A DNA stretch of 64,000 nucleotides from a virus (taxonomy: Duplodnaviria > Caudoviricetes). A program made the position numbers and the translations under genes. The notes below the pieces were generated by a model. That model did no database searches. It saw nothing but the letters and a program-made list of their open reading frames with translations, and was not told the origin of the DNA. The stretch's first letter is position 1. Each line of letters opens with the position of its first letter. This document shows positions 1 through 64,000 of this stretch, piece by piece. The stretch covers positions 850 through 64,849 of the IMG/VR virus record IMGVR_UViG_3300012096_000007, one strand, 5' to 3'.

Positions 1-326
1 TTATTCTGTGGGATGGTTACACTACCATTAAGCGAACCATTTACAGTATGACCAGATGGTACAAAAACAAGGCCAGAGTTGGCACCGGCTGCTGGATTGA
101 AAACATTATAGGGAACCATAACATTAGCATTGTCTGGTGTAACTGGAAGACTACAAGAAGTTTGACTAACGACAACTACCAATTCAGTATTCGTGCTTTT
201 GATTATAGGTCCACTACCTTGTGTGGTACCAGCGCAAGTTATTTGAGATGGATTACCACCCAACAATTGAGCCAATTGCGCAGGAAGGCCAAGCCCCATT
301 AGCGCGTCAGCAGATGCTACAGGCAT
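1..326 (-). CDS. Virion structural protein, partial (runs off window start)
   Basis: ATG at 326 after AGGAG; open to position 1 (MPVASADALMGLGLPAQLAQLLGG...); G/S/T/V-rich; in late module. Confidence 0.7.
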   Translation of the reverse strand, partial: MPVASADALMGLGLPAQLAQLLGGNPSQITCAGTTQGSGPIIKSTNTELVVVVSQTSCSLPVTPDNANVMVPYNVFNPAAGANSGLVFVPSGHTVNGSLNGSVTIPQN

Positions 327-338
327 TAAAATGACTCC

Positions 339-1097
339 TTATTTGAGACGGGTTCGGGAACGCTTAGGCTCAGGTACAATACGGGTAGCATTAATTTGCG
401 CAGTCTGAGCATCGAAATTACTATTGGGAACAAATACACCACGCTTCATTCCACCACCTTGATTGGCCAGCATTTGCTGAACATCAGCCATGGTGACAGA
501 ATTTTCCTGATTGGCTTGGATAGCCTTAAGTTGAGATTGAACCAAATCAAGTTTATTCTTGAGGCTGTGAATCTCTCTATCCTTTTCATCAAGAGCTTGT
601 TTAAGCTGACTGGCCTTGACACCCTTGTTCGCTACCTCAAGGTAACGAACAGCTTCATTGACCCATTGCTGGCAACCCATTCCAATGGTTTCAATGGCGT
701 GAGCAGAGAGTTTAGCTAGTTGTTCAACGGTATGAACGCCAGAAGCTTTCAGGGCACCAGCGGTAGCCGGGGAGGCAGGAAATAGCATTTCTACCGGGGT
801 ACCCTCGGATACCTGAGGGGCGTTCTGTTGAAATTGCTGCCACTGCAATGGATAGCGGCGCTTTTCTAGGTCAGTTGCTTCCCTATCAACAATATTGAGA
901 CGTTCACCCGGAGGATGGATACGAACATAAATCTTGTCATCAAGCCATGGACGGCCGACTTCAGCTGATTTGGCAGGATTGTGCACACCCTTCATATAAA
1001 ACATCACAACCATCGAGGCATCCCCGCCTCCATAATTGACCACCCCACCCCATTCACCGACACGACGAATACTAGTATGACTTGAAAGTTCGTCCAT
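339..1097 (-). CDS. Conserved phage protein with HhH-like segment and coiled coil
   Basis: 252 aa ORF, RBS present, LKASGVHTVEQLAKLS motif then coiled coil. Confidence 0.65.
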   Translation of the reverse strand: MDELSSHTSIRRVGEWGGVVNYGGGDASMVVMFYMKGVHNPAKSAEVGRPWLDDKIYVRIHPPGERLNIVDREATDLEKRRYPLQWQQFQQNAPQVSEGTPVEMLFPASPATAGALKASGVHTVEQLAKLSAHAIETIGMGCQQWVNEAVRYLEVANKGVKASQLKQALDEKDREIHSLKNKLDLVQSQLKAIQANQENSVTMADVQQMLANQGGGMKRGVFVPNSNFDAQTAQINATRIVPEPKRSRTRLK

Positions 1098-1138
1098 AAC
1101 TAAACTCCTGTTAAATTACGAAGATAGCGCAAATCGTA

Positions 1139-2584
1139 TTACTTAGCCAGTGTCAAGTCCAATTCTGGCTTACCATGAGATTCAACGAATACAGTCAATT
1201 CTTTTGCAACCTTTTGCAGCATCCCATCCCAGTCACCGGGGACCGGTTGGGTAAACTGACGCAAGCTTGGATACCACGGGCTATCTTCACGGGTACCGAA
1301 CCAACGCCAACACCCATCCCAGCGGCTTAACAGCCACGTAGGCTTGCCTAACGACGCAGCGGCGTGAACTACCGCCGTATCAACTGAAATAACCAGATCA
1401 CAGTTTTCAATGGCGCAACATGTCTCATAAAAATCGTACATGTCTTCAGTCCAGTCCGCAATAGACATGCCAGCAGGTGGAGTTCTAACCTGCTCTGAAG
1501 GAACACCATGTTGAAGTGATACCCACATAATGCCGGGTATCTTAGCCAGTGGAGCCAAAACTTTTAAGTCAGTGGATCGAATGGCATCAACAGCAGCGGC
1601 GGCAACATTTGTCCTTCTACTCAAACCAGCCCAACAAAGACCAACTCTAATACCTTTAGGCAATTCTTTTAATCTTGCATCCCATGCATCAACATCACGA
1701 TAATTCAGGTAGAACTCTCTTCCATTAGATGGAATAGACTCAATATCCGGGGTCAACATTCCTGCCAAAGTCAACATAGGCACAGCATAATCAAGTTCTG
1801 GGATCTTCTCGCCAACATTTATAACAGCATAAATATCAGGAATAGTTTCAAGAAGGCGTTTTAGTTGCGGCCTGCCCTCAACAATGACTTTTGATCGTGG
1901 ATAACGATTAGCAAGAATATTTGCATAACGGGAGAATTGAATGATATCTCCCAAACCTTGCTCACCATACACAAGAATATTCTTGTTGGTCAGATCCTCA
2001 CCATTCCATTGAGGGCATTTCATTTTGCGTGCGGGTAGTTGATTGGTTTTCCACCGCCATTCATACTCTTTCCAACCCTCCTGCAAATGCCCCGCACTAA
2101 GAAGTGCCATACCGTAGACAAAGTGACCGTCAGCATATTCGGGATCAACAGTTTTGCTTCTACGGTAATAAGAAAGAGCTTTTTGAATATTCCCTTCATG
2201 TTTATAAGCATTTCCTAAAGTCAATAACGCTTGGGGTATTTCTTCAAGTTCGATGGATTGAAAGAGACTTCCTTTTGCTTTGACTATATTACCCATGTCA
2301 TAATATGCAGCGCCTCTGTTACAGAGAATTCGCGCTTTTAAAATTTTATTTTCTTCAGTTTCCAAAGCTTTATCGTAATTAATAATAGCATCCAAATAAT
2401 GCCCTAACTGTTGAATACAGGTGACACGATTATCCCAAATACGTGAAAGATATTTCTCAGCTTGAAGGTTGTTTTCAAATCTTTCAAGAAGTTCAGTTGA
2501 CCAAATAATTGCTTCAGACCAGTTTTGATTATGATATGCCATCACAAAAAGTTCTTTAACTTCTTCATACGTTTTACGCTGCAT
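1139..2584 (-). CDS. TPR-repeat glycosyltransferase (GT9-like C-terminal domain)
   Basis: N-terminal TPRs; motifs EQGLGDIIQF, RVGLCWAG, DLVISVDTAVVHAAASLGKPTW, DSPWYPSLR. Confidence 0.85.
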   Translation of the reverse strand: MQRKTYEEVKELFVMAYHNQNWSEAIIWSTELLERFENNLQAEKYLSRIWDNRVTCIQQLGHYLDAIINYDKALETEENKILKARILCNRGAAYYDMGNIVKAKGSLFQSIELEEIPQALLTLGNAYKHEGNIQKALSYYRRSKTVDPEYADGHFVYGMALLSAGHLQEGWKEYEWRWKTNQLPARKMKCPQWNGEDLTNKNILVYGEQGLGDIIQFSRYANILANRYPRSKVIVEGRPQLKRLLETIPDIYAVINVGEKIPELDYAVPMLTLAGMLTPDIESIPSNGREFYLNYRDVDAWDARLKELPKGIRVGLCWAGLSRRTNVAAAAVDAIRSTDLKVLAPLAKIPGIMWVSLQHGVPSEQVRTPPAGMSIADWTEDMYDFYETCCAIENCDLVISVDTAVVHAAASLGKPTWLLSRWDGCWRWFGTREDSPWYPSLRQFTQPVPGDWDGMLQKVAKELTVFVESHGKPELDLTLAK

Positions 2585-2681
2585 TTTGTGCTCCTGTTTA
2601 CAAACTAAGGGGCCAGCTTTTTAAGACTGACCCCTGCTGAAAGGCTATCGCGTAAAGCGAGCAATCCAATCGCCTTCCAAA

Positions 2682-3254
2682 TTAGGTGTTAGCAAGAACC
2701 GTTGGGTTATTAAGAATAGCTGTGTTTGGGCCAGCAAGCGAACCGGTCGCTTGGCTGATAACCATACCAGTGATGCTAAAACCGCTACCAGTACCGGGGG
2801 ATGTCGAGAATAAAGCACCAGCAGTTGCTGCAACGCTGAAAAGCGCGGCATTTGCTGTAGTGGAAGCCAAAGTACGGACATTTGGGCAGTTACCAAATAC
2901 CTGAGTCCAGAAAAAGGTAGCTGTTTGTGGAGCAGCCGGAGCAGGAACAAGCATGCTGCCCTGTGAACCACCAACGATACCAACAAATGCACCGACGTTT
3001 GAACCAGCAGTCGCGCCACCAGTTAAAGCAACAGACCAAGAACCGGGAACAACACTTACCACAACAGCTGAACCAGCTGGGATGCTTACCGAAGAAGTAC
3101 AATAAACCCACTCTGAACCATCTGTACCCCAAGCCAACTGACCAGTTGCAAATGGAGGACGAGGAATTTCAGGGGTACCAACAGCATTCAGAATGAAGAC
3201 TGCATTGATATCAACGCCTTCCATGTTAGAAGTATTATAAAGGGCGGCTGCCAT
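2682..3254 (-). CDS. Virion structural protein (capsid cement/decoration-like)
   Basis: 190 aa, G/A/S/T-rich, WGTDGSEWVY motif, own RBS, followed by a hairpin. Confidence 0.6.
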   Translation of the reverse strand: MAAALYNTSNMEGVDINAVFILNAVGTPEIPRPPFATGQLAWGTDGSEWVYCTSSVSIPAGSAVVVSVVPGSWSVALTGGATAGSNVGAFVGIVGGSQGSMLVPAPAAPQTATFFWTQVFGNCPNVRTLASTTANAALFSVAATAGALFSTSPGTGSGFSITGMVISQATGSLAGPNTAILNNPTVLANT

Positions 3255-3381
3255 TTAAGGCTCCTCATGTGTGAGTTGGAATTCTAAAAACTGAAGTCCA
3301 TGAATTGGTTTCCAAGGACACGCACGGGAAGTAGGTGATTGGTTTCACCAGTGTTACTTCTATGGGAAGTCAAGTAGTTCG

Positions 3382-3645
3382 TCAACTGACTAGCCAGTTT
3401 GTTCCGTTACAAACCACCAAAGCAGTTACAGCCCCACTACCAGCAACAATCGACCCAATAACTGGGGCCAAAGCATCTGTCACTTGACGAATAACCGCAT
3501 TTTGACCCGTATTGCAGGGTGGAAGAGAAGCTACAGAGCTTTTTGACACATTATTCGTACTAAAAAAATACCCATTCGTCGTACTATGCTGTGCCCAAGA
3601 TGGGCTACACAGTAGTAAAAATGCTGCAATAAGGATAAACCTCAT
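3382..3645 (-). CDS. Small virion-associated protein with signal-peptide-like N-terminus
   Basis: MRFILIAAFLLLCSPSWA start overlapping upstream stop; C-terminal VVCNGTNW. Confidence 0.6.
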   Translation of the reverse strand: MRFILIAAFLLLCSPSWAQHSTTNGYFFSTNNVSKSSVASLPPCNTGQNAVIRQVTDALAPVIGSIVAGSGAVTALVVCNGTNWLVS

Positions 3646-4082
3646 TGTGTATCTCCACTGATAAAAGCATGCGCACCTACAGCCGCTGAATTCTGAGTAA
3701 AACAACTTGCATTCGTGGAAAGAACAATCACAATTCCAATAAGAAAAATTGGTGGTGTATTAAATGCTGCTGTAAATGAAGTTGTTCCAGAAGGAACTGT
3801 ATAACATTTGGCTGGGGTAACAGCGCCATCACCGGGAACTGCTGTTGCATCAAAAATCAAAATAGTCCAAGGAGCAGCAGATAATGCACTATCTTGAGAT
3901 ACTTCAAAACTGGTCAGAACACAGTTTTGATTGCAAGTGGTTCTCAGAACCAAACTCGATGCCAATGCCGCAGTTTTCTTGACCACTGCACCGTTATTGG
4001 CACCAGAAGCTGCGGCATAAGCTTCCATAGGTACAAACAGCAAAAGAAGAGCTAGGAGAAGCTTTTTCATCTCTATCCTCAT
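3642..4082 (-). CDS. Virion-associated protein with signal-peptide-like N-terminus
   Basis: MKKLLLALLLLFVPMEAYA followed by a beta-rich domain. Confidence 0.6.
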   Translation of the reverse strand: MRIEMKKLLLALLLLFVPMEAYAAASGANNGAVVKKTAALASSLVLRTTCNQNCVLTSFEVSQDSALSAAPWTILIFDATAVPGDGAVTPAKCYTVPSGTTSFTAAFNTPPIFLIGIVIVLSTNASCFTQNSAAVGAHAFISGDTQ

Positions 4083-6436
4083 TATCGAATCATGAAGTGA
4101 CCGACATTACCAATAAACTTAACAATGTGCGAGGTCGTACCTAGCGTGGCCGTATAAAGGTTCTGATTATAAGGCGGCACATGCGGAGGCCCTAACCTGA
4201 CAGGACGCTGAGTTGGGTACTGATACTGATTAAACGGAAATGGGTTCTTAAACAGGTTCGGATTGGTCTGAACTGAAAGATCAAACGGTGCATGCGGCAC
4301 CCCAAATGGTTTACGCCAGTCATACTGAGAAAACGGAATAGGGTTAGTAAACAAGTTGATATTGAGTGCCTGATCCTGTGTAGGAACAGATTTAGGTACA
4401 AATGCCTTTGACCAATCAGACTGATTAAACGGAACCTGTACAGTAACAACACCATACAAATTAACATTATATGGCTGAGAAGTATCTACAAATCCTTTCA
4501 GTCTAACTGAAACAGATGTATCATAATTGAAAACAGGAATTGGATTCGTGAACAAATTTATGTTCAACGCTTGATCGGGCGAAAACGGCGCTTGTGGCGT
4601 CCGCAATAACTTGAGGAAGTCATACTGATTGAACGGATAAGGGTTCGTGAATAAATTAATGTTTAACGGTGGATCCAGCAGTGGTGAAGATACTGGCCTT
4701 CGAGAAATCAGGATCTCAGCAGCATAAAAAGGTGCTGTAACAGTCACCGTATAAAGTGACTGATTATAAGCTTGATCCGGAAGTACAGACGCACGGCGCA
4801 AAGGCACAATTGAACTATCAATATTCAAAAATGGATAAGGATTCGTAAACAAGTTGATGTTAAGAGGTGGCGACGGCTGTGGCAGCGTCAAAGGTACTTT
4901 AAAAATAGGCAACTGATCCGTTGCCAAGATAGGGAACGGATTTGTAAAGATATTTGGATTTAACGATACTGACAAATCAAATGGGGCATGCGGTACTGTA
5001 AACGGCTTTGACCAATCAATCTGATTGAATGGCAAAATTGAGATAATAACAGTATAAAGCGGTTGATTATACGGTGTATCAACCTGCGGCAATCCTGCCA
5101 AACGGCCCGGACGTGAAGTATCAATGTTCAAGAATGGAAATGGATTTGTAAAGATATTAGGATTGAGTGATACCGACAAATCAAACGGCGCATGTGGCAC
5201 GTTGAAAGGTTTCGACCAATCAGTCTGATTAAATGGAAAGAAATTCGTTAGATTTTGATTAAACTGTACCGATAGATCAATCGGTGCCTGTGGAATCCTG
5301 ACTGATTTCGCCCAATCATACTGATTGAACGGATAAGGGTTCGTGAATAAATTAATATTAAGGGGTGGCGATGGTTGCGGCAATGATAACGGAATACGAA
5401 ATGGTTTAGACCAATCAATTTGAGTGAATGGAATCGGATTGGTAAACAGATTGATATTTAATGGATCAGTTGGAGAAAACGGTGCTTGTGGCACACGTAT
5501 TGATTTCGACCAATCAATTTGATTGAACGGATAGGGGTTCGTGAAAACATTAGGATTAAGCGAATCAAAGTTAGGAGGCAGGCTTAATCGTTGAAATGGC
5601 TTCGACCAATCATATTGATTGAATGGAGTTTGAATTACAACCGTAGTATAAAGATTAAGATTATAAGCCTGTTGTGGCGTTGGCGGATAAACCCAAGATT
5701 TTAGCTTGGTTACGTGCGGTGGACGTGTTTGAGCCGCTGTACCTTGCAAAACATGATAGAAGATGGCAGTAGCATTTGGAAAACCAGCAGCCATTCCAGA
5801 AAATTGAAGGCTGGTCGTAGGACCAATAGCGGGATTGTAAATGCTACCATAAGCAATGCCTGAAAGCGCATTATCCTCATTAATCAATATTCCAACATTT
5901 GCTGCCGGAATTGAAACGCTTGCCGTGTTCATAACGGCCAAAGCCATATCACCAATAACAGTCGTCACCGCTTGAGGATTAATTGTATAAAGACCATTAC
6001 TTCCAATTGTTGCAGCCGTTATAGTATCGGAAGAGGGAATGCAATTGGCAATACTGGTAGTATCAGTACCAGTAAATGAAAAACAATCGATGTAAACTCT
6101 TTGATTTCCAGTACCTCCCGTAGTACCAGTAAAAGTAGCCGTTAACGTTTGATTGCCACTGGCCGGATTTAACAACCCAAAGACGGCAACCTGAACCAAA
6201 TTATCCGTTTCATTCAGAGGAGAACCAGGAAGCTCCGTCATCGGGACGTTGCCCCATTGCACCCCAGTACAGGCCGCACTAAGCGCAGCTGTATCACCAA
6301 GGGCCACCGCAGCAATGAGAAGAGTACCGTTCGGGCCAACAGTTAGCGTGGTGTTGGTCTGTGGGCTTGTAAAGCCAGAACCACCACCGCCAGCAGCAGT
6401 TACCGTTAAGGCTTTGGCATCAAAAAGAGCACCCAT
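4082..6436 (-). CDS. Fibre-like virion protein with tandem ~33-aa repeats
   Basis: 784 aa; repeats NP(Y/F/I)PFNQxDWSKPxxxPxAP...NxNLFT. Confidence 0.7.
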   Translation of the reverse strand: MGALFDAKALTVTAAGGGGSGFTSPQTNTTLTVGPNGTLLIAAVALGDTAALSAACTGVQWGNVPMTELPGSPLNETDNLVQVAVFGLLNPASGNQTLTATFTGTTGGTGNQRVYIDCFSFTGTDTTSIANCIPSSDTITAATIGSNGLYTINPQAVTTVIGDMALAVMNTASVSIPAANVGILINEDNALSGIAYGSIYNPAIGPTTSLQFSGMAAGFPNATAIFYHVLQGTAAQTRPPHVTKLKSWVYPPTPQQAYNLNLYTTVVIQTPFNQYDWSKPFQRLSLPPNFDSLNPNVFTNPYPFNQIDWSKSIRVPQAPFSPTDPLNINLFTNPIPFTQIDWSKPFRIPLSLPQPSPPLNINLFTNPYPFNQYDWAKSVRIPQAPIDLSVQFNQNLTNFFPFNQTDWSKPFNVPHAPFDLSVSLNPNIFTNPFPFLNIDTSRPGRLAGLPQVDTPYNQPLYTVIISILPFNQIDWSKPFTVPHAPFDLSVSLNPNIFTNPFPILATDQLPIFKVPLTLPQPSPPLNINLFTNPYPFLNIDSSIVPLRRASVLPDQAYNQSLYTVTVTAPFYAAEILISRRPVSSPLLDPPLNINLFTNPYPFNQYDFLKLLRTPQAPFSPDQALNINLFTNPIPVFNYDTSVSVRLKGFVDTSQPYNVNLYGVVTVQVPFNQSDWSKAFVPKSVPTQDQALNINLFTNPIPFSQYDWRKPFGVPHAPFDLSVQTNPNLFKNPFPFNQYQYPTQRPVRLGPPHVPPYNQNLYTATLGTTSHIVKFIGNVGHFMIR

Positions 6437-6437
6437 A

Positions 6438-7781
6438 TCAGCACCATACCTGCCCCATCAGGGTATAAGTCACCTGATAGAGATTTTGATTGTAAGGAGC
6501 ATCAAAAGATGGTGCACGTCGTACTGTAGTCGACTTCGACCAAGCAGTCTGATTAAACGGCAACGTCGTCACGACGACACTATAAAGATTCTGATTATAA
6601 GGTTGCTGTGGTACAGGTAAATCAGTTACACCCCAACTACTTCCCCCTATATTCAAGAATGGAATAGGGTTCTTAAATAGATTTGGATTAGTCTGAACTG
6701 AAAGATCAAATGGAGCTTCTGGTATTCGTAATGGTTTAGACCAATCAAACTGATTAAATGGGATAGGGTTCTTGAACAGATTTGGATTGATACCAATCTG
6801 TGGCTGAGGCAACCACTTAGGATTAATCTTGCTAGAACTCCCATCACCATTAAAAATTGGAATCGGATTCTTGAATAAATTAGGATTAAGCCCTACCGAT
6901 ACATCATAAGGTGCCTGTCGTATATCCCATACCTTTGGATACTCATAAGTATTAAATGGCAACGCAACAGATGCCGTAACACCAACACGCTCTGCAAGCA
7001 TATCCTCTTCTGGATAAATCAAAAAACAATAAGGCTCACTATGAAGAAGAGAAGCCTCTGCAGCAGTTAAAGTTCTATTCCATTGAGCGACATAATAGAT
7101 AAACCCATTGATGCCACCACTACCGCTATTACCACCGACGAAAATGTGATTATAAAGCAATTGATACGTCGATGAAGTAAAGATTGTAGTATTTCCTGAA
7201 AACGTACCGTCCTGCTTCCCATCTACATAAACACTTCCAGTGGTCGATGTAGCCGCATTGCCAATTACGGTATGATAAACACCAACGCTATTGGTATTTG
7301 CCGCTGTTATATAATCTTCAGGGGTAGCTGCAGAACCAGCATACTTGACCTCAAACAGAGTTGCTGTGCTTGGAACGTTAAGTTGAAAGCCAAAATTATT
7401 GGCTGGATCCATGATCGATATGATTGAAGTAGAAGCTGTCGGAGAACCTGTTGGCAACATTCCAACCGCAACAGCGTATGGGGCAGCAGTCATCAGCTTG
7501 GCTGCTTGCACAGTTGGAAGTGCTGCTTCAGCACCATCGCAGGAAGCGGTTCCTGCGTATTTATACCCATAACCTAATTTGGATTGTGCCCTACTAGCAA
7601 GAGTAGCAGTTCCGCCCGTTTCCACACCCATGCCACCATTGACTAAATCAATGAGTTGGCCACCAAGATCATAATTATAGGAAACTAGATTCGCCGCAAG
7701 CGGATGTGTCCAGTCAATACGTGGAACACTGGCGTAAGGCTTGGCTTGCCCTCGCCTGATATTGGGGACAAGTACCGACAT
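6438..7781 (-). CDS. LamG/concanavalin-like domain protein with ~33-aa repeats
   Basis: SVYVDGK and YVAQWNRTLTAAEA LamG-like motifs; C-terminal repeats like those of the neighbouring gene. Confidence 0.7.
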   Translation of the reverse strand: MSVLVPNIRRGQAKPYASVPRIDWTHPLAANLVSYNYDLGGQLIDLVNGGMGVETGGTATLASRAQSKLGYGYKYAGTASCDGAEAALPTVQAAKLMTAAPYAVAVGMLPTGSPTASTSIISIMDPANNFGFQLNVPSTATLFEVKYAGSAATPEDYITAANTNSVGVYHTVIGNAATSTTGSVYVDGKQDGTFSGNTTIFTSSTYQLLYNHIFVGGNSGSGGINGFIYYVAQWNRTLTAAEASLLHSEPYCFLIYPEEDMLAERVGVTASVALPFNTYEYPKVWDIRQAPYDVSVGLNPNLFKNPIPIFNGDGSSSKINPKWLPQPQIGINPNLFKNPIPFNQFDWSKPLRIPEAPFDLSVQTNPNLFKNPIPFLNIGGSSWGVTDLPVPQQPYNQNLYSVVVTTLPFNQTAWSKSTTVRRAPSFDAPYNQNLYQVTYTLMGQVWC

Positions 7782-7783
7782 TT

Positions 7784-8248
7784 TTAATACTGCGTTGGCG
7801 TCGGGTACAGATCGAGAGTATTACCAGAAGCAGCAAGTGCTTGACCAGAATTATTAATAAGAATACATTTGAAAAAACCAAGCGGAATAATGACGCCCGG
7901 AAATACTTCATCAACCACAGCTGCTGCAGCAGCTTTTGGAAACAAATTTATATTTCCAACAAATCCATTTCCAGAATAAAGAGGAGTTGTACCAGAAGTA
8001 TATGACGAGTAAGTTGCACCAGAAGCCGTTGTACTTGATGGCACCAAATAAACACTGACATAAGAATTTGCTGTTAATGCTACAGAAAGTGACGCAAGAT
8101 GCAAATAAAGCATGCCACGTTGAGCGCTAGTTGCGCCACCAACTTCAGGTCCATAAGCAGCACCGGCCCCGCTTGCAAGCGTGTTCAATTCCGTCGTCAA
8201 CAAATGAATGACGGTACCAACTGGGCCCCAAAGGAAATTAGTGGCCAT
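7784..8248 (-). CDS. Virion structural protein
   Basis: 154 aa, tightly packed in late operon. Confidence 0.6.
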   Translation of the reverse strand: MATNFLWGPVGTVIHLLTTELNTLASGAGAAYGPEVGGATSAQRGMLYLHLASLSVALTANSYVSVYLVPSSTTASGATYSSYTSGTTPLYSGNGFVGNINLFPKAAAAAVVDEVFPGVIIPLGFFKCILINNSGQALAASGNTLDLYPTPTQY

Positions 8249-8250
8249 AT

Positions 8251-8628
8251 CTAGCCACCAACAGTTGTATTAAGTATGGCTCTTGCACTGGCCGTGGCAC
8301 TCACCGCACTACCATTCACATAAGTAACAATATTATCCAATACAGTTTTAAGCGATGTAATCTGGTTTGCAGACAACGATCGCGATAATGTCGGGTACTT
8401 AGCAGGATCAAGTGGATGTGTAACATTTGGTGTACCATCCACTGCGCCATTCGAGCCATCCGTGTTCAATGCTACGGTGCCCATCGCATTAAGCACATTA
8501 GCTACACCCTGATCCGTCCATGCTGCATCAAGCACGACCATTTGAGTGTAGATCGACATCAATGCTGACGATAAACCAATCAACTGATTAGCAATTGCAA
8601 TGGCTTGAGTTTGTTGTGTTGCAGCCAT
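8251..8628 (-). CDS. Virion structural protein
   Basis: 125 aa, tightly packed in late operon. Confidence 0.6.
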   Translation of the reverse strand: MAATQQTQAIAIANQLIGLSSALMSIYTQMVVLDAAWTDQGVANVLNAMGTVALNTDGSNGAVDGTPNVTHPLDPAKYPTLSRSLSANQITSLKTVLDNIVTYVNGSAVSATASARAILNTTVGG

Positions 8629-8639
8629 TTATTGTTCCC

Positions 8640-9158
8640 TTACAGGACTTCATAGAAGAACTCACCTGACATCGCACCGGGTGCACCGACGTTAAAAGCC
8701 GACAGCAAAGTTTCTGAATTTGAAGTAGTTGCGGTACCAACTGATGTCCATTCCTCTTCAGAACCGGGGTTAGTCTGCCAAGTCATAATGCCACCAAAAG
8801 CATTAAAAACCAGATTGAGACGAGCAACGGTTACCGCAGTATTACGAACAGGAGCGGTAGCAGCCGCAACAAAAGCCACTGGAACAGTAGTTACTGCAGT
8901 AGCCGCAATATTAGCTGGACCATCAGAATTCGGTACAGCCAAAGCTGTTGGAGTAATACCAAGCGTGGACGAACGCGCTAAGCACATGGCATTAATGGCC
9001 GAAGACGCAGCCTGCCCCGCAAGAACTACCTTACCGATCTTTAAAATATCAGTGGCCGAACCTGCTTTGAGAGCCATAAATGAACCAGTAAGTGCAGAAG
9101 CACTATCCGCCTGTTGAGTAGGGGTAAACGTAGACTGTTGGAAAATGCGCTTAGACAT
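8640..9158 (-). CDS. Virion structural protein
   Basis: 172 aa, A/T/S-rich, RBS present. Confidence 0.6.
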   Translation of the reverse strand: MSKRIFQQSTFTPTQQADSASALTGSFMALKAGSATDILKIGKVVLAGQAASSAINAMCLARSSTLGITPTALAVPNSDGPANIAATAVTTVPVAFVAAATAPVRNTAVTVARLNLVFNAFGGIMTWQTNPGSEEEWTSVGTATTSNSETLLSAFNVGAPGAMSGEFFYEVL

Positions 9159-9181
9159 GGCTACCTATTCCTTTCAATTTG

Positions 9182-9469
9182 TTATGGGGCCATAAAGATT
9201 GCTAAAAGCTGCTTACCCGAATTATTAAATCCGGGCTTTTGAAGCAACCCATAGGTAACTACTTTTTCGGTCGTATCCTGCCAATCTTGGACTAGGGCAA
9301 ATTGCTGTGTAATGTCCCCACTAATGGAAAGGTCAAGCACCTGACCTATAACCATCCCCATTTCATGAGCATTTGGCCCCGCAGGCGACCTATTACATGA
9401 CACAAATCCTGTAGCAGTTGAGGTATCAATTCCAGGAACTGCAACAATAGAAACAACCCTTAGTGCCAC
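9182..9469 (-). CDS. Hypothetical protein
   Basis: 95 aa, GTG start after AGGAGG. Confidence 0.55.
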   Translation of the reverse strand: MALRVVSIVAVPGIDTSTATGFVSCNRSPAGPNAHEMGMVIGQVLDLSISGDITQQFALVQDWQDTTEKVVTYGLLQKPGFNNSGKQLLAIFMAP

Positions 9470-9470
9470 A

Positions 9471-9830
9471 TTAGCCTCCTATTAACAGTTTCATCGGTGA
9501 ACCCTCTTGAAACTGCCGCAACTCAGTGAGCATAATTTGTTCAGCTATTTTCTCAAATGGAGCATGTATATAATCAGGCATAGATGCTTTAAAAGCACAC
9601 ATATCACAGATATAATGGCCTGAACATTTTACACAAAAAATACGCTCACGAACTCTGAACGGGTTTTTTACCACACTGCACTTACAATGACTACAGGTCA
9701 TCGTATCAGCTTCATAGACCTTGCCTTCACGACACCATTTTGGATCATATCCCGCTTGACGTGCAATATCCTCAGGAAGCCCCGGTGATGCCCGGTGGTC
9801 TACCATCAAATATCCCATTTGCTTCGCCAT
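9471..9830 (-). CDS. Zinc-finger protein
   Basis: CxHC, CxxC and CxxC motifs. Confidence 0.6.
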   Translation of the reverse strand: MAKQMGYLMVDHRASPGLPEDIARQAGYDPKWCREGKVYEADTMTCSHCKCSVVKNPFRVRERIFCVKCSGHYICDMCAFKASMPDYIHAPFEKIAEQIMLTELRQFQEGSPMKLLIGG

Positions 9831-10511
9831 TTAACCCTCTTGCATCAATTGCTTGAGTGAAGCCATACGTCCTTCATAAAGCTTCTTCTTTTCTTCAGCA
9901 ATAGCTAAAGCTTCCGCAGCAGCCTTATCCTTTTCAGCAGCACTAGCTACTTTAGAACTATATTCGTTCTTCAATGAAGCAAATTCAGCTTCAAGTGCGA
10001 CTCTACGGGCTGCAAGAACCTTTTCCGTATCAGCAACCAAATTAGTCAATTTGGCTGTGTTCTCAGCTTCAGCCTTGGCCAATACTGCGACGCGGTCTTC
10101 ATGTTCTATTTGTTTCTTCTTTTTTAATTGATCAAAATCATGCTTGGCCTTCAAGAATGAATCTTCACGCCCTGAAATCGAACTGAGTTTTTCAAAAACA
10201 TCAGCCTCACGCACCCGCAAATCATTATCTTTGGCATCCAATGCCTTGATACCAGAATTAACTTTTTCCTGTTTTGCACTCACTTCCTTATGTATAGATT
10301 CAATAGCCTGATATTGATTCTTAACTTGCTCAAGCAAAGCTTGAATTTCAACACTTTTTGAATTGAGTTCCTTGAGTGCAGCTTTAGCGGATGCTGGATT
10401 GGATACAATCTCAAGCAATGATGCCAAAGCACTTAGCGCCGCCGCCCCTTGTGCAAGGTTGGTTGTATCAGAAGTACTGGAAGCACTTGGACCACCACTA
10501 GTCCCCATCAT
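9831..10511 (-). CDS. Coiled-coil protein
   Basis: 226 aa, A/K/E-rich helical sequence. Confidence 0.6.
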   Translation of the reverse strand: MMGTSGGPSASSTSDTTNLAQGAAALSALASLLEIVSNPASAKAALKELNSKSVEIQALLEQVKNQYQAIESIHKEVSAKQEKVNSGIKALDAKDNDLRVREADVFEKLSSISGREDSFLKAKHDFDQLKKKKQIEHEDRVAVLAKAEAENTAKLTNLVADTEKVLAARRVALEAEFASLKNEYSSKVASAAEKDKAAAEALAIAEEKKKLYEGRMASLKQLMQEG

Positions 10512-10522
10512 GTTGCTGCCCC

Positions 10523-10828
10523 TTAGACATTTGCGATCACAGCCAGTTTATAGTTAGAATTTGGTGGAATAGAAAAATATTCAGTTTGATTAGATGCTAA
10601 ACGAGCAGTAGTTAATGTCGCTGTTGGAGTTAAACCAATTGCAATTGAACATGCAGTATCCACGTTAACTCGAAGCAACGTAGTATTTTTATTCACAATA
10701 ACCGATTGAACAGAAGCACCAGTAATATTGATCACTTGTTCTGCAACAGGGGGCCATTGCGCACCTGAAATAGGATGATTGCCCCCACCACCAATGGCAT
10801 TCAATTCAGCTAAATAAAGAACACTCAT
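10523..10828 (-). CDS. Small virion structural protein
   Basis: 101 aa, beta-rich. Confidence 0.55.
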   Translation of the reverse strand: MSVLYLAELNAIGGGGNHPISGAQWPPVAEQVINITGASVQSVIVNKNTTLLRVNVDTACSIAIGLTPTATLTTARLASNQTEYFSIPPNSNYKLAVIANV

Positions 10829-11268
10829 AGATACAATCCTTTAACAGCTTTATTACGCAAATAATTAACTCTTGAAGCACACTTCTTTGAACAAAATCTT
10901 TTTCTCAATTTACCCAAATGAAAAGATTTACGTGGGCCTAATGCATCTTTTCCACATGCTTCGCATTTAAAAGCTACATCAATAATATTGCCAATTGACC
11001 GAACTCGATCAAGCGTGGCACGCATCCTTAAAACATTTTCCGGTTCACGCATATGAAAACTCGTATGTTCATTTCTAGTTAACAAAGCTAAATTTTCAAT
11101 TTCATTATTTGAAGGATCATTATCAATATGATGAATTATCATCCCATCTGGAATAATACCATTATACTCTTCCCAAACCCGCCTATGTAGGCTAGAATTA
11201 GGATTTCTATAATGACCACCCTTTTTAAGATAAAAACGTTCTCCTTTATATTCACGTACAACAGCCAT
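10825..11268 (-). CDS. HNH endonuclease
   Basis: LHRRVWE...IHHIDNDPSNNEIENL...H; C-terminal Zn finger. Confidence 0.85.
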   Translation of the reverse strand: MAVVREYKGERFYLKKGGHYRNPNSSLHRRVWEEYNGIIPDGMIIHHIDNDPSNNEIENLALLTRNEHTSFHMREPENVLRMRATLDRVRSIGNIIDVAFKCEACGKDALGPRKSFHLGKLRKRFCSKKCASRVNYLRNKAVKGLYL

Positions 11269-11768
11269 TATACTTCCTCATTTATAGTAACACCATTAGG
11301 CAATGTGCGGCTACGCGGATACGTATGTTCAATTGTTCTCTTTTCGCCAACTACAGGCGGGGTATTTAAGACCTCTGAGGGAGGGAAATTTGAACCTGAC
11401 TCCCCAAGGAAATCCTCGACCTCCTTATTTGCATCACTCAACTCAGTAGCAAGCGACATGGCCTTTTGAGCATTAACCTGTGCACGGGTGACTTCAGAGG
11501 TAAGCTTATTTTTAGCGTCAACATTTAATTTTCTCAAGTCCGCCATCAACCCCCGCATGCCAGCAGCTAGGTCCTTCACTTCTTGCATGTTGTCCTCTAC
11601 TGACTCTGCGAGTATTAACGAGTATCCTTGGTTTAGTAAGTTTACACCGACATCCATATGCCTTTCTAACTGGCTCAGGATGAGTAATTGCAGAGATAGG
11701 TCTTGTGTTAAGCGATTCCCAATAACCAAATCTGTTGTCAAATGTTGCTGGTCCATAGATAGCCGCAA
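11268..11768 (-). CDS. Hypothetical protein (start uncertain)
   Basis: ORF abutting the HNH gene; helical sequence. Confidence 0.45.
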   Translation of the reverse strand: MRLSMDQQHLTTDLVIGNRLTQDLSLQLLILSQLERHMDVGVNLLNQGYSLILAESVEDNMQEVKDLAAGMRGLMADLRKLNVDAKNKLTSEVTRAQVNAQKAMSLATELSDANKEVEDFLGESGSNFPPSEVLNTPPVVGEKRTIEHTYPRSRTLPNGVTINEEV

Positions 11769-11809
11769 AGAATATTAACATTGCATGCATGTGCGCGTAG
11801 AAATCCATT

Positions 11810-12442
11810 TTAAACGCCACGCTGTTTCTGATACAGAGATGCTCGTAACGCATCTTCTGGTTTCATTTTTGCACGGTACAAACGATTCTTCAAGGTAGTG
11901 ATTGGGAGATTATATTCGGTACACCATTGAGTTAAATTTTGAGTTTTACCAAACGCTGTAATTACATGATTATTTCTTCGATTATTAAGCTGCTCTGTGT
12001 AAGTCGCCCATTTACAATTATCAAAACTGTAACCTTTATCATTATCTTTACGTTCAAGTGTCAGACCATCTGGGGGATCACCCATATCTTTGTAGAAATT
12101 CTCAAACTTCTGCCAACGCTTACAAACTTTAATGCCTCGATCGAAGTAATTTGCATGATTACGACTATTAGGACGACAACGTGATTTCATCCCACGCCAA
12201 ATTACATATACTCTACTGTCAGTTTTACCGTGAGTTGTCCTTGCTTCAAGAGCAGCACACCCACACGACGTAGTTGTCCCTTTAATCAAATTATAAGATC
12301 TTACCAATGTGATAACACCACACTCACATTGACATTCTAAAACTGAACCCGCTCCTTCATACCGTTTGACATCAATTACTCTTAAACGGCTAAATTCACG
12401 TCCTATCCATACGCTACGCTTTAGTACCACTAAGGCCTCCAT
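11810..12442 (-). CDS. HNH homing endonuclease
   Basis: CQCECG, YFDRGIKVCKRW, TLERKDNDKGYSFDNCKWAT. Confidence 0.85.
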   Translation of the reverse strand: MEALVVLKRSVWIGREFSRLRVIDVKRYEGAGSVLECQCECGVITLVRSYNLIKGTTTSCGCAALEARTTHGKTDSRVYVIWRGMKSRCRPNSRNHANYFDRGIKVCKRWQKFENFYKDMGDPPDGLTLERKDNDKGYSFDNCKWATYTEQLNNRRNNHVITAFGKTQNLTQWCTEYNLPITTLKNRLYRAKMKPEDALRASLYQKQRGV

Positions 12443-12510
12443 TTTTGTTGAAGACCTTAGTTAACATTTTTTGGGTGAGCAAAGCAAATATTTTTAAGAA
12501 CGCGTTTTTA

Positions 12511-13548
12511 CTATGCCGTAAGGACGCCCTGTAGGAAGGCATTCGAGAGAGTCATATTCCCCGCCCAGCCAATCAAACGAACCATGGCATCTTGGTTGAC
12601 CGAAAAACGGTCAGGATCAAGGGGAACCATGTTACGCCGAGCGTGAGGCCGCCACATAAGGTACTTGGTATTAAGGAAGTACATTGTGGTCGATGGAGCA
12701 CCACCGAGTGCCGAGGTTGAAGAACTGATCTGAGGCGGCAGAGGATCCGCAGCAAAGCCTTGGAAGCCACCATCCAGCACCACGTCAGCATTCAGATACT
12801 TGAGAGTCTGGAAACCAGAATCAGCCATATCCGGTGCGCCACCTTCGATCTGAATACGTTGAATTGCTTGCAGCGCGTTCAAGTAATAACGATACGTAGT
12901 ATTATCAGCAATGATCAGGTCCGGGAAATCCCGGCCACGGATCAACTGCACCCAAAGTGCATCCATTTGCTGCATAATGGAAGCAGATGAAAGAACAGTA
13001 TTACCGTTAGTAGCAGCCGACCAAGTCTGGTTCTGCCAGAAAGTCCACTGCGAACGGTCAATACCGCCTACGGTGCCGGTAGTAGGAGACGCTGCAACAA
13101 GCAACTGCAAACCGCCTACCGAACCAGTAACGGTACCATCACCATAGATACCCTGTGACAGGCCGTTCATGAAAGTATCTTCCGCATTCATGATGCGGGA
13201 CTCAAGAAGGTCAATGATTGCCTCTTCACCAGAGTTCTGGAGTTCTTCCAGACCGCTGATTGAAACAGCAACCGCTGACTGCCGAATGGGATATTCCGCA
13301 GCCGTGAAGACTTGGCTGGGTGCAATATTCAAAGTCTGATAACCCGAATACCATTGATAAGTCTGGTTATCAGCATAATTAAGTTCTTGAACGATGGTAC
13401 GACCACCGCTGAAGGTTTTAACATTACCACGACGGCTAAGACGCAACAGCGCAGCGTTGTTACGGGACATATTGTCCGCAAGCTCGCCAGTACGGTTGCG
13501 TAGGGTCGTAGTAACAATTTCAGACAGGTTTGGAAAACCTACTGGCAT
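12511..13548 (-). CDS. Major capsid protein
   Basis: 345 aa, directly downstream of scaffold; GGRTIVQELNY, NSGEEAIIDLLESRI, GWAGNMT pattern of a podovirus MCP family. Confidence 0.85.
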   Translation of the reverse strand: MPVGFPNLSEIVTTTLRNRTGELADNMSRNNAALLRLSRRGNVKTFSGGRTIVQELNYADNQTYQWYSGYQTLNIAPSQVFTAAEYPIRQSAVAVSISGLEELQNSGEEAIIDLLESRIMNAEDTFMNGLSQGIYGDGTVTGSVGGLQLLVAASPTTGTVGGIDRSQWTFWQNQTWSAATNGNTVLSSASIMQQMDALWVQLIRGRDFPDLIIADNTTYRYYLNALQAIQRIQIEGGAPDMADSGFQTLKYLNADVVLDGGFQGFAADPLPPQISSSTSALGGAPSTTMYFLNTKYLMWRPHARRNMVPLDPDRFSVNQDAMVRLIGWAGNMTLSNAFLQGVLTA

Positions 13549-13675
13549 TGTTATATCTCCGGGTTATGGTTGAAAACGCTACGCTCAACCTAATGGTAAC
13601 CGCTGGAGGATGAGGCGGAGCTTCTTGTAGAAGCCCCAGCTTTCATATTCTTAGCACGTCGTGACCACTCTACGC

Positions 13676-14941
13676 TTACTGGTCCCTCAATTGCTGAATA
13701 GCTTCTCTGAGGGATTCTCGAACTGGCGTTTTTTGACCGGGCTTCTTGTTCACCGCTGCCCTATTGCCTTGTGTGGCTCCGGGAGTGGATGAAGCAGGAA
13801 GCGAAACAGCGGCCTTACGGGCTTTCCCAACTTGCGTCTGCTGAGCGGTTGTAGCCGCATCTTGCGTCTGCTGTCGGGCGGCTTGGTCTGCTTGCTGTTG
13901 TTCAGCAAGAACCTTCTTCCGTACCTCAGGGTTAAAATAGATAGCACGTTCGTAGGCAGTGTCCAGATCAACTTCACCATTTGCCTGCAAAGGCACTACC
14001 TGTGTCTCTATCAACTTCGCCATATCCTGACGGACTGCTTCAAAGTGAGGCTTATCTTTTGCCCAAATATTAAGGTTTTCTCTAGTCTTGGCTTCACTTT
14101 GTGACTGAAATGATTGCTGCATATTTCCAAATTGACCACCAATTTGGTTCACAACACCAGATAATTGCTGAAGCTGCTGCTCAAGATTACCAATATATTC
14201 TTTAACAGGTGCAGGTATCTCAGTGGTCGGAGGTGCTACACCCGTACCCTCAGGAGGTGCTGCTGTACTGCCGGGGACAGGAGCCGCAACCGGGGGACCA
14301 GCCAATTTGACCCAATCAATGCCCATACTCTTTGCAAGTGCTGGGAAGGATTGTGCGGGGTTTCCTGCCAATGCCTTGAACCACAGGAACATACGGTTAA
14401 CAGCATCTGCCGGGGTAGCGTTCATTTGCCGCAACGCATCGGTATGCGGGGCAATAGCCTGATCAATCAGGCTATAGCGCTGCTTTAGCTGTTCGACCCC
14501 GGCAGCCATATCCTGACCACGTTTGATGAAAGCCGCTTGCATAGCAGGTGGGGTTTTATCCCACTCAGCCTTTGCTTCTGGAGGCAAATCCACAGGGGCG
14601 GCCACAGTAGGAGCAGGCGGCTCTATGGGAGGAACAACTTCACCGGACTTAAGGGCTGCTTGAAACTTTCCAGTTTTAGCATCCTTTTTGGGTTTGGCTT
14701 TACTCTCTTCGTCAGCTCTTACTTCTTCAATCGATGCTTTAAGTTGTTCCCGCACCGAAAGCGGCTTTTGCGATTCGCCCTCACCATCACCAACAACACC
14801 ATCTGTGCCACCAACATCACCCCCGTCAGACCCAACATCACCACCAGTGTCAAGAACATTTTCCACATCACCGCCACCACCTTCATTATCGGGGCCACGG
14901 AATACGGTTTCATTAAAATGGCGTGCAAAAGAACTCAACAT
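13676..14941 (-). CDS. Capsid scaffolding protein
   Basis: Acidic/Pro-rich N-terminus, coiled coils, LDTAYERA motif, between portal and MCP. Confidence 0.75.
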   Translation of the reverse strand: MLSSFARHFNETVFRGPDNEGGGGDVENVLDTGGDVGSDGGDVGGTDGVVGDGEGESQKPLSVREQLKASIEEVRADEESKAKPKKDAKTGKFQAALKSGEVVPPIEPPAPTVAAPVDLPPEAKAEWDKTPPAMQAAFIKRGQDMAAGVEQLKQRYSLIDQAIAPHTDALRQMNATPADAVNRMFLWFKALAGNPAQSFPALAKSMGIDWVKLAGPPVAAPVPGSTAAPPEGTGVAPPTTEIPAPVKEYIGNLEQQLQQLSGVVNQIGGQFGNMQQSFQSQSEAKTRENLNIWAKDKPHFEAVRQDMAKLIETQVVPLQANGEVDLDTAYERAIYFNPEVRKKVLAEQQQADQAARQQTQDAATTAQQTQVGKARKAAVSLPASSTPGATQGNRAAVNKKPGQKTPVRESLREAIQQLRDQ

Positions 14942-14976
14942 ATTACTCTCCTTTTGGGCAGCTTGTGCGACCCTAA

Positions 14977-15279
14977 TTAACGATTACGTAACTCATAGAC
15001 TGCACGCTGAATCGACTCACGTCGAGCCCCACGATCAAGTTCAACTTTTTGACGAGGTTTTAGAAGGGTAGATGTTTCGTTGCCGACTTCTAGGCATCCA
15101 GCAGCCTTAGTAGCAGCTCGAAAAGCTGATTTACTCTCATAAAATTGACCATTAGCCATGTGTTTCGTGGATGGCATAATGTCACTAATGACATAAGATG
15201 CCTTACCAAGCTTCTCATTCTTTGGCCCTGCTTTGTTTTTATTAACAAGCACGCCGTTACGGTATACAAAGATTGTCAT
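14977..15279 (-). CDS. Conserved phage head-region protein
   Basis: 100 aa; ESKSAFRAATKAAGCLEVGNE. Confidence 0.6.
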   Translation of the reverse strand: MTIFVYRNGVLVNKNKAGPKNEKLGKASYVISDIMPSTKHMANGQFYESKSAFRAATKAAGCLEVGNETSTLLKPRQKVELDRGARRESIQRAVYELRNR

Positions 15280-15620
15280 GTCTTAAGCTCCGACACATAT
15301 ATAGGATGATAAGCTCCAGCCAACATCAATTTCCCATTGGGACGAGCAAGATTTTTGTAAGACATAATAGTTTCAACACCATCAGAAGATTTATAAGTTG
15401 GAACTACCAAAGGTAGTCTCATATGCTGGTACATAGCATAAAGATCTGGATAAAATTTCCTGCTTATTTCACGCCCATCAAGTGGAAGCCAACCTTCAGG
15501 ACACCACGCAGGCACCGCAGGCATGTATTCCTTGATTGGCATCAGGTTCTCAGCCCTAATAATTGCCGGAGCAATAAACAAAGCACCCATCCCTTTAAGA
15601 AAACTACGCCGGTAAATCAT
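15276..15620 (-). CDS. Protein with twin-arginine-like leader and tail-collar-like motif
   Basis: RRSFLKG leader; PEGWLPLDGREISRKFYPDLY. Confidence 0.55.
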   Translation of the reverse strand: MIYRRSFLKGMGALFIAPAIIRAENLMPIKEYMPAVPAWCPEGWLPLDGREISRKFYPDLYAMYQHMRLPLVVPTYKSSDGVETIMSYKNLARPNGKLMLAGAYHPIYVSELKT

Positions 15621-15907
15621 TTAATGTACTCCAGATAAAGTTCCCATGTTTTCATTGCTTGATTGAATCGAATATCAAGCAGTTTTTTGATTTCATCATC
15701 ATCTTTAGCTTGCAACTGTTCAAGGCTAGAAACTGACAAACAAGTCACGTTGCTATTGTCATACCTTCCAATTATAACTGCAACAGCATCAAAATTATCA
15801 TCCCAAAAATAGATTCCGGACGGAGTAGCAAGCCCATTCCCCATAACAAGCTTAAAAGGGGAGATGAGTTTTGATTCTATATAGTTCCTGATCTCGCTTC
15901 TGGTCAT
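15617..15907 (-). CDS. Hypothetical protein
   Basis: 96 aa, overlapping start/stop with neighbours. Confidence 0.55.
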   Translation of the reverse strand: MTRSEIRNYIESKLISPFKLVMGNGLATPSGIYFWDDNFDAVAVIIGRYDNSNVTCLSVSSLEQLQAKDDDEIKKLLDIRFNQAMKTWELYLEYIK

Positions 15908-18501
15908 GCCGCACCTGATGTTGGTTTAGGGGCAGCTGCTGCTTTTTTGGCAGCAGTCGCATTTGCCTCAGCAACTTCAATAGATGCCTCTGCTTTCTTC
16001 ATTTCAGTTTCATTTTTATTCTTTTCAGCCATAATATGCATTTGCTCAATTTGCATTTCCATCCCACGCATACGCACTTCCATTTGCTTCATCATCATAT
16101 CAGCTTGATTATTCTGTTGCTCACCAGCACTTTCCTGTTGCTGACGCGCGACCTCGGCTTGAGCCTGCTGTTGACTTGCTTGTGCTTCAATACCTGAGGT
16201 CTTAATAGCATCCTGAGATTTAGCAATATCGGCCTGAGAACGTACGTCAGCCGCATGTGACATGGCTTGTGCCTTTTGAGCCTCTGCATTCGCCTTGATT
16301 TGCTCCGGATTTGGTTGCGCAGCAGCCTGTGCTTGCTTCTGTTTGGCAATTTTAACTGCCGAATCGCAGAATTCCTCAATGGTAGACTCAAGATCACGGC
16401 CAACCCGGAAACCACGCACGCCAAATTGCAATAATTTGCCTAGAAGAGGCAGAATCTCAGGTACTTGAGCCGCCATTGCCATCGAAGTTTGAAGATACTT
16501 CGTAACTTCCGAGATAAATTCAGTACGATCACCCTTTTCTTGAGCCGCATCACCGTAAATCGTCGAATCGACCTCAATATCAACCCGGAATCCACGAAAA
16601 CGTTCGTCCCGGATCAACTGAATAGCCTGCTGAATGCGCTGTGAAGCCTGCTGAAGTGCCATTTGCATCGGATCAGGCGGAGGAGGCATAGGCAAGCCGG
16701 GCGCTACCGGCGAGGCTGTCACGGGCATGCCGGAGGGACCGCTTGGGGGGACCGATATAGGCGGTTTGGGGAACGGAACGATGTTTGGACCTGCCTGCGG
16801 CGGCATCTGGGAAGTGGCCGGTACCGCCGCAGGCGGCATGCCCGAAGCCGGGACGGGCATAGGAGATGGAGGTGGTGCTGAGCCACCCATAGGTGGAGCT
16901 GGCAAAGCTGGAGCCGATTGCTGAACTTGCAATTGTTGCATCAGGTCTTGGTCTATACCAAGGCCTTCTTCATATATTGCACCTGAAGCTTCAACAAGTG
17001 ATTGAGACGAAAAATGCTGTGCCATAATATCTGCCATGATCCGTACAGTATCACGGGCAAAGCGTGCAACCTCATTTTGACGAGCAGTCAACCGCGTCCC
17101 TGTATTATTGGACTTCAGCCTTTGACCACCCAATGTTTCTCGTGCATCCGTTGTACCCCGCATCAAATCGTTGATGCCGGTCAACCGGTCCATTTCCTCA
17201 ATTTGCTTTTGCTTCAAGGCCATTAACTCATTAAGAACACCAATGATCTCCTTCAAAGGCATAAACGACATTTGACCAGCAACACCACCTTTATCCCCAG
17301 CAAACATTGCCCAATCATCAACTGGAATAAGTTCGTTTTCAACAGACTCATTAAGAAGCCTTTGAATACCTTTAGCAGCAGCATTGTAAGTACCAACAAC
17401 TTTACAAGCCCTAGTAAGCATAGCTATACGTTGGCTCAGTTCGTCTATTTGAGTAGCCTGATCCTGATATTGGATATAGTCAGCTACTGGAAGTAATGTC
17501 CCAGTAGTTTGATTGGCTATAATGGGTCGTGGTACTGGGAAAAAGTTTTCCAAATTCAGTGGGTCGTCCTTACGATCAAGAAGATAATCATACCCAGTAG
17601 CCACCCAATAGACAGTGCGATCCTGCTTGTTCCAAATTTCAAATATTTCACCTTTGACTTCATGTTCTGGACTTGAATTTTCATAGCGATCTTTTTGTCG
17701 ATCGTCCTTTTCCAAAGGAATTTTCTTTGCAATTTCCTTGCCAAAACGATCACGCATTTGCTCATAAGTAAGAAATACACGCTTGCCTATAGCTACTACT
17801 TCAGCCCAAGTTCGTGCCTCAATTGGGAACACAAGAAAATCTTCCCAATGAATATAATCCACTGGAGTAGATTCACGTACAATTTGATCACCCGTAGACT
17901 CAAGCTTCTCTTCAACTGGATCTTCAGGTTGTTTAGTATCAAGTTCTGAATTATCAGTTTCAAGTTCTTCACCATCAGCAGCGTCCGCATCAGAATTTAT
18001 TTGACCCGGACGATCCTTCATATCCATGCTGTCTTCATTGGGCAATGAAACACCTTCACTGATCTGAGGCTCATAACGAACCCACAAGGTGCCACGTCCC
18101 GGCAGCAAGTAATCACTAACAGCTTGGTTCATGGCTTCGTTAAAACCACAAATTTCTATTTCATTACGCAAAGCACGCTCAAGTATCTGAGCAGCACCAC
18201 GCGCCACTGGGTCTTTGTCGCCAAACTTGCGTTCAGCAAGAGGTGTAGGGGTTTTGCCATAAATAGCTGGCTTGAGGATTTCTACGTTAGACCAAAGTGA
18301 ATTATATCGACGTCGTGACTCTTCATCAACACGGTTACGTTCATCACGATAACGGGCCTCAATTTTGTGACCACGCTTAATAAAATTAAGATAACCTTTA
18401 TGCTTACCCATCTTTTCAATTTGATCACGCCAAAAGAAGGCCTTGCGCTCAGACTTACGTCCACCATCAGGCCCAGCTAGTGGATCAAGTTCAATATCCA
18501 T
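15904..18501 (-). CDS. Portal protein
   Basis: 865 aa directly after TerL; LWSNVEILKPAIY, FFPVPRP, RVDIEVDSTI; Q/A-rich C-terminal barrel. Confidence 0.85.
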   Translation of the reverse strand: MDIELDPLAGPDGGRKSERKAFFWRDQIEKMGKHKGYLNFIKRGHKIEARYRDERNRVDEESRRRYNSLWSNVEILKPAIYGKTPTPLAERKFGDKDPVARGAAQILERALRNEIEICGFNEAMNQAVSDYLLPGRGTLWVRYEPQISEGVSLPNEDSMDMKDRPGQINSDADAADGEELETDNSELDTKQPEDPVEEKLESTGDQIVRESTPVDYIHWEDFLVFPIEARTWAEVVAIGKRVFLTYEQMRDRFGKEIAKKIPLEKDDRQKDRYENSSPEHEVKGEIFEIWNKQDRTVYWVATGYDYLLDRKDDPLNLENFFPVPRPIIANQTTGTLLPVADYIQYQDQATQIDELSQRIAMLTRACKVVGTYNAAAKGIQRLLNESVENELIPVDDWAMFAGDKGGVAGQMSFMPLKEIIGVLNELMALKQKQIEEMDRLTGINDLMRGTTDARETLGGQRLKSNNTGTRLTARQNEVARFARDTVRIMADIMAQHFSSQSLVEASGAIYEEGLGIDQDLMQQLQVQQSAPALPAPPMGGSAPPPSPMPVPASGMPPAAVPATSQMPPQAGPNIVPFPKPPISVPPSGPSGMPVTASPVAPGLPMPPPPDPMQMALQQASQRIQQAIQLIRDERFRGFRVDIEVDSTIYGDAAQEKGDRTEFISEVTKYLQTSMAMAAQVPEILPLLGKLLQFGVRGFRVGRDLESTIEEFCDSAVKIAKQKQAQAAAQPNPEQIKANAEAQKAQAMSHAADVRSQADIAKSQDAIKTSGIEAQASQQQAQAEVARQQQESAGEQQNNQADMMMKQMEVRMRGMEMQIEQMHIMAEKNKNETEMKKAEASIEVAEANATAAKKAAAAPKPTSGAA

Positions 18502-20175
18502 TTAATGTATCCGTAAAATACCAGTCCTAGTGCTACGCTGTTCATTGGCTTCAAACATATCTTCCAAAGTAACTGTACACAAACTGGGAATAGTAGAAAA
18601 CACTTTTGGCTCTTCTTTGAATTGAGAAGAACTATCAGCCGAGATCATTCTATCTAGCACCATCCCTATTAAACTTAAAGCGTCCACTTGATCATCAAAA
18701 GTACCTGCATCAAACAGAAGCAATTCCCTTCTAAATTCAGCAAACCAAGATGCGCCAAAAGGACAATAAAGTCCATTTTGTGCCATACGACCAATGATGC
18801 TCTGAGCACGTTGAACTTTTGACTTGGTAGCTGGAAACTGCGCGCGAGCAACATAAGCCTGCCGCTCCCGCATACGCTTCACAAGGAACGGGCCAACGCC
18901 TTTATTGATCTGACCTACTTCTTCAGCCCACCCAATAGGCTTCCAAAACTTGACCAAATCACAAAATTCCTCAACCCAAACATCTGAAGATTCCTGCTTA
19001 CGCCAAAGGTCCAGCACATAAATATTACTTTTGTTATCTACCCCTACTACAATATGAACCGTGTAATTTTCACGATCCTTAGTCACCGCATAATCACTGG
19101 CACCATAAATATTCAGATCACCGGGCTCAAAATTGGTTGGATATCCCGTACTTGGATTTTGCTCATAAGATTTCAACCATTCAGATTTAAACAACATACC
19201 CGTATCAGGAGAGGGGCGTTGTTGATACAATGATGACCAAGTACGTGGAATACGTTTAGGTGCTCTAAACATTTCCTCCGTAAACCATTCAGGCCAAAGG
19301 ATCTCACCTATCTTGCGTCCAAGAATGTCATCTTTACGTTCACATTCGGCAGGCAAGCATACAACATACCATTCATTACCATCACGGCACTGCAATAACC
19401 CACTTTTGCCGTCATAATTTTCGGGTAAGATACGACCCGCAGGATCGTCCTCGTGCCATCTGGTAGTAACTCCAATTTCCCAAGCTTGAGGTTTTTTACG
19501 TGTGAGGAGATCATCACCATAAGCCTCCCATGTTTTTTGTCTGATGACTTCAGAATCAGCCTGTTCACGTCCCTTAATCAAATCGTCCCACACAATACCA
19601 TCAGCACGATTACCTGTAATACCAGTCAAAATACCGGCCCCCATCCATTCACTACTATTCTTAAGTGCCCACTCGTCAGCTGCTTTGCTTTCATCAGAAA
19701 GCAAAGTGCTAAAAATACGATTATAAATTGGCTGCTGAACTATTGAACGAGCTCGTCTGCCAAACTTACGTGGCAGTTCTGAACCATAGCTCGCTACAAT
19801 GATGGATGAACCTTTAAAACGCCCCATGACGTGTGTTGGAAAAACAACTGAAGTATAAATTGACTTACCACTACCGGGAGGCAACAACCCCATCAGCCGT
19901 TTTATTTTTCCATCTTCAACTTGCTGAAGACAATCAAGCCAAAGCAAATGATGCGCACCAAACAAATGCTTACGAGGCCGAAACTGTTCGACCTCGTCTT
20001 CATTCTCCTCACGCAGCGGGCCGCTTGGGATATTAATTATACTTGCGTAGGTCAACAGGTCGTTTTTGGCCCGTTCCCGCTTTTGGCGTTCGGTTTGTAA
20101 GATCCTCAACTCTCTTGAGAGCTCGGCTAATTCGTTTGTCGAGTTCAGTTGAGTCGATGTTATCAGCTTTGCCAT
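18502..20175 (-). CDS. terL: Terminase large subunit
   Basis: Walker A PPGSGKS, ITGNRADGIVWDD, TRWHEDD, YQQRP, DDQVDALS. Confidence 0.95.
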   Translation of the reverse strand: MAKLITSTQLNSTNELAELSRELRILQTERQKRERAKNDLLTYASIINIPSGPLREENEDEVEQFRPRKHLFGAHHLLWLDCLQQVEDGKIKRLMGLLPPGSGKSIYTSVVFPTHVMGRFKGSSIIVASYGSELPRKFGRRARSIVQQPIYNRIFSTLLSDESKAADEWALKNSSEWMGAGILTGITGNRADGIVWDDLIKGREQADSEVIRQKTWEAYGDDLLTRKKPQAWEIGVTTRWHEDDPAGRILPENYDGKSGLLQCRDGNEWYVVCLPAECERKDDILGRKIGEILWPEWFTEEMFRAPKRIPRTWSSLYQQRPSPDTGMLFKSEWLKSYEQNPSTGYPTNFEPGDLNIYGASDYAVTKDRENYTVHIVVGVDNKSNIYVLDLWRKQESSDVWVEEFCDLVKFWKPIGWAEEVGQINKGVGPFLVKRMRERQAYVARAQFPATKSKVQRAQSIIGRMAQNGLYCPFGASWFAEFRRELLLFDAGTFDDQVDALSLIGMVLDRMISADSSSQFKEEPKVFSTIPSLCTVTLEDMFEANEQRSTRTGILRIH

Positions 20176-20629
20176 TGCTCACATTCGCAGTGATGGTCAT
20201 TTGAGAAGATTTACCATAACCGCGATCAAGAATAACGGCTGATGCGGCAATTCGGTTTGCCTCGGGTGCACGCTTATTCTTTGCAATTTCAATAAGAGTA
20301 TGCATAGCCGCTGTAGCATTTTCTCGAGCCAAAGCCTGCAACTCATGCAATTCAAGCTGAATTGCTTTCTTTTGTTGCATTTTAATTCTATTCCGTTTCA
20401 ATGCTTCCTCCCTGAGAGCAGGCTTGAGTTTCAAGCCAAACCACGTGATCCTATAACGCTGCTTGCGTGTGTTGCCAAAACACCCATAAGGATTTAAAAC
20501 CCCACCGGGTGGAACCGCATATTGACGCAAAGCTTTCAATCTACTTGCGCTCCGTACTGGATTAGTACTTTTATAATTTCCAACACGAGCAACAACTTCA
20601 GGCAAACGTAATGGAATTATCTTGCTCAT
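20033..20629 (-). CDS. Terminase small subunit (putative)
   Basis: Upstream of and overlapping terL; RIAASAVILDRGYGK motif. Confidence 0.7.
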   Translation of the reverse strand: MSKIIPLRLPEVVARVGNYKSTNPVRSASRLKALRQYAVPPGGVLNPYGCFGNTRKQRYRITWFGLKLKPALREEALKRNRIKMQQKKAIQLELHELQALARENATAAMHTLIEIAKNKRAPEANRIAASAVILDRGYGKSSQMTITANVSNGKADNIDSTELDKRISRALKRVEDLTNRTPKAGTGQKRPVDLRKYN

Positions 20630-21156
20630 TACTCAAATTCCGGTAGTTGCCAACTGTCTATGGTTTGCTCCGTCAAATCTTCAATAGCTGCTTCTGCCTT
20701 GGCAGCAATCAATGCATATTGATTACGAACACCCTGAACGGTGACAATTAATGCAATGTCCTTTTCATGCTCAGCAGTACGTATAGTTTCGTCAAGTGAC
20801 AAAGCATCATTATATTTGATATGCGCTAAACGTATCTTACGTGCAGGAAGTATTTTCTCCATTGCTGCATTTTCAGCAAATCTTAAATCAGTCATCAACT
20901 TGATTTTCTTATCCTCAAGAGAAGGAGGTGGTGGTTTATCATCAATAACCACATAATCAGCTACATATTTATCTGGCTGCCCTTGAGTCTGAATCTTTTT
21001 AATTGCCCTCTCAACAAGAGGATGAGCCGTTGGCCGAGGCTTGCCAACTACCTTATTAAAATCATGCAATGTATCAATATAGTTTTTGACAGCATCATCA
21101 AAAGCGTTCTGATCCGCCCCATTCCAAAATTGTGATGTATGAATTTCAAAAGCCAT
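20629..21156 (-). CDS. Hypothetical protein
   Basis: 175 aa, RBS present. Confidence 0.55.
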   Translation of the reverse strand: MAFEIHTSQFWNGADQNAFDDAVKNYIDTLHDFNKVVGKPRPTAHPLVERAIKKIQTQGQPDKYVADYVVIDDKPPPPSLEDKKIKLMTDLRFAENAAMEKILPARKIRLAHIKYNDALSLDETIRTAEHEKDIALIVTVQGVRNQYALIAAKAEAAIEDLTEQTIDSWQLPEFE

Positions 21157-21165
21157 TACACTTCC

Positions 21166-21468
21166 TCACTTGAACTTTGCACCAAGTCGATGAGCATTGG
21201 CATTTCCACTCATACGAAGTTTAGCCGGTTGTTTAGCTTGAGTACCAAACTTTGGAACCTTGGCATGAGTTCCAGTAGGCGGTTTAGACTTACTAGTGAA
21301 GCCAGCAAGACCTGACAATCTGCCCGGCTTTTTATCAACAATCTTATTAGGTTGATTGGCAAGAGAGCCACTAGGAACAGGAGCCTTACCAGCAATCAAA
21401 CCCCGAGCTACGGCCGGTTCATTACTGTAATAAGGATTACTTGGCTGTGTCCTGATGCGCCTCTTCAT
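21166..21468 (-). CDS. Small basic protein, AHR(L/I)G C-terminal family
   Basis: Ends LRMSGNANAHRLGAKFK. Confidence 0.6.
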   Translation of the reverse strand: MKRRIRTQPSNPYYSNEPAVARGLIAGKAPVPSGSLANQPNKIVDKKPGRLSGLAGFTSKSKPPTGTHAKVPKFGTQAKQPAKLRMSGNANAHRLGAKFK

Positions 21469-21764
21469 TTTTTCTTACATCCGAGTCGATGTGCACCGGA
21501 TACACCTGAATTGCGCAACACAGGACCTCTAGTTTTAAAAATACCACCACTACTGTCAGGACCATGGATTCCCATATTCTTCACAGAATAACTTCTGTTA
21601 GGAATTCCAATGCCGTGACCCTGTGGTTGAGATTCATGCTTCCCAGCACCGCCGCCCCTAGGCATATTAGGACTTGGATCTTTGGGAACACCAATACTAG
21701 AACCATTAGGCTGATTCTTATGGCCATCTTTAGTTGGTAGTGGAGCTTTAATTTGTGTAGTCAT
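21465..21764 (-). CDS. Small basic protein, AHR(L/I)G C-terminal family
   Basis: Ends LRNSGVSGAHRLGCKKK. Confidence 0.6.
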   Translation of the reverse strand: MTTQIKAPLPTKDGHKNQPNGSSIGVPKDPSPNMPRGGGAGKHESQPQGHGIGIPNRSYSVKNMGIHGPDSSGGIFKTRGPVLRNSGVSGAHRLGCKKK

Positions 21765-21782
21765 GCTTTGTTCCTTTTAAAG

Positions 21783-22328
21783 TTAACGCTTTTTGCCAAT
21801 TCGATGTGCTCCAGAATGACCGCTTAAACGATGATGCCCATCATTCTGGATTGCGGTATGACCAAAACCATGAGAAGTTTTTGGTTTGTTATCAAAAGCG
21901 CTAACACCTTGCTTGTAACCAGATACTTCTTTTTCTGGTTCGGCAGCTTTCATTTTGCGTTCACCAGCATTATCTGAAAGCCTGTCAGCTGCACTACCTT
22001 CCCACTGATCAGTTGAAATGCCTTTGCGCTTGGCTTGCCGATAATCACTTGACCAATCTTCAGATGAACCTTCCCAAGTTTTAGCCCCAGCTTCAGGGGT
22101 GCTCTTGCCAGTTTCTACTGGCAGTTTAGCTACCACAGCGAGACTACCCTTTTCAGGCTTGCCGGTTCCAGCTGCTTTAGTTTCTTTCTTCTTTGTATTG
22201 AAATCCTTTTCAGGAACATGCGTACCGCTCTTATGAACATCAGCAGCAGCTTTTGCACCAAGCTTCTTATCCATTTTCCTGTTCCTGAAAGTTGTTGTGC
22301 TGATTTCGTTCAAGCCGGGTACAGCCAT
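21783..22328 (-). CDS. Basic protein, AHR(L/I)G family, with MCP-like N-terminus
   Basis: Ends RLSGHSGAHRIGKKR; begins MAVPGLNEISTTTFRNR. Confidence 0.65.
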   Translation of the reverse strand: MAVPGLNEISTTTFRNRKMDKKLGAKAAADVHKSGTHVPEKDFNTKKKETKAAGTGKPEKGSLAVVAKLPVETGKSTPEAGAKTWEGSSEDWSSDYRQAKRKGISTDQWEGSAADRLSDNAGERKMKAAEPEKEVSGYKQGVSAFDNKPKTSHGFGHTAIQNDGHHRLSGHSGAHRIGKKR

Positions 22329-22439
22329 GAATTTCTCCTACACCAGCAAATACACAGTTATTGGAATAATTGCCAGTACGATAATAACGCCAAAACAACC
22401 CGCTCCAAAATCATCAATGTGAAGGAATTTCTTCATGAT

Positions 22440-22667
22440 CTACCCCTTTGAAATTTCAGTAGCAAAAGCTCCTTTTGGCCCAGATTCAATTTTGAACTTC
22501 AGCTTGTCACCCGGATCTAAAATGACACTGGTTATATCCTTGCAAAAGCCAGATTCTCTTAAACGCTTGCTATGAATGAAAATATCTTTTCCATCAACAA
22601 GAACAAAGCCATAGCCTTTTTCAGAACTGAACCACTTCACTTCACCCGTAACAAAATCACTGGACAT
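22440..22667 (-). CDS. Cold-shock domain protein
   Basis: GEVKWFSSEKGYGFV...DIFIH (RNP1/RNP2 motifs). Confidence 0.85.
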   Translation of the reverse strand: MSSDFVTGEVKWFSSEKGYGFVLVDGKDIFIHSKRLRESGFCKDITSVILDPGDKLKFKIESGPKGAFATEISKG

Positions 22668-22741
22668 TTTAAGAAGCCTCAACTCACCTATGAACAAGGC
22701 TGGCAACATAATTGTTCTTCCTTGTCCAAGTCAAGGGTAGC

Positions 22742-22816
22742 TGGTGCCGATTGTAGGGCTCGAACCCACGACCTTCTCGTTACAAATGGGATGCACTTCC
22801 GCTGTGCTAAACCGGC
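22742..22816 (-). tRNA. tRNA-Thr(UGU), with two mismatches in the anticodon stem
   Basis: GCCGGTT/AATCGGC acceptor stem, GCAC/GTGC D-stem, TTCGAGC T-loop, encoded ACCA end. Confidence 0.8.
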
Positions 22817-22974
22817 TATTTAGCTTTTGTCTTGGGCTTATGTCCGTATTTTCCTTTATCAGCATTATGAAATTCTTTTGCCACCTTAACTGGGATATCA
22901 GCCTTCTTGGCAAAAGCAGGTGAATGGGCAGCCGCTGACATGAATTTTTTCTGTTTCAAGGATTTGCTAGGCAT
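22816..22974 (-). CDS. Small basic phage protein
   Basis: MPSKSLKQKKFMSAAAHSPAFAKKADIPVKVAKEF; RBS present. Confidence 0.65.
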   Translation of the reverse strand: MPSKSLKQKKFMSAAAHSPAFAKKADIPVKVAKEFHNADKGKYGHKPKTKAK

Positions 22975-22991
22975 GTTACTTCCCTTTAACC

Positions 22992-23020
22992 TTGTTTGAC
23001 ATAAGGTAATATTATATACT
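22992..23020 (+). promoter_or_regulatory. Sigma70-like promoter, probably leaderless, for the HNH gene
   Basis: TTGTTT-17 nt-TATACT, 7 nt before ATG at 23028. Confidence 0.45.
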
Positions 23021-23027
23021 CTGTAAC

Positions 23028-23600
23028 ATGAAAAGAGCAGGAAAACCACTCTATTTTAAAAACTGTGAATTCTGTGACAAACCTTTCATGAGAACGACTA
23101 CAAGTCGACGAAAACAAACTTGTAATAAAGTTTGTGGCATGAAGCTTGCTGGATTGCATAATAAAATTAAAATTTCTAAAGAAGAAATTCTCAACGCAAT
23201 AAACAAAACCTCAACATTTCGTGAATGTTGTGATGAACTAAAAATTGGCGCATGGACTTTAATGCGACGAATGAAAAATTACGATATTAAAAGACCTAAA
23301 ACTTATAAAAAAAGAAATGATGGCTATTGGCACTATAAGTCAAAACTAAATCACAGGAGAAAAATGGAAAAACATTTAAGACGCAAACTACAAGCACATG
23401 AACAAGTACATCATATTGATGGAGACAAAGATAATAATAATCCCAGAACCAATCTAATAATTGTCAATGGTCCCGGTGAGCATGGCCTTGTACATCAATC
23501 ATTACAAGAAATAGGTTATGCCCTCTATAAAAAGGGCATAATCAAATTTGATCATAAAACAAAAAGATATTATTTATTTCTTTCCGGAGACACGATTTAG
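23028..23600 (+). CDS. HNH endonuclease
   Basis: HRRKMEKHLRRKL...VHHIDGDKDNNN; N-terminal Zn finger. Confidence 0.85.
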   Translation: MKRAGKPLYFKNCEFCDKPFMRTTTSRRKQTCNKVCGMKLAGLHNKIKISKEEILNAINKTSTFRECCDELKIGAWTLMRRMKNYDIKRPKTYKKRNDGYWHYKSKLNHRRKMEKHLRRKLQAHEQVHHIDGDKDNNNPRTNLIIVNGPGEHGLVHQSLQEIGYALYKKGIIKFDHKTKRYYLFLSGDTI

Positions 23601-23744
23601 TCTTGGATTTGCCTTATGGGCTGCCTTGGAGGCCCCACGGCTGGCAGCTGCCAGCACTGCACCGGGATTTTTGATCTTTGGATTTTGACCTATCTTTTTC
23701 TCAACTGCTGCAAATCCGGGATGAGCTTTACTATGCTTGGCCAT
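23574..23744 (-). CDS. Small basic protein
   Basis: MAKHSKAHPGFAAVEKKI...NPRLNRVSGKK. Confidence 0.55.
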   Translation of the reverse strand: MAKHSKAHPGFAAVEKKIGQNPKIKNPGAVLAAASRGASKAAHKANPRLNRVSGKK

Positions 23745-23846
23745 TGACATTCTACCTTTCATGTCAAGATTAAATAACTTCCAGCTGAAGAATATACAAA
23801 GTGCCGGTATGTTACCCGGTGAAACCTGCGCCATCAAGGGGCAAAC

Positions 23847-24155
23847 ATGACAGACATAAGAGAATACACCATAATTTTGGATGATGTTATGCAAAAGTGG
23901 CTTGGAGAATTTAAGACCCTTGAACCATTGGATTATCGAATGCTGGCCATACTGCTTGATGACCCCATGAGTGTAAAGGAAGAAGGCATACGATTCGTGG
24001 TTGACATCAACAAGCCTGAAATTCAACGAAAACTGGACATGCTGAATGGACCCTACTTTAACACCATCATGAAAATGCTAGAACTAAGGATGTACAATGA
24101 AGACAGTAAGCGTAACAGCAAGGGAATTGAAAATAGCTGCCGAACATTGGTATGA
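23847..24155 (+). CDS. GPH-motif family protein
   Basis: KLDMLNGPYFNTIMKM. Confidence 0.65.
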   Translation: MTDIREYTIILDDVMQKWLGEFKTLEPLDYRMLAILLDDPMSVKEEGIRFVVDINKPEIQRKLDMLNGPYFNTIMKMLELRMYNEDSKRNSKGIENSCRTLV

Positions 24156-24366
24156 GCTTCACGGGTTAAAATCTATCTCAATGTGGCATTACCTGGAATA
24201 CCTTGGTGAAAAAGATCAAGCTGAAAAACTAAAAACAGCTATGTGGGGAAGAGCTGCATGGGACATTGAAGTATCTGAAGAGTCAGCCCGCAAAATCAAA
24301 GCGCTCAATGGGCCACACTACAAAACCCTGTTGGCCATCTATAAAGCCCAGAACATGATTAAGTAA
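24097..24366 (+). CDS. GPH-motif family protein
   Basis: KIKALNGPHYKTLLAIY. Confidence 0.65.
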   Translation: MKTVSVTARELKIAAEHWYELHGLKSISMWHYLEYLGEKDQAEKLKTAMWGRAAWDIEVSEESARKIKALNGPHYKTLLAIYKAQNMIK

Positions 24367-24371
24367 GCAAA

Positions 24372-24701
24372 ATGAAACAACCTAAGCAAGACCCCGGTGT
24401 AGAAATAGACAGTAGCAAATACTTCAGGGCACAATCACATTGGGTTGCCTTTTGGAGACAACAAGACCTAAACATACCAAGCTTTGGCAATTTCCTTGGC
24501 TTGACAAAAGGTGTCGTCATTCACGGACGAAAACATACAATGATGCTCAGAGCCAGCGCTGTAAGAAAAGTAGAAAAACTAGCAAGCCCATACTGGTACG
24601 CCATCCTCAAAGCCTATCAAGTCAGGCACTCCCGCACCAAACAAGAACGTGAATTCGATGACAATGACAGAAAAACAAATGACATTCATAGACGCGTTTG
24701 A
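24372..24701 (+). CDS. GPH-motif family protein
   Basis: KVEKLASPYWYAILKAY. Confidence 0.65.
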   Translation: MKQPKQDPGVEIDSSKYFRAQSHWVAFWRQQDLNIPSFGNFLGLTKGVVIHGRKHTMMLRASAVRKVEKLASPYWYAILKAYQVRHSRTKQEREFDDNDRKTNDIHRRV

Positions 24702-24909
24702 GTTCATTGATGCTGTGACAGCTTGGTACACCTACAAGCATGATGACCCCAGCAAACGCTTCATGGATTATCTAGGCATTCACCACTATAGCACCTACGC
24801 CGATAGATTCCTGATGCCGGAACACGCTGCCCATAAACTCAGGATGCTTCTATCCCCTCACGCACAAACTATCATCAGGATGTATTATGCAAAACAGACC
24901 AAAACCTGA
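24658..24909 (+). CDS. GPH-motif family protein
   Basis: KLRMLLSPHAQTIIRMY. Confidence 0.65.
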   Translation: MTMTEKQMTFIDAFEFIDAVTAWYTYKHDDPSKRFMDYLGIHHYSTYADRFLMPEHAAHKLRMLLSPHAQTIIRMYYAKQTKT

Positions 24910-25165
24910 CATTCATATTCCCAACAACAAAATGCAGCAGTCGTATTACAACTGGTGCCAAATCCCCATTGTTAACAAAAAGGAGGACTGGGCGATGTAT
25001 TGGGATTATGTTGGAGCCTACAAACAATCAAATGAAGGTAGATGGATACTGACCCAAGATGGCGCACGCTGAGTTGACTACCTGCTAGGCCCGCATGCTG
25101 AAACCATGGTGATGGCATGGTTCAAAACCAATAAACCGAAAATCAAACGATTCAAATTCAAATGA
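24887..25165 (+). pseudogene. GPH-motif family gene interrupted by an in-frame TGA at 25070-25072
   Basis: Frame continues after the stop as VDYLLGPHAETMVMAW. Confidence 0.6.
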
Positions 25166-25593
25166 GAGATATCATCAACATCAAAAATCTATGCATCAGC
25201 TGGCGCAGCTATGCCAGCCCCAGCTTTTTCTACTATCACCGCTATCATATTCATCACCAGAATGGAGACGATTACTTCCTGTTCATAGGCCCGTTACAGT
25301 TCAGATGGTGGAAAATGAAAGACTACAGCCGCATGATCAGCCGCCTAGATTATTTCAAGGCGATGGAAACCTATAACAAGATGGCTGAGAAGCTAAGGCT
25401 GGAAGCACCTGACTTCAGATTGTTCGTATCCCCTGTGCCCAAGGTAGACCGCCAACCCATACCGTTCAGGGCAATCTCAGAATCAGAACTGATTGAACTG
25501 ACCCCAGAAGGATACCAGCATTACAAGATGCTATCCAACCAACATGCCACCACCTTGTTAGCAGTATGGATCATCAAACATGCAAATCACTAG
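25162..25593 (+). CDS. GPH-motif family protein (divergent)
   Basis: HYKMLSNQHATTLLAVW. Confidence 0.55.
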   Translation: MRDIINIKNLCISWRSYASPSFFYYHRYHIHHQNGDDYFLFIGPLQFRWWKMKDYSRMISRLDYFKAMETYNKMAEKLRLEAPDFRLFVSPVPKVDRQPIPFRAISESELIELTPEGYQHYKMLSNQHATTLLAVWIIKHANH

Positions 25594-25855
25594 GGTTGAA
25601 TTGCGGGTAGCTTCTGACAAATACTGGAGGACGGTATTCAAGCTGCCATGGTATTTGCAGAAAGTGTGTCCTGCTTTCAAGGAGTATTTGGCACCGGACA
25701 AATACCCGTATTTGTACCAGAGGGATCAGGTTGAACTATCCATCAAAGGGGTGCAGCGCTATCAAAACCTGTTCTCACCCCATGTCGTCACCTTGCTAAC
25801 CATGTATGCCTTGCAGCGGATAGAAGCTTCCACAGGAGAAATCCAAGATGAATGA
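25580..25855 (+). CDS. GPH-motif family protein
   Basis: RYQNLFSPHVVTLLTMY. Confidence 0.65.
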   Translation: MQITRVELRVASDKYWRTVFKLPWYLQKVCPAFKEYLAPDKYPYLYQRDQVELSIKGVQRYQNLFSPHVVTLLTMYALQRIEASTGEIQDE

Positions 25856-26027
25856 TCATCAGCATGTGTGGGCCGAAACAGGCAAGCAAGCCAAACACGT
25901 GGAAGGAAGCCTGTTCAAGTACGGGACACCTGTTGTGACCTATGTCTTATGTGTAGTCTGTGGACAAACAGGCTATACCAGACCACCTAGCAAGATCATT
26001 TATACGTGGAAGCTTCCTGAGAAGTAG
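25848..26027 (+). CDS. Small protein with HxW and CxxC motifs
   Basis: MNDHQHVWAETG...CVVCGQTG; AGGAG RBS. Confidence 0.5.
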   Translation: MNDHQHVWAETGKQAKHVEGSLFKYGTPVVTYVLCVVCGQTGYTRPPSKIIYTWKLPEK

Positions 26028-26245
26028 TCTGATTTTTTCATATCTATCCTATAGGGAAGATAGAAGCTTCTTTGTATCCGTGGAAGTATCGAGATTTTTT
26101 ACTATATATTGCAGGGGAAGGTAAGAAGCTTCAACTATCCATAGAAGTAACCTAAATAATTAATATGTATCCCACGGGGAGAATTCATATTTTTATCATC
26201 CGTGGAAGCATCCTAGAAAAATCGACTGCATACCATGGGTACATT
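26021..26245. repeat. Degenerate ~61-bp tandem repeat (about 3.5 units)
   Basis: GAAG(T/C)A units at 26021, 26083, 26144 and 26205. Confidence 0.6.
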
Positions 26246-26714
26246 ATGCCCTTAACAGGGGGGAGGGGGTACCATTTTGTCATCCTGTGACAAAATCAGC
26301 TTTGTCAGTCAAGTAATATAGTCACCTGACTTCCACTGGTAAGCAACTCACCTGACTAACTCACCGGACGAAGACAACTAATACAAACAACAAAACAAAT
26401 CACTTGAGTTGGTCAAGGATGATATTCACCTTGGCGTGCATACTGGTAACATACACGTGACACAAATTTGTATAATTATTTGTATTATTTTTGTTTGCAT
26501 CATTAACATGCCACAATTGAATACTATGTTTGCATTGTTGACCGGGCCATATAGGCGCGGTGGTTCACCACTTAGGCCTTGCGGCCCAAACGCAAGGTGC
26601 GGCCCAAAAAGCCATAGCAACCTGAGCGCGCCCTAGCCAAGGCCTTTGATGGCCAGTGCTACGCAATGGGTAAATCAGCCACCCTATGAGGCTGATATTT
26701 GAAGGGTCAAAACT

Positions 26715-27317
26715 ATGTCAAATACAAACGCAAATGATGCAAGTGCACTTTACCCGCTGTTTTTCAAAAAATGGCAACCGGCTGGCATGGCCAAGCTGTT
26801 AGGCCCCAAACCTACAGCTGATCAGCTGGCCAAGGTGCACGCGTTGGGGCCACGCCATGGCAAACAATGCTTTATCATTGCCATGTCACTGCGTGACTGT
26901 GGCGTGACCCCCGCGCAAATGGTGCTGATCACTGGTACCAAGCACCTCAACAAAATGGGTGACTTGACCACTGACGCCTACTTGCGTGAGGTGCTGATGC
27001 CGCAAGTTGACAGCATGAAATGCTACAAGCGTGTAATCACCCCCAAAGGTGAGCAGCGCATTGAGCGGTTTGTTAAGGCACAAGCCGCTGCGGTGGCAGC
27101 GGGTGAGGCTGAAGTGGTCAAGGCACCCAAGGTGAAGGCGGCAGCAAAAAAGCGCACCAGCGCACCGCGCAAGCCCAAGGCAACGGTTGCTGAGCCGCAG
27201 CCGCACGTGACACCGGTACCGGCCAATGAAATGCCTAACACTGACAAGGTGGTTAGCATTGAAATTGACCACCATGACAATGACGGCACAACGCCGTTGC
27301 CCGTCAATCAGCTGTAA
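26715..27317 (+). CDS. DUF3489-like DNA-binding protein with K/A-rich tail
   Basis: GKQCFIIAMSLRDCGVTPAQMVLITG. Confidence 0.55.
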   Translation: MSNTNANDASALYPLFFKKWQPAGMAKLLGPKPTADQLAKVHALGPRHGKQCFIIAMSLRDCGVTPAQMVLITGTKHLNKMGDLTTDAYLREVLMPQVDSMKCYKRVITPKGEQRIERFVKAQAAAVAAGEAEVVKAPKVKAAAKKRTSAPRKPKATVAEPQPHVTPVPANEMPNTDKVVSIEIDHHDNDGTTPLPVNQL

Positions 27318-27368
27318 CTTCACAATGGCCGGGCGCAAATGCCCGGCCAAACTTTTGAGGTTACGGTC

Positions 27369-27683
27369 ATGAATGATGAACAATGGCAATATTGGCAAGG
27401 CCTATGGTTTAGGGCTTGGCAACTCATGCCACGGCATAGCGCAACCATGCTGTGCAAGCTGCTAGGTTACAGCGTGGCCAAGCCACCTAAGCTGATCAAT
27501 AGGTTTAATGGTAAAGCCTATTATGCCAGCAATGGCGCCAATAGCCGCATATACAGCAATTACAGGCGTGGCAGTAAGCCACGCTTGCCGGGCCAGCAAC
27601 GTTTACTAAAAATGCTGGCTGGGCCTCACGGTGAAACAGTTGCTAAGGCAATTGCCTTGCAACGCGGGTTTGAATTCAAGTAA
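27369..27683 (+). CDS. GPH-motif family protein
   Basis: RLLKMLAGPHGETVAKA. Confidence 0.65.
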   Translation: MNDEQWQYWQGLWFRAWQLMPRHSATMLCKLLGYSVAKPPKLINRFNGKAYYASNGANSRIYSNYRRGSKPRLPGQQRLLKMLAGPHGETVAKAIALQRGFEFK

Positions 27684-27771
27684 GGGCAGGCAAAATGCAA
27701 CATGACGCACACGTTACCAGCTGGCGCAACTGGCTGGCTGATTTAGTCAAAGCGTTGCGTAAATGAAATTG

Positions 27772-27805
27772 AACGGGCAGGGTCAAACCTTGCCCGTTTT
27801 ATTTT
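27772..27805 (+). terminator. Rho-independent terminator
   Basis: AACGGGCAGGG/CCTTGCCCGTT stem plus T-tract. Confidence 0.8.
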
Positions 27806-28080
27806 GCCCAGCTGAATTCGTCTTCTACGCTGTCTTATTCTTGCTTCCATTTAAACTGTGAAGAAGACTATTGGTGCAAAGAAGACTATACCTAGGAAGA
27901 AACTCATCTGGACGAAATGGCTCATCTGTCGAAGAAGTATAATTTTAAGACGACGACTTAATTCGCACTCATATTAATCCTCCTCCTCATCTGTCGAAGA
28001 AATCATTGTTATCTTCGTCGTATCCTTCGTTTCCCATGTCGGTAACCTATTCCATTGGTCTTATTAAGTCCCTATATGGC

Positions 28081-28545
28081 TCATCCAGCATCCACCAAAC
28101 TCAATTTGTTTGCAGATGCATCCACTGCATCAGTTATCTTCCTATAATAATGCTTCCTCTTGATACATTGAATCTTGTGCTTAGTAATCTTATACTTCTT
28201 GGCAATACTAGAATAATCATTTAGATCAAGATAAATGCTTTTCACTACCTCATCTGGCAACCTCATCCAACCTTTGGTACTGACTGACTCACGTCGTCTA
28301 TTATAACGCGTGGTATTTTCCTCAATAGTGATAGCTTTTACATTTCCACGCCTATATGAACCTTGATCACGATTGCGGGCCATTACATATTGTCCCTTCT
28401 TGCATCCACGCTTCTCAAGCAAATTTTCACCTAATTGCTCTACCCACCATTGACACCAATCTTCATATTCAAATTGAAATTTAATCCCACGATTCTTGGC
28501 AGTGTGCTTCTGGCCATCATAAGCAGTCTTTGATCTTGAACTCAT
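28081..28545 (-). CDS. HNH-like endonuclease
   Basis: RGIKFQFEYEDWCQWW...YVMARNRDQGSYRRGNV. Confidence 0.7.
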   Translation of the reverse strand: MSSRSKTAYDGQKHTAKNRGIKFQFEYEDWCQWWVEQLGENLLEKRGCKKGQYVMARNRDQGSYRRGNVKAITIEENTTRYNRRRESVSTKGWMRLPDEVVKSIYLDLNDYSSIAKKYKITKHKIQCIKRKHYYRKITDAVDASANKLSLVDAG

Positions 28546-28647
28546 TTCATCCTCACATTTTCGACTTCCACATATTATACACTTCCACCTTGAAAATCAT
28601 TTGTGGGTTAGGCCATAATAATCATTTCAGGGTTAAGGGTCTGTTTC

Positions 28648-38206: not shown

Positions 38207-39079
38207 ATGAGTGGCAATTTAGCAGAACGTGCAATGCTAGTGACACTGCGCATATCATCTTGGGCAGGGATGATGCTTGACAAGGAAATCACTGAAGATG
38301 TCAATCAAAGCTATAAGGCAGAAAAAGAAGCTGGGCGCTATAACAAGCGCCTCGTCGCTTCCAGCTTCCTCAGTGGTGTTTCACAAGCCCATTCCAAAGC
38401 TCGCAAAACCCACAAGCTTCTTACATTACCGTGGGAATATGACGGCACTGGGATTTTGGCCAGTGCTGGCTATATCAACTATGTAGGCTTGATGAAGGAA
38501 TGCCGCCAGCAAACAGAGACTGAAGTCAAGCAGTTTCTGACCATGCGGGATGATTACATCAAGGAAGCTTCGGTGCGCCTCGGCAAAATGTTTGATGCCG
38601 ATGATTACCCCAGCAATGATGAAATCAAGGAGAAGTTCGACTTTGACGTGGAAATCAAAGCAGTGCCTGAGGCCAATGATTTCCGTGTCACCCTTGGTGA
38701 TGAAGCCGTCAAAGCAATCATCAAGGGTATTCAGACCCGCACCAATCAGCGGCTCCAAAATGCCATGGATGACATCTTCAAACGGATTGAAGAACTGGTC
38801 AAGCACATGGTCGAACGGCTGCGCGCTTATCAACCTGAAGCAGGCAAGCGGACGGATACTGTCATCCGGGATTCTATCGTACAGAACATCCTTGAACTAA
38901 CCAAGGTATTGCCCATCCTTAATATCACTAATGACCCGCGCATCATTGAGCTAGAAAAGCGGTTAACCGCTGATCTGGTAACATCACCTGTGATGCTGCG
39001 CACCGATGCCAAACTGAGGGCAGTTACCATCAGCAAGGCCGACGCCATCCTCAAAAAAGTCCAGAGTTACATGAAATGA
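38207..39079 (+). CDS. DUF3150-like phage protein
   Basis: AMLVTLRISSW, TLPW, FDADDYP, LNITNDP; upstream of the AAA and vWA genes. Confidence 0.6.
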   Translation: MSGNLAERAMLVTLRISSWAGMMLDKEITEDVNQSYKAEKEAGRYNKRLVASSFLSGVSQAHSKARKTHKLLTLPWEYDGTGILASAGYINYVGLMKECRQQTETEVKQFLTMRDDYIKEASVRLGKMFDADDYPSNDEIKEKFDFDVEIKAVPEANDFRVTLGDEAVKAIIKGIQTRTNQRLQNAMDDIFKRIEELVKHMVERLRAYQPEAGKRTDTVIRDSIVQNILELTKVLPILNITNDPRIIELEKRLTADLVTSPVMLRTDAKLRAVTISKADAILKKVQSYMK

Positions 39080-39273
39080 CCCGGCTTCAAGAGGTAGCGC
39101 ATGAATTTTCTACCGCTGATGAAGCCTTACGCAAAGCTTTACTATGTGCTGAAAAAACTGAGCGGATCATCAAGCAACTGAAGAAGATGATGCGCCCAGC
39201 ACAACCAAAACGCATCGAAGTCATGGGACGCAATGGTCGGGAAATCTGGTCATTGCCCATTGAAGAAGTAAAA

Positions 39274-39341
39274 TAGTGCAACTACGGAACACATCTACCA
39301 AGGTGTGTTCAAAGGTGCCCTAACGCGCCAAACAGGAGGAG
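39274..39341 (+). repeat. Divergent cassette element R11
   Basis: GAACACATCT/AGGTGTGTTC hairpin; same RBS tag. Confidence 0.65.
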
Positions 39342-39345
39342 AAAC

Positions 39346-40395
39346 ATGTCTAAAACTCAAACTACAACTGGGGTCACAGCAGTTCGCACTGAAACAATTG
39401 AAGGTGCGAAAGAGCTGGCCCGGTATTACAGGCAAGAAGATATTCCTCTTTACTTACACGGTGCCCCCGGCGTCGGCAAATCAGACATCATGCATCAACT
39501 AGCTGATGAAGACAAAGATGAAGGCAAAAGTGGCTTCATTGATGTCCGTGTCAGCACCATGTTGCCTGAGGACCTGACAGGTATCCCCGTGCCTGACCTT
39601 GAAAACCGTGTCGCCGTTTGGCTCAGGGCTACCTTTTGGCCTGAAGAAAAACGTGATGGTAAGCGGGGCATCATTGCATTTGACGAACTCAGTGATGCAC
39701 CACGTAACCTGCAATCATGCATCTACCGTGTGATTTTGGATCGCCAAATTGGCGACTTCAAACTGCCATCCGGCTGGTGGCCTATGGCGGCAGGCAACCG
39801 CAGGGAAGACCGTGCAGCAGCACAGTCTATTTCCAGCGCACTAGCCAACCGATTTGCCCACATTCACATTCGGCCTGATCATGAGGCTTGGCTGCGTTGG
39901 GCCAATCTCAACAACATCAATCCTCTATTGATAGGGTACATCAAATGGAGGCCTGATATGATCCACAACATGAGCGGTGCTGACCTACTAGCATTCCCAA
40001 CAGCACGTTCTTGGACACAAGCTTCCAAAGTATTTGGCAAGGAAGGCAGCCTGCGGTTTAGATTGCTATCCGGTATCGTAGGTGAAGGAGCGGCGACAGA
40101 CGTAGAGACCTTCTTCACCGCGTTAAACCTGCCTGACTTTGAAGACGTCATCAAGGATCCCATGAGCACCTTGATTCCTGAAGAACCAGCTTCACGGTTT
40201 GCATTAAGCTCGTTGCTGGCAAGAAACATGACATCTGACAACATGGTCCAAATCATGAAATACATCAACCGGGATGCCTTTGGTGCTGACTTTGGCACTG
40301 TTGTCATCTTGGACGCCACCAAGCGAGATCAATCACTGTGTGAAACACAGGCGTTCATCAAATGGGCACGAACCAACAAGACTTTGCGCATCTAA
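39346..40395 (+). CDS. MoxR-like AAA+ ATPase
   Basis: GAPGVGKS, IIAFDE, AAGN, ALANRF, PTARSW. Confidence 0.85.
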   Translation: MSKTQTTTGVTAVRTETIEGAKELARYYRQEDIPLYLHGAPGVGKSDIMHQLADEDKDEGKSGFIDVRVSTMLPEDLTGIPVPDLENRVAVWLRATFWPEEKRDGKRGIIAFDELSDAPRNLQSCIYRVILDRQIGDFKLPSGWWPMAAGNRREDRAAAQSISSALANRFAHIHIRPDHEAWLRWANLNNINPLLIGYIKWRPDMIHNMSGADLLAFPTARSWTQASKVFGKEGSLRFRLLSGIVGEGAATDVETFFTALNLPDFEDVIKDPMSTLIPEEPASRFALSSLLARNMTSDNMVQIMKYINRDAFGADFGTVVILDATKRDQSLCETQAFIKWARTNKTLRI

Positions 40396-40415
40396 TCAAC
40401 AGGAGGAGGAGAACA

Positions 40416-40781
40416 TTGAAACCATTTACTAAAAATGATCGAAAACAACTAGTTGAAGACCTCAACTATTTGTCAGACATCTTAGAAAACATCATGAAAA
40501 TCACAGAACAACTAACACCCGCTGACAAGATAGACGTGGCAGCCCGATTTAGGGCTGCTCACAAAACCATTGAAAAATTTGACAAAGATGTAAAAACCTA
40601 TGTCAAAGATCATCTCAGGCACGCTGCAGGCGAAGTACCCGGCTATCAATTCAAAGCTGTGCTACAGATCGTCCCCACTAATCGGCTTGATCAAGAAGCC
40701 TTGAAGATCGACAAACCTGCAATAGTCGCCGCATACATGAAGCCAAGTGACGATGAACGTGTGAGTTACGAAATACGCTAG
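40416..40781 (+). CDS. Hypothetical protein
   Basis: TTG start after AACAGGAGGAG. Confidence 0.6.
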   Translation: MKPFTKNDRKQLVEDLNYLSDILENIMKITEQLTPADKIDVAARFRAAHKTIEKFDKDVKTYVKDHLRHAAGEVPGYQFKAVLQIVPTNRLDQEALKIDKPAIVAAYMKPSDDERVSYEIR

Positions 40782-40946
40782 TGTTGCTTCAAGAAATGCC
40801 AATGTCCCTGTAAGCCGTCACTTCAGGCAGTCCTGCTTCGCAGGCTGGCTTACTGAAAGCGTAGGGGATCGGCTGGAGCACGTTTTTGACCTACCTCTAC
40901 TCCAGCCTCATTTCTTGGTGAAGCACTACGCTTCAAACAGGAGGAG
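40779..40946 (+). ncRNA. Cassette element with enclosed structured RNA (R12)
   Basis: CAAGAAATG/CATTTCTTG closing stem, several inner helices. Confidence 0.55.
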
Positions 40947-40949
40947 AAT

Positions 40950-42143
40950 ATGAAAATCAAAGATCGTGAGGCGCATGATTCCATCATCCACGCCCGCACC
41001 AATCTATTGGTCAGCAATGGCTTCTTTGGCTTTCTGGCCATGCAATTGCGGTTGATTGAAGACTACAACATGCCTACGGCTGCGGTAGATGGTATATCAC
41101 TGTTCTACAATCCTGATTTCGTCAATCAACTAGACGACAGGCAATGTGAATTCCTGATATGCCATGAAGTCATGCACTGTTGCCTGAAACACTTCTCAAG
41201 ACGGCAAGGACGACAAATCAAGCCGTGGAATGCAGCTTGTGACTTTGTAATCAATTTGGACTTGAAGGATTCAGGCTTCACCTTGATCCACGATGTCATG
41301 ATCAGCGGCAAAAACTTCCAATGCTGTATTGATGAAAAATACAGAGGTATGACCTCTGAAGAGATCTATGATTCGTTCCCCAAAGTTGAAATTAACTTCT
41401 ATATATCTGGGGATGGATCAGAATGGGACATTGGTGGTGTCATTGATGCACCAAATGGCCAAACAGGTGAAGAGCAAGCCAAACACACTTGGGATAAAGC
41501 CGTACGATCAGCCATAGCTGTTATGAAAGCTAGTGGTATTGGCAGCGTTCCCGGCATCCTACGTCACCTGATTGGTGAATTGAATAGACCAAAAGTTTCA
41601 TGGAAAGATCTGACATGGAACTTCATTGATCAATCCATGTCCAAGGAACCATCTTGGGCACGGATCAGCCGACGCAGCGTAGCCATGGGTACCCTATTAC
41701 CCGGCGTCATATCTGACCGGCTCAATCATCTAGTGTTTGCCGTGGATGATTCTGGCAGCATCAACGATAAAATGTTCAAAGAAATGCTCAGTGAAGTAGC
41801 TGGCTCTTTGGATCAAGGTACTGCTGATCAATTGACTGTCATCTATGCTGATACCCGTGCCCATGATATTTTCCATTACGTGATGGGCGACATTGTGAAG
41901 CCAGAACCTTTAAAAGGTGGAGGAGGTGGTACTGCTTTCAGTGATACCTTCAAATACATCAGTGAAAATATCCCCGATGCCAGCTGCATCATCTACCTCA
42001 CCGACCTTGATGTTTATGATTTTGGTGACGACCCCGGTATTCCAACCTTATGGGCGGTATACACCCATGAAAGCCAATTTCCACAGCTGGCCGAAAAAGT
42101 ACCGTTTGGGGTTCCCATCCATGTCTCAACAAGCATAAGCTAA
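40950..42143 (+). CDS. Metallopeptidase-vWA protein (DUF2201-like)
   Basis: HEVMH, WNAACDFVIN, VDDSGSI (MIDAS), GGGGTAF, YLTD. Confidence 0.85.
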   Translation: MKIKDREAHDSIIHARTNLLVSNGFFGFLAMQLRLIEDYNMPTAAVDGISLFYNPDFVNQLDDRQCEFLICHEVMHCCLKHFSRRQGRQIKPWNAACDFVINLDLKDSGFTLIHDVMISGKNFQCCIDEKYRGMTSEEIYDSFPKVEINFYISGDGSEWDIGGVIDAPNGQTGEEQAKHTWDKAVRSAIAVMKASGIGSVPGILRHLIGELNRPKVSWKDLTWNFIDQSMSKEPSWARISRRSVAMGTLLPGVISDRLNHLVFAVDDSGSINDKMFKEMLSEVAGSLDQGTADQLTVIYADTRAHDIFHYVMGDIVKPEPLKGGGGGTAFSDTFKYISENIPDASCIIYLTDLDVYDFGDDPGIPTLWAVYTHESQFPQLAEKVPFGVPIHVSTSIS

Positions 42144-42280
42144 GTGTTCACGTCCTGCAGAGAGGAGCCCCGGTATTAGTAGGCCACTCACAACTCCGGT
42201 GAGGGTGATCCGTCAGTGATGACGGATTGTGCCGGGGCTCCACTCTGTAGTGGTGAGCATTTGTGCTCAAACAGGAGGAG
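42141..42280 (+). ncRNA. Cassette element with enclosed structured RNA (R13)
   Basis: Nested stems CTGCAGAG/CTCTGTAG and GGAGCCCCGGTA/TGCCGGGGCTCC. Confidence 0.6.
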
Positions 42281-42483
42281 AATATGAAAACACCACAGGC
42301 CAAGTTTGAATGGCCTAAAATACCTCATTCACATCTCAAACTTATCTATTTCTCCATCACATCCTTCTGTTGTGCCATCACAGCTTTTGCTGACGCAATA
42401 GGAGTAACTATATTTTTCGGATTAATGACCGCGTTTGTCTTTATCAGCGTGATTGTTAATGATGATGATGACAAGGAGGAAGC

Positions 42484-42861
42484 ATGAACTTCCAATTTGT
42501 ACCGATGGATGTCTATCCATTGATTGATCGAAGCAAAATGCCACAGATCGATGACAACAAATATCCCGACTTGTTTGTATTTCTTGGTGAACAGGGAATG
42601 ACTTTCAGCGCAGGAATCATTGATCCCACCCTGCTCAAACTTCACCAAGAAATAGATATTCAAAAAGCAATGAATATCCCTGACCACAGCCTTAGCAAAC
42701 CATTGCTCATCACTCAAAATGAGTTTGTGTTGGATGGTGATCACAGAGCCTACCGGCATTTCGTCAACAAAACCAAAGCACCTTTCATCCGCATCGAGGC
42801 TGAGTTTTATGTGGCCTATACCGCCATCATGAAATTTCCCGGAACTTTCGAGGTGATATAA
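42484..42861 (+). CDS. ParB/sulfiredoxin-like domain protein
   Basis: PLLITQNEFVLDGDHR. Confidence 0.6.
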   Translation: MNFQFVPMDVYPLIDRSKMPQIDDNKYPDLFVFLGEQGMTFSAGIIDPTLLKLHQEIDIQKAMNIPDHSLSKPLLITQNEFVLDGDHRAYRHFVNKTKAPFIRIEAEFYVAYTAIMKFPGTFEVI

Positions 42862-43400
42862 TGACTGCGGGAAAATCAAAAGCGCATTATCAAGCATCGA
42901 TGAAAGCACTTGCAGCGGCAGAACTTTCGTTCAAAACTGGAATACATGCAACTGCCGCTGCCAAAACACTTGGATCATCAAGATCAGCAGCTACTTACGC
43001 ACGGCTCATTCTTGAGTTTGGATCTGATCAAGATATCGATGATGCACGTACTGGTAAAACTGGCTTACGGACCTTGGCTGACAAGATAAGGCCAACCCTG
43101 ACAGCTGAAATTAGGAAGGAGCTTAAAAAACGTACTGGAGGAAAATTCAGCGAAGGTCATCTTCACAACCTCAAAACTGAAAAAGATCTTTGGGTCAAAT
43201 TGAAAGTAGTCTTAGAGAACCTTTCTGAGTTACCTCATCCTAAGGAAATGATCCCAGTTGTGAAAAGCAATAACATGCGAGCACGAGCTATTCGCTTGCA
43301 CTTACACAACGCAACCAAATGGATAGAGGATTTCAACAATGAGTGGAAGCGATCTGAAGAGGATACTTCTAACACCGGAGGAAGCAACGAGGCTGCTTGA
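42861..43400 (+). CDS. Hypothetical protein, possible HTH
   Basis: AAAKTLGSSRSAATYAR. Confidence 0.55.
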   Translation: MTAGKSKAHYQASMKALAAAELSFKTGIHATAAAKTLGSSRSAATYARLILEFGSDQDIDDARTGKTGLRTLADKIRPTLTAEIRKELKKRTGGKFSEGHLHNLKTEKDLWVKLKVVLENLSELPHPKEMIPVVKSNNMRARAIRLHLHNATKWIEDFNNEWKRSEEDTSNTGGSNEAA

Positions 43401-44169
43401 ATACAATACACTCAATCGGCCTTTAAATGACCAACACGTCAAACGTCTTGCTACTCAAATCATCGATGGCAAATGGCGTTTCAATGGAGATACCATCAAG
43501 TTTTCAGCCAAAGGTGAAATTTTAGATGGCCAACACCGTTTATGGGCTGTTGTAGAAGCAAAAATCGCTATTGAAACAATCATAGTGCGTGGCGTTGAAA
43601 AAGATGCCTTTGCTACCATTGATACCCTACGCAAACCACGTTCCGGCGCTGACATTTTAGCCCTCAATGGAGCAACCAAGCATCGAGCCATCACATCCGC
43701 CGCCCTTCAATGGCTACTACGTTGGCAGCGTGGTGTGCTTGAAAAATATGCGGCTCCCATCAACCGCATTGAAAATTCAGACATTGAAATAGCCTTTGAA
43801 AACAACCCCGGCATAGAACGGGCCGTAAGCCGTGTGATGGGATTACGTGGGTTAGCCAACCCATCATTGGTTGGATTTTTCTATTACATTCTAACCAACC
43901 GTTCACCAGAGCTTGCAGAGCGAATGGTTTTCACACTAGAAAACCCAGCAGGTGTTACCATCAATGATCCGTTCTTCAGACTCAGAATGTACTTCAGTTC
44001 AGACAAAGTAAAACGCAAAGACCCAGTGGTGACAATAGCTTTAATGATCAAGGCGGCAAATGCCGCCTACCACGGTACAGAAGTCAGAATGCTGAATTGG
44101 CGAAATCAAGGTGACCGGCCTGAACCATTTCCAAAACTTGAAGTATCTAGTTCAGGTAATGCCATTTAA
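43339..44169 (+). CDS. ParB-like N-terminal domain protein
   Basis: NRPLN, NGDTIKF, LDGQHRLWAVV. Confidence 0.75.
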   Translation: MSGSDLKRILLTPEEATRLLEYNTLNRPLNDQHVKRLATQIIDGKWRFNGDTIKFSAKGEILDGQHRLWAVVEAKIAIETIIVRGVEKDAFATIDTLRKPRSGADILALNGATKHRAITSAALQWLLRWQRGVLEKYAAPINRIENSDIEIAFENNPGIERAVSRVMGLRGLANPSLVGFFYYILTNRSPELAERMVFTLENPAGVTINDPFFRLRMYFSSDKVKRKDPVVTIALMIKAANAAYHGTEVRMLNWRNQGDRPEPFPKLEVSSSGNAI

Positions 44170-44230
44170 TTGCTGACGTCCAGAAGCCTACGGGCTTCTG
44201 TGGTGAGCAATCATGCTCAAACAGGAGGAG
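44167..44230 (+). repeat. Cassette element R14
   Basis: Matches R8. Confidence 0.85.
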
Positions 44231-44237
44231 AAATAAA

Positions 44238-44591
44238 ATGAGTGATGATCTTTTTGTGATTACAAACGTATTTGTCGACGGCAAAAACCTGAGTAAACTG
44301 CTCCGGGCTTCCGCCGGACTTGTCGTTAAAATGGATGTGCCACGCCCCGTCGTCAACGCAGTAATGGAAAAAGGCACCATCAAACAAGCATCAGGAGCTC
44401 GTGGCATCAAAGAAAAATTCACTGAATTAGTACGTCAATTCAACAAAGGAACGGATCTTCCCACAAGCCAACTCAGAACCCTAATGAAACAAGCAGGAGG
44501 ATCTGAAGGGGGAATTGGATATTACACCCAAGCTCTAAAAACCGAGAAAATCCTGAAATTGAAAGAACGGGGCTTGTGGACTGTCATCTAA
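44238..44591 (+). CDS. Hypothetical protein, possible winged helix
   Basis: 117 aa cassette ORF. Confidence 0.55.
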   Translation: MSDDLFVITNVFVDGKNLSKLLRASAGLVVKMDVPRPVVNAVMEKGTIKQASGARGIKEKFTELVRQFNKGTDLPTSQLRTLMKQAGGSEGGIGYYTQALKTEKILKLKERGLWTVI

Positions 44592-44593
44592 TA

Positions 44594-44660
44594 TGAGAGC
44601 ATTTCTGTCCTGCCCCTTGTGAGGGGCAGTGAGAAGCGCTCATGCTTCAAAAGTGAGGAG
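44594..44660 (+). repeat. Cassette element R15 (variant RBS)
   Basis: CTGCCCCT-TGTG-AGGGGCAG upper stem; ends AAAAGTGAGGAG. Confidence 0.8.
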
Positions 44661-44668
44661 AATCATTT

Positions 44669-44935
44669 ATGGCTAAGCGTGGTTTCATCAAGTACTCAGG
44701 ATACTTCTTCTCAGAGCAAGACCCCATCGTAGGCTACATTCTTGCTCTGAAACGAGAAAAGAAACTGACCAATACCAAGCTATCTGCCAAAACCAAGGTT
44801 GCTACCAGCACTTATGGAAATTGGGAGTCAAAAAAGACCAAGAGACCTCAATTCGCTACCATTGCAGCAACTGGCGTAGCCCTTGGCTTGACCAGCCTGC
44901 CTTTAACTTCTGAAGGGCGTAGAAACGGTGGCTGA
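44669..44935 (+). CDS. XRE-family HTH regulator
   Basis: LSAKTKVATSTYGNWESKKTKRPQFATI. Confidence 0.75.
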   Translation: MAKRGFIKYSGYFFSEQDPIVGYILALKREKKLTNTKLSAKTKVATSTYGNWESKKTKRPQFATIAATGVALGLTSLPLTSEGRRNGG

Positions 44936-45020
44936 GTAGCCCCATGATTAGACTTGACAACCAAGTTCCAGACTACTACGTCAAAAAAGAAGGAAAACTT
45001 AACAATTAACCCAACAGAGT

Positions 45021-45473
45021 ATGTACATGGCAATAGATGACATTGAGGAATCCCGTCCCGCCAAATCCGTGACCAAAGCCGAAAAAAGCAATGGTCAGGA
45101 CAAAGCCCCTACAAAGGCCGCTGGTAAGTCCGTGAAAAAGGCTGCCAAAGCCAAGGTAAGGACTAAAACCGCACCCAAAACCGCCGCTCGGGCGACAAAG
45201 ACGCCTCTCAAGGCAAAGGTCACCAAAGCCAAGGCTGCAAGCAAGGTTGACAAGGACGGGTACGGCTTCCGTAAAGGAAGTGCCAAATCCAAGGCTATTG
45301 CCATGTACGCTCGCAAAAACGGTGCAACTCTGGAAGAGGTCAAGTCAGTGGTTGGCAGCATTCAGTTAAATGTTCTCAATTCACTTGAGGAGAATGGCGC
45401 ACTGATTGAACGTGCCAAAGAGCAACGTAAAGGCCAGCGTGCCGTGACGAGGTATTTCCTCAAACATCTATAA
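45021..45473 (+). CDS. Histone-like, DUF3489-like DNA-binding protein
   Basis: K/A-rich N-terminus; GSAKSKAIAMYARKNGATLEEV. Confidence 0.6.
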   Translation: MYMAIDDIEESRPAKSVTKAEKSNGQDKAPTKAAGKSVKKAAKAKVRTKTAPKTAARATKTPLKAKVTKAKAASKVDKDGYGFRKGSAKSKAIAMYARKNGATLEEVKSVVGSIQLNVLNSLEENGALIERAKEQRKGQRAVTRYFLKHL

Positions 45474-45523
45474 GTGATAGTCGGGAGTCCCCGAAGACGT
45501 TTCCTCCCCTCCCGACTTTGACT

Positions 45524-45560
45524 GGCCCTCGCAGCTGTGATGCCTGCGGGGGCCTTTTTT
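45524..45560 (+). terminator. Rho-independent terminator
   Basis: GGCCCTCGCAG/CTGCGGGGGCC stem plus T6. Confidence 0.8.
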
Positions 45561-46385
45561 ATGTTTGTCCATTTTCAGGAGGTAACATGAAACATTCAGA
45601 ATTCATGGTTGGGAACTTCTTCAGATGCGGTAACGATCAATGGATGGTGACTGATATCGGAGCTCGAACCATCATTGCTATTCATTTCAAGGAGGGCTGG
45701 ATGCTGGGACCACCATATGCCTTGGCTGAAATTGTCTTTGATGAAAACGATCTGCCGGGGTGTACACCATGGCTCAATGGATAAACTTTGATCTTCAAGA
45801 GATCAACATCGAACGCAACAGAAATGGAAAAATGTCCATCTCACAAATAGTGGCTGAAAGAATAATCAGGGATTATCTCTTGAGCCTCAAACCCGTACCA
45901 GCCCCAACTGAAGAGGAGATGAATATATCATGGCCAAATTCGACAACTGGGACATCATAGCCGCAGCATCCTATGGCACAGCATGGTTAATACTCATGGG
46001 GATATTCGGTGGGCTTTTCCCCACCCCATGGGCGTGGATAGCTTTACTCCTTGGGGTCATCCCGGCCATCTACTACGTGAAAAGGCATATGCTATGAAAC
46101 CCAAATCCCTACCTGATTTCCAAACCTATCAGGAACGTGATGCGTGGTTCACAGAGAACGCCGATTACTTCACCGTAGTCAAAAAAGATGGCGTAGGCCA
46201 CGTGGCTCGCGATGAAGTACACACATTGGCAGATGCCGAAGCATTAGCCAAAACAAGACAAACCATCAGCGGTGGCCGATACCTGATTTTTGCCGTGGTC
46301 GGTGAACAGTCAGCGTTTGTCAAAACAGTCCCTTGAAGCCTGTTTTGTTTTGCTCTAAACTTTGAATGAGTGACCATCATGCAGT

Positions 46386-46480
46386 TTGCGGTCAGTTTCC
46401 TCTAGGACTGACTTAGCAAGGGTGCGGGCTGGGTTTTTAGGATTCTCCTCCTGTTTTCCCGGTCCGCAGTCCCTTCTTCC
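46386..46480 (+). ncRNA. Candidate antisense sRNA against the cassette RBS tag
   Basis: Two hairpins; the second loop contains ATTCTCCTCCTGTTT, the reverse complement of AAACAGGAGGAGAAT. Confidence 0.6.
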
Positions 46481-46494
46481 CTTAGGAAATTCTC

Positions 46495-46887
46495 ATGCGT
46501 TATCATGCCTCAAAGGAGTGGCGCGAGCTATGGAGGGATGCGCTGCTCAATATGCCAGCAATGGCCATCATTCCAAGACGAGAACGAATCGTTAAGAGTG
46601 CCATAAATGGATTGACCATGACATGGTATCGCTCTGGTTACCACCGTGGTGCCGCTATAGCTCTGCGGCTCTGCCTTGGATACCACACTTATAATGCGCA
46701 AGGCCGTAGCAATGCGGCGGGCTGTATTTACATGGCCATACAGCGCGGTAGCGCGCCCCGTGGTGCGGCTAGGCAAAGGTTGCTTAGGGTACTGGCTGGG
46801 CCGCATGGCGCTACCCTTGCCCGCGCTAGGCTCATACAGCTAGGGCAGGCTGACCGTTTCAAATTTTGGCCCAAACCGGGCCAGTAG
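46495..46887 (+). CDS. GPH-motif family protein (closest to 27369-27683)
   Basis: RLLRVLAGPHGATLARA. Confidence 0.65.
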   Translation: MRYHASKEWRELWRDALLNMPAMAIIPRRERIVKSAINGLTMTWYRSGYHRGAAIALRLCLGYHTYNAQGRSNAAGCIYMAIQRGSAPRGAARQRLLRVLAGPHGATLARARLIQLGQADRFKFWPKPGQ

Positions 46888-46978
46888 AAATATGGCGGGT
46901 ACCCGCCATATACAGAAGCGGGGTATGAGCGCCCCGCTTTTGCTAACTCAAGGAGCTCATAAACAGGAAGAGAACCAA

Positions 46979-47317
46979 ATGTCAAAGCTTCTCAAAAGGG
47001 TGATTGACAAGCATATGCCGCATCTGTCGCACAAGCTGACGGCTGAAAACGGCTATGACGAGGCCAAGCACCGCACCGTGGCTGACTTGCACAAGGCCAA
47101 GCTGATCAATGACGAAGAAAAGGCAGCCATTGACAGCTGCGTCGACGATCTGGCCAACCTCGATGATGACAGCTATAGCAGCAACGCAGCCAAGGTGCTG
47201 AAGGCAGTCAACAGCGGCGAGGTAAATCCGGACAGCCTGAATGATGACGCGTTTGCCAAAGCATTCATGGACACTACTGATGACAATGCTGACAGCGACG
47301 AGAACATTACCGCCTGA
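46979..47317 (+). CDS. Acidic protein
   Basis: D-rich C-terminal half; RBS upstream and terminator downstream. Confidence 0.65.
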   Translation: MSKLLKRVIDKHMPHLSHKLTAENGYDEAKHRTVADLHKAKLINDEEKAAIDSCVDDLANLDDDSYSSNAAKVLKAVNSGEVNPDSLNDDAFAKAFMDTTDDNADSDENITA

Positions 47318-47338
47318 TTCGGCGGCTAACTGAAACTA

Positions 47339-47370
47339 GGGCCGGGGGCTTCATTGCCTCCGGCTTTTTA
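47339..47370 (+). terminator. Rho-independent terminator
   Basis: GCCGGGGGC/GCCTCCGGC stem plus T-tract. Confidence 0.75.
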
Positions 47371-47568
47371 TTTGACTTCAAACATGAGGAAAAAGCTCAT
47401 GCTACCTGCCAAACTGCTATTCAACGCCAGCCTCGTGGTTGCCACCCTATCTATTATTCTAATGGTGGCCAGTATCATCTTCAACGAACCCTTCATGGTG
47501 TTGGCCAATGTGGCTATCTTGGCCATCAGTATCCTTTGTGCATTGCTTAATTATAAGATGATATAATC

Positions 47569-47787
47569 ATGGTAGATGATATCGACAAGGCAAGCTTTGT
47601 CAAAAAGGGCGAAACCCTTGAAAGTATCAGAACCATGGTGGGCCTGAACACCAAAGCTATGGCCGGTGAGTTAGGCCTCAGACACTATCACTATCTAAAA
47701 CTTGAGGCAGGAGAATGGAAAACTCCATTTTATCATCTCAAGGCAGCCAAGAACGTGGTCAGGTGGATATATAGCCTGAACAAATAA
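47569..47787 (+). CDS. HTH protein
   Basis: IRTMVGLNTKAMAGELGL...LEAGE. Confidence 0.6.
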   Translation: MVDDIDKASFVKKGETLESIRTMVGLNTKAMAGELGLRHYHYLKLEAGEWKTPFYHLKAAKNVVRWIYSLNK

Positions 47788-48533
47788 CCCGATTTGACAA
47801 CAATAATGAAGAGGGGTACGAAATGTGAAGCCGCCCAGTTAGAAGCTGGACGGCTTCGTCAGATAACTTGCGTTACCAATTATCTGAGATTCGCTGCTCG
47901 CGGCAGCTAGGGTCTAAATAACCCAACCTCCGCCCCCGAGTCCAGACCCCTTCGGTAACAAGTTAGCTGGCCATAGCCAGCCCTCGGTTTGGGCCGACTC
48001 CATGGAAAACAAGACCGTGGGTGAATCTGTGGAAGGGCATCCATTACTAATAAAAGTGCAATAGCAATGTTGCATGGGAGAGGGCTCTCCATCGCTGGAA
48101 CCCTCAAGCAGGATACTTTTCTAACATGCCTGACTTCTTGGAAGTATCTTGCTGCGTTGAGCCTTCGAGGCTAAGTAAGAAGTAAAAGCTGACCGCACAA
48201 CCCCAGCTTACCAAATCAAATGGTTTTCTAGGCATGTCCGTGCTTCCTGATGGAGACACAGCTTTGTCGTTGCTAGGCAAAGCTGTATCTGATTGTAGGG
48301 TAGTAGGAGTTGTCTATAGATGAAACAGTATAAAGACAAACAGAGAAATTCAATAGGACATGGAAATATCTGTAGAAAATGTAGAAGTAAGATGATTCGT
48401 TATCAACATAGTAAAAATTGGATTCCACAATCTAACTCTTATTATTTTAAATATTGGGATAAATGTCGGAAATGTAAATATCTTCAACATTATGAAATTG
48501 CTAAAGTCTATGTTGGTGATGTTGAAATATGGG

Positions 48534-48935
48534 ATGAGTAGAAGGAAGCTTGTCAAGATGACACATGAAGAATTCACTCTGTATTGGAAACCAGCAAGAG
48601 ACACATTTGGTAAGGGGAAAAATGATGAAAACTTCAAGAGACATCCATCCTACTTCTTAGCTAAAGCCATAGGAGTGGATTATCCGTGTCCAGGACACTG
48701 GGATCAGCTTGAATTGACAGAAGACCTCAAAAACAAACTTCTGGCTTTAGTTGGTCCTCACCGAGAGACCATGCTTAGAATCTATCAAATCAAAAGGGAG
48801 TACCATGAGCAACAAAAGCTTGCCATCAAGCAGAAGCGTCGAGCCGATTTACGTCAAATTAAGCAAGATGATCGTGACGCAAAGGGTGAACTTGGGGATG
48901 ACCCAAGTGCAATTGGCAGCCAAGACTGGGATTAG
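48534..48935 (+). CDS. GPH-motif family protein
   Basis: KLLALVGPHRETMLRIY. Confidence 0.65.
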   Translation: MSRRKLVKMTHEEFTLYWKPARDTFGKGKNDENFKRHPSYFLAKAIGVDYPCPGHWDQLELTEDLKNKLLALVGPHRETMLRIYQIKREYHEQQKLAIKQKRRADLRQIKQDDRDAKGELGDDPSAIGSQDWD

Positions 48936-49065
48936 CAGGCCTTACTTGGCTAGGATGGAAACGGGCAAGCAGCGTATTTACCTGCATCACCTGCTCAAGC
49001 TGGAAAAAGCACTGAACTATCCACTACTGCTTCAATTTATCAGGAGGTCTTATGCCGAAGTTTAG
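48805..49065 (+). CDS. XRE-family HTH regulator
   Basis: GMTQVQLAAKTGISRPYLARMETG. Confidence 0.85.
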   Translation: MSNKSLPSSRSVEPIYVKLSKMIVTQRVNLGMTQVQLAAKTGISRPYLARMETGKQRIYLHHLLKLEKALNYPLLLQFIRRSYAEV

Positions 49066-49649
49066 TCGACGTGCGTTATTCCCGCTATTTGCCGCTGGTG
49101 GCATTGCTGCTGCGGATGGAAGTCAAGGAGCTACCCTAGATACAACTTTGCCGGGGATAGTAGCCAGAATAGCCAAAGGTAGAGATGGATGGTCCATCTT
49201 GGTGCCTGACTTTGACTCGATGCAGGGCTGGTGGCTACCCGGTTTTGTAGTCCCCACCAAGTGGGTGCCAATTGCCGAATACCTAAAACTTTTAGATGAA
49301 ACCTACAACATGGAGAGCTGAAATGCTGACTGATGCCGAAATTGAGATCCTGATGATCTTGGTGCGTGCAAACAAGGAGTGGGCTAAGCTTGCCCACAAT
49401 GATGACTTGGAGGAGAAGCTCAAGCAGATTTGTGCTAAGCTTGATGATATGGAAGACAACTACGGCTAAGGAGAGTAAAAATGCCAACGCCTAGATTAAC
49501 TCCTGCCATGATGACTGCCGGTGTTGCGGCGGCACGTATCATTCTTGAAGAATATTCCAAAATTGCTTCAAGAGCAGTCAGTGATGACGAACTCTACACC
49601 ATTGTCCAAACCGTAGGTATTGCCCTGCTGTCAGCACAAGAACCTGTCA

Positions 49650-49904
49650 ATGATCAGTGATCGGTTCTTTTTGAAGGGGGCTGATGCTCCCTATATCACC
49701 GCCTTGAAATTTGTTTCCATTCACCAGTATGAGGTTTTGCTTTATGTCAGGGATAACCCTGACACTTCCTATAAAAAAGGAGCCAAGGAATTGGGTATCC
49801 CTATTGGCACATTCAAAACACGTTTGCACCGTGCTCGTCAGAAAATTAAGAACTGGCGTGAGGCACAGCTCCATAGTCCAGCTGGTCAAGACAACGGACT
49901 TTGA
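49650..49904 (+). CDS. Sigma70 region-4 HTH protein
   Basis: SYKKGAKELGIPIGTFKTRLHRARQKI. Confidence 0.75.
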   Translation: MISDRFFLKGADAPYITALKFVSIHQYEVLLYVRDNPDTSYKKGAKELGIPIGTFKTRLHRARQKIKNWREAQLHSPAGQDNGL

Positions 49905-49944
49905 CTCCGTAGACATCTGTTCGAATCAGATTGGAGCTGCCAAA

Positions 49945-50247
49945 ATGAGAATCAATAAAGAGGGGAAAAGTGCACAAGAACTGGGTCGCGTCCGTGCCTT
50001 AAGGCATTATTATCGTAAAAGGACAGAACTACGAAATATATTAGGCGGTAAATGCGTCATTTGTGGTTCAGATTCTAATTTAGAATTTCATCATAAAGAC
50101 CCAAATATAAAAGAATTTGATATTACAAGAAGGTATACTCAACCAACGGCAAAGTTATTAACTGAATTACAAAAATGTGAACTTAGATGTGAAGAATGTC
50201 ATAAACGAATCCATAGGCTGTTAGGAATAGCCAATGCCTCTAACTAA
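49945..50247 (+). CDS. HNH endonuclease
   Basis: GGKCVICG...LEFHHKDP...CELRCEECH. Confidence 0.8.
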   Translation: MRINKEGKSAQELGRVRALRHYYRKRTELRNILGGKCVICGSDSNLEFHHKDPNIKEFDITRRYTQPTAKLLTELQKCELRCEECHKRIHRLLGIANASN

Positions 50248-50707
50248 AGATCAAATATTGGGGGCGCTTCCTAATCTGAGCCAAGCTGACCTAGCAATGG
50301 TGCATGCCATGTCAGGCCAGTTATTGGCCCCAACACAAGGCATGAGTGATACTAAACAGGTTTTGTTTGACGCACTGGCAGCCACCATAAGCCACCCTAT
50401 GCCCTATTCAAACATGCCCACTAACCTTGCCAGTCAGTTTGAAAGGCATTTTCCTGATTTACTGCTTTTTTTTGATAAACATTTCAAAGGCTGGGATAGC
50501 AACAAAATTGTTCAAACAGGTTTTTTAAGAATGATATTCAGTTTGATAGCTGATGACCTTAAACGACATGGGGTAACCCCATCCATAGGAATGCTGGTGC
50601 ACAACCTGCCCCGTATATATGAAATAGTGGACAATGCTTTCCCCAACTATTTGAAAAACAATATGGGGCATATGATCCTGAAAATATTCAGCAAAAGGAA
50701 TGCGTAG
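50234..50707 (+). CDS. Hypothetical protein upstream of the helicase
   Basis: 157 aa ORF. Confidence 0.55.
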   Translation: MPLTKDQILGALPNLSQADLAMVHAMSGQLLAPTQGMSDTKQVLFDALAATISHPMPYSNMPTNLASQFERHFPDLLLFFDKHFKGWDSNKIVQTGFLRMIFSLIADDLKRHGVTPSIGMLVHNLPRIYEIVDNAFPNYLKNNMGHMILKIFSKRNA

Positions 50708-50892
50708 TGCACTTCAAACTTATCATTTATTGTCTGTCATTCGGCATGACGTGCCAAGTGGTGCCGGATCGGCCTATTACTATGCAGCTGAATGCTGCTT
50801 CGTCAGCCCATTGTGTTCAGTTAGCTACTCGAGTGGTTAAAATACGAGGCTATAATCCTCGTATGCTAAGCATCAAATGTATCCCGCAATAA

Positions 50893-52323
50893 ATGACTGT
50901 CAATTTATCAGCCATACAAGAAAATCTAATTGTCTTACTGACATATTCTGATGAACATTGTCACACAATTAGAAACTTAATTGAGCCAGAATGGTGGGGT
51001 GGCCCATTTAGGGAAATTTCACGTCGTGTTTATGATTATTGTGATCGTTACAAGAAAGCCCCCAAGGATCACATTGCTGATCTGATGGCTGACAAGCTTG
51101 AAAACAAAAAGAACCCTCGTGAAGCCAGCCTTTACGAGGATATCTTAATGAGTATTCACGGACAATCTGAAAATATTAATGCTCCCTACGTCATGGGGCA
51201 GTTAGAAAATTTCATCAAGCGTCAATCCTTGCGCACCATAGCCATTGATCTGGCCAAGGCATTGCAGCGTGACACAGACGATTCACTTGAAGAAGCTGAA
51301 AAGCTGATTAATGCATCACGGCATCAAGTGGCGTCTGTGTTTGATCCCGGCCTGCGGCTATCAAATCGAGATCGGGTATTGGATTTCTTAGACCAAGGTA
51401 ACCACTGTTTTCCCACAGGCATACCAGAGTTGGACAAACGAGGGTTTGGCCCCACCCGTAAAGAACTGTGGTTGTACATTGCAGCTGCAAAGCGTGGTAA
51501 GACATGGATGCTTATCCAACTGGCTAAAATGGCCATCTTGCACAGGTTACGTGTCGTGCATATCACGCTTGAGATGTCCGAGGATAGGTCAGCGCAGCGT
51601 TACATGCAAGCTTTGTTCGCCATGTCCAAGCGTAATGAGAAACAGCTGGTAACCAAGTTTGAACGCGACCAGCTAGGTCGGTTAGTGGGGTTAGATGAGA
51701 TCGAGATAAGACCCAAACTGTACATGAATGATCCTAATATCAGAAAAAGACTGGAAAAGAAAATTGACAGATTTGGTCCTCGTCTACTCGATAATGTTAT
51801 TGTCAAGCAGTTTCCAACTGGCAGCCTCAGCGTTCGTCAATTGGAAGCCTATTTGGATAATCTGGAGTCTAATGAACGTTTTATTCCTGATTTACTTATT
51901 ATTGATTATCCTGATCTTATGAATGTGGATAAAAACAACTATCGTCTGTCCATAGATGAAATATACAAGGATATCCGTGGTCTGTTGGTATCCCGCAACA
52001 TGGCGGGTGCCGTGGTCAGTCAAGGCAATAGGCTATCTGAAAAAGCCAAAAATGTGGGTTCTGACCATGTGGCAGAGGCATGGAGCAAGATTGCCCATGC
52101 CGATTGCATCATTACGTATAATCAAACCGTAGCTGAACATAAAATGGGTTTGGCACGCCTCCACGTAGCAGGCGGTCGAAATGACGAAGATAAAATTACC
52201 TTGATTATCTCACAAAATTACGCAATGGGAACATTCGTTGTTGATTCTATATTCATGAACGGTGCCAACTATTGGTCAAACTTGCCAACTGGAGGCCGTG
52301 ACGGTGAAGAGGATCAGACTTAA
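50893..52323 (+). CDS. Replicative DnaB-like helicase
   Basis: PTGIPELD, AAAKRGKT, ITLEM, LIIDYPD, VSQGNR. Confidence 0.9.
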   Translation: MTVNLSAIQENLIVLLTYSDEHCHTIRNLIEPEWWGGPFREISRRVYDYCDRYKKAPKDHIADLMADKLENKKNPREASLYEDILMSIHGQSENINAPYVMGQLENFIKRQSLRTIAIDLAKALQRDTDDSLEEAEKLINASRHQVASVFDPGLRLSNRDRVLDFLDQGNHCFPTGIPELDKRGFGPTRKELWLYIAAAKRGKTWMLIQLAKMAILHRLRVVHITLEMSEDRSAQRYMQALFAMSKRNEKQLVTKFERDQLGRLVGLDEIEIRPKLYMNDPNIRKRLEKKIDRFGPRLLDNVIVKQFPTGSLSVRQLEAYLDNLESNERFIPDLLIIDYPDLMNVDKNNYRLSIDEIYKDIRGLLVSRNMAGAVVSQGNRLSEKAKNVGSDHVAEAWSKIAHADCIITYNQTVAEHKMGLARLHVAGGRNDEDKITLIISQNYAMGTFVVDSIFMNGANYWSNLPTGGRDGEEDQT

Positions 52324-53235
52324 ACTATCTACACCTACACCAGAATACTTTAGACTACGCTATTGGTGGCTGCATGAGTTGCGCACTTTACGTGCCAAAC
52401 GCCGTATAGCTGGTTTGAATACTTCAAGAGAAATTAAAACTGCACAACGTGCATTAGCTAAAATTAGGAAAGAGGAACATGTCTAGAATGCTAAATGAAG
52501 TTGACGCTGTTAAACTGAGGGAAGCTGATGAAGATGTACCTGCTCAGAAACTGGCATTGGCTCTTCTGTTAATTGATGCTGATGGTCGTCTTGAACAATT
52601 TCAAGGTACACCATGGACTGATCTTCCTCCTATGTTCAGATGGATGGCGCATAAATTATTAGCCAATGACGAATTACGCGTCCGTATCGTCAAAGTTCTA
52701 AGGATGAATGACAAATGGCCAATGACGGGCTGAAACCTAAAAAACTGACAGCTCGCGATAAAGCTGAACTTTTGGTTCAAATGACCAAAGAAGCCAAGCA
52801 AATCACTCGGAAGCTCCATGCTTCCGCTTGCATTGTAGTTTGCATGTTTGAAGAAGAGGGGAAAATTCTGGTGCAGGATGCAGGCCTGTTTCCGATGCCC
52901 CCGACTGATTTCTATGAATTGTTGCAAAACGCTCACAAGAACGGTCAAATGGGAGATACGGCCAAGAAAATTCTCAGACCCAACTGAAGGAGAGTGCCAT
53001 GATTAAGCTAGTAGCTTTGTTGTTCTTAGTAACGAATGGAGTTCCAGCCAGTGAACCCTATCACACTATCTCAAATAACAAAGAGTTCATGTCCAAGGAT
53101 GATTGCCTTGAGTACCTCAAAACCGATCAAGGTAAAGCAGCTACCCAATATATGGAAAACTGGGCAGCAAACCAAAATGGCAAGATAGCTGTAAAATTTG
53201 ACTGTGTGAATGTCAGCAAAGGCGAGAGTTTGTAA

Positions 53236-54777
53236 TTGATCAATAAGAAGGTCGTAAAACAGTTCCTTGAACGTCAACTTGATAACCATGATTGGCTCAA
53301 GGGTTGCAAACGATCGATTTTAATAGAAGACTTAACGGCAGACATCAAGTATTTGCCGGGTTTTGAAAATTTATGGACCCACCAACTAGTCTGCCTCCTG
53401 CTTGTCATTGAATTGAAGCGATTTATGCTTCACATAGACATGGGCGGCGGCAAGACACTGATAGCCTTGTATTCTATCCTCAGGCGCAAGCTGATGAATG
53501 AGCACCCCCTAGCCATTGTCTTTGTGCCATATGTGTCCGCCGTGGATACATGGATTGAAGAGTGTAAGAAGCACACCCCAACTTTGAAATTAGTGCCTCT
53601 GATAGGTACCACAACACAAAACCTTCGCGTTCTTGAAGAACGTGAGGGAGATCTTTTTGTCATAGCTTATCAAAGTGCCGTAGCCATGCTCTCAGAAGAG
53701 CACCCTAAGAAAAAAGGCTGGACCATTGACCCAAACAACACCCGAAAAGTCTTTGAAGGTTTCAATACCTTTGTGGCGGATGAAATACATAAGTGTTCAA
53801 ATCTCAACTCTCTTACCTACCGAATGTGTCGTACTATCAGTGCTCAATGCGAATACGGTATGGGGTTGTCAGGTACGCCCTTTGGCAAGGATGTGGGGGA
53901 CATCTGGGCACAGTTCCACTTGATTGATTTTGGTAAAACACTAGGGGAAACTAAAGGGCTGTTTCAGGAAGCTTTTTTCAAGAAGCAGCTAGGTCACTTT
54001 TCAGGCTTCCCCGAATACGTGTTTGAGAAGGCAAAAATGCCACTTCTTAACAAGATCATCAAACATAGTTCCATCCACTATGCGGCCAGTGAAATGCATG
54101 ATCTGCCTGCCAAACGGTACATCAAGCGTAAGGTACCACTTCCTACCGCCATGGCAGGCTACATCAGCAAGGCTGCTGAAGAGTTCATCATTGCCTTGAA
54201 AGCAGGTGGTACCCGACAAGCAGAAGCCAGCTACATGCAACTAAGGCAATTGGCGTCAGGCTTTATGACCGTGGACGGTCAAAATAACACCAAAATCAAA
54301 GTGGCATTTGACACCAACCCCAAACTTGACTTGCTTGAGGAGTACATTGATGCAATGGCGTATGCGTCCAAAATGGTGGTTTTTCATCATTTCGTGCACA
54401 CTAATCACCTTATCAGTGAGCGTCTTAAAACCCGGAAAATCAGACACGCAAGAATCTGGTCAGGTCAAAAAGACGTACTCGGGGAACTTAGACGGTTTAG
54501 GGATGATGACAACTGCCGGGTCTTGGTTCTTAACGACCAATCTGGTTCCACCTCCCTCAACCTTCAACACGCGAATTATATGTTCTTTTTTGAAGAACCA
54601 GATTCACCGATCAACCGTCAACAAGGCGAAAAGAGGATCTATCGTGCGGGGCAAACCAAACCAGTCTGGATCATAGATCCATTCATGGAGGGTACTGTTG
54701 ATGAACGTATCTTCTATGCAAACATGCAAGGCAAAAGATTGCTTGATCAACTTCTAAAGGGCGTACAAAAGCTATGA
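53236..54777 (+). CDS. SNF2-family helicase
   Basis: DMGGGKT, DEIH, LSGTP, LNLQ, QGEKRIYRAGQ. Confidence 0.9.
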   Translation: MINKKVVKQFLERQLDNHDWLKGCKRSILIEDLTADIKYLPGFENLWTHQLVCLLLVIELKRFMLHIDMGGGKTLIALYSILRRKLMNEHPLAIVFVPYVSAVDTWIEECKKHTPTLKLVPLIGTTTQNLRVLEEREGDLFVIAYQSAVAMLSEEHPKKKGWTIDPNNTRKVFEGFNTFVADEIHKCSNLNSLTYRMCRTISAQCEYGMGLSGTPFGKDVGDIWAQFHLIDFGKTLGETKGLFQEAFFKKQLGHFSGFPEYVFEKAKMPLLNKIIKHSSIHYAASEMHDLPAKRYIKRKVPLPTAMAGYISKAAEEFIIALKAGGTRQAEASYMQLRQLASGFMTVDGQNNTKIKVAFDTNPKLDLLEEYIDAMAYASKMVVFHHFVHTNHLISERLKTRKIRHARIWSGQKDVLGELRRFRDDDNCRVLVLNDQSGSTSLNLQHANYMFFFEEPDSPINRQQGEKRIYRAGQTKPVWIIDPFMEGTVDERIFYANMQGKRLLDQLLKGVQKL

Positions 54778-55865
54778 AGAATATGTATGAAATGCAACAT
54801 ACTGTCATACAAGATGCGAACTTATGGCAGCAAATCAGTCAGCAGTTTATTGCTGACAATGAAGGGGATTTCTTCTTTAGCAAATATGAAGTAGCATTGA
54901 GTACTCAAACAAACTCAAAACGAAGTGTGATACTCAAGCTTAAATCCTATCTCACTGAAGCAAGAATAACAATGCCTCTTGATAGCCGTACCGTTGTTAT
55001 CACTGGGCATTGGAAAGCAATGCCAATATTGATTTGGACTTATATTGAAGATTACGGAGATGTTTGTAAATATAAGATAGATATCACAGGTCACCCTGAC
55101 TATCTTGATGGGTTACTTTATCAAATTGGAAAGGATTTTTCCCGTGATCACTTGCCAGTCATCAAATGGTGGTTCATTGGCAAGCATGGTGAAGATACCC
55201 GTGAATTTTATCTACCTCCTACAGGTGACAAAATACTGAAGGAGTACTATCCCGGTTTGGAAGACCCTGAGCAGTATCTTGAAGATTACATGCATTCCAA
55301 TGAATCTGTACTCTTGATTACAGGACCGCCGGGAACTGGCAAAACCACGCTGCTGCGGCATCTTATTACTAAATATAAGCTGAGCGCCCATATCATTTAC
55401 GATGAGCGTTTAATGGAGCGTGATAGTCCATTTCAGGCTTTTTTGTTTGGGGAAAATGATGGCGTGCCGACCATGAATGGAGAAGCTGATCATATGGGTG
55501 GCGACATTATGATTGTTGAGGATGCTGATACAGTCTTGACCACCCGTGAACGGGATGGGAACAGACTGATGTCTAGGTTCCTCAATATTTCAGATGGCCT
55601 TATCAAGATACCAAACAAGAAAATGGTATTCACCACCAATATCTTGGATTTTCAAAATGTGGATGATGCCTTGATGCGCCCCGGCAGGTGCTTTGGTATC
55701 CTGCATACACGGTTGCTTAATTATACCGAAGCACAAGCCGCTGCTCAAGCGGGTGGAATGTCACCCCCTGCCAAAAAACCTGACCCTAGCTATAGCTTGG
55801 CTGAATTGTTCAATCAGGGTAAAACAAGCGAAGTGAGGAAAGTTGGTTTTGGTGTGAGGCATTAA
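54774..55865 (+). CDS. AAA ATPase
   Basis: GPPGTGKT, IVEDAD, FLNISDG, ALMRPGR. Confidence 0.85.
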   Translation: MKNMYEMQHTVIQDANLWQQISQQFIADNEGDFFFSKYEVALSTQTNSKRSVILKLKSYLTEARITMPLDSRTVVITGHWKAMPILIWTYIEDYGDVCKYKIDITGHPDYLDGLLYQIGKDFSRDHLPVIKWWFIGKHGEDTREFYLPPTGDKILKEYYPGLEDPEQYLEDYMHSNESVLLITGPPGTGKTTLLRHLITKYKLSAHIIYDERLMERDSPFQAFLFGENDGVPTMNGEADHMGGDIMIVEDADTVLTTRERDGNRLMSRFLNISDGLIKIPNKKMVFTTNILDFQNVDDALMRPGRCFGILHTRLLNYTEAQAAAQAGGMSPPAKKPDPSYSLAELFNQGKTSEVRKVGFGVRH

Positions 55866-55866
55866 A

Positions 55867-56091
55867 ATGGATCGTTGTAAAAGAGGGCATCCTTTCATTG
55901 CCAGTAATGTGCAATGGATTAAGGTTAAAAAGGGAAAATATCGTGCGTGTAAAATTTGTAAAGCTGCACGAATACGGTTCCGCTATAAAAACGATCCTGA
56001 ATTTAGAGCTAGGCTAATCAACACAGCATTAAAATTCTACTATAAGAAAAAAGCGGAGAAACAAAATGGAGTGGCAAAGGTTTCTGGATGA
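55867..56091 (+). CDS. Small Zn-finger protein (HNH-associated type)
   Basis: CKRGHPF...RACKICK. Confidence 0.55.
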   Translation: MDRCKRGHPFIASNVQWIKVKKGKYRACKICKAARIRFRYKNDPEFRARLINTALKFYYKKKAEKQNGVAKVSG

Positions 56092-57145
56092 AAATAACAT
56101 TCACTATGTCACTCGCGGGCCTAACACCAAACGAGGTGAAGTCTCTATTCAGTGCCCAATGTGCGCCGATGAGGACCCCTCCGAGCACTTGGGCATTAAC
56201 CTTCAAAGTGAAAAATGGGGCTGTCACCGAGATAGCAACCACCGTGGGAAATCATCTCGTACCCTTGTCAAAGCCATCCTTGGCTGCTCAAACCCACAAG
56301 CTGGATTTATCGTCAAGCAATACAGCCATAGTGACCCTGATACGCTAGAAGCGGCATTGGCTGTTCTTGAAGCTGACAACAGAGGTGTCATTGAGCATGA
56401 CGAGGATATAGTCAAGCAAACTAGACGTCAGCAAGACGGACCACAATTCAAGGATTTTAATCTCATTAAGTCACGTGGCATCACGCAACGTTTCTTTAAA
56501 TACTTACAAAACCGTGGTTATGAAAATCCTCAAGATATCATTGATAGGTATGATCTCCGTTGTGCTCTTACAGGCAAATACAAGGATAGGATCATCATGC
56601 CTATCAAACACAGTGAAGAGCTAATTGGCTGGACTAGCCGTGCCATAGGGACGCCTAAAAATGCCCCTCGGTATCTTGCCAGTTCTGAGAATGTCAAAGC
56701 TTTTATATTCAATTATGATCAATTAAAATATGGGGGCCATCGACTAATTGTTACTGAAGGCCCATTTGATGCCATTAGAATAGATAGTCACAGGCAACTG
56801 AGCACTCTATTAGTTAGAGCCACATGCACTTTTGGAACCTCTGTAACAATCAGTCAAATAGCGTTACTTCGAACATTAAAGAAAAACTTTGATGAAACAT
56901 GGATTTTGTTTGACCGAGGAGCAGATAGACCAGCTGTTGATTTAGCCGAATGGCTTGGTGCCAAGGTAGCCCACTTACCTGATGGCTATGATGATCCGGG
57001 TGAATTAGAATCTGAAGATTTAGATTATCTAGCAACTAAAATATTTCAAGGTTGGTGGGGTGATGGTGGATTATCTAATCTTCTCCGAAGATACGGCCAT
57101 CCCTCCATTAAAGGTATAGCCAAGCAAAAAACACACAAGTTCTAG
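56066..57145 (+). CDS. DNA primase
   Basis: Zn-binding CPMC, RIIMPI, TOPRIM motifs EGPFD and FD. Confidence 0.85.
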   Translation: MEWQRFLDENNIHYVTRGPNTKRGEVSIQCPMCADEDPSEHLGINLQSEKWGCHRDSNHRGKSSRTLVKAILGCSNPQAGFIVKQYSHSDPDTLEAALAVLEADNRGVIEHDEDIVKQTRRQQDGPQFKDFNLIKSRGITQRFFKYLQNRGYENPQDIIDRYDLRCALTGKYKDRIIMPIKHSEELIGWTSRAIGTPKNAPRYLASSENVKAFIFNYDQLKYGGHRLIVTEGPFDAIRIDSHRQLSTLLVRATCTFGTSVTISQIALLRTLKKNFDETWILFDRGADRPAVDLAEWLGAKVAHLPDGYDDPGELESEDLDYLATKIFQGWWGDGGLSNLLRRYGHPSIKGIAKQKTHKF

Positions 57146-57210
57146 TGGCATTGACTTCTAGGCTTACTCTTTGACAATTTTACCGCCCCACTTCCCAAGG
57201 GGCATTACAA

Positions 57211-57750
57211 ATGAAGAAACGTTCCCAGTTATCATGGCACCCTGTTTGGTCGAAACAAGTTGAATATTGGACCATAAAACAGGTTCATAAAAATCTCTGG
57301 CGTTTTGATAGAATGGAGGAATTCAGCGACATCATGCAGGATGCAAGAGTATTATTTTTTACCCTTGAAAAGAAATATCCTATTGTAAATGATATGCGGC
57401 ATTTTTTTGCCTTGTATAGAACCTCGTTGAATAGGATGTTCCTTGATAAGACTAAGATAAAGCAAAGATCAGTCATTGACCAAAATGTTTTCCTTGATGA
57501 CATTCTTGATGCATTGCACTTAGAAGGCACCCCTAATTATGGGCATCTGTCATTGCTCCTAGATGAATTGCCAGATGAGCTAAAAACTGTTCTGCAGGCC
57601 TTGACGACCGGTAGAGTTAGGCTCAAGCTGGATAGACCAACTAGGACAATGCACCAGAGAGAAAATCATAATATGCGCTTGAAAAGGCGCTTTTCTTTGT
57701 CACTGTCCAACCCTGTTGGTGAATTGCGAAACTACTTCGCCAACTCCTAA
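57211..57750 (+). CDS. Sigma-factor-like protein
   Basis: DIMQDARVLF...F...SLNRMFLD, LLDELPDEL. Confidence 0.5.
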   Translation: MKKRSQLSWHPVWSKQVEYWTIKQVHKNLWRFDRMEEFSDIMQDARVLFFTLEKKYPIVNDMRHFFALYRTSLNRMFLDKTKIKQRSVIDQNVFLDDILDALHLEGTPNYGHLSLLLDELPDELKTVLQALTTGRVRLKLDRPTRTMHQRENHNMRLKRRFSLSLSNPVGELRNYFANS

Positions 57751-57764
57751 TTTCCGAGGGTAAA

Positions 57765-58571
57765 ATGCACGACATTGAACGTGAGCTAATAGAAGCTACC
57801 GGGTACAAGGCACGTCAAAAATATGCCAATCGGCAAGATTACCTCAAATCCATCCTGAACGCTGTAGCTAAACTAACTGACGATGATTTTGACGCATTGA
57901 CAGATGAAACTGCCTTTTGGGTAAATGCAGCAGTCGAAGCTCATAATTCAAAGAATGAAGAAATAGTTGACTTCGACGAGCTAGATCCTACCACAGGTGA
58001 GGCTGATCCTGACACCCCTGATGTAGATTATGAAGATAATATTGATCCTGAAACAGGTGAAGTTCTTGAAAACGGTGATGAATCTGAAGATGATAATGAA
58101 CTTCCTCACGATGAAAATACTGACGCTGAGGATGAAGAAGTTGAGGCTGAAGAACCGCCTTTGCTAAAGAGTATTACCACCATGGTCTTAAAGAAAGACA
58201 AAGCAGCTCGTAAACCTCAAAAAAACCAGAAGTTTGCCAAACAAATTCCAAGCCCAGAACGTAAAAAACCTCAAAAATCAGCCCCCAATAGAGTTCATCC
58301 ACTCCATAGTGATGAGGACGTTATCCTTGATAAATGGGGTTGCATGGAGGGCAGTAAAAATTCTCAAGCTTTGGTCTTATTTGAACAAGGTGCCACCGCA
58401 GCTGAAGTCAAGCGAAAGCTAGGGGGCACTTACTACAACATCTTAAGCCGTTGCGCTGCTCAAGGCCATAAGATGGAAAAAGAAGGTCATATTATCAAGC
58501 TTACTCACAAAGATGATCTTGGTAAAAAAGCCACTGGAAAAGCAGTATCAGCAAAAAAGAAAGCGAAGTAA
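57765..58571 (+). CDS. Acidic/basic protein with DUF3489-like C-terminal domain
   Basis: D/E-rich middle region; GSKNSQALVLFEQGATAAEV. Confidence 0.55.
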   Translation: MHDIERELIEATGYKARQKYANRQDYLKSILNAVAKLTDDDFDALTDETAFWVNAAVEAHNSKNEEIVDFDELDPTTGEADPDTPDVDYEDNIDPETGEVLENGDESEDDNELPHDENTDAEDEEVEAEEPPLLKSITTMVLKKDKAARKPQKNQKFAKQIPSPERKKPQKSAPNRVHPLHSDEDVILDKWGCMEGSKNSQALVLFEQGATAAEVKRKLGGTYYNILSRCAAQGHKMEKEGHIIKLTHKDDLGKKATGKAVSAKKKAK

Positions 58572-58573
58572 CA

Positions 58574-59197
58574 ATGACGTATCAGCATGATTTTATTCTG
58601 CTCGACCGATCTGGCTCCATGGCATCTCAATGGGATGAAGCCCTTGGGTCCATCAACACCTATGTCAAGGATTTGGCAACTAAAAAGGTGGATACCGGCG
58701 TTACTCTGGCAACCTTTGACGGAGGTGACAGGCTACAATTTGACATTATTCGTGACCGCATTACTCCCGAGACTTGGCGGCCTGTCAGTAACAAAGATGC
58801 TGAGCCTCGTGGCATGACACCCCTCAATGATGCAACAGCCAAAATCGTAGACTTGGCAACAGCTGGCAAATACGACAAACTAGCCCTTATCATCATGACG
58901 GATGGTGCAGAAAATAACAGTAAGGAACTACCGGGTCAGCAAGGTACCATTGCCGTTAAGAAAATGCTGGATGGTTGCCGTGCCAAAGGTTGGCAGGTGA
59001 TTTTCCTCGGTGCCAATTTCGACAATGCAGCACAAGCAGCTTCCTATGGTGGACTTGCAGGACAAACCGTGAATTCCTCAACAAGGAACTTAAGAAATAC
59101 CATGGGTAAAATGAGCCAGAAGCGTGCTGACTATGCTGCTACTGGTACCACCATGGATTGGTCTTCTGAAGAGAAAGATGAAGCTAAAAAACAGTAA
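58574..59197 (+). CDS. von Willebrand factor A domain protein
   Basis: LDRSGSM, PRGMTPLND, MTDGAEN. Confidence 0.85.
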   Translation: MTYQHDFILLDRSGSMASQWDEALGSINTYVKDLATKKVDTGVTLATFDGGDRLQFDIIRDRITPETWRPVSNKDAEPRGMTPLNDATAKIVDLATAGKYDKLALIIMTDGAENNSKELPGQQGTIAVKKMLDGCRAKGWQVIFLGANFDNAAQAASYGGLAGQTVNSSTRNLRNTMGKMSQKRADYAATGTTMDWSSEEKDEAKKQ

Positions 59198-59267
59198 GCA
59201 GGGCCTTGGCGGACCATAGGGCTTCTAACCCCGCGTGGTGGGGGTTCAATTCCCCTACTCTGCATCA
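59198..59267 (+). tRNA. Atypical or degenerate tRNA-Arg(UCU)-like element
   Basis: GCAGGG/CTCTGC acceptor, CTTCTAA loop, GGGGG-TTCAATT-CCCCT T-arm, minimal D-arm, ends ATCA. Confidence 0.5.
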
Positions 59268-59510
59268 ATGGAGAATACATGGGTAAAATACTGCGTAAAA
59301 GACAAAAAGTTCTGAATGAACGGAAAATTGCTCATTCAAACACGCTAAAATCGCTTCCACACGGAAGCAATCCAGCAGCGTACCGGCAACCCGGTTCGAT
59401 GAACCGCAAGGCAAAGAGGTAGGCCATGATCCATTTTTGGTAGATTACCAAGAGGGCCTCCTAGAGGCCTAAGAATAGTTCCCATAAACCCAAACCTCTA
59501 GGAACAGAAA

Positions 59511-60083
59511 ATGAAATCACATCTTAAAGTCAAAGTGTTCACTCTTGCTGCCGAAATGACGTACATCAGGCGTCAGGAAGAAAAATGGAAAAACAAGGCA
59601 AGGTATGCCCGACAAAAACAATCAGTTGATATTAGGGCAATCCATCACAGTGATCGTTCTCAAGCTTATGCTGAAAGAGCTTTTTGGTCACACCGATGGC
59701 ACCGTGAGGGTTTGAAGACAGATGCCCGTACCAGCCACCTTGCCTACGGCTGCATGCGGGGTGTCCCCTACGCACAAATGGAAACCATGTGCTATGGCCC
59801 CCTTAAAGGTTATGGCGGCTCTGAACCAGACTGGAAATCTATCGAGAGCATGGTGGAGCGTTTCTCAAAGGATGAAACTTCACCGCAAGACTTCATGCAG
59901 GCATATGCACAATGGCTGGAAGCTGCCAAAGTTTGGTATGATGGCAACCCCGAACGTATTAAAGCTTGGCAAGCACAATGCCAATACGTTCAGCAAGTGA
60001 AACTCGCTGATCCTGACTATCAAAAGAAAATCCAAAATTACAAAGCCAGAATGAAAGAACTTCATTCTCCTTTTAAGGCTTAA
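59511..60083 (+). CDS. Conserved phage hypothetical protein
   Basis: LKVKVFTLAAE...HLAYGCMRGVPYAQME. Confidence 0.6.
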   Translation: MKSHLKVKVFTLAAEMTYIRRQEEKWKNKARYARQKQSVDIRAIHHSDRSQAYAERAFWSHRWHREGLKTDARTSHLAYGCMRGVPYAQMETMCYGPLKGYGGSEPDWKSIESMVERFSKDETSPQDFMQAYAQWLEAAKVWYDGNPERIKAWQAQCQYVQQVKLADPDYQKKIQNYKARMKELHSPFKA

Positions 60084-60185
60084 ACTGAATTGGCCCGTTT
60101 CCCCCGAGGCGGGCTAATAAGAGGGGGGTTGGTTAGTTTCTATCTCGACCAGCCAGCCTCCCTACTTTAACGAAAAGGAAACTAA

Positions 60186-60464
60186 ATGAAGCGCTATACC
60201 TTAGCTCTAACAATGTTGATAATCCTGACTGTACCTGCACAGGCGCAATATGATTATGATTATCCTGGTCCGCCAATGTGGAACAGAAATCGCAGGGATT
60301 ATGAACCACGCCCACGTCGCTATGGTCCTCAAATGGTGCCTTGTATTTATTATGGTGATTGTGGAGGACCTAAATGGGGTGACCCATATGATAGAAGTAC
60401 ACCCGGTATGCCCCCCTTCCGATTACCGCCGCCCCCTTCACGCCGCTACTATTGGGATGACTAA
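60186..60464 (+). CDS. Secreted-type Pro/Arg/Tyr-rich small protein
   Basis: Signal-peptide-like N-terminus, RBS present. Confidence 0.5.
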   Translation: MKRYTLALTMLIILTVPAQAQYDYDYPGPPMWNRNRRDYEPRPRRYGPQMVPCIYYGDCGGPKWGDPYDRSTPGMPPFRLPPPPSRRYYWDD

Positions 60465-60612
60465 TATGGCCAGCAAGAGAAATGTCCGACGTAAATCATG
60501 TACAGGTAAAATTCGTCATCGAAATGTATATGACGCCATTCGTCACGCGAAAAGGCATCATATACACCCCTATCGCTGCAAGTTTTGTGGCGGATTTCAT
60601 GTGGGGCATTAA

Positions 60613-61506
60613 ATGCTGTTTAAGCGTTTAGACAAGGCCAGCGGTAAGGTTTTGAAACATAGCCGTCCTTTGCTCATAACGCCACAGCAGGCCTATGTCA
60701 GGCCCTCACAGGGCCGGGATTGGTTCAGCACCACTACTACTATCTGGCAAGTGGATGAAATTATCAAACGCCGGGTCCGTGACTGGCGCAGGTTGACAGA
60801 TGAAACTGGCCATAGTGGTACCCGTAATCAGTCCTTCCGGGCTGATCACAACTCAATTTACACAGGAACACATAGTGTGTTCCCAGCCCCATTGATGGAG
60901 ATGATTATTGTCAGATATGCTGGCCCTAGAGGTTCTCATATACTCGATTCCTTTGCTGGCGGTCCTCCCCGTGGCCTTGTGTCTGCTATTATGGGTCATT
61001 TATATACAGGTTTTGAAATTCGTCAGGAACAAATCAACGAAAATGAAGCCCTCCTCAAAAGATTGGAACTTAAAGGAGTAACCTATGTCAAAGGGGATGG
61101 CTGCCTTTTACGCACTCCTCAGTATTTCGATTGCGCTATTACCTGCCCTCCTTATTTTAATTTGGAAAAATACAGTGATCAGTCTGACGATCTCAGCAAT
61201 CTTGATAATTACACAGAGTTCAATGCTCGCATGTGGTTATGCGCTCAAGCGCATCGAGAAAGAATGAAACCCGGTGCTTTTGTATGTATCATTGTGGGAT
61301 TGTTCAGGGACAAAAACGGTGAGTTGGTTGATTTTCCTTCTGATACAGTTGAAAACTTCCGTGAAGCAGGCTTCCTATATTGGCAGAATATCATCCTGTC
61401 CAAAAACTTCGCATCAGCAGCAGTGAGAGCTTCCAATGCTTGGAAAGGCCAAAAACTGGTACCACGCCACGAAAATCTACTCATATTTAAAACGCCGGAA
61501 AGCTGA
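60613..61506 (+). CDS. Amino-DNA methyltransferase (N4C/N6A type)
   Basis: LDSFAGG SAM-binding motif, TCPPY catalytic motif. Confidence 0.8.
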   Translation: MLFKRLDKASGKVLKHSRPLLITPQQAYVRPSQGRDWFSTTTTIWQVDEIIKRRVRDWRRLTDETGHSGTRNQSFRADHNSIYTGTHSVFPAPLMEMIIVRYAGPRGSHILDSFAGGPPRGLVSAIMGHLYTGFEIRQEQINENEALLKRLELKGVTYVKGDGCLLRTPQYFDCAITCPPYFNLEKYSDQSDDLSNLDNYTEFNARMWLCAQAHRERMKPGAFVCIIVGLFRDKNGELVDFPSDTVENFREAGFLYWQNIILSKNFASAAVRASNAWKGQKLVPRHENLLIFKTPES

Positions 61507-61776
61507 AAGACAGCAATTTGAATATGACAAGTGGAGATTACTAGTAAGTTTAAAGTTCCGCCCTAGAAATTGGAACTGTCTTGTCCATTCCAGTGGTGAA
61601 ATTTTTCAATTAACAAATAACACTGAAAAAATGTTAATATGGATAGCCAATAAAGAATGGGGTTTGTATTTTACAGTTGAAGGCAGAAAATACGGAAATC
61701 CTATCAACATTCATGGTCGTTTTGTACCATGGAGACGTGAAGTTCTGAAACATGGATTAAGAGCCTCAAAAAGCCC

Positions 61777-62826
61777 ATGGATAAACAGAGTAGGCCCAAA
61801 CAAATGAACAGAGCTGAGCTAGTCCAAACACTTGAACTTGTAAAATCTGCTTTAGCTCCCACCAACATGATTCCAATCTTTCAATGCTTCACTTTTGATG
61901 GAGGATTTGTATCAGCCTATAATGATACCATAGCCATTATAGGACCAGCAGAGATTGAGGAAACATTTGGTATTCATGGCAATACGTTGCTTGGGCTTCT
62001 ATCCAATAGTAAAGCTGAGACAATAACATTGTCGCTTGAACGTGATACCGCCATTTTCAAGCTTGAAAAAACCATCAGTAAACTCCCATTTCAGCCTGAA
62101 GAGAATTTCTTGTTCAATGAACCTGAGGATAAATGGAATTTTAGTATTCCCTACACTGAAAGCTTCAATGAAGCCATCAGACTATGTTTGGAAACTGTTT
62201 CATCAGATACCACACAAGCTGCTTTGTTAGGCATTACCCTTGAAAATGATCTGATGTATTCCTGCAATGGTGACTGCCTGACCCGTATCAAATTGAAGAA
62301 CAAAGTCAAAGTAAAAAGCAGAGTGCTGATGCCAACAGCATTTTGTGAAGCTGCTATCAAACTATGGTCAACATTGGAAATGACATCAGGTACCCTTTAT
62401 TTCAATGATGAATGGATAATGGTTAATTTTGGAGAATGGACTGTGTATGGGCGTATACTTGAAATCAAGGAACCTATTGATTTTGTGAAATTGATCAAAG
62501 ACACTATCAATCGTAAGGCTACACCTGATCTGCCTATACCTAATGGTTTTTCAGAAGCATTGTCTCGTGCCCGTGTATTGGCTGATCCTGAAAGCCAAAA
62601 GACCGTCGTCACGATTGTTAATAGCAAGATGACGTTGCTGACCGAAACCCATATGGGTGAAATCAAAGATGATTTCAAACTAGAAGGGCATTCAGATGTG
62701 GTAGCCAATATTAACGCTAGTCATCTACAAAACGCCCTTAAATCTTGTAAGCAAATATCTTTCCATGAAAAATGTGTTATCCTTGAAGCCCCTGACGTAT
62801 TTAAGCTCGTGAGCAATATGTCATGA
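61777..62826 (+). CDS. DNA polymerase sliding clamp (beta-like)
   Basis: MNRAELVQTL start pattern, three-domain length, adjacent to the polymerase. Confidence 0.65.
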   Translation: MDKQSRPKQMNRAELVQTLELVKSALAPTNMIPIFQCFTFDGGFVSAYNDTIAIIGPAEIEETFGIHGNTLLGLLSNSKAETITLSLERDTAIFKLEKTISKLPFQPEENFLFNEPEDKWNFSIPYTESFNEAIRLCLETVSSDTTQAALLGITLENDLMYSCNGDCLTRIKLKNKVKVKSRVLMPTAFCEAAIKLWSTLEMTSGTLYFNDEWIMVNFGEWTVYGRILEIKEPIDFVKLIKDTINRKATPDLPIPNGFSEALSRARVLADPESQKTVVTIVNSKMTLLTETHMGEIKDDFKLEGHSDVVANINASHLQNALKSCKQISFHEKCVILEAPDVFKLVSNMS

Positions 62827-62836
62827 GGCTAAATTA

Positions 62837-64000
62837 GTGAGTTTTTTCTTCACCAAGGAACAAGCCAAACCTGCAAGACGTGGAGGCACACCGGCCAAGC
62901 TAACACAGGCCGGTCAAGCGTCTAAAGACAGCCTTAACCGACTAGGCTGCAAGGCATGCCCTTTAGATAAAGTTGATAATCACACGCCAAAGATGGCACC
63001 TGTTTTACCTGATCAAGCCAATATCTACTTCTTAGGAGATCAACCTAATCATGAAGATGATGAAAAAGGGAAGCCGTTTTCGAGTGCAGCTGGAAAAATC
63101 CTTGTTCGAGTGCTTCGCGATGTTAGTGATGATGTTGATGGTATTGGGTTTGATAACGTTATTAGGGATTACGGGAGCCATTTTACTGAATCACTTCGAC
63201 CCGACTGGGTCCCCATGGAATGTTGTCGGTCACTCATAATCAGCTCCATTGAACAAGCCAAACCCAAAATCATAGTAGGGCTTGGCATCTTGCCGTTGCA
63301 ATGGATGCTGAAAAGCAGTGACATGATAGGCCTGAGAGGGCGTGTCTTTGCCGTACAAGTAGGGTCTCATAAATGCTGGTTTTTGCCTACCTACCATCCT
63401 CAATACATCATTGATACCGCCTATGATGACGCCCAGCCACTTCGTAGCAAACTAGGGCATTGCCTCAAATTTGACGTAGCGCGAGCCGTTTCACTGACAA
63501 ATACCCTGCCAACCCCCACAATTGACACGCCACAAGCGGCTAGGGCAGGCATACAGCGCTTTAATGGCACGCCCCGTACCATGCTAAGCGCTTTACTAAA
63601 GCTTATCAGTGAAGCCCGCAAGGCACCTGAAAAAGCCATTGATTTAGAGACCAGCCACTTGCGACCCTATGGCAAGGACGCCAAAGTCTTGACCGTAGCT
63701 ATCAGTTTTGGAGATACCAACTTCGCCTTTGCTTTAGATCACCCTAAATCAGGGTGGTCAGATATTGACAAGGATACGATCAAATTGGGCTTGATGGATT
63801 TGCTTTCAGATGAAACCACCATCATTGCCCACAATGCTCCTTTTGAATGTGAATGGTTGATTTTTTTATTAGGCAAAGATGTCATTTGGCACGACAATTG
63901 GGAATGCACTATGATGCAGGCCCATTTCCTTGATGAACGACGAGGCAAGCGTGGCGGCAATGATGAACAATTCCAGCCCAACCCGTACCAAGCTTTGGAC
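62837..64000 (+). CDS. DNA polymerase with N-terminal family-4 UDG-like domain and 3'-5' exonuclease, partial
   Basis: GTG start; CKACPL, GKPFSSAAG, KPKIIVGLG, PTYHP; then AIDLET (ExoI) and AHNAPFE (ExoII); open to window end. Confidence 0.85.
   Translation, partial: MSFFFTKEQAKPARRGGTPAKLTQAGQASKDSLNRLGCKACPLDKVDNHTPKMAPVLPDQANIYFLGDQPNHEDDEKGKPFSSAAGKILVRVLRDVSDDVDGIGFDNVIRDYGSHFTESLRPDWVPMECCRSLIISSIEQAKPKIIVGLGILPLQWMLKSSDMIGLRGRVFAVQVGSHKCWFLPTYHPQYIIDTAYDDAQPLRSKLGHCLKFDVARAVSLTNTLPTPTIDTPQAARAGIQRFNGTPRTMLSALLKLISEARKAPEKAIDLETSHLRPYGKDAKVLTVAISFGDTNFAFALDHPKSGWSDIDKDTIKLGLMDLLSDETTIIAHNAPFECEWLIFLLGKDVIWHDNWECTMMQAHFLDERRGKRGGNDEQFQPNPYQALD

What the first reader, a model, noticed from the sequence alone, without database searches (positions are those of the whole stretch)
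26420..27817. 1.4-kb island with no AGA/CGA/GGA/TCT/TCG/TCC: every GA is TGA and every TC is TCA
Seen: reading base by base I found no VGA or TCB trinucleotide between 26420 and 27817. Six of 64 triplets would give on the order of 100 or more by chance, and they are abundant elsewhere. The island spans a whole transcription unit (leader, DUF3489-like gene, GPH gene, 23-codon ORF at 27695-27766, terminator), so codons are constrained: Asp/Glu only after T-ending codons, no TCY/TCG Ser. Inference: the phage modifies a base in TC(not A)/GA context genome-wide and keeps this first-expressed unit modification-free so host RNA polymerase can read it. Alternatively it evades a host enzyme with a very short target (DarT-like ADP-ribosyltransferase or deaminase). 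The UDG-fused polymerase is compatible with modified pyrimidines; no enzyme clearly responsible is visible in this window.
Basis: partly seen in the sequence, partly recalled or inferred. Interest (0 to 1): 0.9.

Follow-up and report, generated by a model that had tools for sequence, protein, structure and literature searches.

The report
Phage early gene unit lacking VGA/TCB
One complete early gene unit of an uncultured soil phage, and of its relatives, has been kept by selection free of a three-letter DNA word on both strands, so some still unidentified factor that reads only three base pairs must act on this DNA.

Summary
Between window positions 26417 and 27818 there is no AGA, CGA, GGA, TCT, TCG or TCC. 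The window average would give about 90, and the next largest gap is 208 bp.

The island is one transcription unit:
- a sigma-70-type promoter;
- a covarying ~180-nt leader;
- a gene for a winged-helix protein with a basic tail;
- a small "GPH" gene and a 23-codon ORF;
- a terminator.

Selection acts at synonymous sites. Codon resampling expects 35 and 19 sites in the two genes and finds 0. All 23 of 23 Asp/Glu codons follow a T-ending codon.

The same six words are absent around the homologous gene in 6 of 8 viral contigs. They are also absent from the matched gene segment in 43 of 66 metagenome loci (35-87% protein identity). One locus has a word-free and a word-bearing copy in tandem.

The agent is not identified. 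No DpdA, TET/JBP or thymidylate-synthase-like gene was found, even in a complete relative. Palindrome statistics show no protective mark.

My best reading (about 0.35): a phage-borne, 3-bp-specific change to DNA that this host-polymerase-read unit must escape. A host enzyme attack and a self-avoiding DNA binder remain open.

This scan has already noted the same island in at least 7 related genomes.

The parts
26417..27818 (.). VGA/TCB-free island. 26417 is the last site before it (GGA) and 27818 the first after it (TCG).
   Evidence: 0 of the six words in 1398 bp, about 90 expected; GC 0.51 against 0.45 in the rest.
26503..26530 (+). Sigma-70-type promoter, TTAACA-N16-TATGTT.
   Evidence: 9 of 12 matches. 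At the same place L002, L003 and L039 have TTGACA-N17-TATGTT, followed by a conserved TGCATTGTTGAC box (read by eye).
26531..26714 (+). Conserved structured 5' leader, with an invariant CATATAGG hairpin loop at 26548 and boxes at 26562, 26630 and 26655.
   Evidence: 6 leaders, 46 predicted pairs, 21 of them with changes on both sides; 75-79% nucleotide identity to L009/L008, higher than the gene itself. No Rfam family matched.
26715..27317 (+). Gene for a 200-aa protein: winged-helix domain, long helix, then a disordered Lys/Ala/Pro-rich basic tail.
   Evidence: pLDDT about 90 for residues 11-120, below 50 in the tail. (MarR/Sso10a/ST1889/TFE-alpha-like, weak: E 0.02, Z 5.3); 47 homologs. No Pfam or PHROG hit.
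27339..27683 (+). 114-aa member of the phage's expanded small-protein family with a C-terminal L-x-x-L-A-G-P-H motif.
   Evidence: translation. No Pfam or PHROG hit. 0 sites against 18.8 expected.
27695..27766 (+). 23-codon ORF.
   Evidence: translation. Its first 44 nt are 89% identical to L002, inside that locus's island. Coding status not tested.
27771..27806 (+). Intrinsic terminator: 13-bp stem, 3-nt loop, T run.
27819..28080 (.). Word-dense spacer after the island, with two direct repeats (AGAAGACTAT at 27862 and 27880; CATCTGTCGAAGA at 27923 and 27988).
   Evidence: Density is 160 per kb in the first 200 bp. Across 26-28 non-redundant relatives the two 200-bp bins after the island average 96 and 105 per kb. 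Function unknown.
30882..32307 (+). Second, partly purged zone. It is mostly non-coding and conserved, and is interrupted by a PD-(D/E)XK-like ORF (31405-31842).
   Evidence: 2 sites in 30894-31361; no sense-strand VGA in 30882-31361 or 31671-32307; 77-87% nucleotide identity to L002/L003; the ORF is absent from L002.
46678..46886 (.). Word-free micro-island (208 bp) in the 3' half of a GPH-family paralog.
50275..50452 (.). Word-free micro-island (177 bp) at the 5' end of ORF 50234-50707.
   Evidence: The homologous gene of the complete relative G003 holds a 172-bp gap at 62890-63062.
63482..63646 (.). Word-free stretch (164 bp) between the UDG and exonuclease domains of the polymerase gene. 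It lies below my significance cut-off of 175 bp.

Best explanation
SHOWN. The island is a self-contained early transcription unit: a host-type sigma-70 promoter, a ~180-nt structured leader, a gene for a winged-helix DNA-binding protein with a linker-histone-like basic tail, a small GPH-family gene, a 23-codon ORF and an intrinsic terminator. Purifying selection keeps this unit free of the 3-bp word VGA (= TCB on the other strand), in both orientations, in this phage and across a diverged clade of uncultured soil phages.

INFERRED. The word is the target of a DNA-level factor that reads only about 3 bp. That factor makes DNA hard to use for transcription or regulation.

MY COMMITMENT. The factor travels with the phage clade itself. 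I think it most likely is an enzyme that changes a base at T-C-B / V-G-A after replication, so that the incoming genome carries the change everywhere except in this unit. Candidate writers are the conserved beta-class N6/N4 methyltransferase, the TauD-like dioxygenase, or an unrecognised enzyme. Unaided host RNA polymerase can then read this unit at once. Its abundant DNA-coating product, and perhaps the leader RNA, then make the rest of the genome usable.
For: Selection rather than chance or mutation:
- 0 sites against about 90 expected, and 0 against 35 and 19 under codon resampling.
- 23 of 23 Asp/Glu codons follow a T-ending codon.
- 0 dipeptides that would force the word, against 8.0 expected.
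- Ser is coded only by TCA/AGY; there is no CGA/AGA Arg and no GGA Gly.
- There is no excess of the deamination products TTB/VAA (ratio 0.90-1.17 in 5 of 6 islands), and island GC is above the rest in 6 of 6.

Conservation:
- The same three words and their complements are at 0 in the islands of 6 of 8 viral relatives, while TGA/TCA stay at 40-82.
- The matched gene segment has 0 sites in 43 of 66 metagenome loci and 2 or fewer in 52 of 66.
- 32 non-redundant loci have a gap of 500 bp or more.
- L080 has a word-free copy and a copy with 20 sites in tandem.

Unit boundaries: promoter and terminator; leader covariation.

DNA-level action on both strands: both orientations are purged inside coding sequence.

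One and the same word across relatives with GC 0.45-0.61, while ordinary palindromes such as GATC, GAATTC and GGCC remain in the island. This argues for one constant agent rather than varied host restriction systems, so I favour an agent carried by the phage.

Precedents in print for phage marks at such short words:
- T-dioxygenase 5mYOX97 prefers NTC (PMC13229309, section 8 read).
- Thymidine hypermodification at TG/TC (PMC6449724, passages).
- dPreQ0 at GA (PMC10484667, passages).

Candidate writers or helpers in the genome:
- the N6/N4 methyltransferase, 82% identical in the complete relative;
- a ParB/DndB-like protein;
- a TauD-like Fe/2OG dioxygenase with an H-x-D motif, 1.8 kb downstream of the island.
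Against: - No modified base has been observed. Only contigs of soil metagenomes were available.
- No TGT/DpdA, Tet_JBP or thymidylate-synthase-like gene was found in 5 of 5 records searched, one of them complete.
- The methyltransferase is equally present (82% identity) in G003, whose island is relaxed: 13 sites in the winged-helix part.
- The TauD-like gene is found only in the window's phage and in G001. It is absent from the syntenic region of the strict relatives G002 and G004, though those records are only 31-32% complete.
- 6-bp palindromes containing the word are avoided as much as the others (0.80 against 0.82), and GGATCC is itself avoided (19 against 43). So there is no sign that the word carries a protective mark. 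An earlier check in this scan priced the 'covalent mark' reading at 26/100 on the same kind of test.
- A methyl group alone is not known to stop bacterial RNA polymerase (my own knowledge).
- All other early and replication genes carry about 65 sites per kb and must still be expressed before replication.
Confidence: 0.35

Rival explanations
1. Attack from outside. A host or competing-element enzyme with a roughly 3-nt target damages incoming or replicating DNA at TCB/VGA. It could be a DarT-like ADP-ribosyltransferase, a deaminase, a nickase or a glycosylase. The first-expressed unit is site-free, as the first-step-transfer DNA of T5 must be. It can therefore still be transcribed and deliver a countermeasure, for example a DNA-coating protein.
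For: - T5/BF23 precedent: restriction-modification, CRISPR and Ssp systems restrict these phages only when their sites lie in the first-injected region (PMC10644984, passages).
- DarT2 modifies a T that precedes C, in TNTC (PMC11543638, passages).
- The product of the unit is a basic DNA binder, made from a strong host-type promoter.
- Relaxed islands in some lineages (G003, L057, L060, L069) would fit shifts to hosts that lack the agent.
- These phages do feel host restriction: GGGCCC 2 against 41, CCCGGG 4 against 59.
- In coding genes of 5 clade genomes all six words fall below synonymous-shuffle expectation, and TGA is the most over-represented of the 64 triplets (rank 63-64); two control phages differ.
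Against: - I know of no bacterial enzyme with VGA/TCB specificity, and found none in the papers read.
- DarT1 has no consensus target. The first T of the DarT2 motif matters little here: TNTCB 0.77 against VNTCB 0.85.
- The same word is purged across relatives of GC 0.45-0.61, although defence systems vary from strain to strain.
- The genome-wide signal is largely confounded by CpG depletion. CpG odds are 0.71-0.81 and TpG 1.22-1.35 in the clade. The non-CpG words reach only 0.73-0.98.
- An agent hitting 65 sites per kb elsewhere would have to be neutralised very fast.
- Mutational erosion by a deaminase is rejected.
Confidence: 0.25
2. Self-avoidance. The island's own product, or another phage DNA binder, coats or silences DNA that contains VGA/TCB, both host chromosome and most phage DNA. 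Its own gene, the leader, the second non-coding zone and a few internal sites are kept free of binding words so that they stay active.
For: - The trait travels with this one gene family in all relatives.
- The protein has a winged-helix fold with a long helix and a Lys/Ala/Pro-rich tail. The best structural neighbours include the archaeal chromatin proteins Sso10a and TrmBL2.
- The flanks of the island are word-dense: bin means of 80-105 per kb over the 400 bp on either side (80 in the 200 bp just upstream), against about 65-70 overall, n = 21-28 loci. They carry repeats.
- A word-free and a word-bearing paralog sit in tandem in L080.
- Conserved word-free micro-islands lie inside other genes.
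Against: - A 'not T' position in a 3-bp word is typical of base-flipping enzymes rather than of winged-helix recognition (my own knowledge).
- The structural matches are weak (Z 5.3, E 0.02).
- No binding data exist.
- Most phage genes carry the word at near-normal density and must still be expressed.
- The flank enrichment could simply reflect ribosome-binding-site-like and pyrimidine-rich intergenic sequence.
Confidence: 0.15
3. RNA-level avoidance. The transcript must escape an endoribonuclease or RNA-binding factor that reads VGA (or UCB). The loss of the complementary word is a by-product of RNA structure or of antisense transcription.
For: - The leader is a structured RNA.
- In the second zone only sense-strand VGA is strictly absent (30882-31361 and 31671-32307), while TCB is merely reduced. 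The orientation is the same in G001 and G002.
Against: - Inside the two coding sequences both VGA and TCB are at 0 on the sense strand. This cannot be a by-product of pairing.
- The promoter, upstream of the transcript, is purged too.
- Residual sites in partly relaxed homologs show no strand bias: 38 sense VGA against 32 sense TCB in 16 loci.
Confidence: 0.05
4. No function: the island is a chance or compositional effect, or a recent import from a donor with a different composition.
For: The island is richer in GC than the rest (0.51 against 0.45).
Against: - Probability about 1e-39 at the window density.
- 44 sites are expected even from the island's own dinucleotide content.
- The purge recurs at the orthologous unit in relatives down to 35% protein identity.
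- It requires coordinated synonymous choices.
Confidence: 0.01

Closest known systems
First-step-transfer (pre-early) DNA of T5/BF23 and, from my own recall, the leading region of T7 with gene 0.3
   Same: A first-expressed block, read by host RNA polymerase, whose freedom from target sites decides whether a DNA-targeting system can stop the phage. The rest of the genome carries the sites freely (PMC10644984, passages).
   Different: - Here the avoided target is one degenerate 3-bp word, about 65 occurrences per kb elsewhere, not assorted 4-8-bp sites.
- The purge is total, on both strands, and exactly one ~0.7-1.4-kb transcription unit long.
- Terminal position and staged injection are not shown. 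The 50-bp end repeat of G003 is only an assembly overlap.
- The agent is unknown.
Sequence-specific phage DNA base modifications at very short words: 5mYOX T-dioxygenases at NTC, 5hmdU-derived hypermodification at TG/TC, DpdA dPreQ0 at GA or GA/GGC
   Same: Post-replicative or context-dependent marks at 2-3-nt words that contain TC or GA, written by phage enzymes, some with ParB-like activators.
   Different: - None of the defining enzymes was found here.
- In phage iggy at least 97% of GA sites are modified, so TGA cannot be broadly exempt there, whereas here TGA/TCA is neutral.
- The passages and sections I read of those papers report no mark-free gene island.
DarT-type ADP-ribosylation of DNA bases (DarT2 at TNTC, DarT1 at G)
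   Same: A 3-4-nt target, a modified T that precedes C, lesions that block replication, and an anti-phage role (PMC11543638, passages).
   Different: - Little dependence on the upstream T.
- TCA is exempt here.
- No such host enzyme is known for these uncultured phages.
   Same: They show that virus enzymes can read a 3-nt word with one 'not X' position.
   Different: Different words, eukaryotic algal viruses, no site-free gene islands that I know of, and no homologous nickase seen here.
Linker histone H1 / archaeal Sso10a- and TrmBL2-type chromatin proteins (architecture of the island's protein only)
   Same: A winged-helix globular part plus a helix, followed by a long Lys/Ala/Pro-rich disordered tail.
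   Different: No sequence similarity. The structural matches are weak (Z 4-5). The function is untested.

Membership tests
T5-type first-step-transfer / leading-region site avoidance | The first-expressed block lacks the target sites that occur freely elsewhere in the genome. | tested here: met
   0 sites in 1398 bp against 64.5 per kb in the window. The same holds in 6 of 8 viral relatives.
T5-type first-step-transfer / leading-region site avoidance | The block lies at the genome end that enters first, with staged injection and a stop signal. | not testable with these tools
   The record is a fragment (70% complete). The end repeat of the complete relative is 50 bp, an assembly overlap. The repeats after the island are only suggestive.
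T5-type first-step-transfer / leading-region site avoidance | The block is transcribed by unmodified host RNA polymerase. | tested here: inconclusive
   A sigma-70-type promoter is present and conserved. No RNA data; no RNA holder was listed.
Phage 7-deazaguanine (DpdA) modification at GA | A TGT-family DpdA gene. | tested here: not met
   PF01702: 0 of 5 records at E <= 1, including the complete G003. The control search hit 14 of 14 reference genomes.
Phage 5mYOX (TET/JBP) thymine or 5mC dioxygenase pathway | A TET/JBP-family dioxygenase gene. | tested here: inconclusive
   PF12851: 0 of 5 records at E <= 1. However, PMC13229309 states that thousands of phage 5mYOX-like sequences lack this Pfam annotation (section 12). 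A TauD-family dioxygenase is present instead.
Phage 5mYOX (TET/JBP) thymine or 5mC dioxygenase pathway | A ParB-like activator next to the enzyme. | tested here: inconclusive
   ORF 43339-44169 carries a DGQHR-type motif. It gives weak DndB (E 0.013) and ParB-like PHROG (E 4e-4) hits. Its neighbours are not dioxygenase-like.
5hmdU-derived thymidine hypermodification (M6/ViI/phiW-14 type) | A thymidylate-synthase-like dUMP hydroxymethylase. | tested here: not met
   PF00303: 0 of 5 records at E <= 1.
DarT2 target avoidance | A four-base motif with T in first and third position (TNTC). | tested here: inconclusive
   Pooled coding genes of 5 clade genomes give TNTCB 0.77 against VNTCB 0.85 of shuffle expectation. 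The island lacks all TCB whatever lies upstream.
   No hit for the window's protein at E <= 0.1. 1 of 24 homologs hits at E 0.052.
Winged-helix DNA-binding proteins | A winged-helix fold. | tested here: inconclusive
   AlphaFold2 model with pLDDT about 90 over residues 11-120. Foldseek best match MarR-type at E 0.024. VIA best Z 5.3: ST1889 (rmsd 4.6 over 91 residues) and TFE-alpha (rmsd 6.3 over 95), then ArsR, Sso10a and TrmBL2 at lower Z.
Known RNA families (Rfam 15) for the leader and the second zone | A covariance-model match. | tested here: not met
   Window 25500-33000 at E <= 1 gave only one chance-level hit (rpsL_pseudo, 23 bits against a gathering score of 70), on the other strand.

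The most novel reading that the evidence does not exclude
An unrecognised enzyme, carried by a whole clade of ~90-100-kb soil phages, writes a new kind of post-replicative change on DNA at the 3-bp word TCB/VGA. Candidates are a TauD-type dioxygenase, the beta-class methyltransferase, or a protein with no family. The phage genome is organised around it. One early unit coding for a histone-H1-like protein, a ~1-kb non-coding RNA zone and a few internal sites are written without the word. They are therefore the only natively 'plain' DNA of the virus, a built-in two-state epigenome that times the infection.
Probability: 0.3. Interest if true: 0.9.

Novelty: new variant of a known kind. Interest (0 to 1): 0.8.

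Why it matters
A total purge of 6 of the 64 triplets from a complete gene unit, held over deep divergence, is a very clean evolutionary footprint. It implies a DNA-reading activity with a 3-bp specificity (V-G-A / T-C-B, with TGA/TCA exempt) that matches no enzyme I know or could find.

Whoever the agent is, the footprint gives its exact target in advance, whether it is a new phage DNA modification, a new host defence or a self-avoiding chromatin protein. It also supplies a natural negative control, the island, for nanopore, SMRT, LC-MS or binding experiments.

It extends the T5 principle ('only sites in the first-expressed DNA count') to an extreme case. It also points to an uncharacterised histone-H1-like early protein and a covarying leader RNA as key players of host take-over in an abundant group of uncultured soil phages.

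Tried and rejected
- Relatives among cultured phages: none. The island DNA (blastn) and the 200-aa protein (tblastn) have no match in 50,697 phage records. The capsid protein is only 25-53% identical to podoviruses of Bradyrhizobium, Myxococcus, Stenotrophomonas and Brucella.

- A single-protein scan of viral contigs found nothing. An alignment-based scan was needed.

The 97,659-bp contig that encodes the identical protein could therefore not be read.

- Genome contigs: 1 hit, on a 2.5-kb contig of a metagenome-assembled genome labelled Terracidiphilus. This is too short to name a host.

- Sequencing runs: 3 soil runs of 3 studies hold the stretch, as contigs only. One of them may be the source. 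No RNA holder was listed, and no raw reads were available, so there is no signal of modification or expression. Among the differences listed (further rows were not shown), none lies inside the island. X2 and X3 each cover it with one 2599-nt contig with 0 differences.

- Deaminase erosion was rejected. TTB/VAA are not enriched (0.90-1.17 in 5 of 6 islands, 1.49 in L009), and island GC is higher than the rest in 6 of 6.

- Genome-wide purge of the words. It looked strong at first, but the clade is CpG-depleted and TpG-rich. That alone explains the TCG/CGA lows and much of the TGA/TCA highs. I keep only a weak residue: AGA, GGA, TCT and TCC at 0.73-0.98.

- Protective-mark test with palindromes: no difference (0.80 for 10 palindromes with the word, 0.82 for 54 without). 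TCGA is the least avoided of the 16 4-bp palindromes (1.18), but it is a single case.

- GANTC: absent from the island, but only about 2.5 are expected there. It is under-represented genome-wide: 116 against 243.

- The methyltransferase is not close to any solved one: one hit at E 7.5e-4. Its target is unknown.

- TauD-like dioxygenase as the writer. It is present in the window's phage and in G001 and absent from the complete but relaxed G003, which is suggestive. But it is absent from the syntenic region of the strict G002 and G004, and only G001 turned up in viral contigs. Its 43 homologs could not be placed on contigs.

- A gene-content comparison (in the window's phage and G001 but not in G003) listed some 50 ORFs, too many to be informative.

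- The protein atlas gave no named family for the island protein (best score 0.86). It gave DUF3150 for ORF 38207-39079.

- Micro-islands and the main island share no significant sequence, so they are not repeats.

- Strand bias of residual sites in relaxed homologs: none, 38 against 32.

- Whole-record searches of metagenome loci were not possible; 4 of 5 handles were not held.

- Not used: complex prediction, the second structure job, the profile search of 1.84 billion representatives, and the third homolog search.

- Literature searches for anything like a word-free gene island or a VGA/TCB-specific agent found none. Supplementary files were not opened. The SI of PMC13229309 (NTN oligo data) and the supplementary tables of PMC6449724 could bear on the +1/+2 context of T modification.


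Full report
**1. The observation**

A script count over the window gives 0 AGA, CGA, GGA, TCT, TCG and TCC between 26420 and 27817. TGA occurs 46 times and TCA 24 times. The window as a whole holds 4131 such sites (64.5 per kb). The site-free gap runs from 26417 to 27818 (1401 bp), and the next largest of all gaps is 208 bp.

The per-kb table shows 46-90 sites in ordinary kilobases, 35 and 30 in the two that contain the island, and 16 in 31001-32000. Given the island's own mono- and dinucleotide content, 44 sites would still be expected, against 0 seen; TGA/TCA stand at 70 against 26 expected.

**2. What lies in the island**

Reading the sequence, the ORF list and the promoter/terminator scan gives one unit on the + strand:
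- a sigma-70-type promoter at 26503-26530 (TTAACA-N16-TATGTT);
- a 184-nt GC-rich leader;
- ORF 26715-27317 (200 aa);
- ORF 27339-27683 (114 aa, one of the phage's many small proteins ending in L-x-x-L-A-G-P-H);
- a 23-codon ORF at 27695-27766;
- a 13-bp-stem terminator at 27771-27799 with a T run.

The first site after the island (27818) lies 12 bp behind the T run. The last site before it (26417) lies 86 bp upstream of the promoter's first hexamer. The record is a 64,849-bp IMG/VR viral contig, 70% complete. It carries portal, terminase and capsid genes on the minus strand and early and replication genes on the plus strand.

**3. Selection at synonymous and amino-acid level**

I kept the two protein sequences and drew codons from the phage's own usage. 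This gives 35.0 +/- 5.1 sites (minimum 18 of 2000 trials) and 18.8 +/- 3.6 (minimum 8). The observed count is 0 and 0.
- All 23 of 23 Asp/Glu codons are preceded by a codon ending in T.
- Ser uses only TCA, AGC and AGT.
- Arg never uses CGA or AGA, and Gly never uses GGA.
- Dipeptides that would force the word whatever the codons ([KQEMW][DE], W[IMTNK]) are absent, against 8.0 expected. So the amino-acid sequence has also adapted.

The island is not the residue of C-to-T hypermutation. The products TTB/VAA are not enriched (0.90-1.17 in 5 of 6 islands, 1.49 in one), and island GC exceeds the rest in 6 of 6.

**4. Conservation**

The 200-aa protein has 47 homologs in the 5.8-billion-protein collection. 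An alignment-based scan found 8 viral contigs and 66 metagenome loci; some of these duplicate each other.
- In 6 of the 8 viral loci the gene sits in a gap of 768-1412 bp, or one running to the contig end. The other two (L005, L008) have 13 and 10 sites in about 340 bp, still about three-fold depleted.
- In every strict island exactly AGA, CGA, GGA and their complements are at 0, while TGA/TCA number 40-82.
- Among the 66 metagenome loci the matched gene segment has 0 sites in 43 and 2 or fewer in 52.
- 32 non-redundant loci have a gap of 500 bp or more.
- Three 'exceptions' (L078-L080) are a second paralog. L080 has a word-free copy (1563-2012, inside gap 1373-2073) followed by a copy with 20 sites (2565-3020).
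- Relatives range from 35 to 87% protein identity and from GC 0.45 to 0.61, so the purge is old and actively maintained.
- Identical island sequence occurs in contigs of three soil studies, one of which may be the source.

**5. Promoter, leader and protein**

Upstream regions of 20 loci, read by eye, show a conserved TTGACA-N17-TATGTT in L002, L003 and L039. It is followed by a TGCATTGTTGAC box and a leader with an invariant CATATAG(G) loop.

RNAalifold on 6 leaders predicts 46 pairs, 21 of them with compensatory changes. No Rfam family matches.

The protein model has a confident N-terminal 130 residues and a disordered Lys/Ala/Pro-rich tail. Fold searches give only weak winged-helix matches:
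- Foldseek: MarR-type at E 0.024;
- VIA: Z 5.3 for ST1889 and TFE-alpha, then ArsR, DnaD-N, TrmBL2 and Sso10a.

Pfam and PHROGs are silent. DUF3489 is hit by 1 of 24 homologs at E 0.052. The architecture, a winged helix plus a basic tail, resembles a linker histone. That is a resemblance only, not membership.

**6. Other purged places**

A second zone (30882-32307) is mostly non-coding. It is conserved at 77-87% with L002/L003, more than the neighbouring genes. It has only 2 sites in 30894-31361.

There, sense-strand VGA is strictly absent (30882-31361 and 31671-32307), while TCB is only reduced. The orientation is the same in G001 and G002. A PD-(D/E)XK-like ORF (31405-31842) is an insertion relative to L002.

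Significant micro-islands lie at 46678-46886 and 50275-50452. The latter recurs in the homologous gene of the complete relative G003, at 62890-63062. These places share no sequence with the main island.

**7. Looking for the agent**

It has precedents in print:
- a phage T-dioxygenase preferring NTC, and ParB-activated relatives (PMC13229309; outline, sections 8 and 12 read);
- thymidine hypermodification at TG/TC (PMC6449724, passages);
- dPreQ0 at GA (PMC10484667, passages).

But the defining genes are missing. TGT, Tet_JBP and thymidylate-synthase profiles hit 0 of 5 records, including the complete 93.5-kb G003.

What is present:
- a beta-class N6/N4 methyltransferase, 82% identical in G003 although G003's island is relaxed;
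- a ParB/DndB-like protein;
- a TauD-family dioxygenase 1.8 kb downstream, found only here and in G001;
- in G003, a Methyltransf_24 protein and a GcrA homolog.

A palindrome test gives no sign of protection by the word: 0.80 for 10 word-bearing 6-mers against 0.82 for 54 others, and GGATCC 19 against 43 expected. Meanwhile GGGCCC (2 against 41) shows real restriction pressure. An earlier check of this scan reached the same result on a related genome and priced the mark reading at 26/100.

**8. Genome-wide bias**

Against synonymous shuffles, all six words are under-represented in the coding genes of 5 clade genomes. TGA is the most over-represented of all 64 triplets, and two control phages behave differently.

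However, the clade is CpG-poor (odds 0.71-0.81) and TpG-rich (1.22-1.35), unlike the controls. This explains the TCG/CGA lows and much of the TGA/TCA highs. The non-CpG words reach only 0.73-0.98. Extended context matters little: TNTCB 0.77, VNTCB 0.85. I therefore treat a genome-wide cost of the word as weakly supported only.

**9. Reading**

Shown: a host-promoter-driven unit is kept free of a 3-bp word in both orientations by selection, across a clade.

Inferred: a DNA-level factor reads V-G-A / T-C-B. A T 5' of the G abolishes recognition, since TGA/TCA occurs at normal frequency even in the non-coding parts of the island (about 13 in 295 bp by my reading).

Ordinary palindromes are not avoided in the island, yet one and the same word is purged in relatives of very different GC. 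I therefore favour an agent that comes with the phage, a post-replicative change of its own DNA. I put this at about 0.35. The alternatives:
- an outside enzyme (T5-like logic; DarT-like, nickase or glycosylase), about 0.25;
- a self-avoiding DNA-coating protein, about 0.15;
- an RNA-level cause, about 0.05;
- the remainder for something not yet thought of.

None of these is demonstrated.

**10. Comparison, novelty and verdict**

The nearest known principle is the site-free first-step-transfer DNA of T5/BF23 (PMC10644984, passages). It differs in the nature of the target, in the completeness and sharp limits of the purge, and in the lack of evidence for terminal position.

My five literature searches turned up no report of a triplet-free gene unit or of a VGA/TCB-specific activity. 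Within this scan the same island has already been reported in at least 7 related genomes, with the same open question.

- the tandem word-free and word-bearing paralogs;
- the covarying leader;
- the conserved promoter;
- the strand asymmetry of the second zone;
- the CpG confound of the genome-wide signal;
- the rejection of deaminase erosion;
- the 2026 T-dioxygenase precedent;
- weak hints of an alphaproteobacterial-type host (GcrA homolog, capsid relatives, GANTC at 116 against 243).

Verdict: a real, strongly selected and unexplained feature. It is a new variant of target avoidance in first-expressed phage DNA, and may be the footprint of a new DNA-modifying or DNA-attacking activity.

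Noticed in passing
window 31405-31842: A 145-aa PD-(D/E)XK/NERD-like ORF (weak Pfam hits at E 8.6e-4; phrog_5018) sits inside the conserved non-coding second zone. It is absent at the same place in L002, like a mobile endonuclease gene inserted into a structured RNA gene.
   Followed up: partly
G003 36178-36630 (L095); window-wide GANTC counts: The complete relative encodes a GcrA cell-cycle-regulator homolog (E 6e-24). GANTC is two- to three-fold under-represented in all five clade records (window 116 against 243). The capsid protein's nearest cultured relatives infect Bradyrhizobium, Brucella, Rhizobium and Ruegeria. Together these are weak hints of an alphaproteobacterial-type host.
   Followed up: partly
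window and G001-G004, whole records: Very strong avoidance of GC-only palindromes (GGGCCC 2 against 41, CCCGGG 4 against 59, CCGCGG 2 against 21, pooled), and CpG depletion (odds 0.71-0.81) with TpG/CpA excess (1.22-1.35). Two control alphaproteobacterial phages differ.
   Followed up: partly
window 26258-26269; also L029, L059: A G-rich box (GGGGGGAGGGGG followed by ACCATTTT) about 160 bp upstream of the island recurs upstream of the island in diverged relatives. In several relatives the upstream flank is a pyrimidine-rich (TCC/TCT) tract. Function unknown.
   Followed up: no
window 27862-28000: Two pairs of direct repeats (AGAAGACTAT twice, CATCTGTCGAAGA twice) lie in the 260-bp spacer between the island's terminator and the end of the convergent gene 28081-28545. 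This is the most word-dense stretch nearby (160 per kb).
   Followed up: no
window 29634-30287: A short (217-aa) TauD/TfdA-family Fe(II)/2-oxoglutarate dioxygenase with an H-x-D motif sits among the early genes. It has 43 homologs of 44-86% identity in metagenomes. Among viral contigs only this clade (G001) has it.
   Followed up: partly
window 39346-42143: A MoxR-like AAA ATPase (phrog_1297) is followed by a DUF2201 metallopeptidase/VWA-like protein, conserved in G003. A further VWA protein lies at 58574-59197.
   Followed up: no
window 23847-30872, 46495-46887: About 15 small paralogs share the C-terminal L-x-x-L-x-G-P-H/Y motif, as another first-reader note also says. One lies inside the island, and the 3' half of another forms a word-free micro-island.
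   Followed up: partly
L080 1563-3020; L079 1-582: Some relatives carry the winged-helix gene twice in tandem: the first copy word-free, the second with normal word density. L079 shows a 582-bp word-free stretch at the contig start, ahead of the word-bearing copy; its content was not examined.
   Followed up: partly

Follow-up and report, generated by a model that had tools for sequence, protein, structure and literature searches.

Phage gene timing is usually ascribed to promoters, sigma factors and protein regulators. Among phage antisense RNAs, the c4 RNA of P1 and P7, to which P4 CI and P22 sar are comparable, represses genes of its own genome via short complementary sites, its loops pairing over the icd ribosome site. 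An operon shared by c4, icd and ant has been described (PMC8198154). For the icaR mRNA of Staphylococcus aureus, a UCCCCUG in the 3′-UTR is reported to pair with the Shine-Dalgarno (SD) region, resulting in a block of initiation and a substrate for RNase III (PMC3868564). In T4, the ribosome-binding sites (RBSs) of early genes share an extended motif, and the account of RegB describes a phage that shuts off early translation as a set (PMC3014915). The cuckoo/CcsR sRNAs of Alphaproteobacteria (RSs0680, alpha-r14) are depicted as hairpins lying next to each other, in which the stems vary and an anti-SD-like loop (CCUCCUCCC) is conserved; a small upstream gene is co-transcribed with them and a terminator-like hairpin follows (PMC4615179).

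In Cluster K phages, a 13-nt tag that includes the SD, termed SAS, is reported 3–7 bp before the starts of 11–19 non-structural genes, in one orientation and often behind an inverted repeat; four K1 phages each have one reverse SAS, located away from gene starts and left uninterpreted (Pope et al. 2011, PMC3203893). Upstream repeats (ESAS) were read as promoters or DNA sites (PMC3203893, PMC11373665), and the role of SAS was still termed unknown in 2024 and 2025 (PMC11373665, PMC12699233). The published accounts consulted do not, in their main text, propose an antisense RNA for SAS (PMC3203893, PMC11373665, PMC12699233), and our literature search found no anti-tag or anti-RBS RNA for a phage RBS-tag array; the supplementary SAS tables of two of these papers (PMC3203893, PMC12699233) may list reverse sites. 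A first, sequence-only reading of the DNA analysed here had called its hairpin-tag plus anti-tag design undescribed. This holds for the anti-tag RNA, none having been found in our literature search, and not for RBS tags accompanied by a single reverse copy, which are on record for Cluster K (PMC3203893).

The DNA in question is a stretch of 64,000 nt (hereafter, the window), nearly the entire IMG/VR virus record of 64,849 bases, which is rated 70% complete. Its positions 44000–48000 are listed for eight sequencing runs, all of them DNA soil metagenomes and none an RNA run. The large terminase is ~50% identical to terminases of Microcystis and Brucella phages, and a blastn search of positions 45900–47400 against a cultured-phage collection gave no match. 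Here, we describe a conserved, structured element whose loop mirrors the RBS tag of the phage's own genome.

Results

A tagged array of ribosome-binding sites and its single antisense copy

Genome layout and tags are as follows (positions refer to the window).

1–22 kb, − strand: structural genes, including the large terminase
+ strand: small early-type genes, then replication genes (DnaB-like helicase, SNF2 helicase, primase)
33026..44233, + strand: 16 RBS tags with core CAGGAGGAG and consensus AAACAGGAGGAGAAW, the presumed targets
33029, 33498, 34046, 34828, 35131, 35598, 36038, 36451, + strand: positions of the first eight tag cores
36932, 37605, 38195, 39333, 40400, 40938, 42272, 44222, + strand: positions of the last eight tag cores
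44649..44663, + strand: variant tag AAAAGTGAGGAGAAT, preceding an ORF of 88 aa (44669–44935)

In all 16 tags a start codon follows 2–10 nt past the core, and most tags sit behind a covarying hairpin. While the core occurs 16 times on the + strand ahead of early genes, there is one antisense copy. The exact 15-mer tag AAACAGGAGGAGAAT is found on the + strand at 33495, 40935 and 42269, and its sole exact match on the − strand is 46442–46456. Allowing up to three mismatches, the tag has 21 matches in the window compared to 2.26 (sd 1.44) expected, a number reached in none of 100 shuffles; 17 of these are + strand sites, spanning 33026 to 47380.

As the sequence-only reading had claimed, the loop that holds the antisense copy is complementary over 15 of 15 positions to the three exact tags and over at least 11 contiguous nt to the others, the measured range over the 16 tags with the CAGGAGGAG core being 11–15 nt. 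The same reading had placed a poorly pairing variant tag before an XRE regulator. The variant tag is there, with a predicted duplex to the loop of −18.6 kcal/mol compared to −19.6 to −25.4 kcal/mol at the other tagged starts; the identity of the regulator amounts to a sub-threshold HTH_3 similarity of the 88-aa ORF (E 0.0012, below the Pfam cut-off).

The antisense copy lies in a hairpin loop

The antisense copy falls in an intergenic stretch, the + strand of which is predicted to form two hairpins over 46387–46474.

46337–46494: intergenic stretch between the + strand ORFs 45983–46336 and 46495–46887
46387–46418, + strand: hairpin 1, its loop rich in pyrimidines (UUUCCUCUAGG region)
46419–46474, + strand: hairpin 2, with an extended stem (46419–46433/46458–46474)
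46442–46456, + strand: anti-tag ATTCTCCTCCTGTTT, inside the 24-nt loop of hairpin 2, exact complement of the tag AAACAGGAGGAGAAT

The core stem of hairpin 2 pairs TGCGGGCTGGG (46423–46433) with CCCGGTCCGCA (46458–46468) over 11 pairs, two of which are G-U on the + strand, and is lengthened by AGGG/CCCT (46419–46422/46471–46474). Its 24-nt loop, TTTTTAGGATTCTCCTCCTGTTTT, is predicted to form an inner helix, UAGGA/UCCUG (46438–46442/46449–46453), which leaves a hexaloop UUCUCC at 46443–46448 with a local unpaired probability of 0.96. The 11-bp stem, the 24-nt loop, the preceding hairpin and the self-pairing that exposes UUCUCC, all put forward in the sequence-only reading, are thus present in sequence and predicted fold.

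Folding energy is −54.6 kcal/mol for the + strand (z −3.71; equalled by none of 200 shuffles) and −44.2 for the − strand (z −2.23; equalled by 5 of 200). The G-U pairs, present on the + strand alone, favour one RNA strand, and the remaining strand indicators, i.e. the stronger fold and T-runs 3′ of the hairpin in three relatives (G005, G006 and L106), point to the + strand as well. On the gene strand, CTCCTCCTG has a single site, the anti-tag, and the other + strand CTCCTCC sites (27980 and 32183) are RBSs of − strand genes. A search of the − strand for ATG, GTG or TTG within ~25 nt of the tag found none, the nearest ORF start past it being at 46380, 61 nt off. In agreement with the earlier remark that the site is not simply an RBS, the element is therefore neither a − strand RBS nor an inverted cassette. 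For the loop of hairpin 1, no set of complementary sites was found within the window (3 matches compared to 3.6 expected).

Two coding interpretations were rejected: a leader peptide of eight codons plus stop (46379–46405), the ORF of which is kept only in G001, and a 69-aa ORF starting with TTG (46386–46595), which was dismissed because the compensatory changes in the stem (see below) suit an RNA and not a coding sequence.

At the gathering threshold, Rfam 15 yielded only two tRNAs in the window; at E values up to 10, the only match in 46250–46600 was a chance one to mir-4788 (15.9 bits compared to a cut-off of 91 bits).

One anti-tag hairpin per genome across relatives

The comparison covered five relatives, G001 (57.7 kb), G002 (7.8 kb), G004 (93.1 kb, complete), G005 (93.6 kb, with terminal repeats, complete) and G006 (35.3 kb), and further viral or metagenome contigs gathered by protein and pattern searches (L106, L176, L183, L239 and duplicates). 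Gene-strand and antisense copies of CAGGAGGAG number 16 and 1 in the window, 16 and 1 in G001, 13 and 1 in G004, 18 and 1 in G005, and 11 and 1 in G006. Across the relatives, further contigs included, arrays of 5–18 tags are accompanied by exactly one gene-strand anti-tag hairpin each. Relatives having the array and lacking a complementary loop, an outcome that the sequence-only reading had named as contrary to its proposal, did not turn up: every array-bearing relative examined has the loop hairpin on the gene strand. Tags preceded a start codon in 100 of 100 cases across eight sequences. The antisense copy was in every case found in the loop of an 11–17-bp hairpin, 2.2–5.5 kb past the last of the tags that precede it; in G004, an additional tag lies a long way further downstream.

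The stems have nearly no sequence in common across lineages. To be compared with TGCGGGCTGGG/CCCGGTCCGCA in the window are:

G005 stem: GGTGGCCACTGAGG/CCTCAGTGGCCA
G006 stem: ATGCCCCGTGTG/CACACGGGGCAT
L106 stem: GTGCCCGCTGGG/CCCAGCGGGCAT
G004 stem: GGGCCGGTT/AACCGGCCC

The loop TTTNGGNTTCTCCTCCTGTT is retained in all lineages except G004, where it reads AAGGCCTCCTCCTG; there the flanks differ and complementarity extends over only 9 nt, the tags being unchanged. The position of hairpin 1 is occupied in all lineages, its sequence not being conserved. In G001, identity to the window is 92–95% within 46361–46480 and 77.6% over 46094–47253, and the flanking genes, with protein identities of 83% and 66%, are less conserved than the element. 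The idea, also from the first reading, that tag and loop might covary between related phages found no confirmation: the two do not covary in these sequences, because the tag core never changes.

The hairpin shows compensatory change

Trained on three sequences of the window clade, a covariance model gave one gene-strand match in each of eight sources (380 kb in total) and no second copy; even at E values up to 1 it missed the hairpin of G004, which rests on a stem search. In the alignment fitted by this model, which leans towards structure and comprises eight sequences (six of them distinct), 94 of 94 cells were paired and 7 of the 11 outer-stem pairs had changed on both sides. Its covariation score was 0.529 compared to 0.197 in shuffles (0 of 500 shuffles reached 0.529), slid controls were paired at 40–56%, and the inner helix was retained in all rows. 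The raw stems, taken lineage by lineage, agree with the model-fitted alignment on stem pairing as well as turnover. MAFFT alignments of the hairpin, the 3′ arms of which were out of register, were left out of the pair counts.

Searching viral and metagenome loci for the 20-mer TTTNGGNTTCTCCTCCTGTT returned 107 matches, of which 16 had a flanking stem of at least 8 bp; 15 of these 16 are family members, some being one contig present in two collections. By contrast, 0 of 32 matches in prokaryote genomes had a stem of at least 8 bp, and none was a family member. Judged by these comparisons, the hairpin is under structural selection, and the element combines a conserved secondary structure and compensatory changes with an exposed seed.

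Predicted pairing singles out the tagged starts

Predicted duplexes between loop and start regions range from −18.6 to −25.4 kcal/mol at the tagged starts, compared to a median of −8.0 kcal/mol over 121 ORF starts. After subtraction of the opening energies of both partners, medians were −10.7 kcal/mol for the 16 tagged sites, whose values ran from −12.3 to −0.5, and +4.9 kcal/mol for 107 control sites; only one control fell below the tagged median, and it proved to be a tagged gene whose start had been called wrongly. The tags appear accessible, since the unpaired probability of the tag 13-mer (0.005–0.17) is higher than the background median of 0.0018. The anti-tag itself is partly self-paired, and opening the loop costs 7.8 kcal/mol. 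A nested-only co-fold hardly separated the two sets (−2.4 to −14.2 at tagged sites vs. −2.3 to −11.3, median −6.15, at 58 controls); this type of calculation must open the stem and cannot model loop-to-strand pairing with the stem intact. The chemistry of the tag core is that of a common Shine-Dalgarno sequence, so that a degree of complementarity to strong RBSs in general is to be expected. By predicted pairing, complementarity to the target RBSs is extended and selective over other genes.

Flanking genes and candidate transcript boundaries

Features surrounding the two hairpins are as follows.

45983..46336, + strand: gene preceding the element, 117 aa, without family, in synteny with it in relatives
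46333..46361, + strand: candidate promoter TTGAAG–17 nt–TAAACT, 8 of 12 positions matching the consensus, below scan threshold
46481..46497, + strand: start region of the next gene (46495–46887), TTAGGAAATTCTCATG, invariant
47338..47367, + strand: first strong terminator-like site past the element, with 12 pairs (8 of them G-C) and a T-rich tail

The upstream gene is syntenic in all four relatives compared, G004 weakly so (identities of 83% in G001, 69% in G005, 65% in G006 and 35% in G004, the latter with E 3e-7), and the downstream gene is not. In G006, hairpin 1 follows immediately upon the stop codon of the upstream gene. Neither neighbouring protein has a Pfam or PHROG family, and an Atlas search with the upstream protein was uninformative. 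Within the window clade, the downstream protein is 66% identical to its G001 homologue and TTAGGAAATT..CATG is invariant in five of five sequences.

Although no site at the element passes the threshold of a sigma-70 promoter scan, the hexamers and spacing of the candidate promoter are kept in all four window-clade sequences that reach that far (TTGAAG-17-TAARCT), and the motif is unique in the window. Such a promoter would place the transcription start near 46370. No shared promoter was found by eye in G004, G005, G006 and L106.

At their 3′ ends, the lineages differ. In G005, G006 and L106, the hairpin has the makings of a Rho-independent terminator, its long loop aside, and the U-tract that follows it suggests that the hairpin there also terminates a short RNA. 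In the window, the 24-nt loop and the tail GTCCCTTCTTCCCT do not conform to such a terminator, there being no U-tract after hairpin 2; nor is there one after the hairpin in G004. The site at 47338–47367 is a likely end of the unit carrying the element in the window phage. In L106, a terminator is also called by the search tool ~70 nt upstream; the element there has the appearance of a short unit with a terminator on either side. The RNA may thus be stand-alone and terminated in some lineages, and a leader or a processed piece in the window.

A parallel in Cluster K phages

In the Cluster K phage Anaya, the reverse SAS lies in the 10-nt loop of GCGCGG-CCTCCTATCC-CCGCGC, the second of two gene-strand hairpins located in the 385-nt gp96–gp97 spacer, downstream of the last SAS (fold z −3.99). 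In Adephagia, it likewise lies in the loop of the second of two gene-strand hairpins past the last SAS, here in the spacer between genes 92 and 93, the intergenic region in which late transcription is reported, by text, to begin (PMC11373665). The Cluster K element is present in 135 Mycobacterium phage records and shows compensatory changes in 8 of 30 predicted pairs. Among ten sampled Cluster K phages, seven carry CCTCCTATCCC and two CCTCCTTCCCC; the remaining one, SirPhilip, has 15 SAS sites and a homologous loop without anti-SAS, from which it follows that such a loop can be dispensable.

What Cluster K shares with the window is the layout, i.e. RBS tags of one orientation on non-structural genes together with a single reverse copy off gene starts. 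It differs in that the phages are unrelated, its tag is GGGATAGGAGCCC and blastn of window positions 45900–47400 against the phage collection returned nothing; moreover, the ESAS repeats have, in the accounts consulted, been read as promoters or DNA sites and not as RNA hairpins. We count Cluster K as an independent analogue of the tag and anti-tag layout.

Discussion

The element described here is real, conserved and structured, and its loop mirrors the RBS tag of the phage's own genome. We take it to be a structured RNA that, through loop pairing at the tagged ribosome sites, represses early translation, a reading to which we give a probability of about one half, repression being the part that we infer, along with transcription, RNA ends and timing. 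In mechanistic terms, a conserved + strand RNA with two hairpins would display an anti-RBS loop on the second, and its exposed hexaloop UUCUCC would probably nucleate pairing with the single-stranded tag AAACAGGAGGAGAAW at ~16 RBSs of cassette genes. Lengthening of this helix to 11–15 bp would cover the Shine-Dalgarno sequence, and as a result 30S binding would be blocked or the mRNA marked for decay, such that a single RNA could turn down the entire tagged early gene set. In the window phage, where the hairpin is placed in the leader of the next gene, the RNA would act within that transcript or once processed. With one anti-tag to ~16 targets per genome, the RNA would need to accumulate. This need, the self-pairing within the anti-tag, the fixed tag core that does not covary with the loop, the 9 bp left in G004, the poor separation by the nested co-fold, the SD-like core and the loop of SirPhilip speak against the proposed pairing, as do, in the window, the sub-threshold promoter and the tail free of a U-tract.

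Other explanations have to be weighed against this one. The element might be a structural RNA signal only, e.g. a terminator, attenuator, processing site, 3′-end stabiliser or leader of the next gene, with the pyrimidine loop of local use, such as in the internal AGGA/UCCU helix, and not pairing with the tags. This we consider rather unlikely: it would suit the T-runs 3′ of the hairpin in G005, G006 and L106, the location directly after a syntenic gene (abutting its stop codon in G006), the invariant start region of the next gene in the window clade and the inner helix kept in all rows, yet it leaves unexplained that the 13-nt anti-tag TTCTCCTCCTGTT survives complete turnover of the stem and that complementarity of 11–15 nt goes beyond the SD part of the tag (AACA..., ...GAA). 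Nor does it fit well with a downstream gene that is not conserved across lineages, or with the window and G004 having no U-tract. A further account is an origin at the level of DNA, be it an inverted cassette end left by a rearrangement or a recombination site. The inverted 15-bp copy of a repeated element is what such an origin would leave behind, but the likeness to the cassettes ends at the 15-mer, lineages retain the element while its stem changes in a compensatory manner, and the G-U pairs favour one RNA strand, all of which makes this account barely credible.

A different target for the RNA is also conceivable, namely host mRNAs. A general anti-SD RNA with a cuckoo/CcsR-like CCUCCUCCC loop, or a mimic of the 16S rRNA tail, might bind strong host RBSs or titrate a factor, the phage tags being bystanders. 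The loop does contain CUCCUCC, the loops of hairpin 1 look C/U-rich by eye in most lineages, and the cuckoo family is described with two to four adjacent anti-SD-loop hairpins, variable stems and a co-transcribed small upstream gene (PMC4615179). We nonetheless regard a host-directed role as quite unlikely, given that no host target can be named, that Rfam gave no match even at E values up to 10, that the phage's own tags come out as the best partners in the predictions and that the motif is on hairpin 2 only. Finally, loop and tags might be read by proteins, an RNA-binding protein recognising the former and a separate factor akin to T4 RegB or RegA the latter, with complementarity as a by-product. 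Tags can be protein sites, as indicated by the RegB motif GGAGRAYARAA on T4 early genes (PMC3014915), and in the Adephagia study a possible involvement of gp51 in the translation of SAS genes is put forward as speculation (PMC11373665). Two separate protein sites, on the other hand, need no exact mirror of 13–15 nt, and a candidate protein did not emerge, the genes next to the element being without family; we judge this scenario highly improbable.

Assuming that the RNA does pair with its own phage's tags, its kind is already known, antisense control of ribosome sites, and what is unusual is the one-to-many, tag-based design. The nearest bacterial RNAs are, by form, the cuckoo/CcsR sRNAs and, by logic, P1 c4 RNA and the icaR 3′-UTR. 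Like the cuckoo RNAs, the element has hairpins side by side, stems that vary and an anti-SD-like loop that is conserved (here UCUCCUCCUG). The gene upstream of the element, syntenic in four of four relatives, might be co-transcribed with it, as the small upstream gene of the cuckoo RNAs is. Unlike the element, they are a bacterial family and not one of phages, and their motif is described in every hairpin (PMC4615179), whereas here CUCCUCC is confined to hairpin 2 and the loop of hairpin 1, UUUCCUCUAGG, varies between lineages; in addition, the window element has no Rfam match and its loop mirrors a private 13–15-nt tag on its own genome. Compared to c4, which has one target region and controls immunity, the element faces ~16 tagged sites and a lytic early block, and it has no match to c4 in Rfam, provided that c4 is in the library. 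The icaR 3′-UTR acts on the 5′ end of its own, single mRNA; here, one anti-site would serve many cistrons that are kilobases off or on other molecules. T4 RegB follows the same logic of a set-wise early shut-off, though as a protein nuclease, while the candidate reader in the present case is an RNA loop.

If the proposed pairing is true, one tag-reading RNA would be a compact and evolvable means of controlling a whole temporal class, and the fixed RBS tag on newly acquired cassette genes would be accounted for; as the sequence-only reading had proposed, a gene captured behind such an element might then come under this control automatically. More broadly, and only tentatively, the Cluster K parallel raises the possibility of a general tag/anti-tag timer that arose independently in unrelated phages, in which one hairpin-loop RNA encoded past the tagged block switches the set off by pairing; in Cluster K, this RNA would be at the head of the late transcript. 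Should such a timer exist, it would explain the Cluster K SAS, functionless on record since 2011. For synthetic biology, a tag/anti-tag pair could, moreover, be of use as an orthogonal switch of translation. The Cluster K parallel makes the 15-year-old SAS puzzle testable, as these phages are cultured and engineerable and RNA-seq exists for them.

Reverse SAS hairpins in Cluster K mycobacteriophages

In Cluster K mycobacteriophages, the start-associated sequence (SAS), their RBS tag, has a single reverse copy. A conserved pair of gene-strand hairpins holds this copy in the loop of its second member, as in:

L252:34850-34903 (record about 59849-59902), gene strand, reverse-SAS hairpin of Anaya
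L296:2660-2715, gene strand, reverse-SAS hairpin of Adephagia, in the gene 92-93 spacer

This Adephagia spacer is a reported late transcription start, according to the text of PMC11373665. Visual inspection revealed a –10-like hexamer, TAGACT, ~20 nt upstream of the conserved block. SirPhilip is an exception: it harbors 15 SAS sites, yet its homologous hairpin loop reads CCGTGTAAACGCC, without anti-SAS (L294; L259:51-188), and searching SirPhilip from 25 to 61.9 kb for the reverse SAS, allowing ≤2 mismatches, returned none.

Surroundings of the anti-tag element and other window features

The anti-tag unit of the related contig L106 is flanked on both sides by terminator-like sites, including:

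L106:3472-3494, minus strand, terminator-like hairpin with T-run, ~70 nt upstream of the element

Further features were mapped in the window:

46379-46405, plus strand, 8-codon ORF plus stop (ATG...TAG), overlapping hairpin 1
2585-2599, minus strand, tag-like RBS AAACAGGAGCACAAA, directly ahead of the TPR-repeat gene 1139-2584 (minus)
22742-22816, minus strand, tRNA-Thr (TGT) gene
49867-49942, plus strand, tRNA-Gln (TTG) gene

The small ORF is present in the relative G001 and absent from contigs L176 and L183 and from other lineages. Situated outside the early array, the tag-like RBS is predicted to form a weak duplex with the anti-tag loop (–12.6 kcal/mol). A 274-nt block (47778-48049) with 92.7% identity to G001, vs. 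about 71–86% for adjacent genes, may represent another constrained element or else a conserved gene.

Cassette leaders

Between 33440 and 44660, many cassettes were seen by eye to carry a small hairpin (GAAGC-ATTCA-GCTTC) immediately 5′ of the tag, with compensatory variants among cassettes (e.g. GAGC/GCTC, GATGC/GCATC); in many, it overlaps the long stem at that stem's 3′ arm (AGAAGCATTC). As long stem and small hairpin share sequence, cassette leaders could possibly adopt two mutually exclusive folds, judging from this visual inspection.
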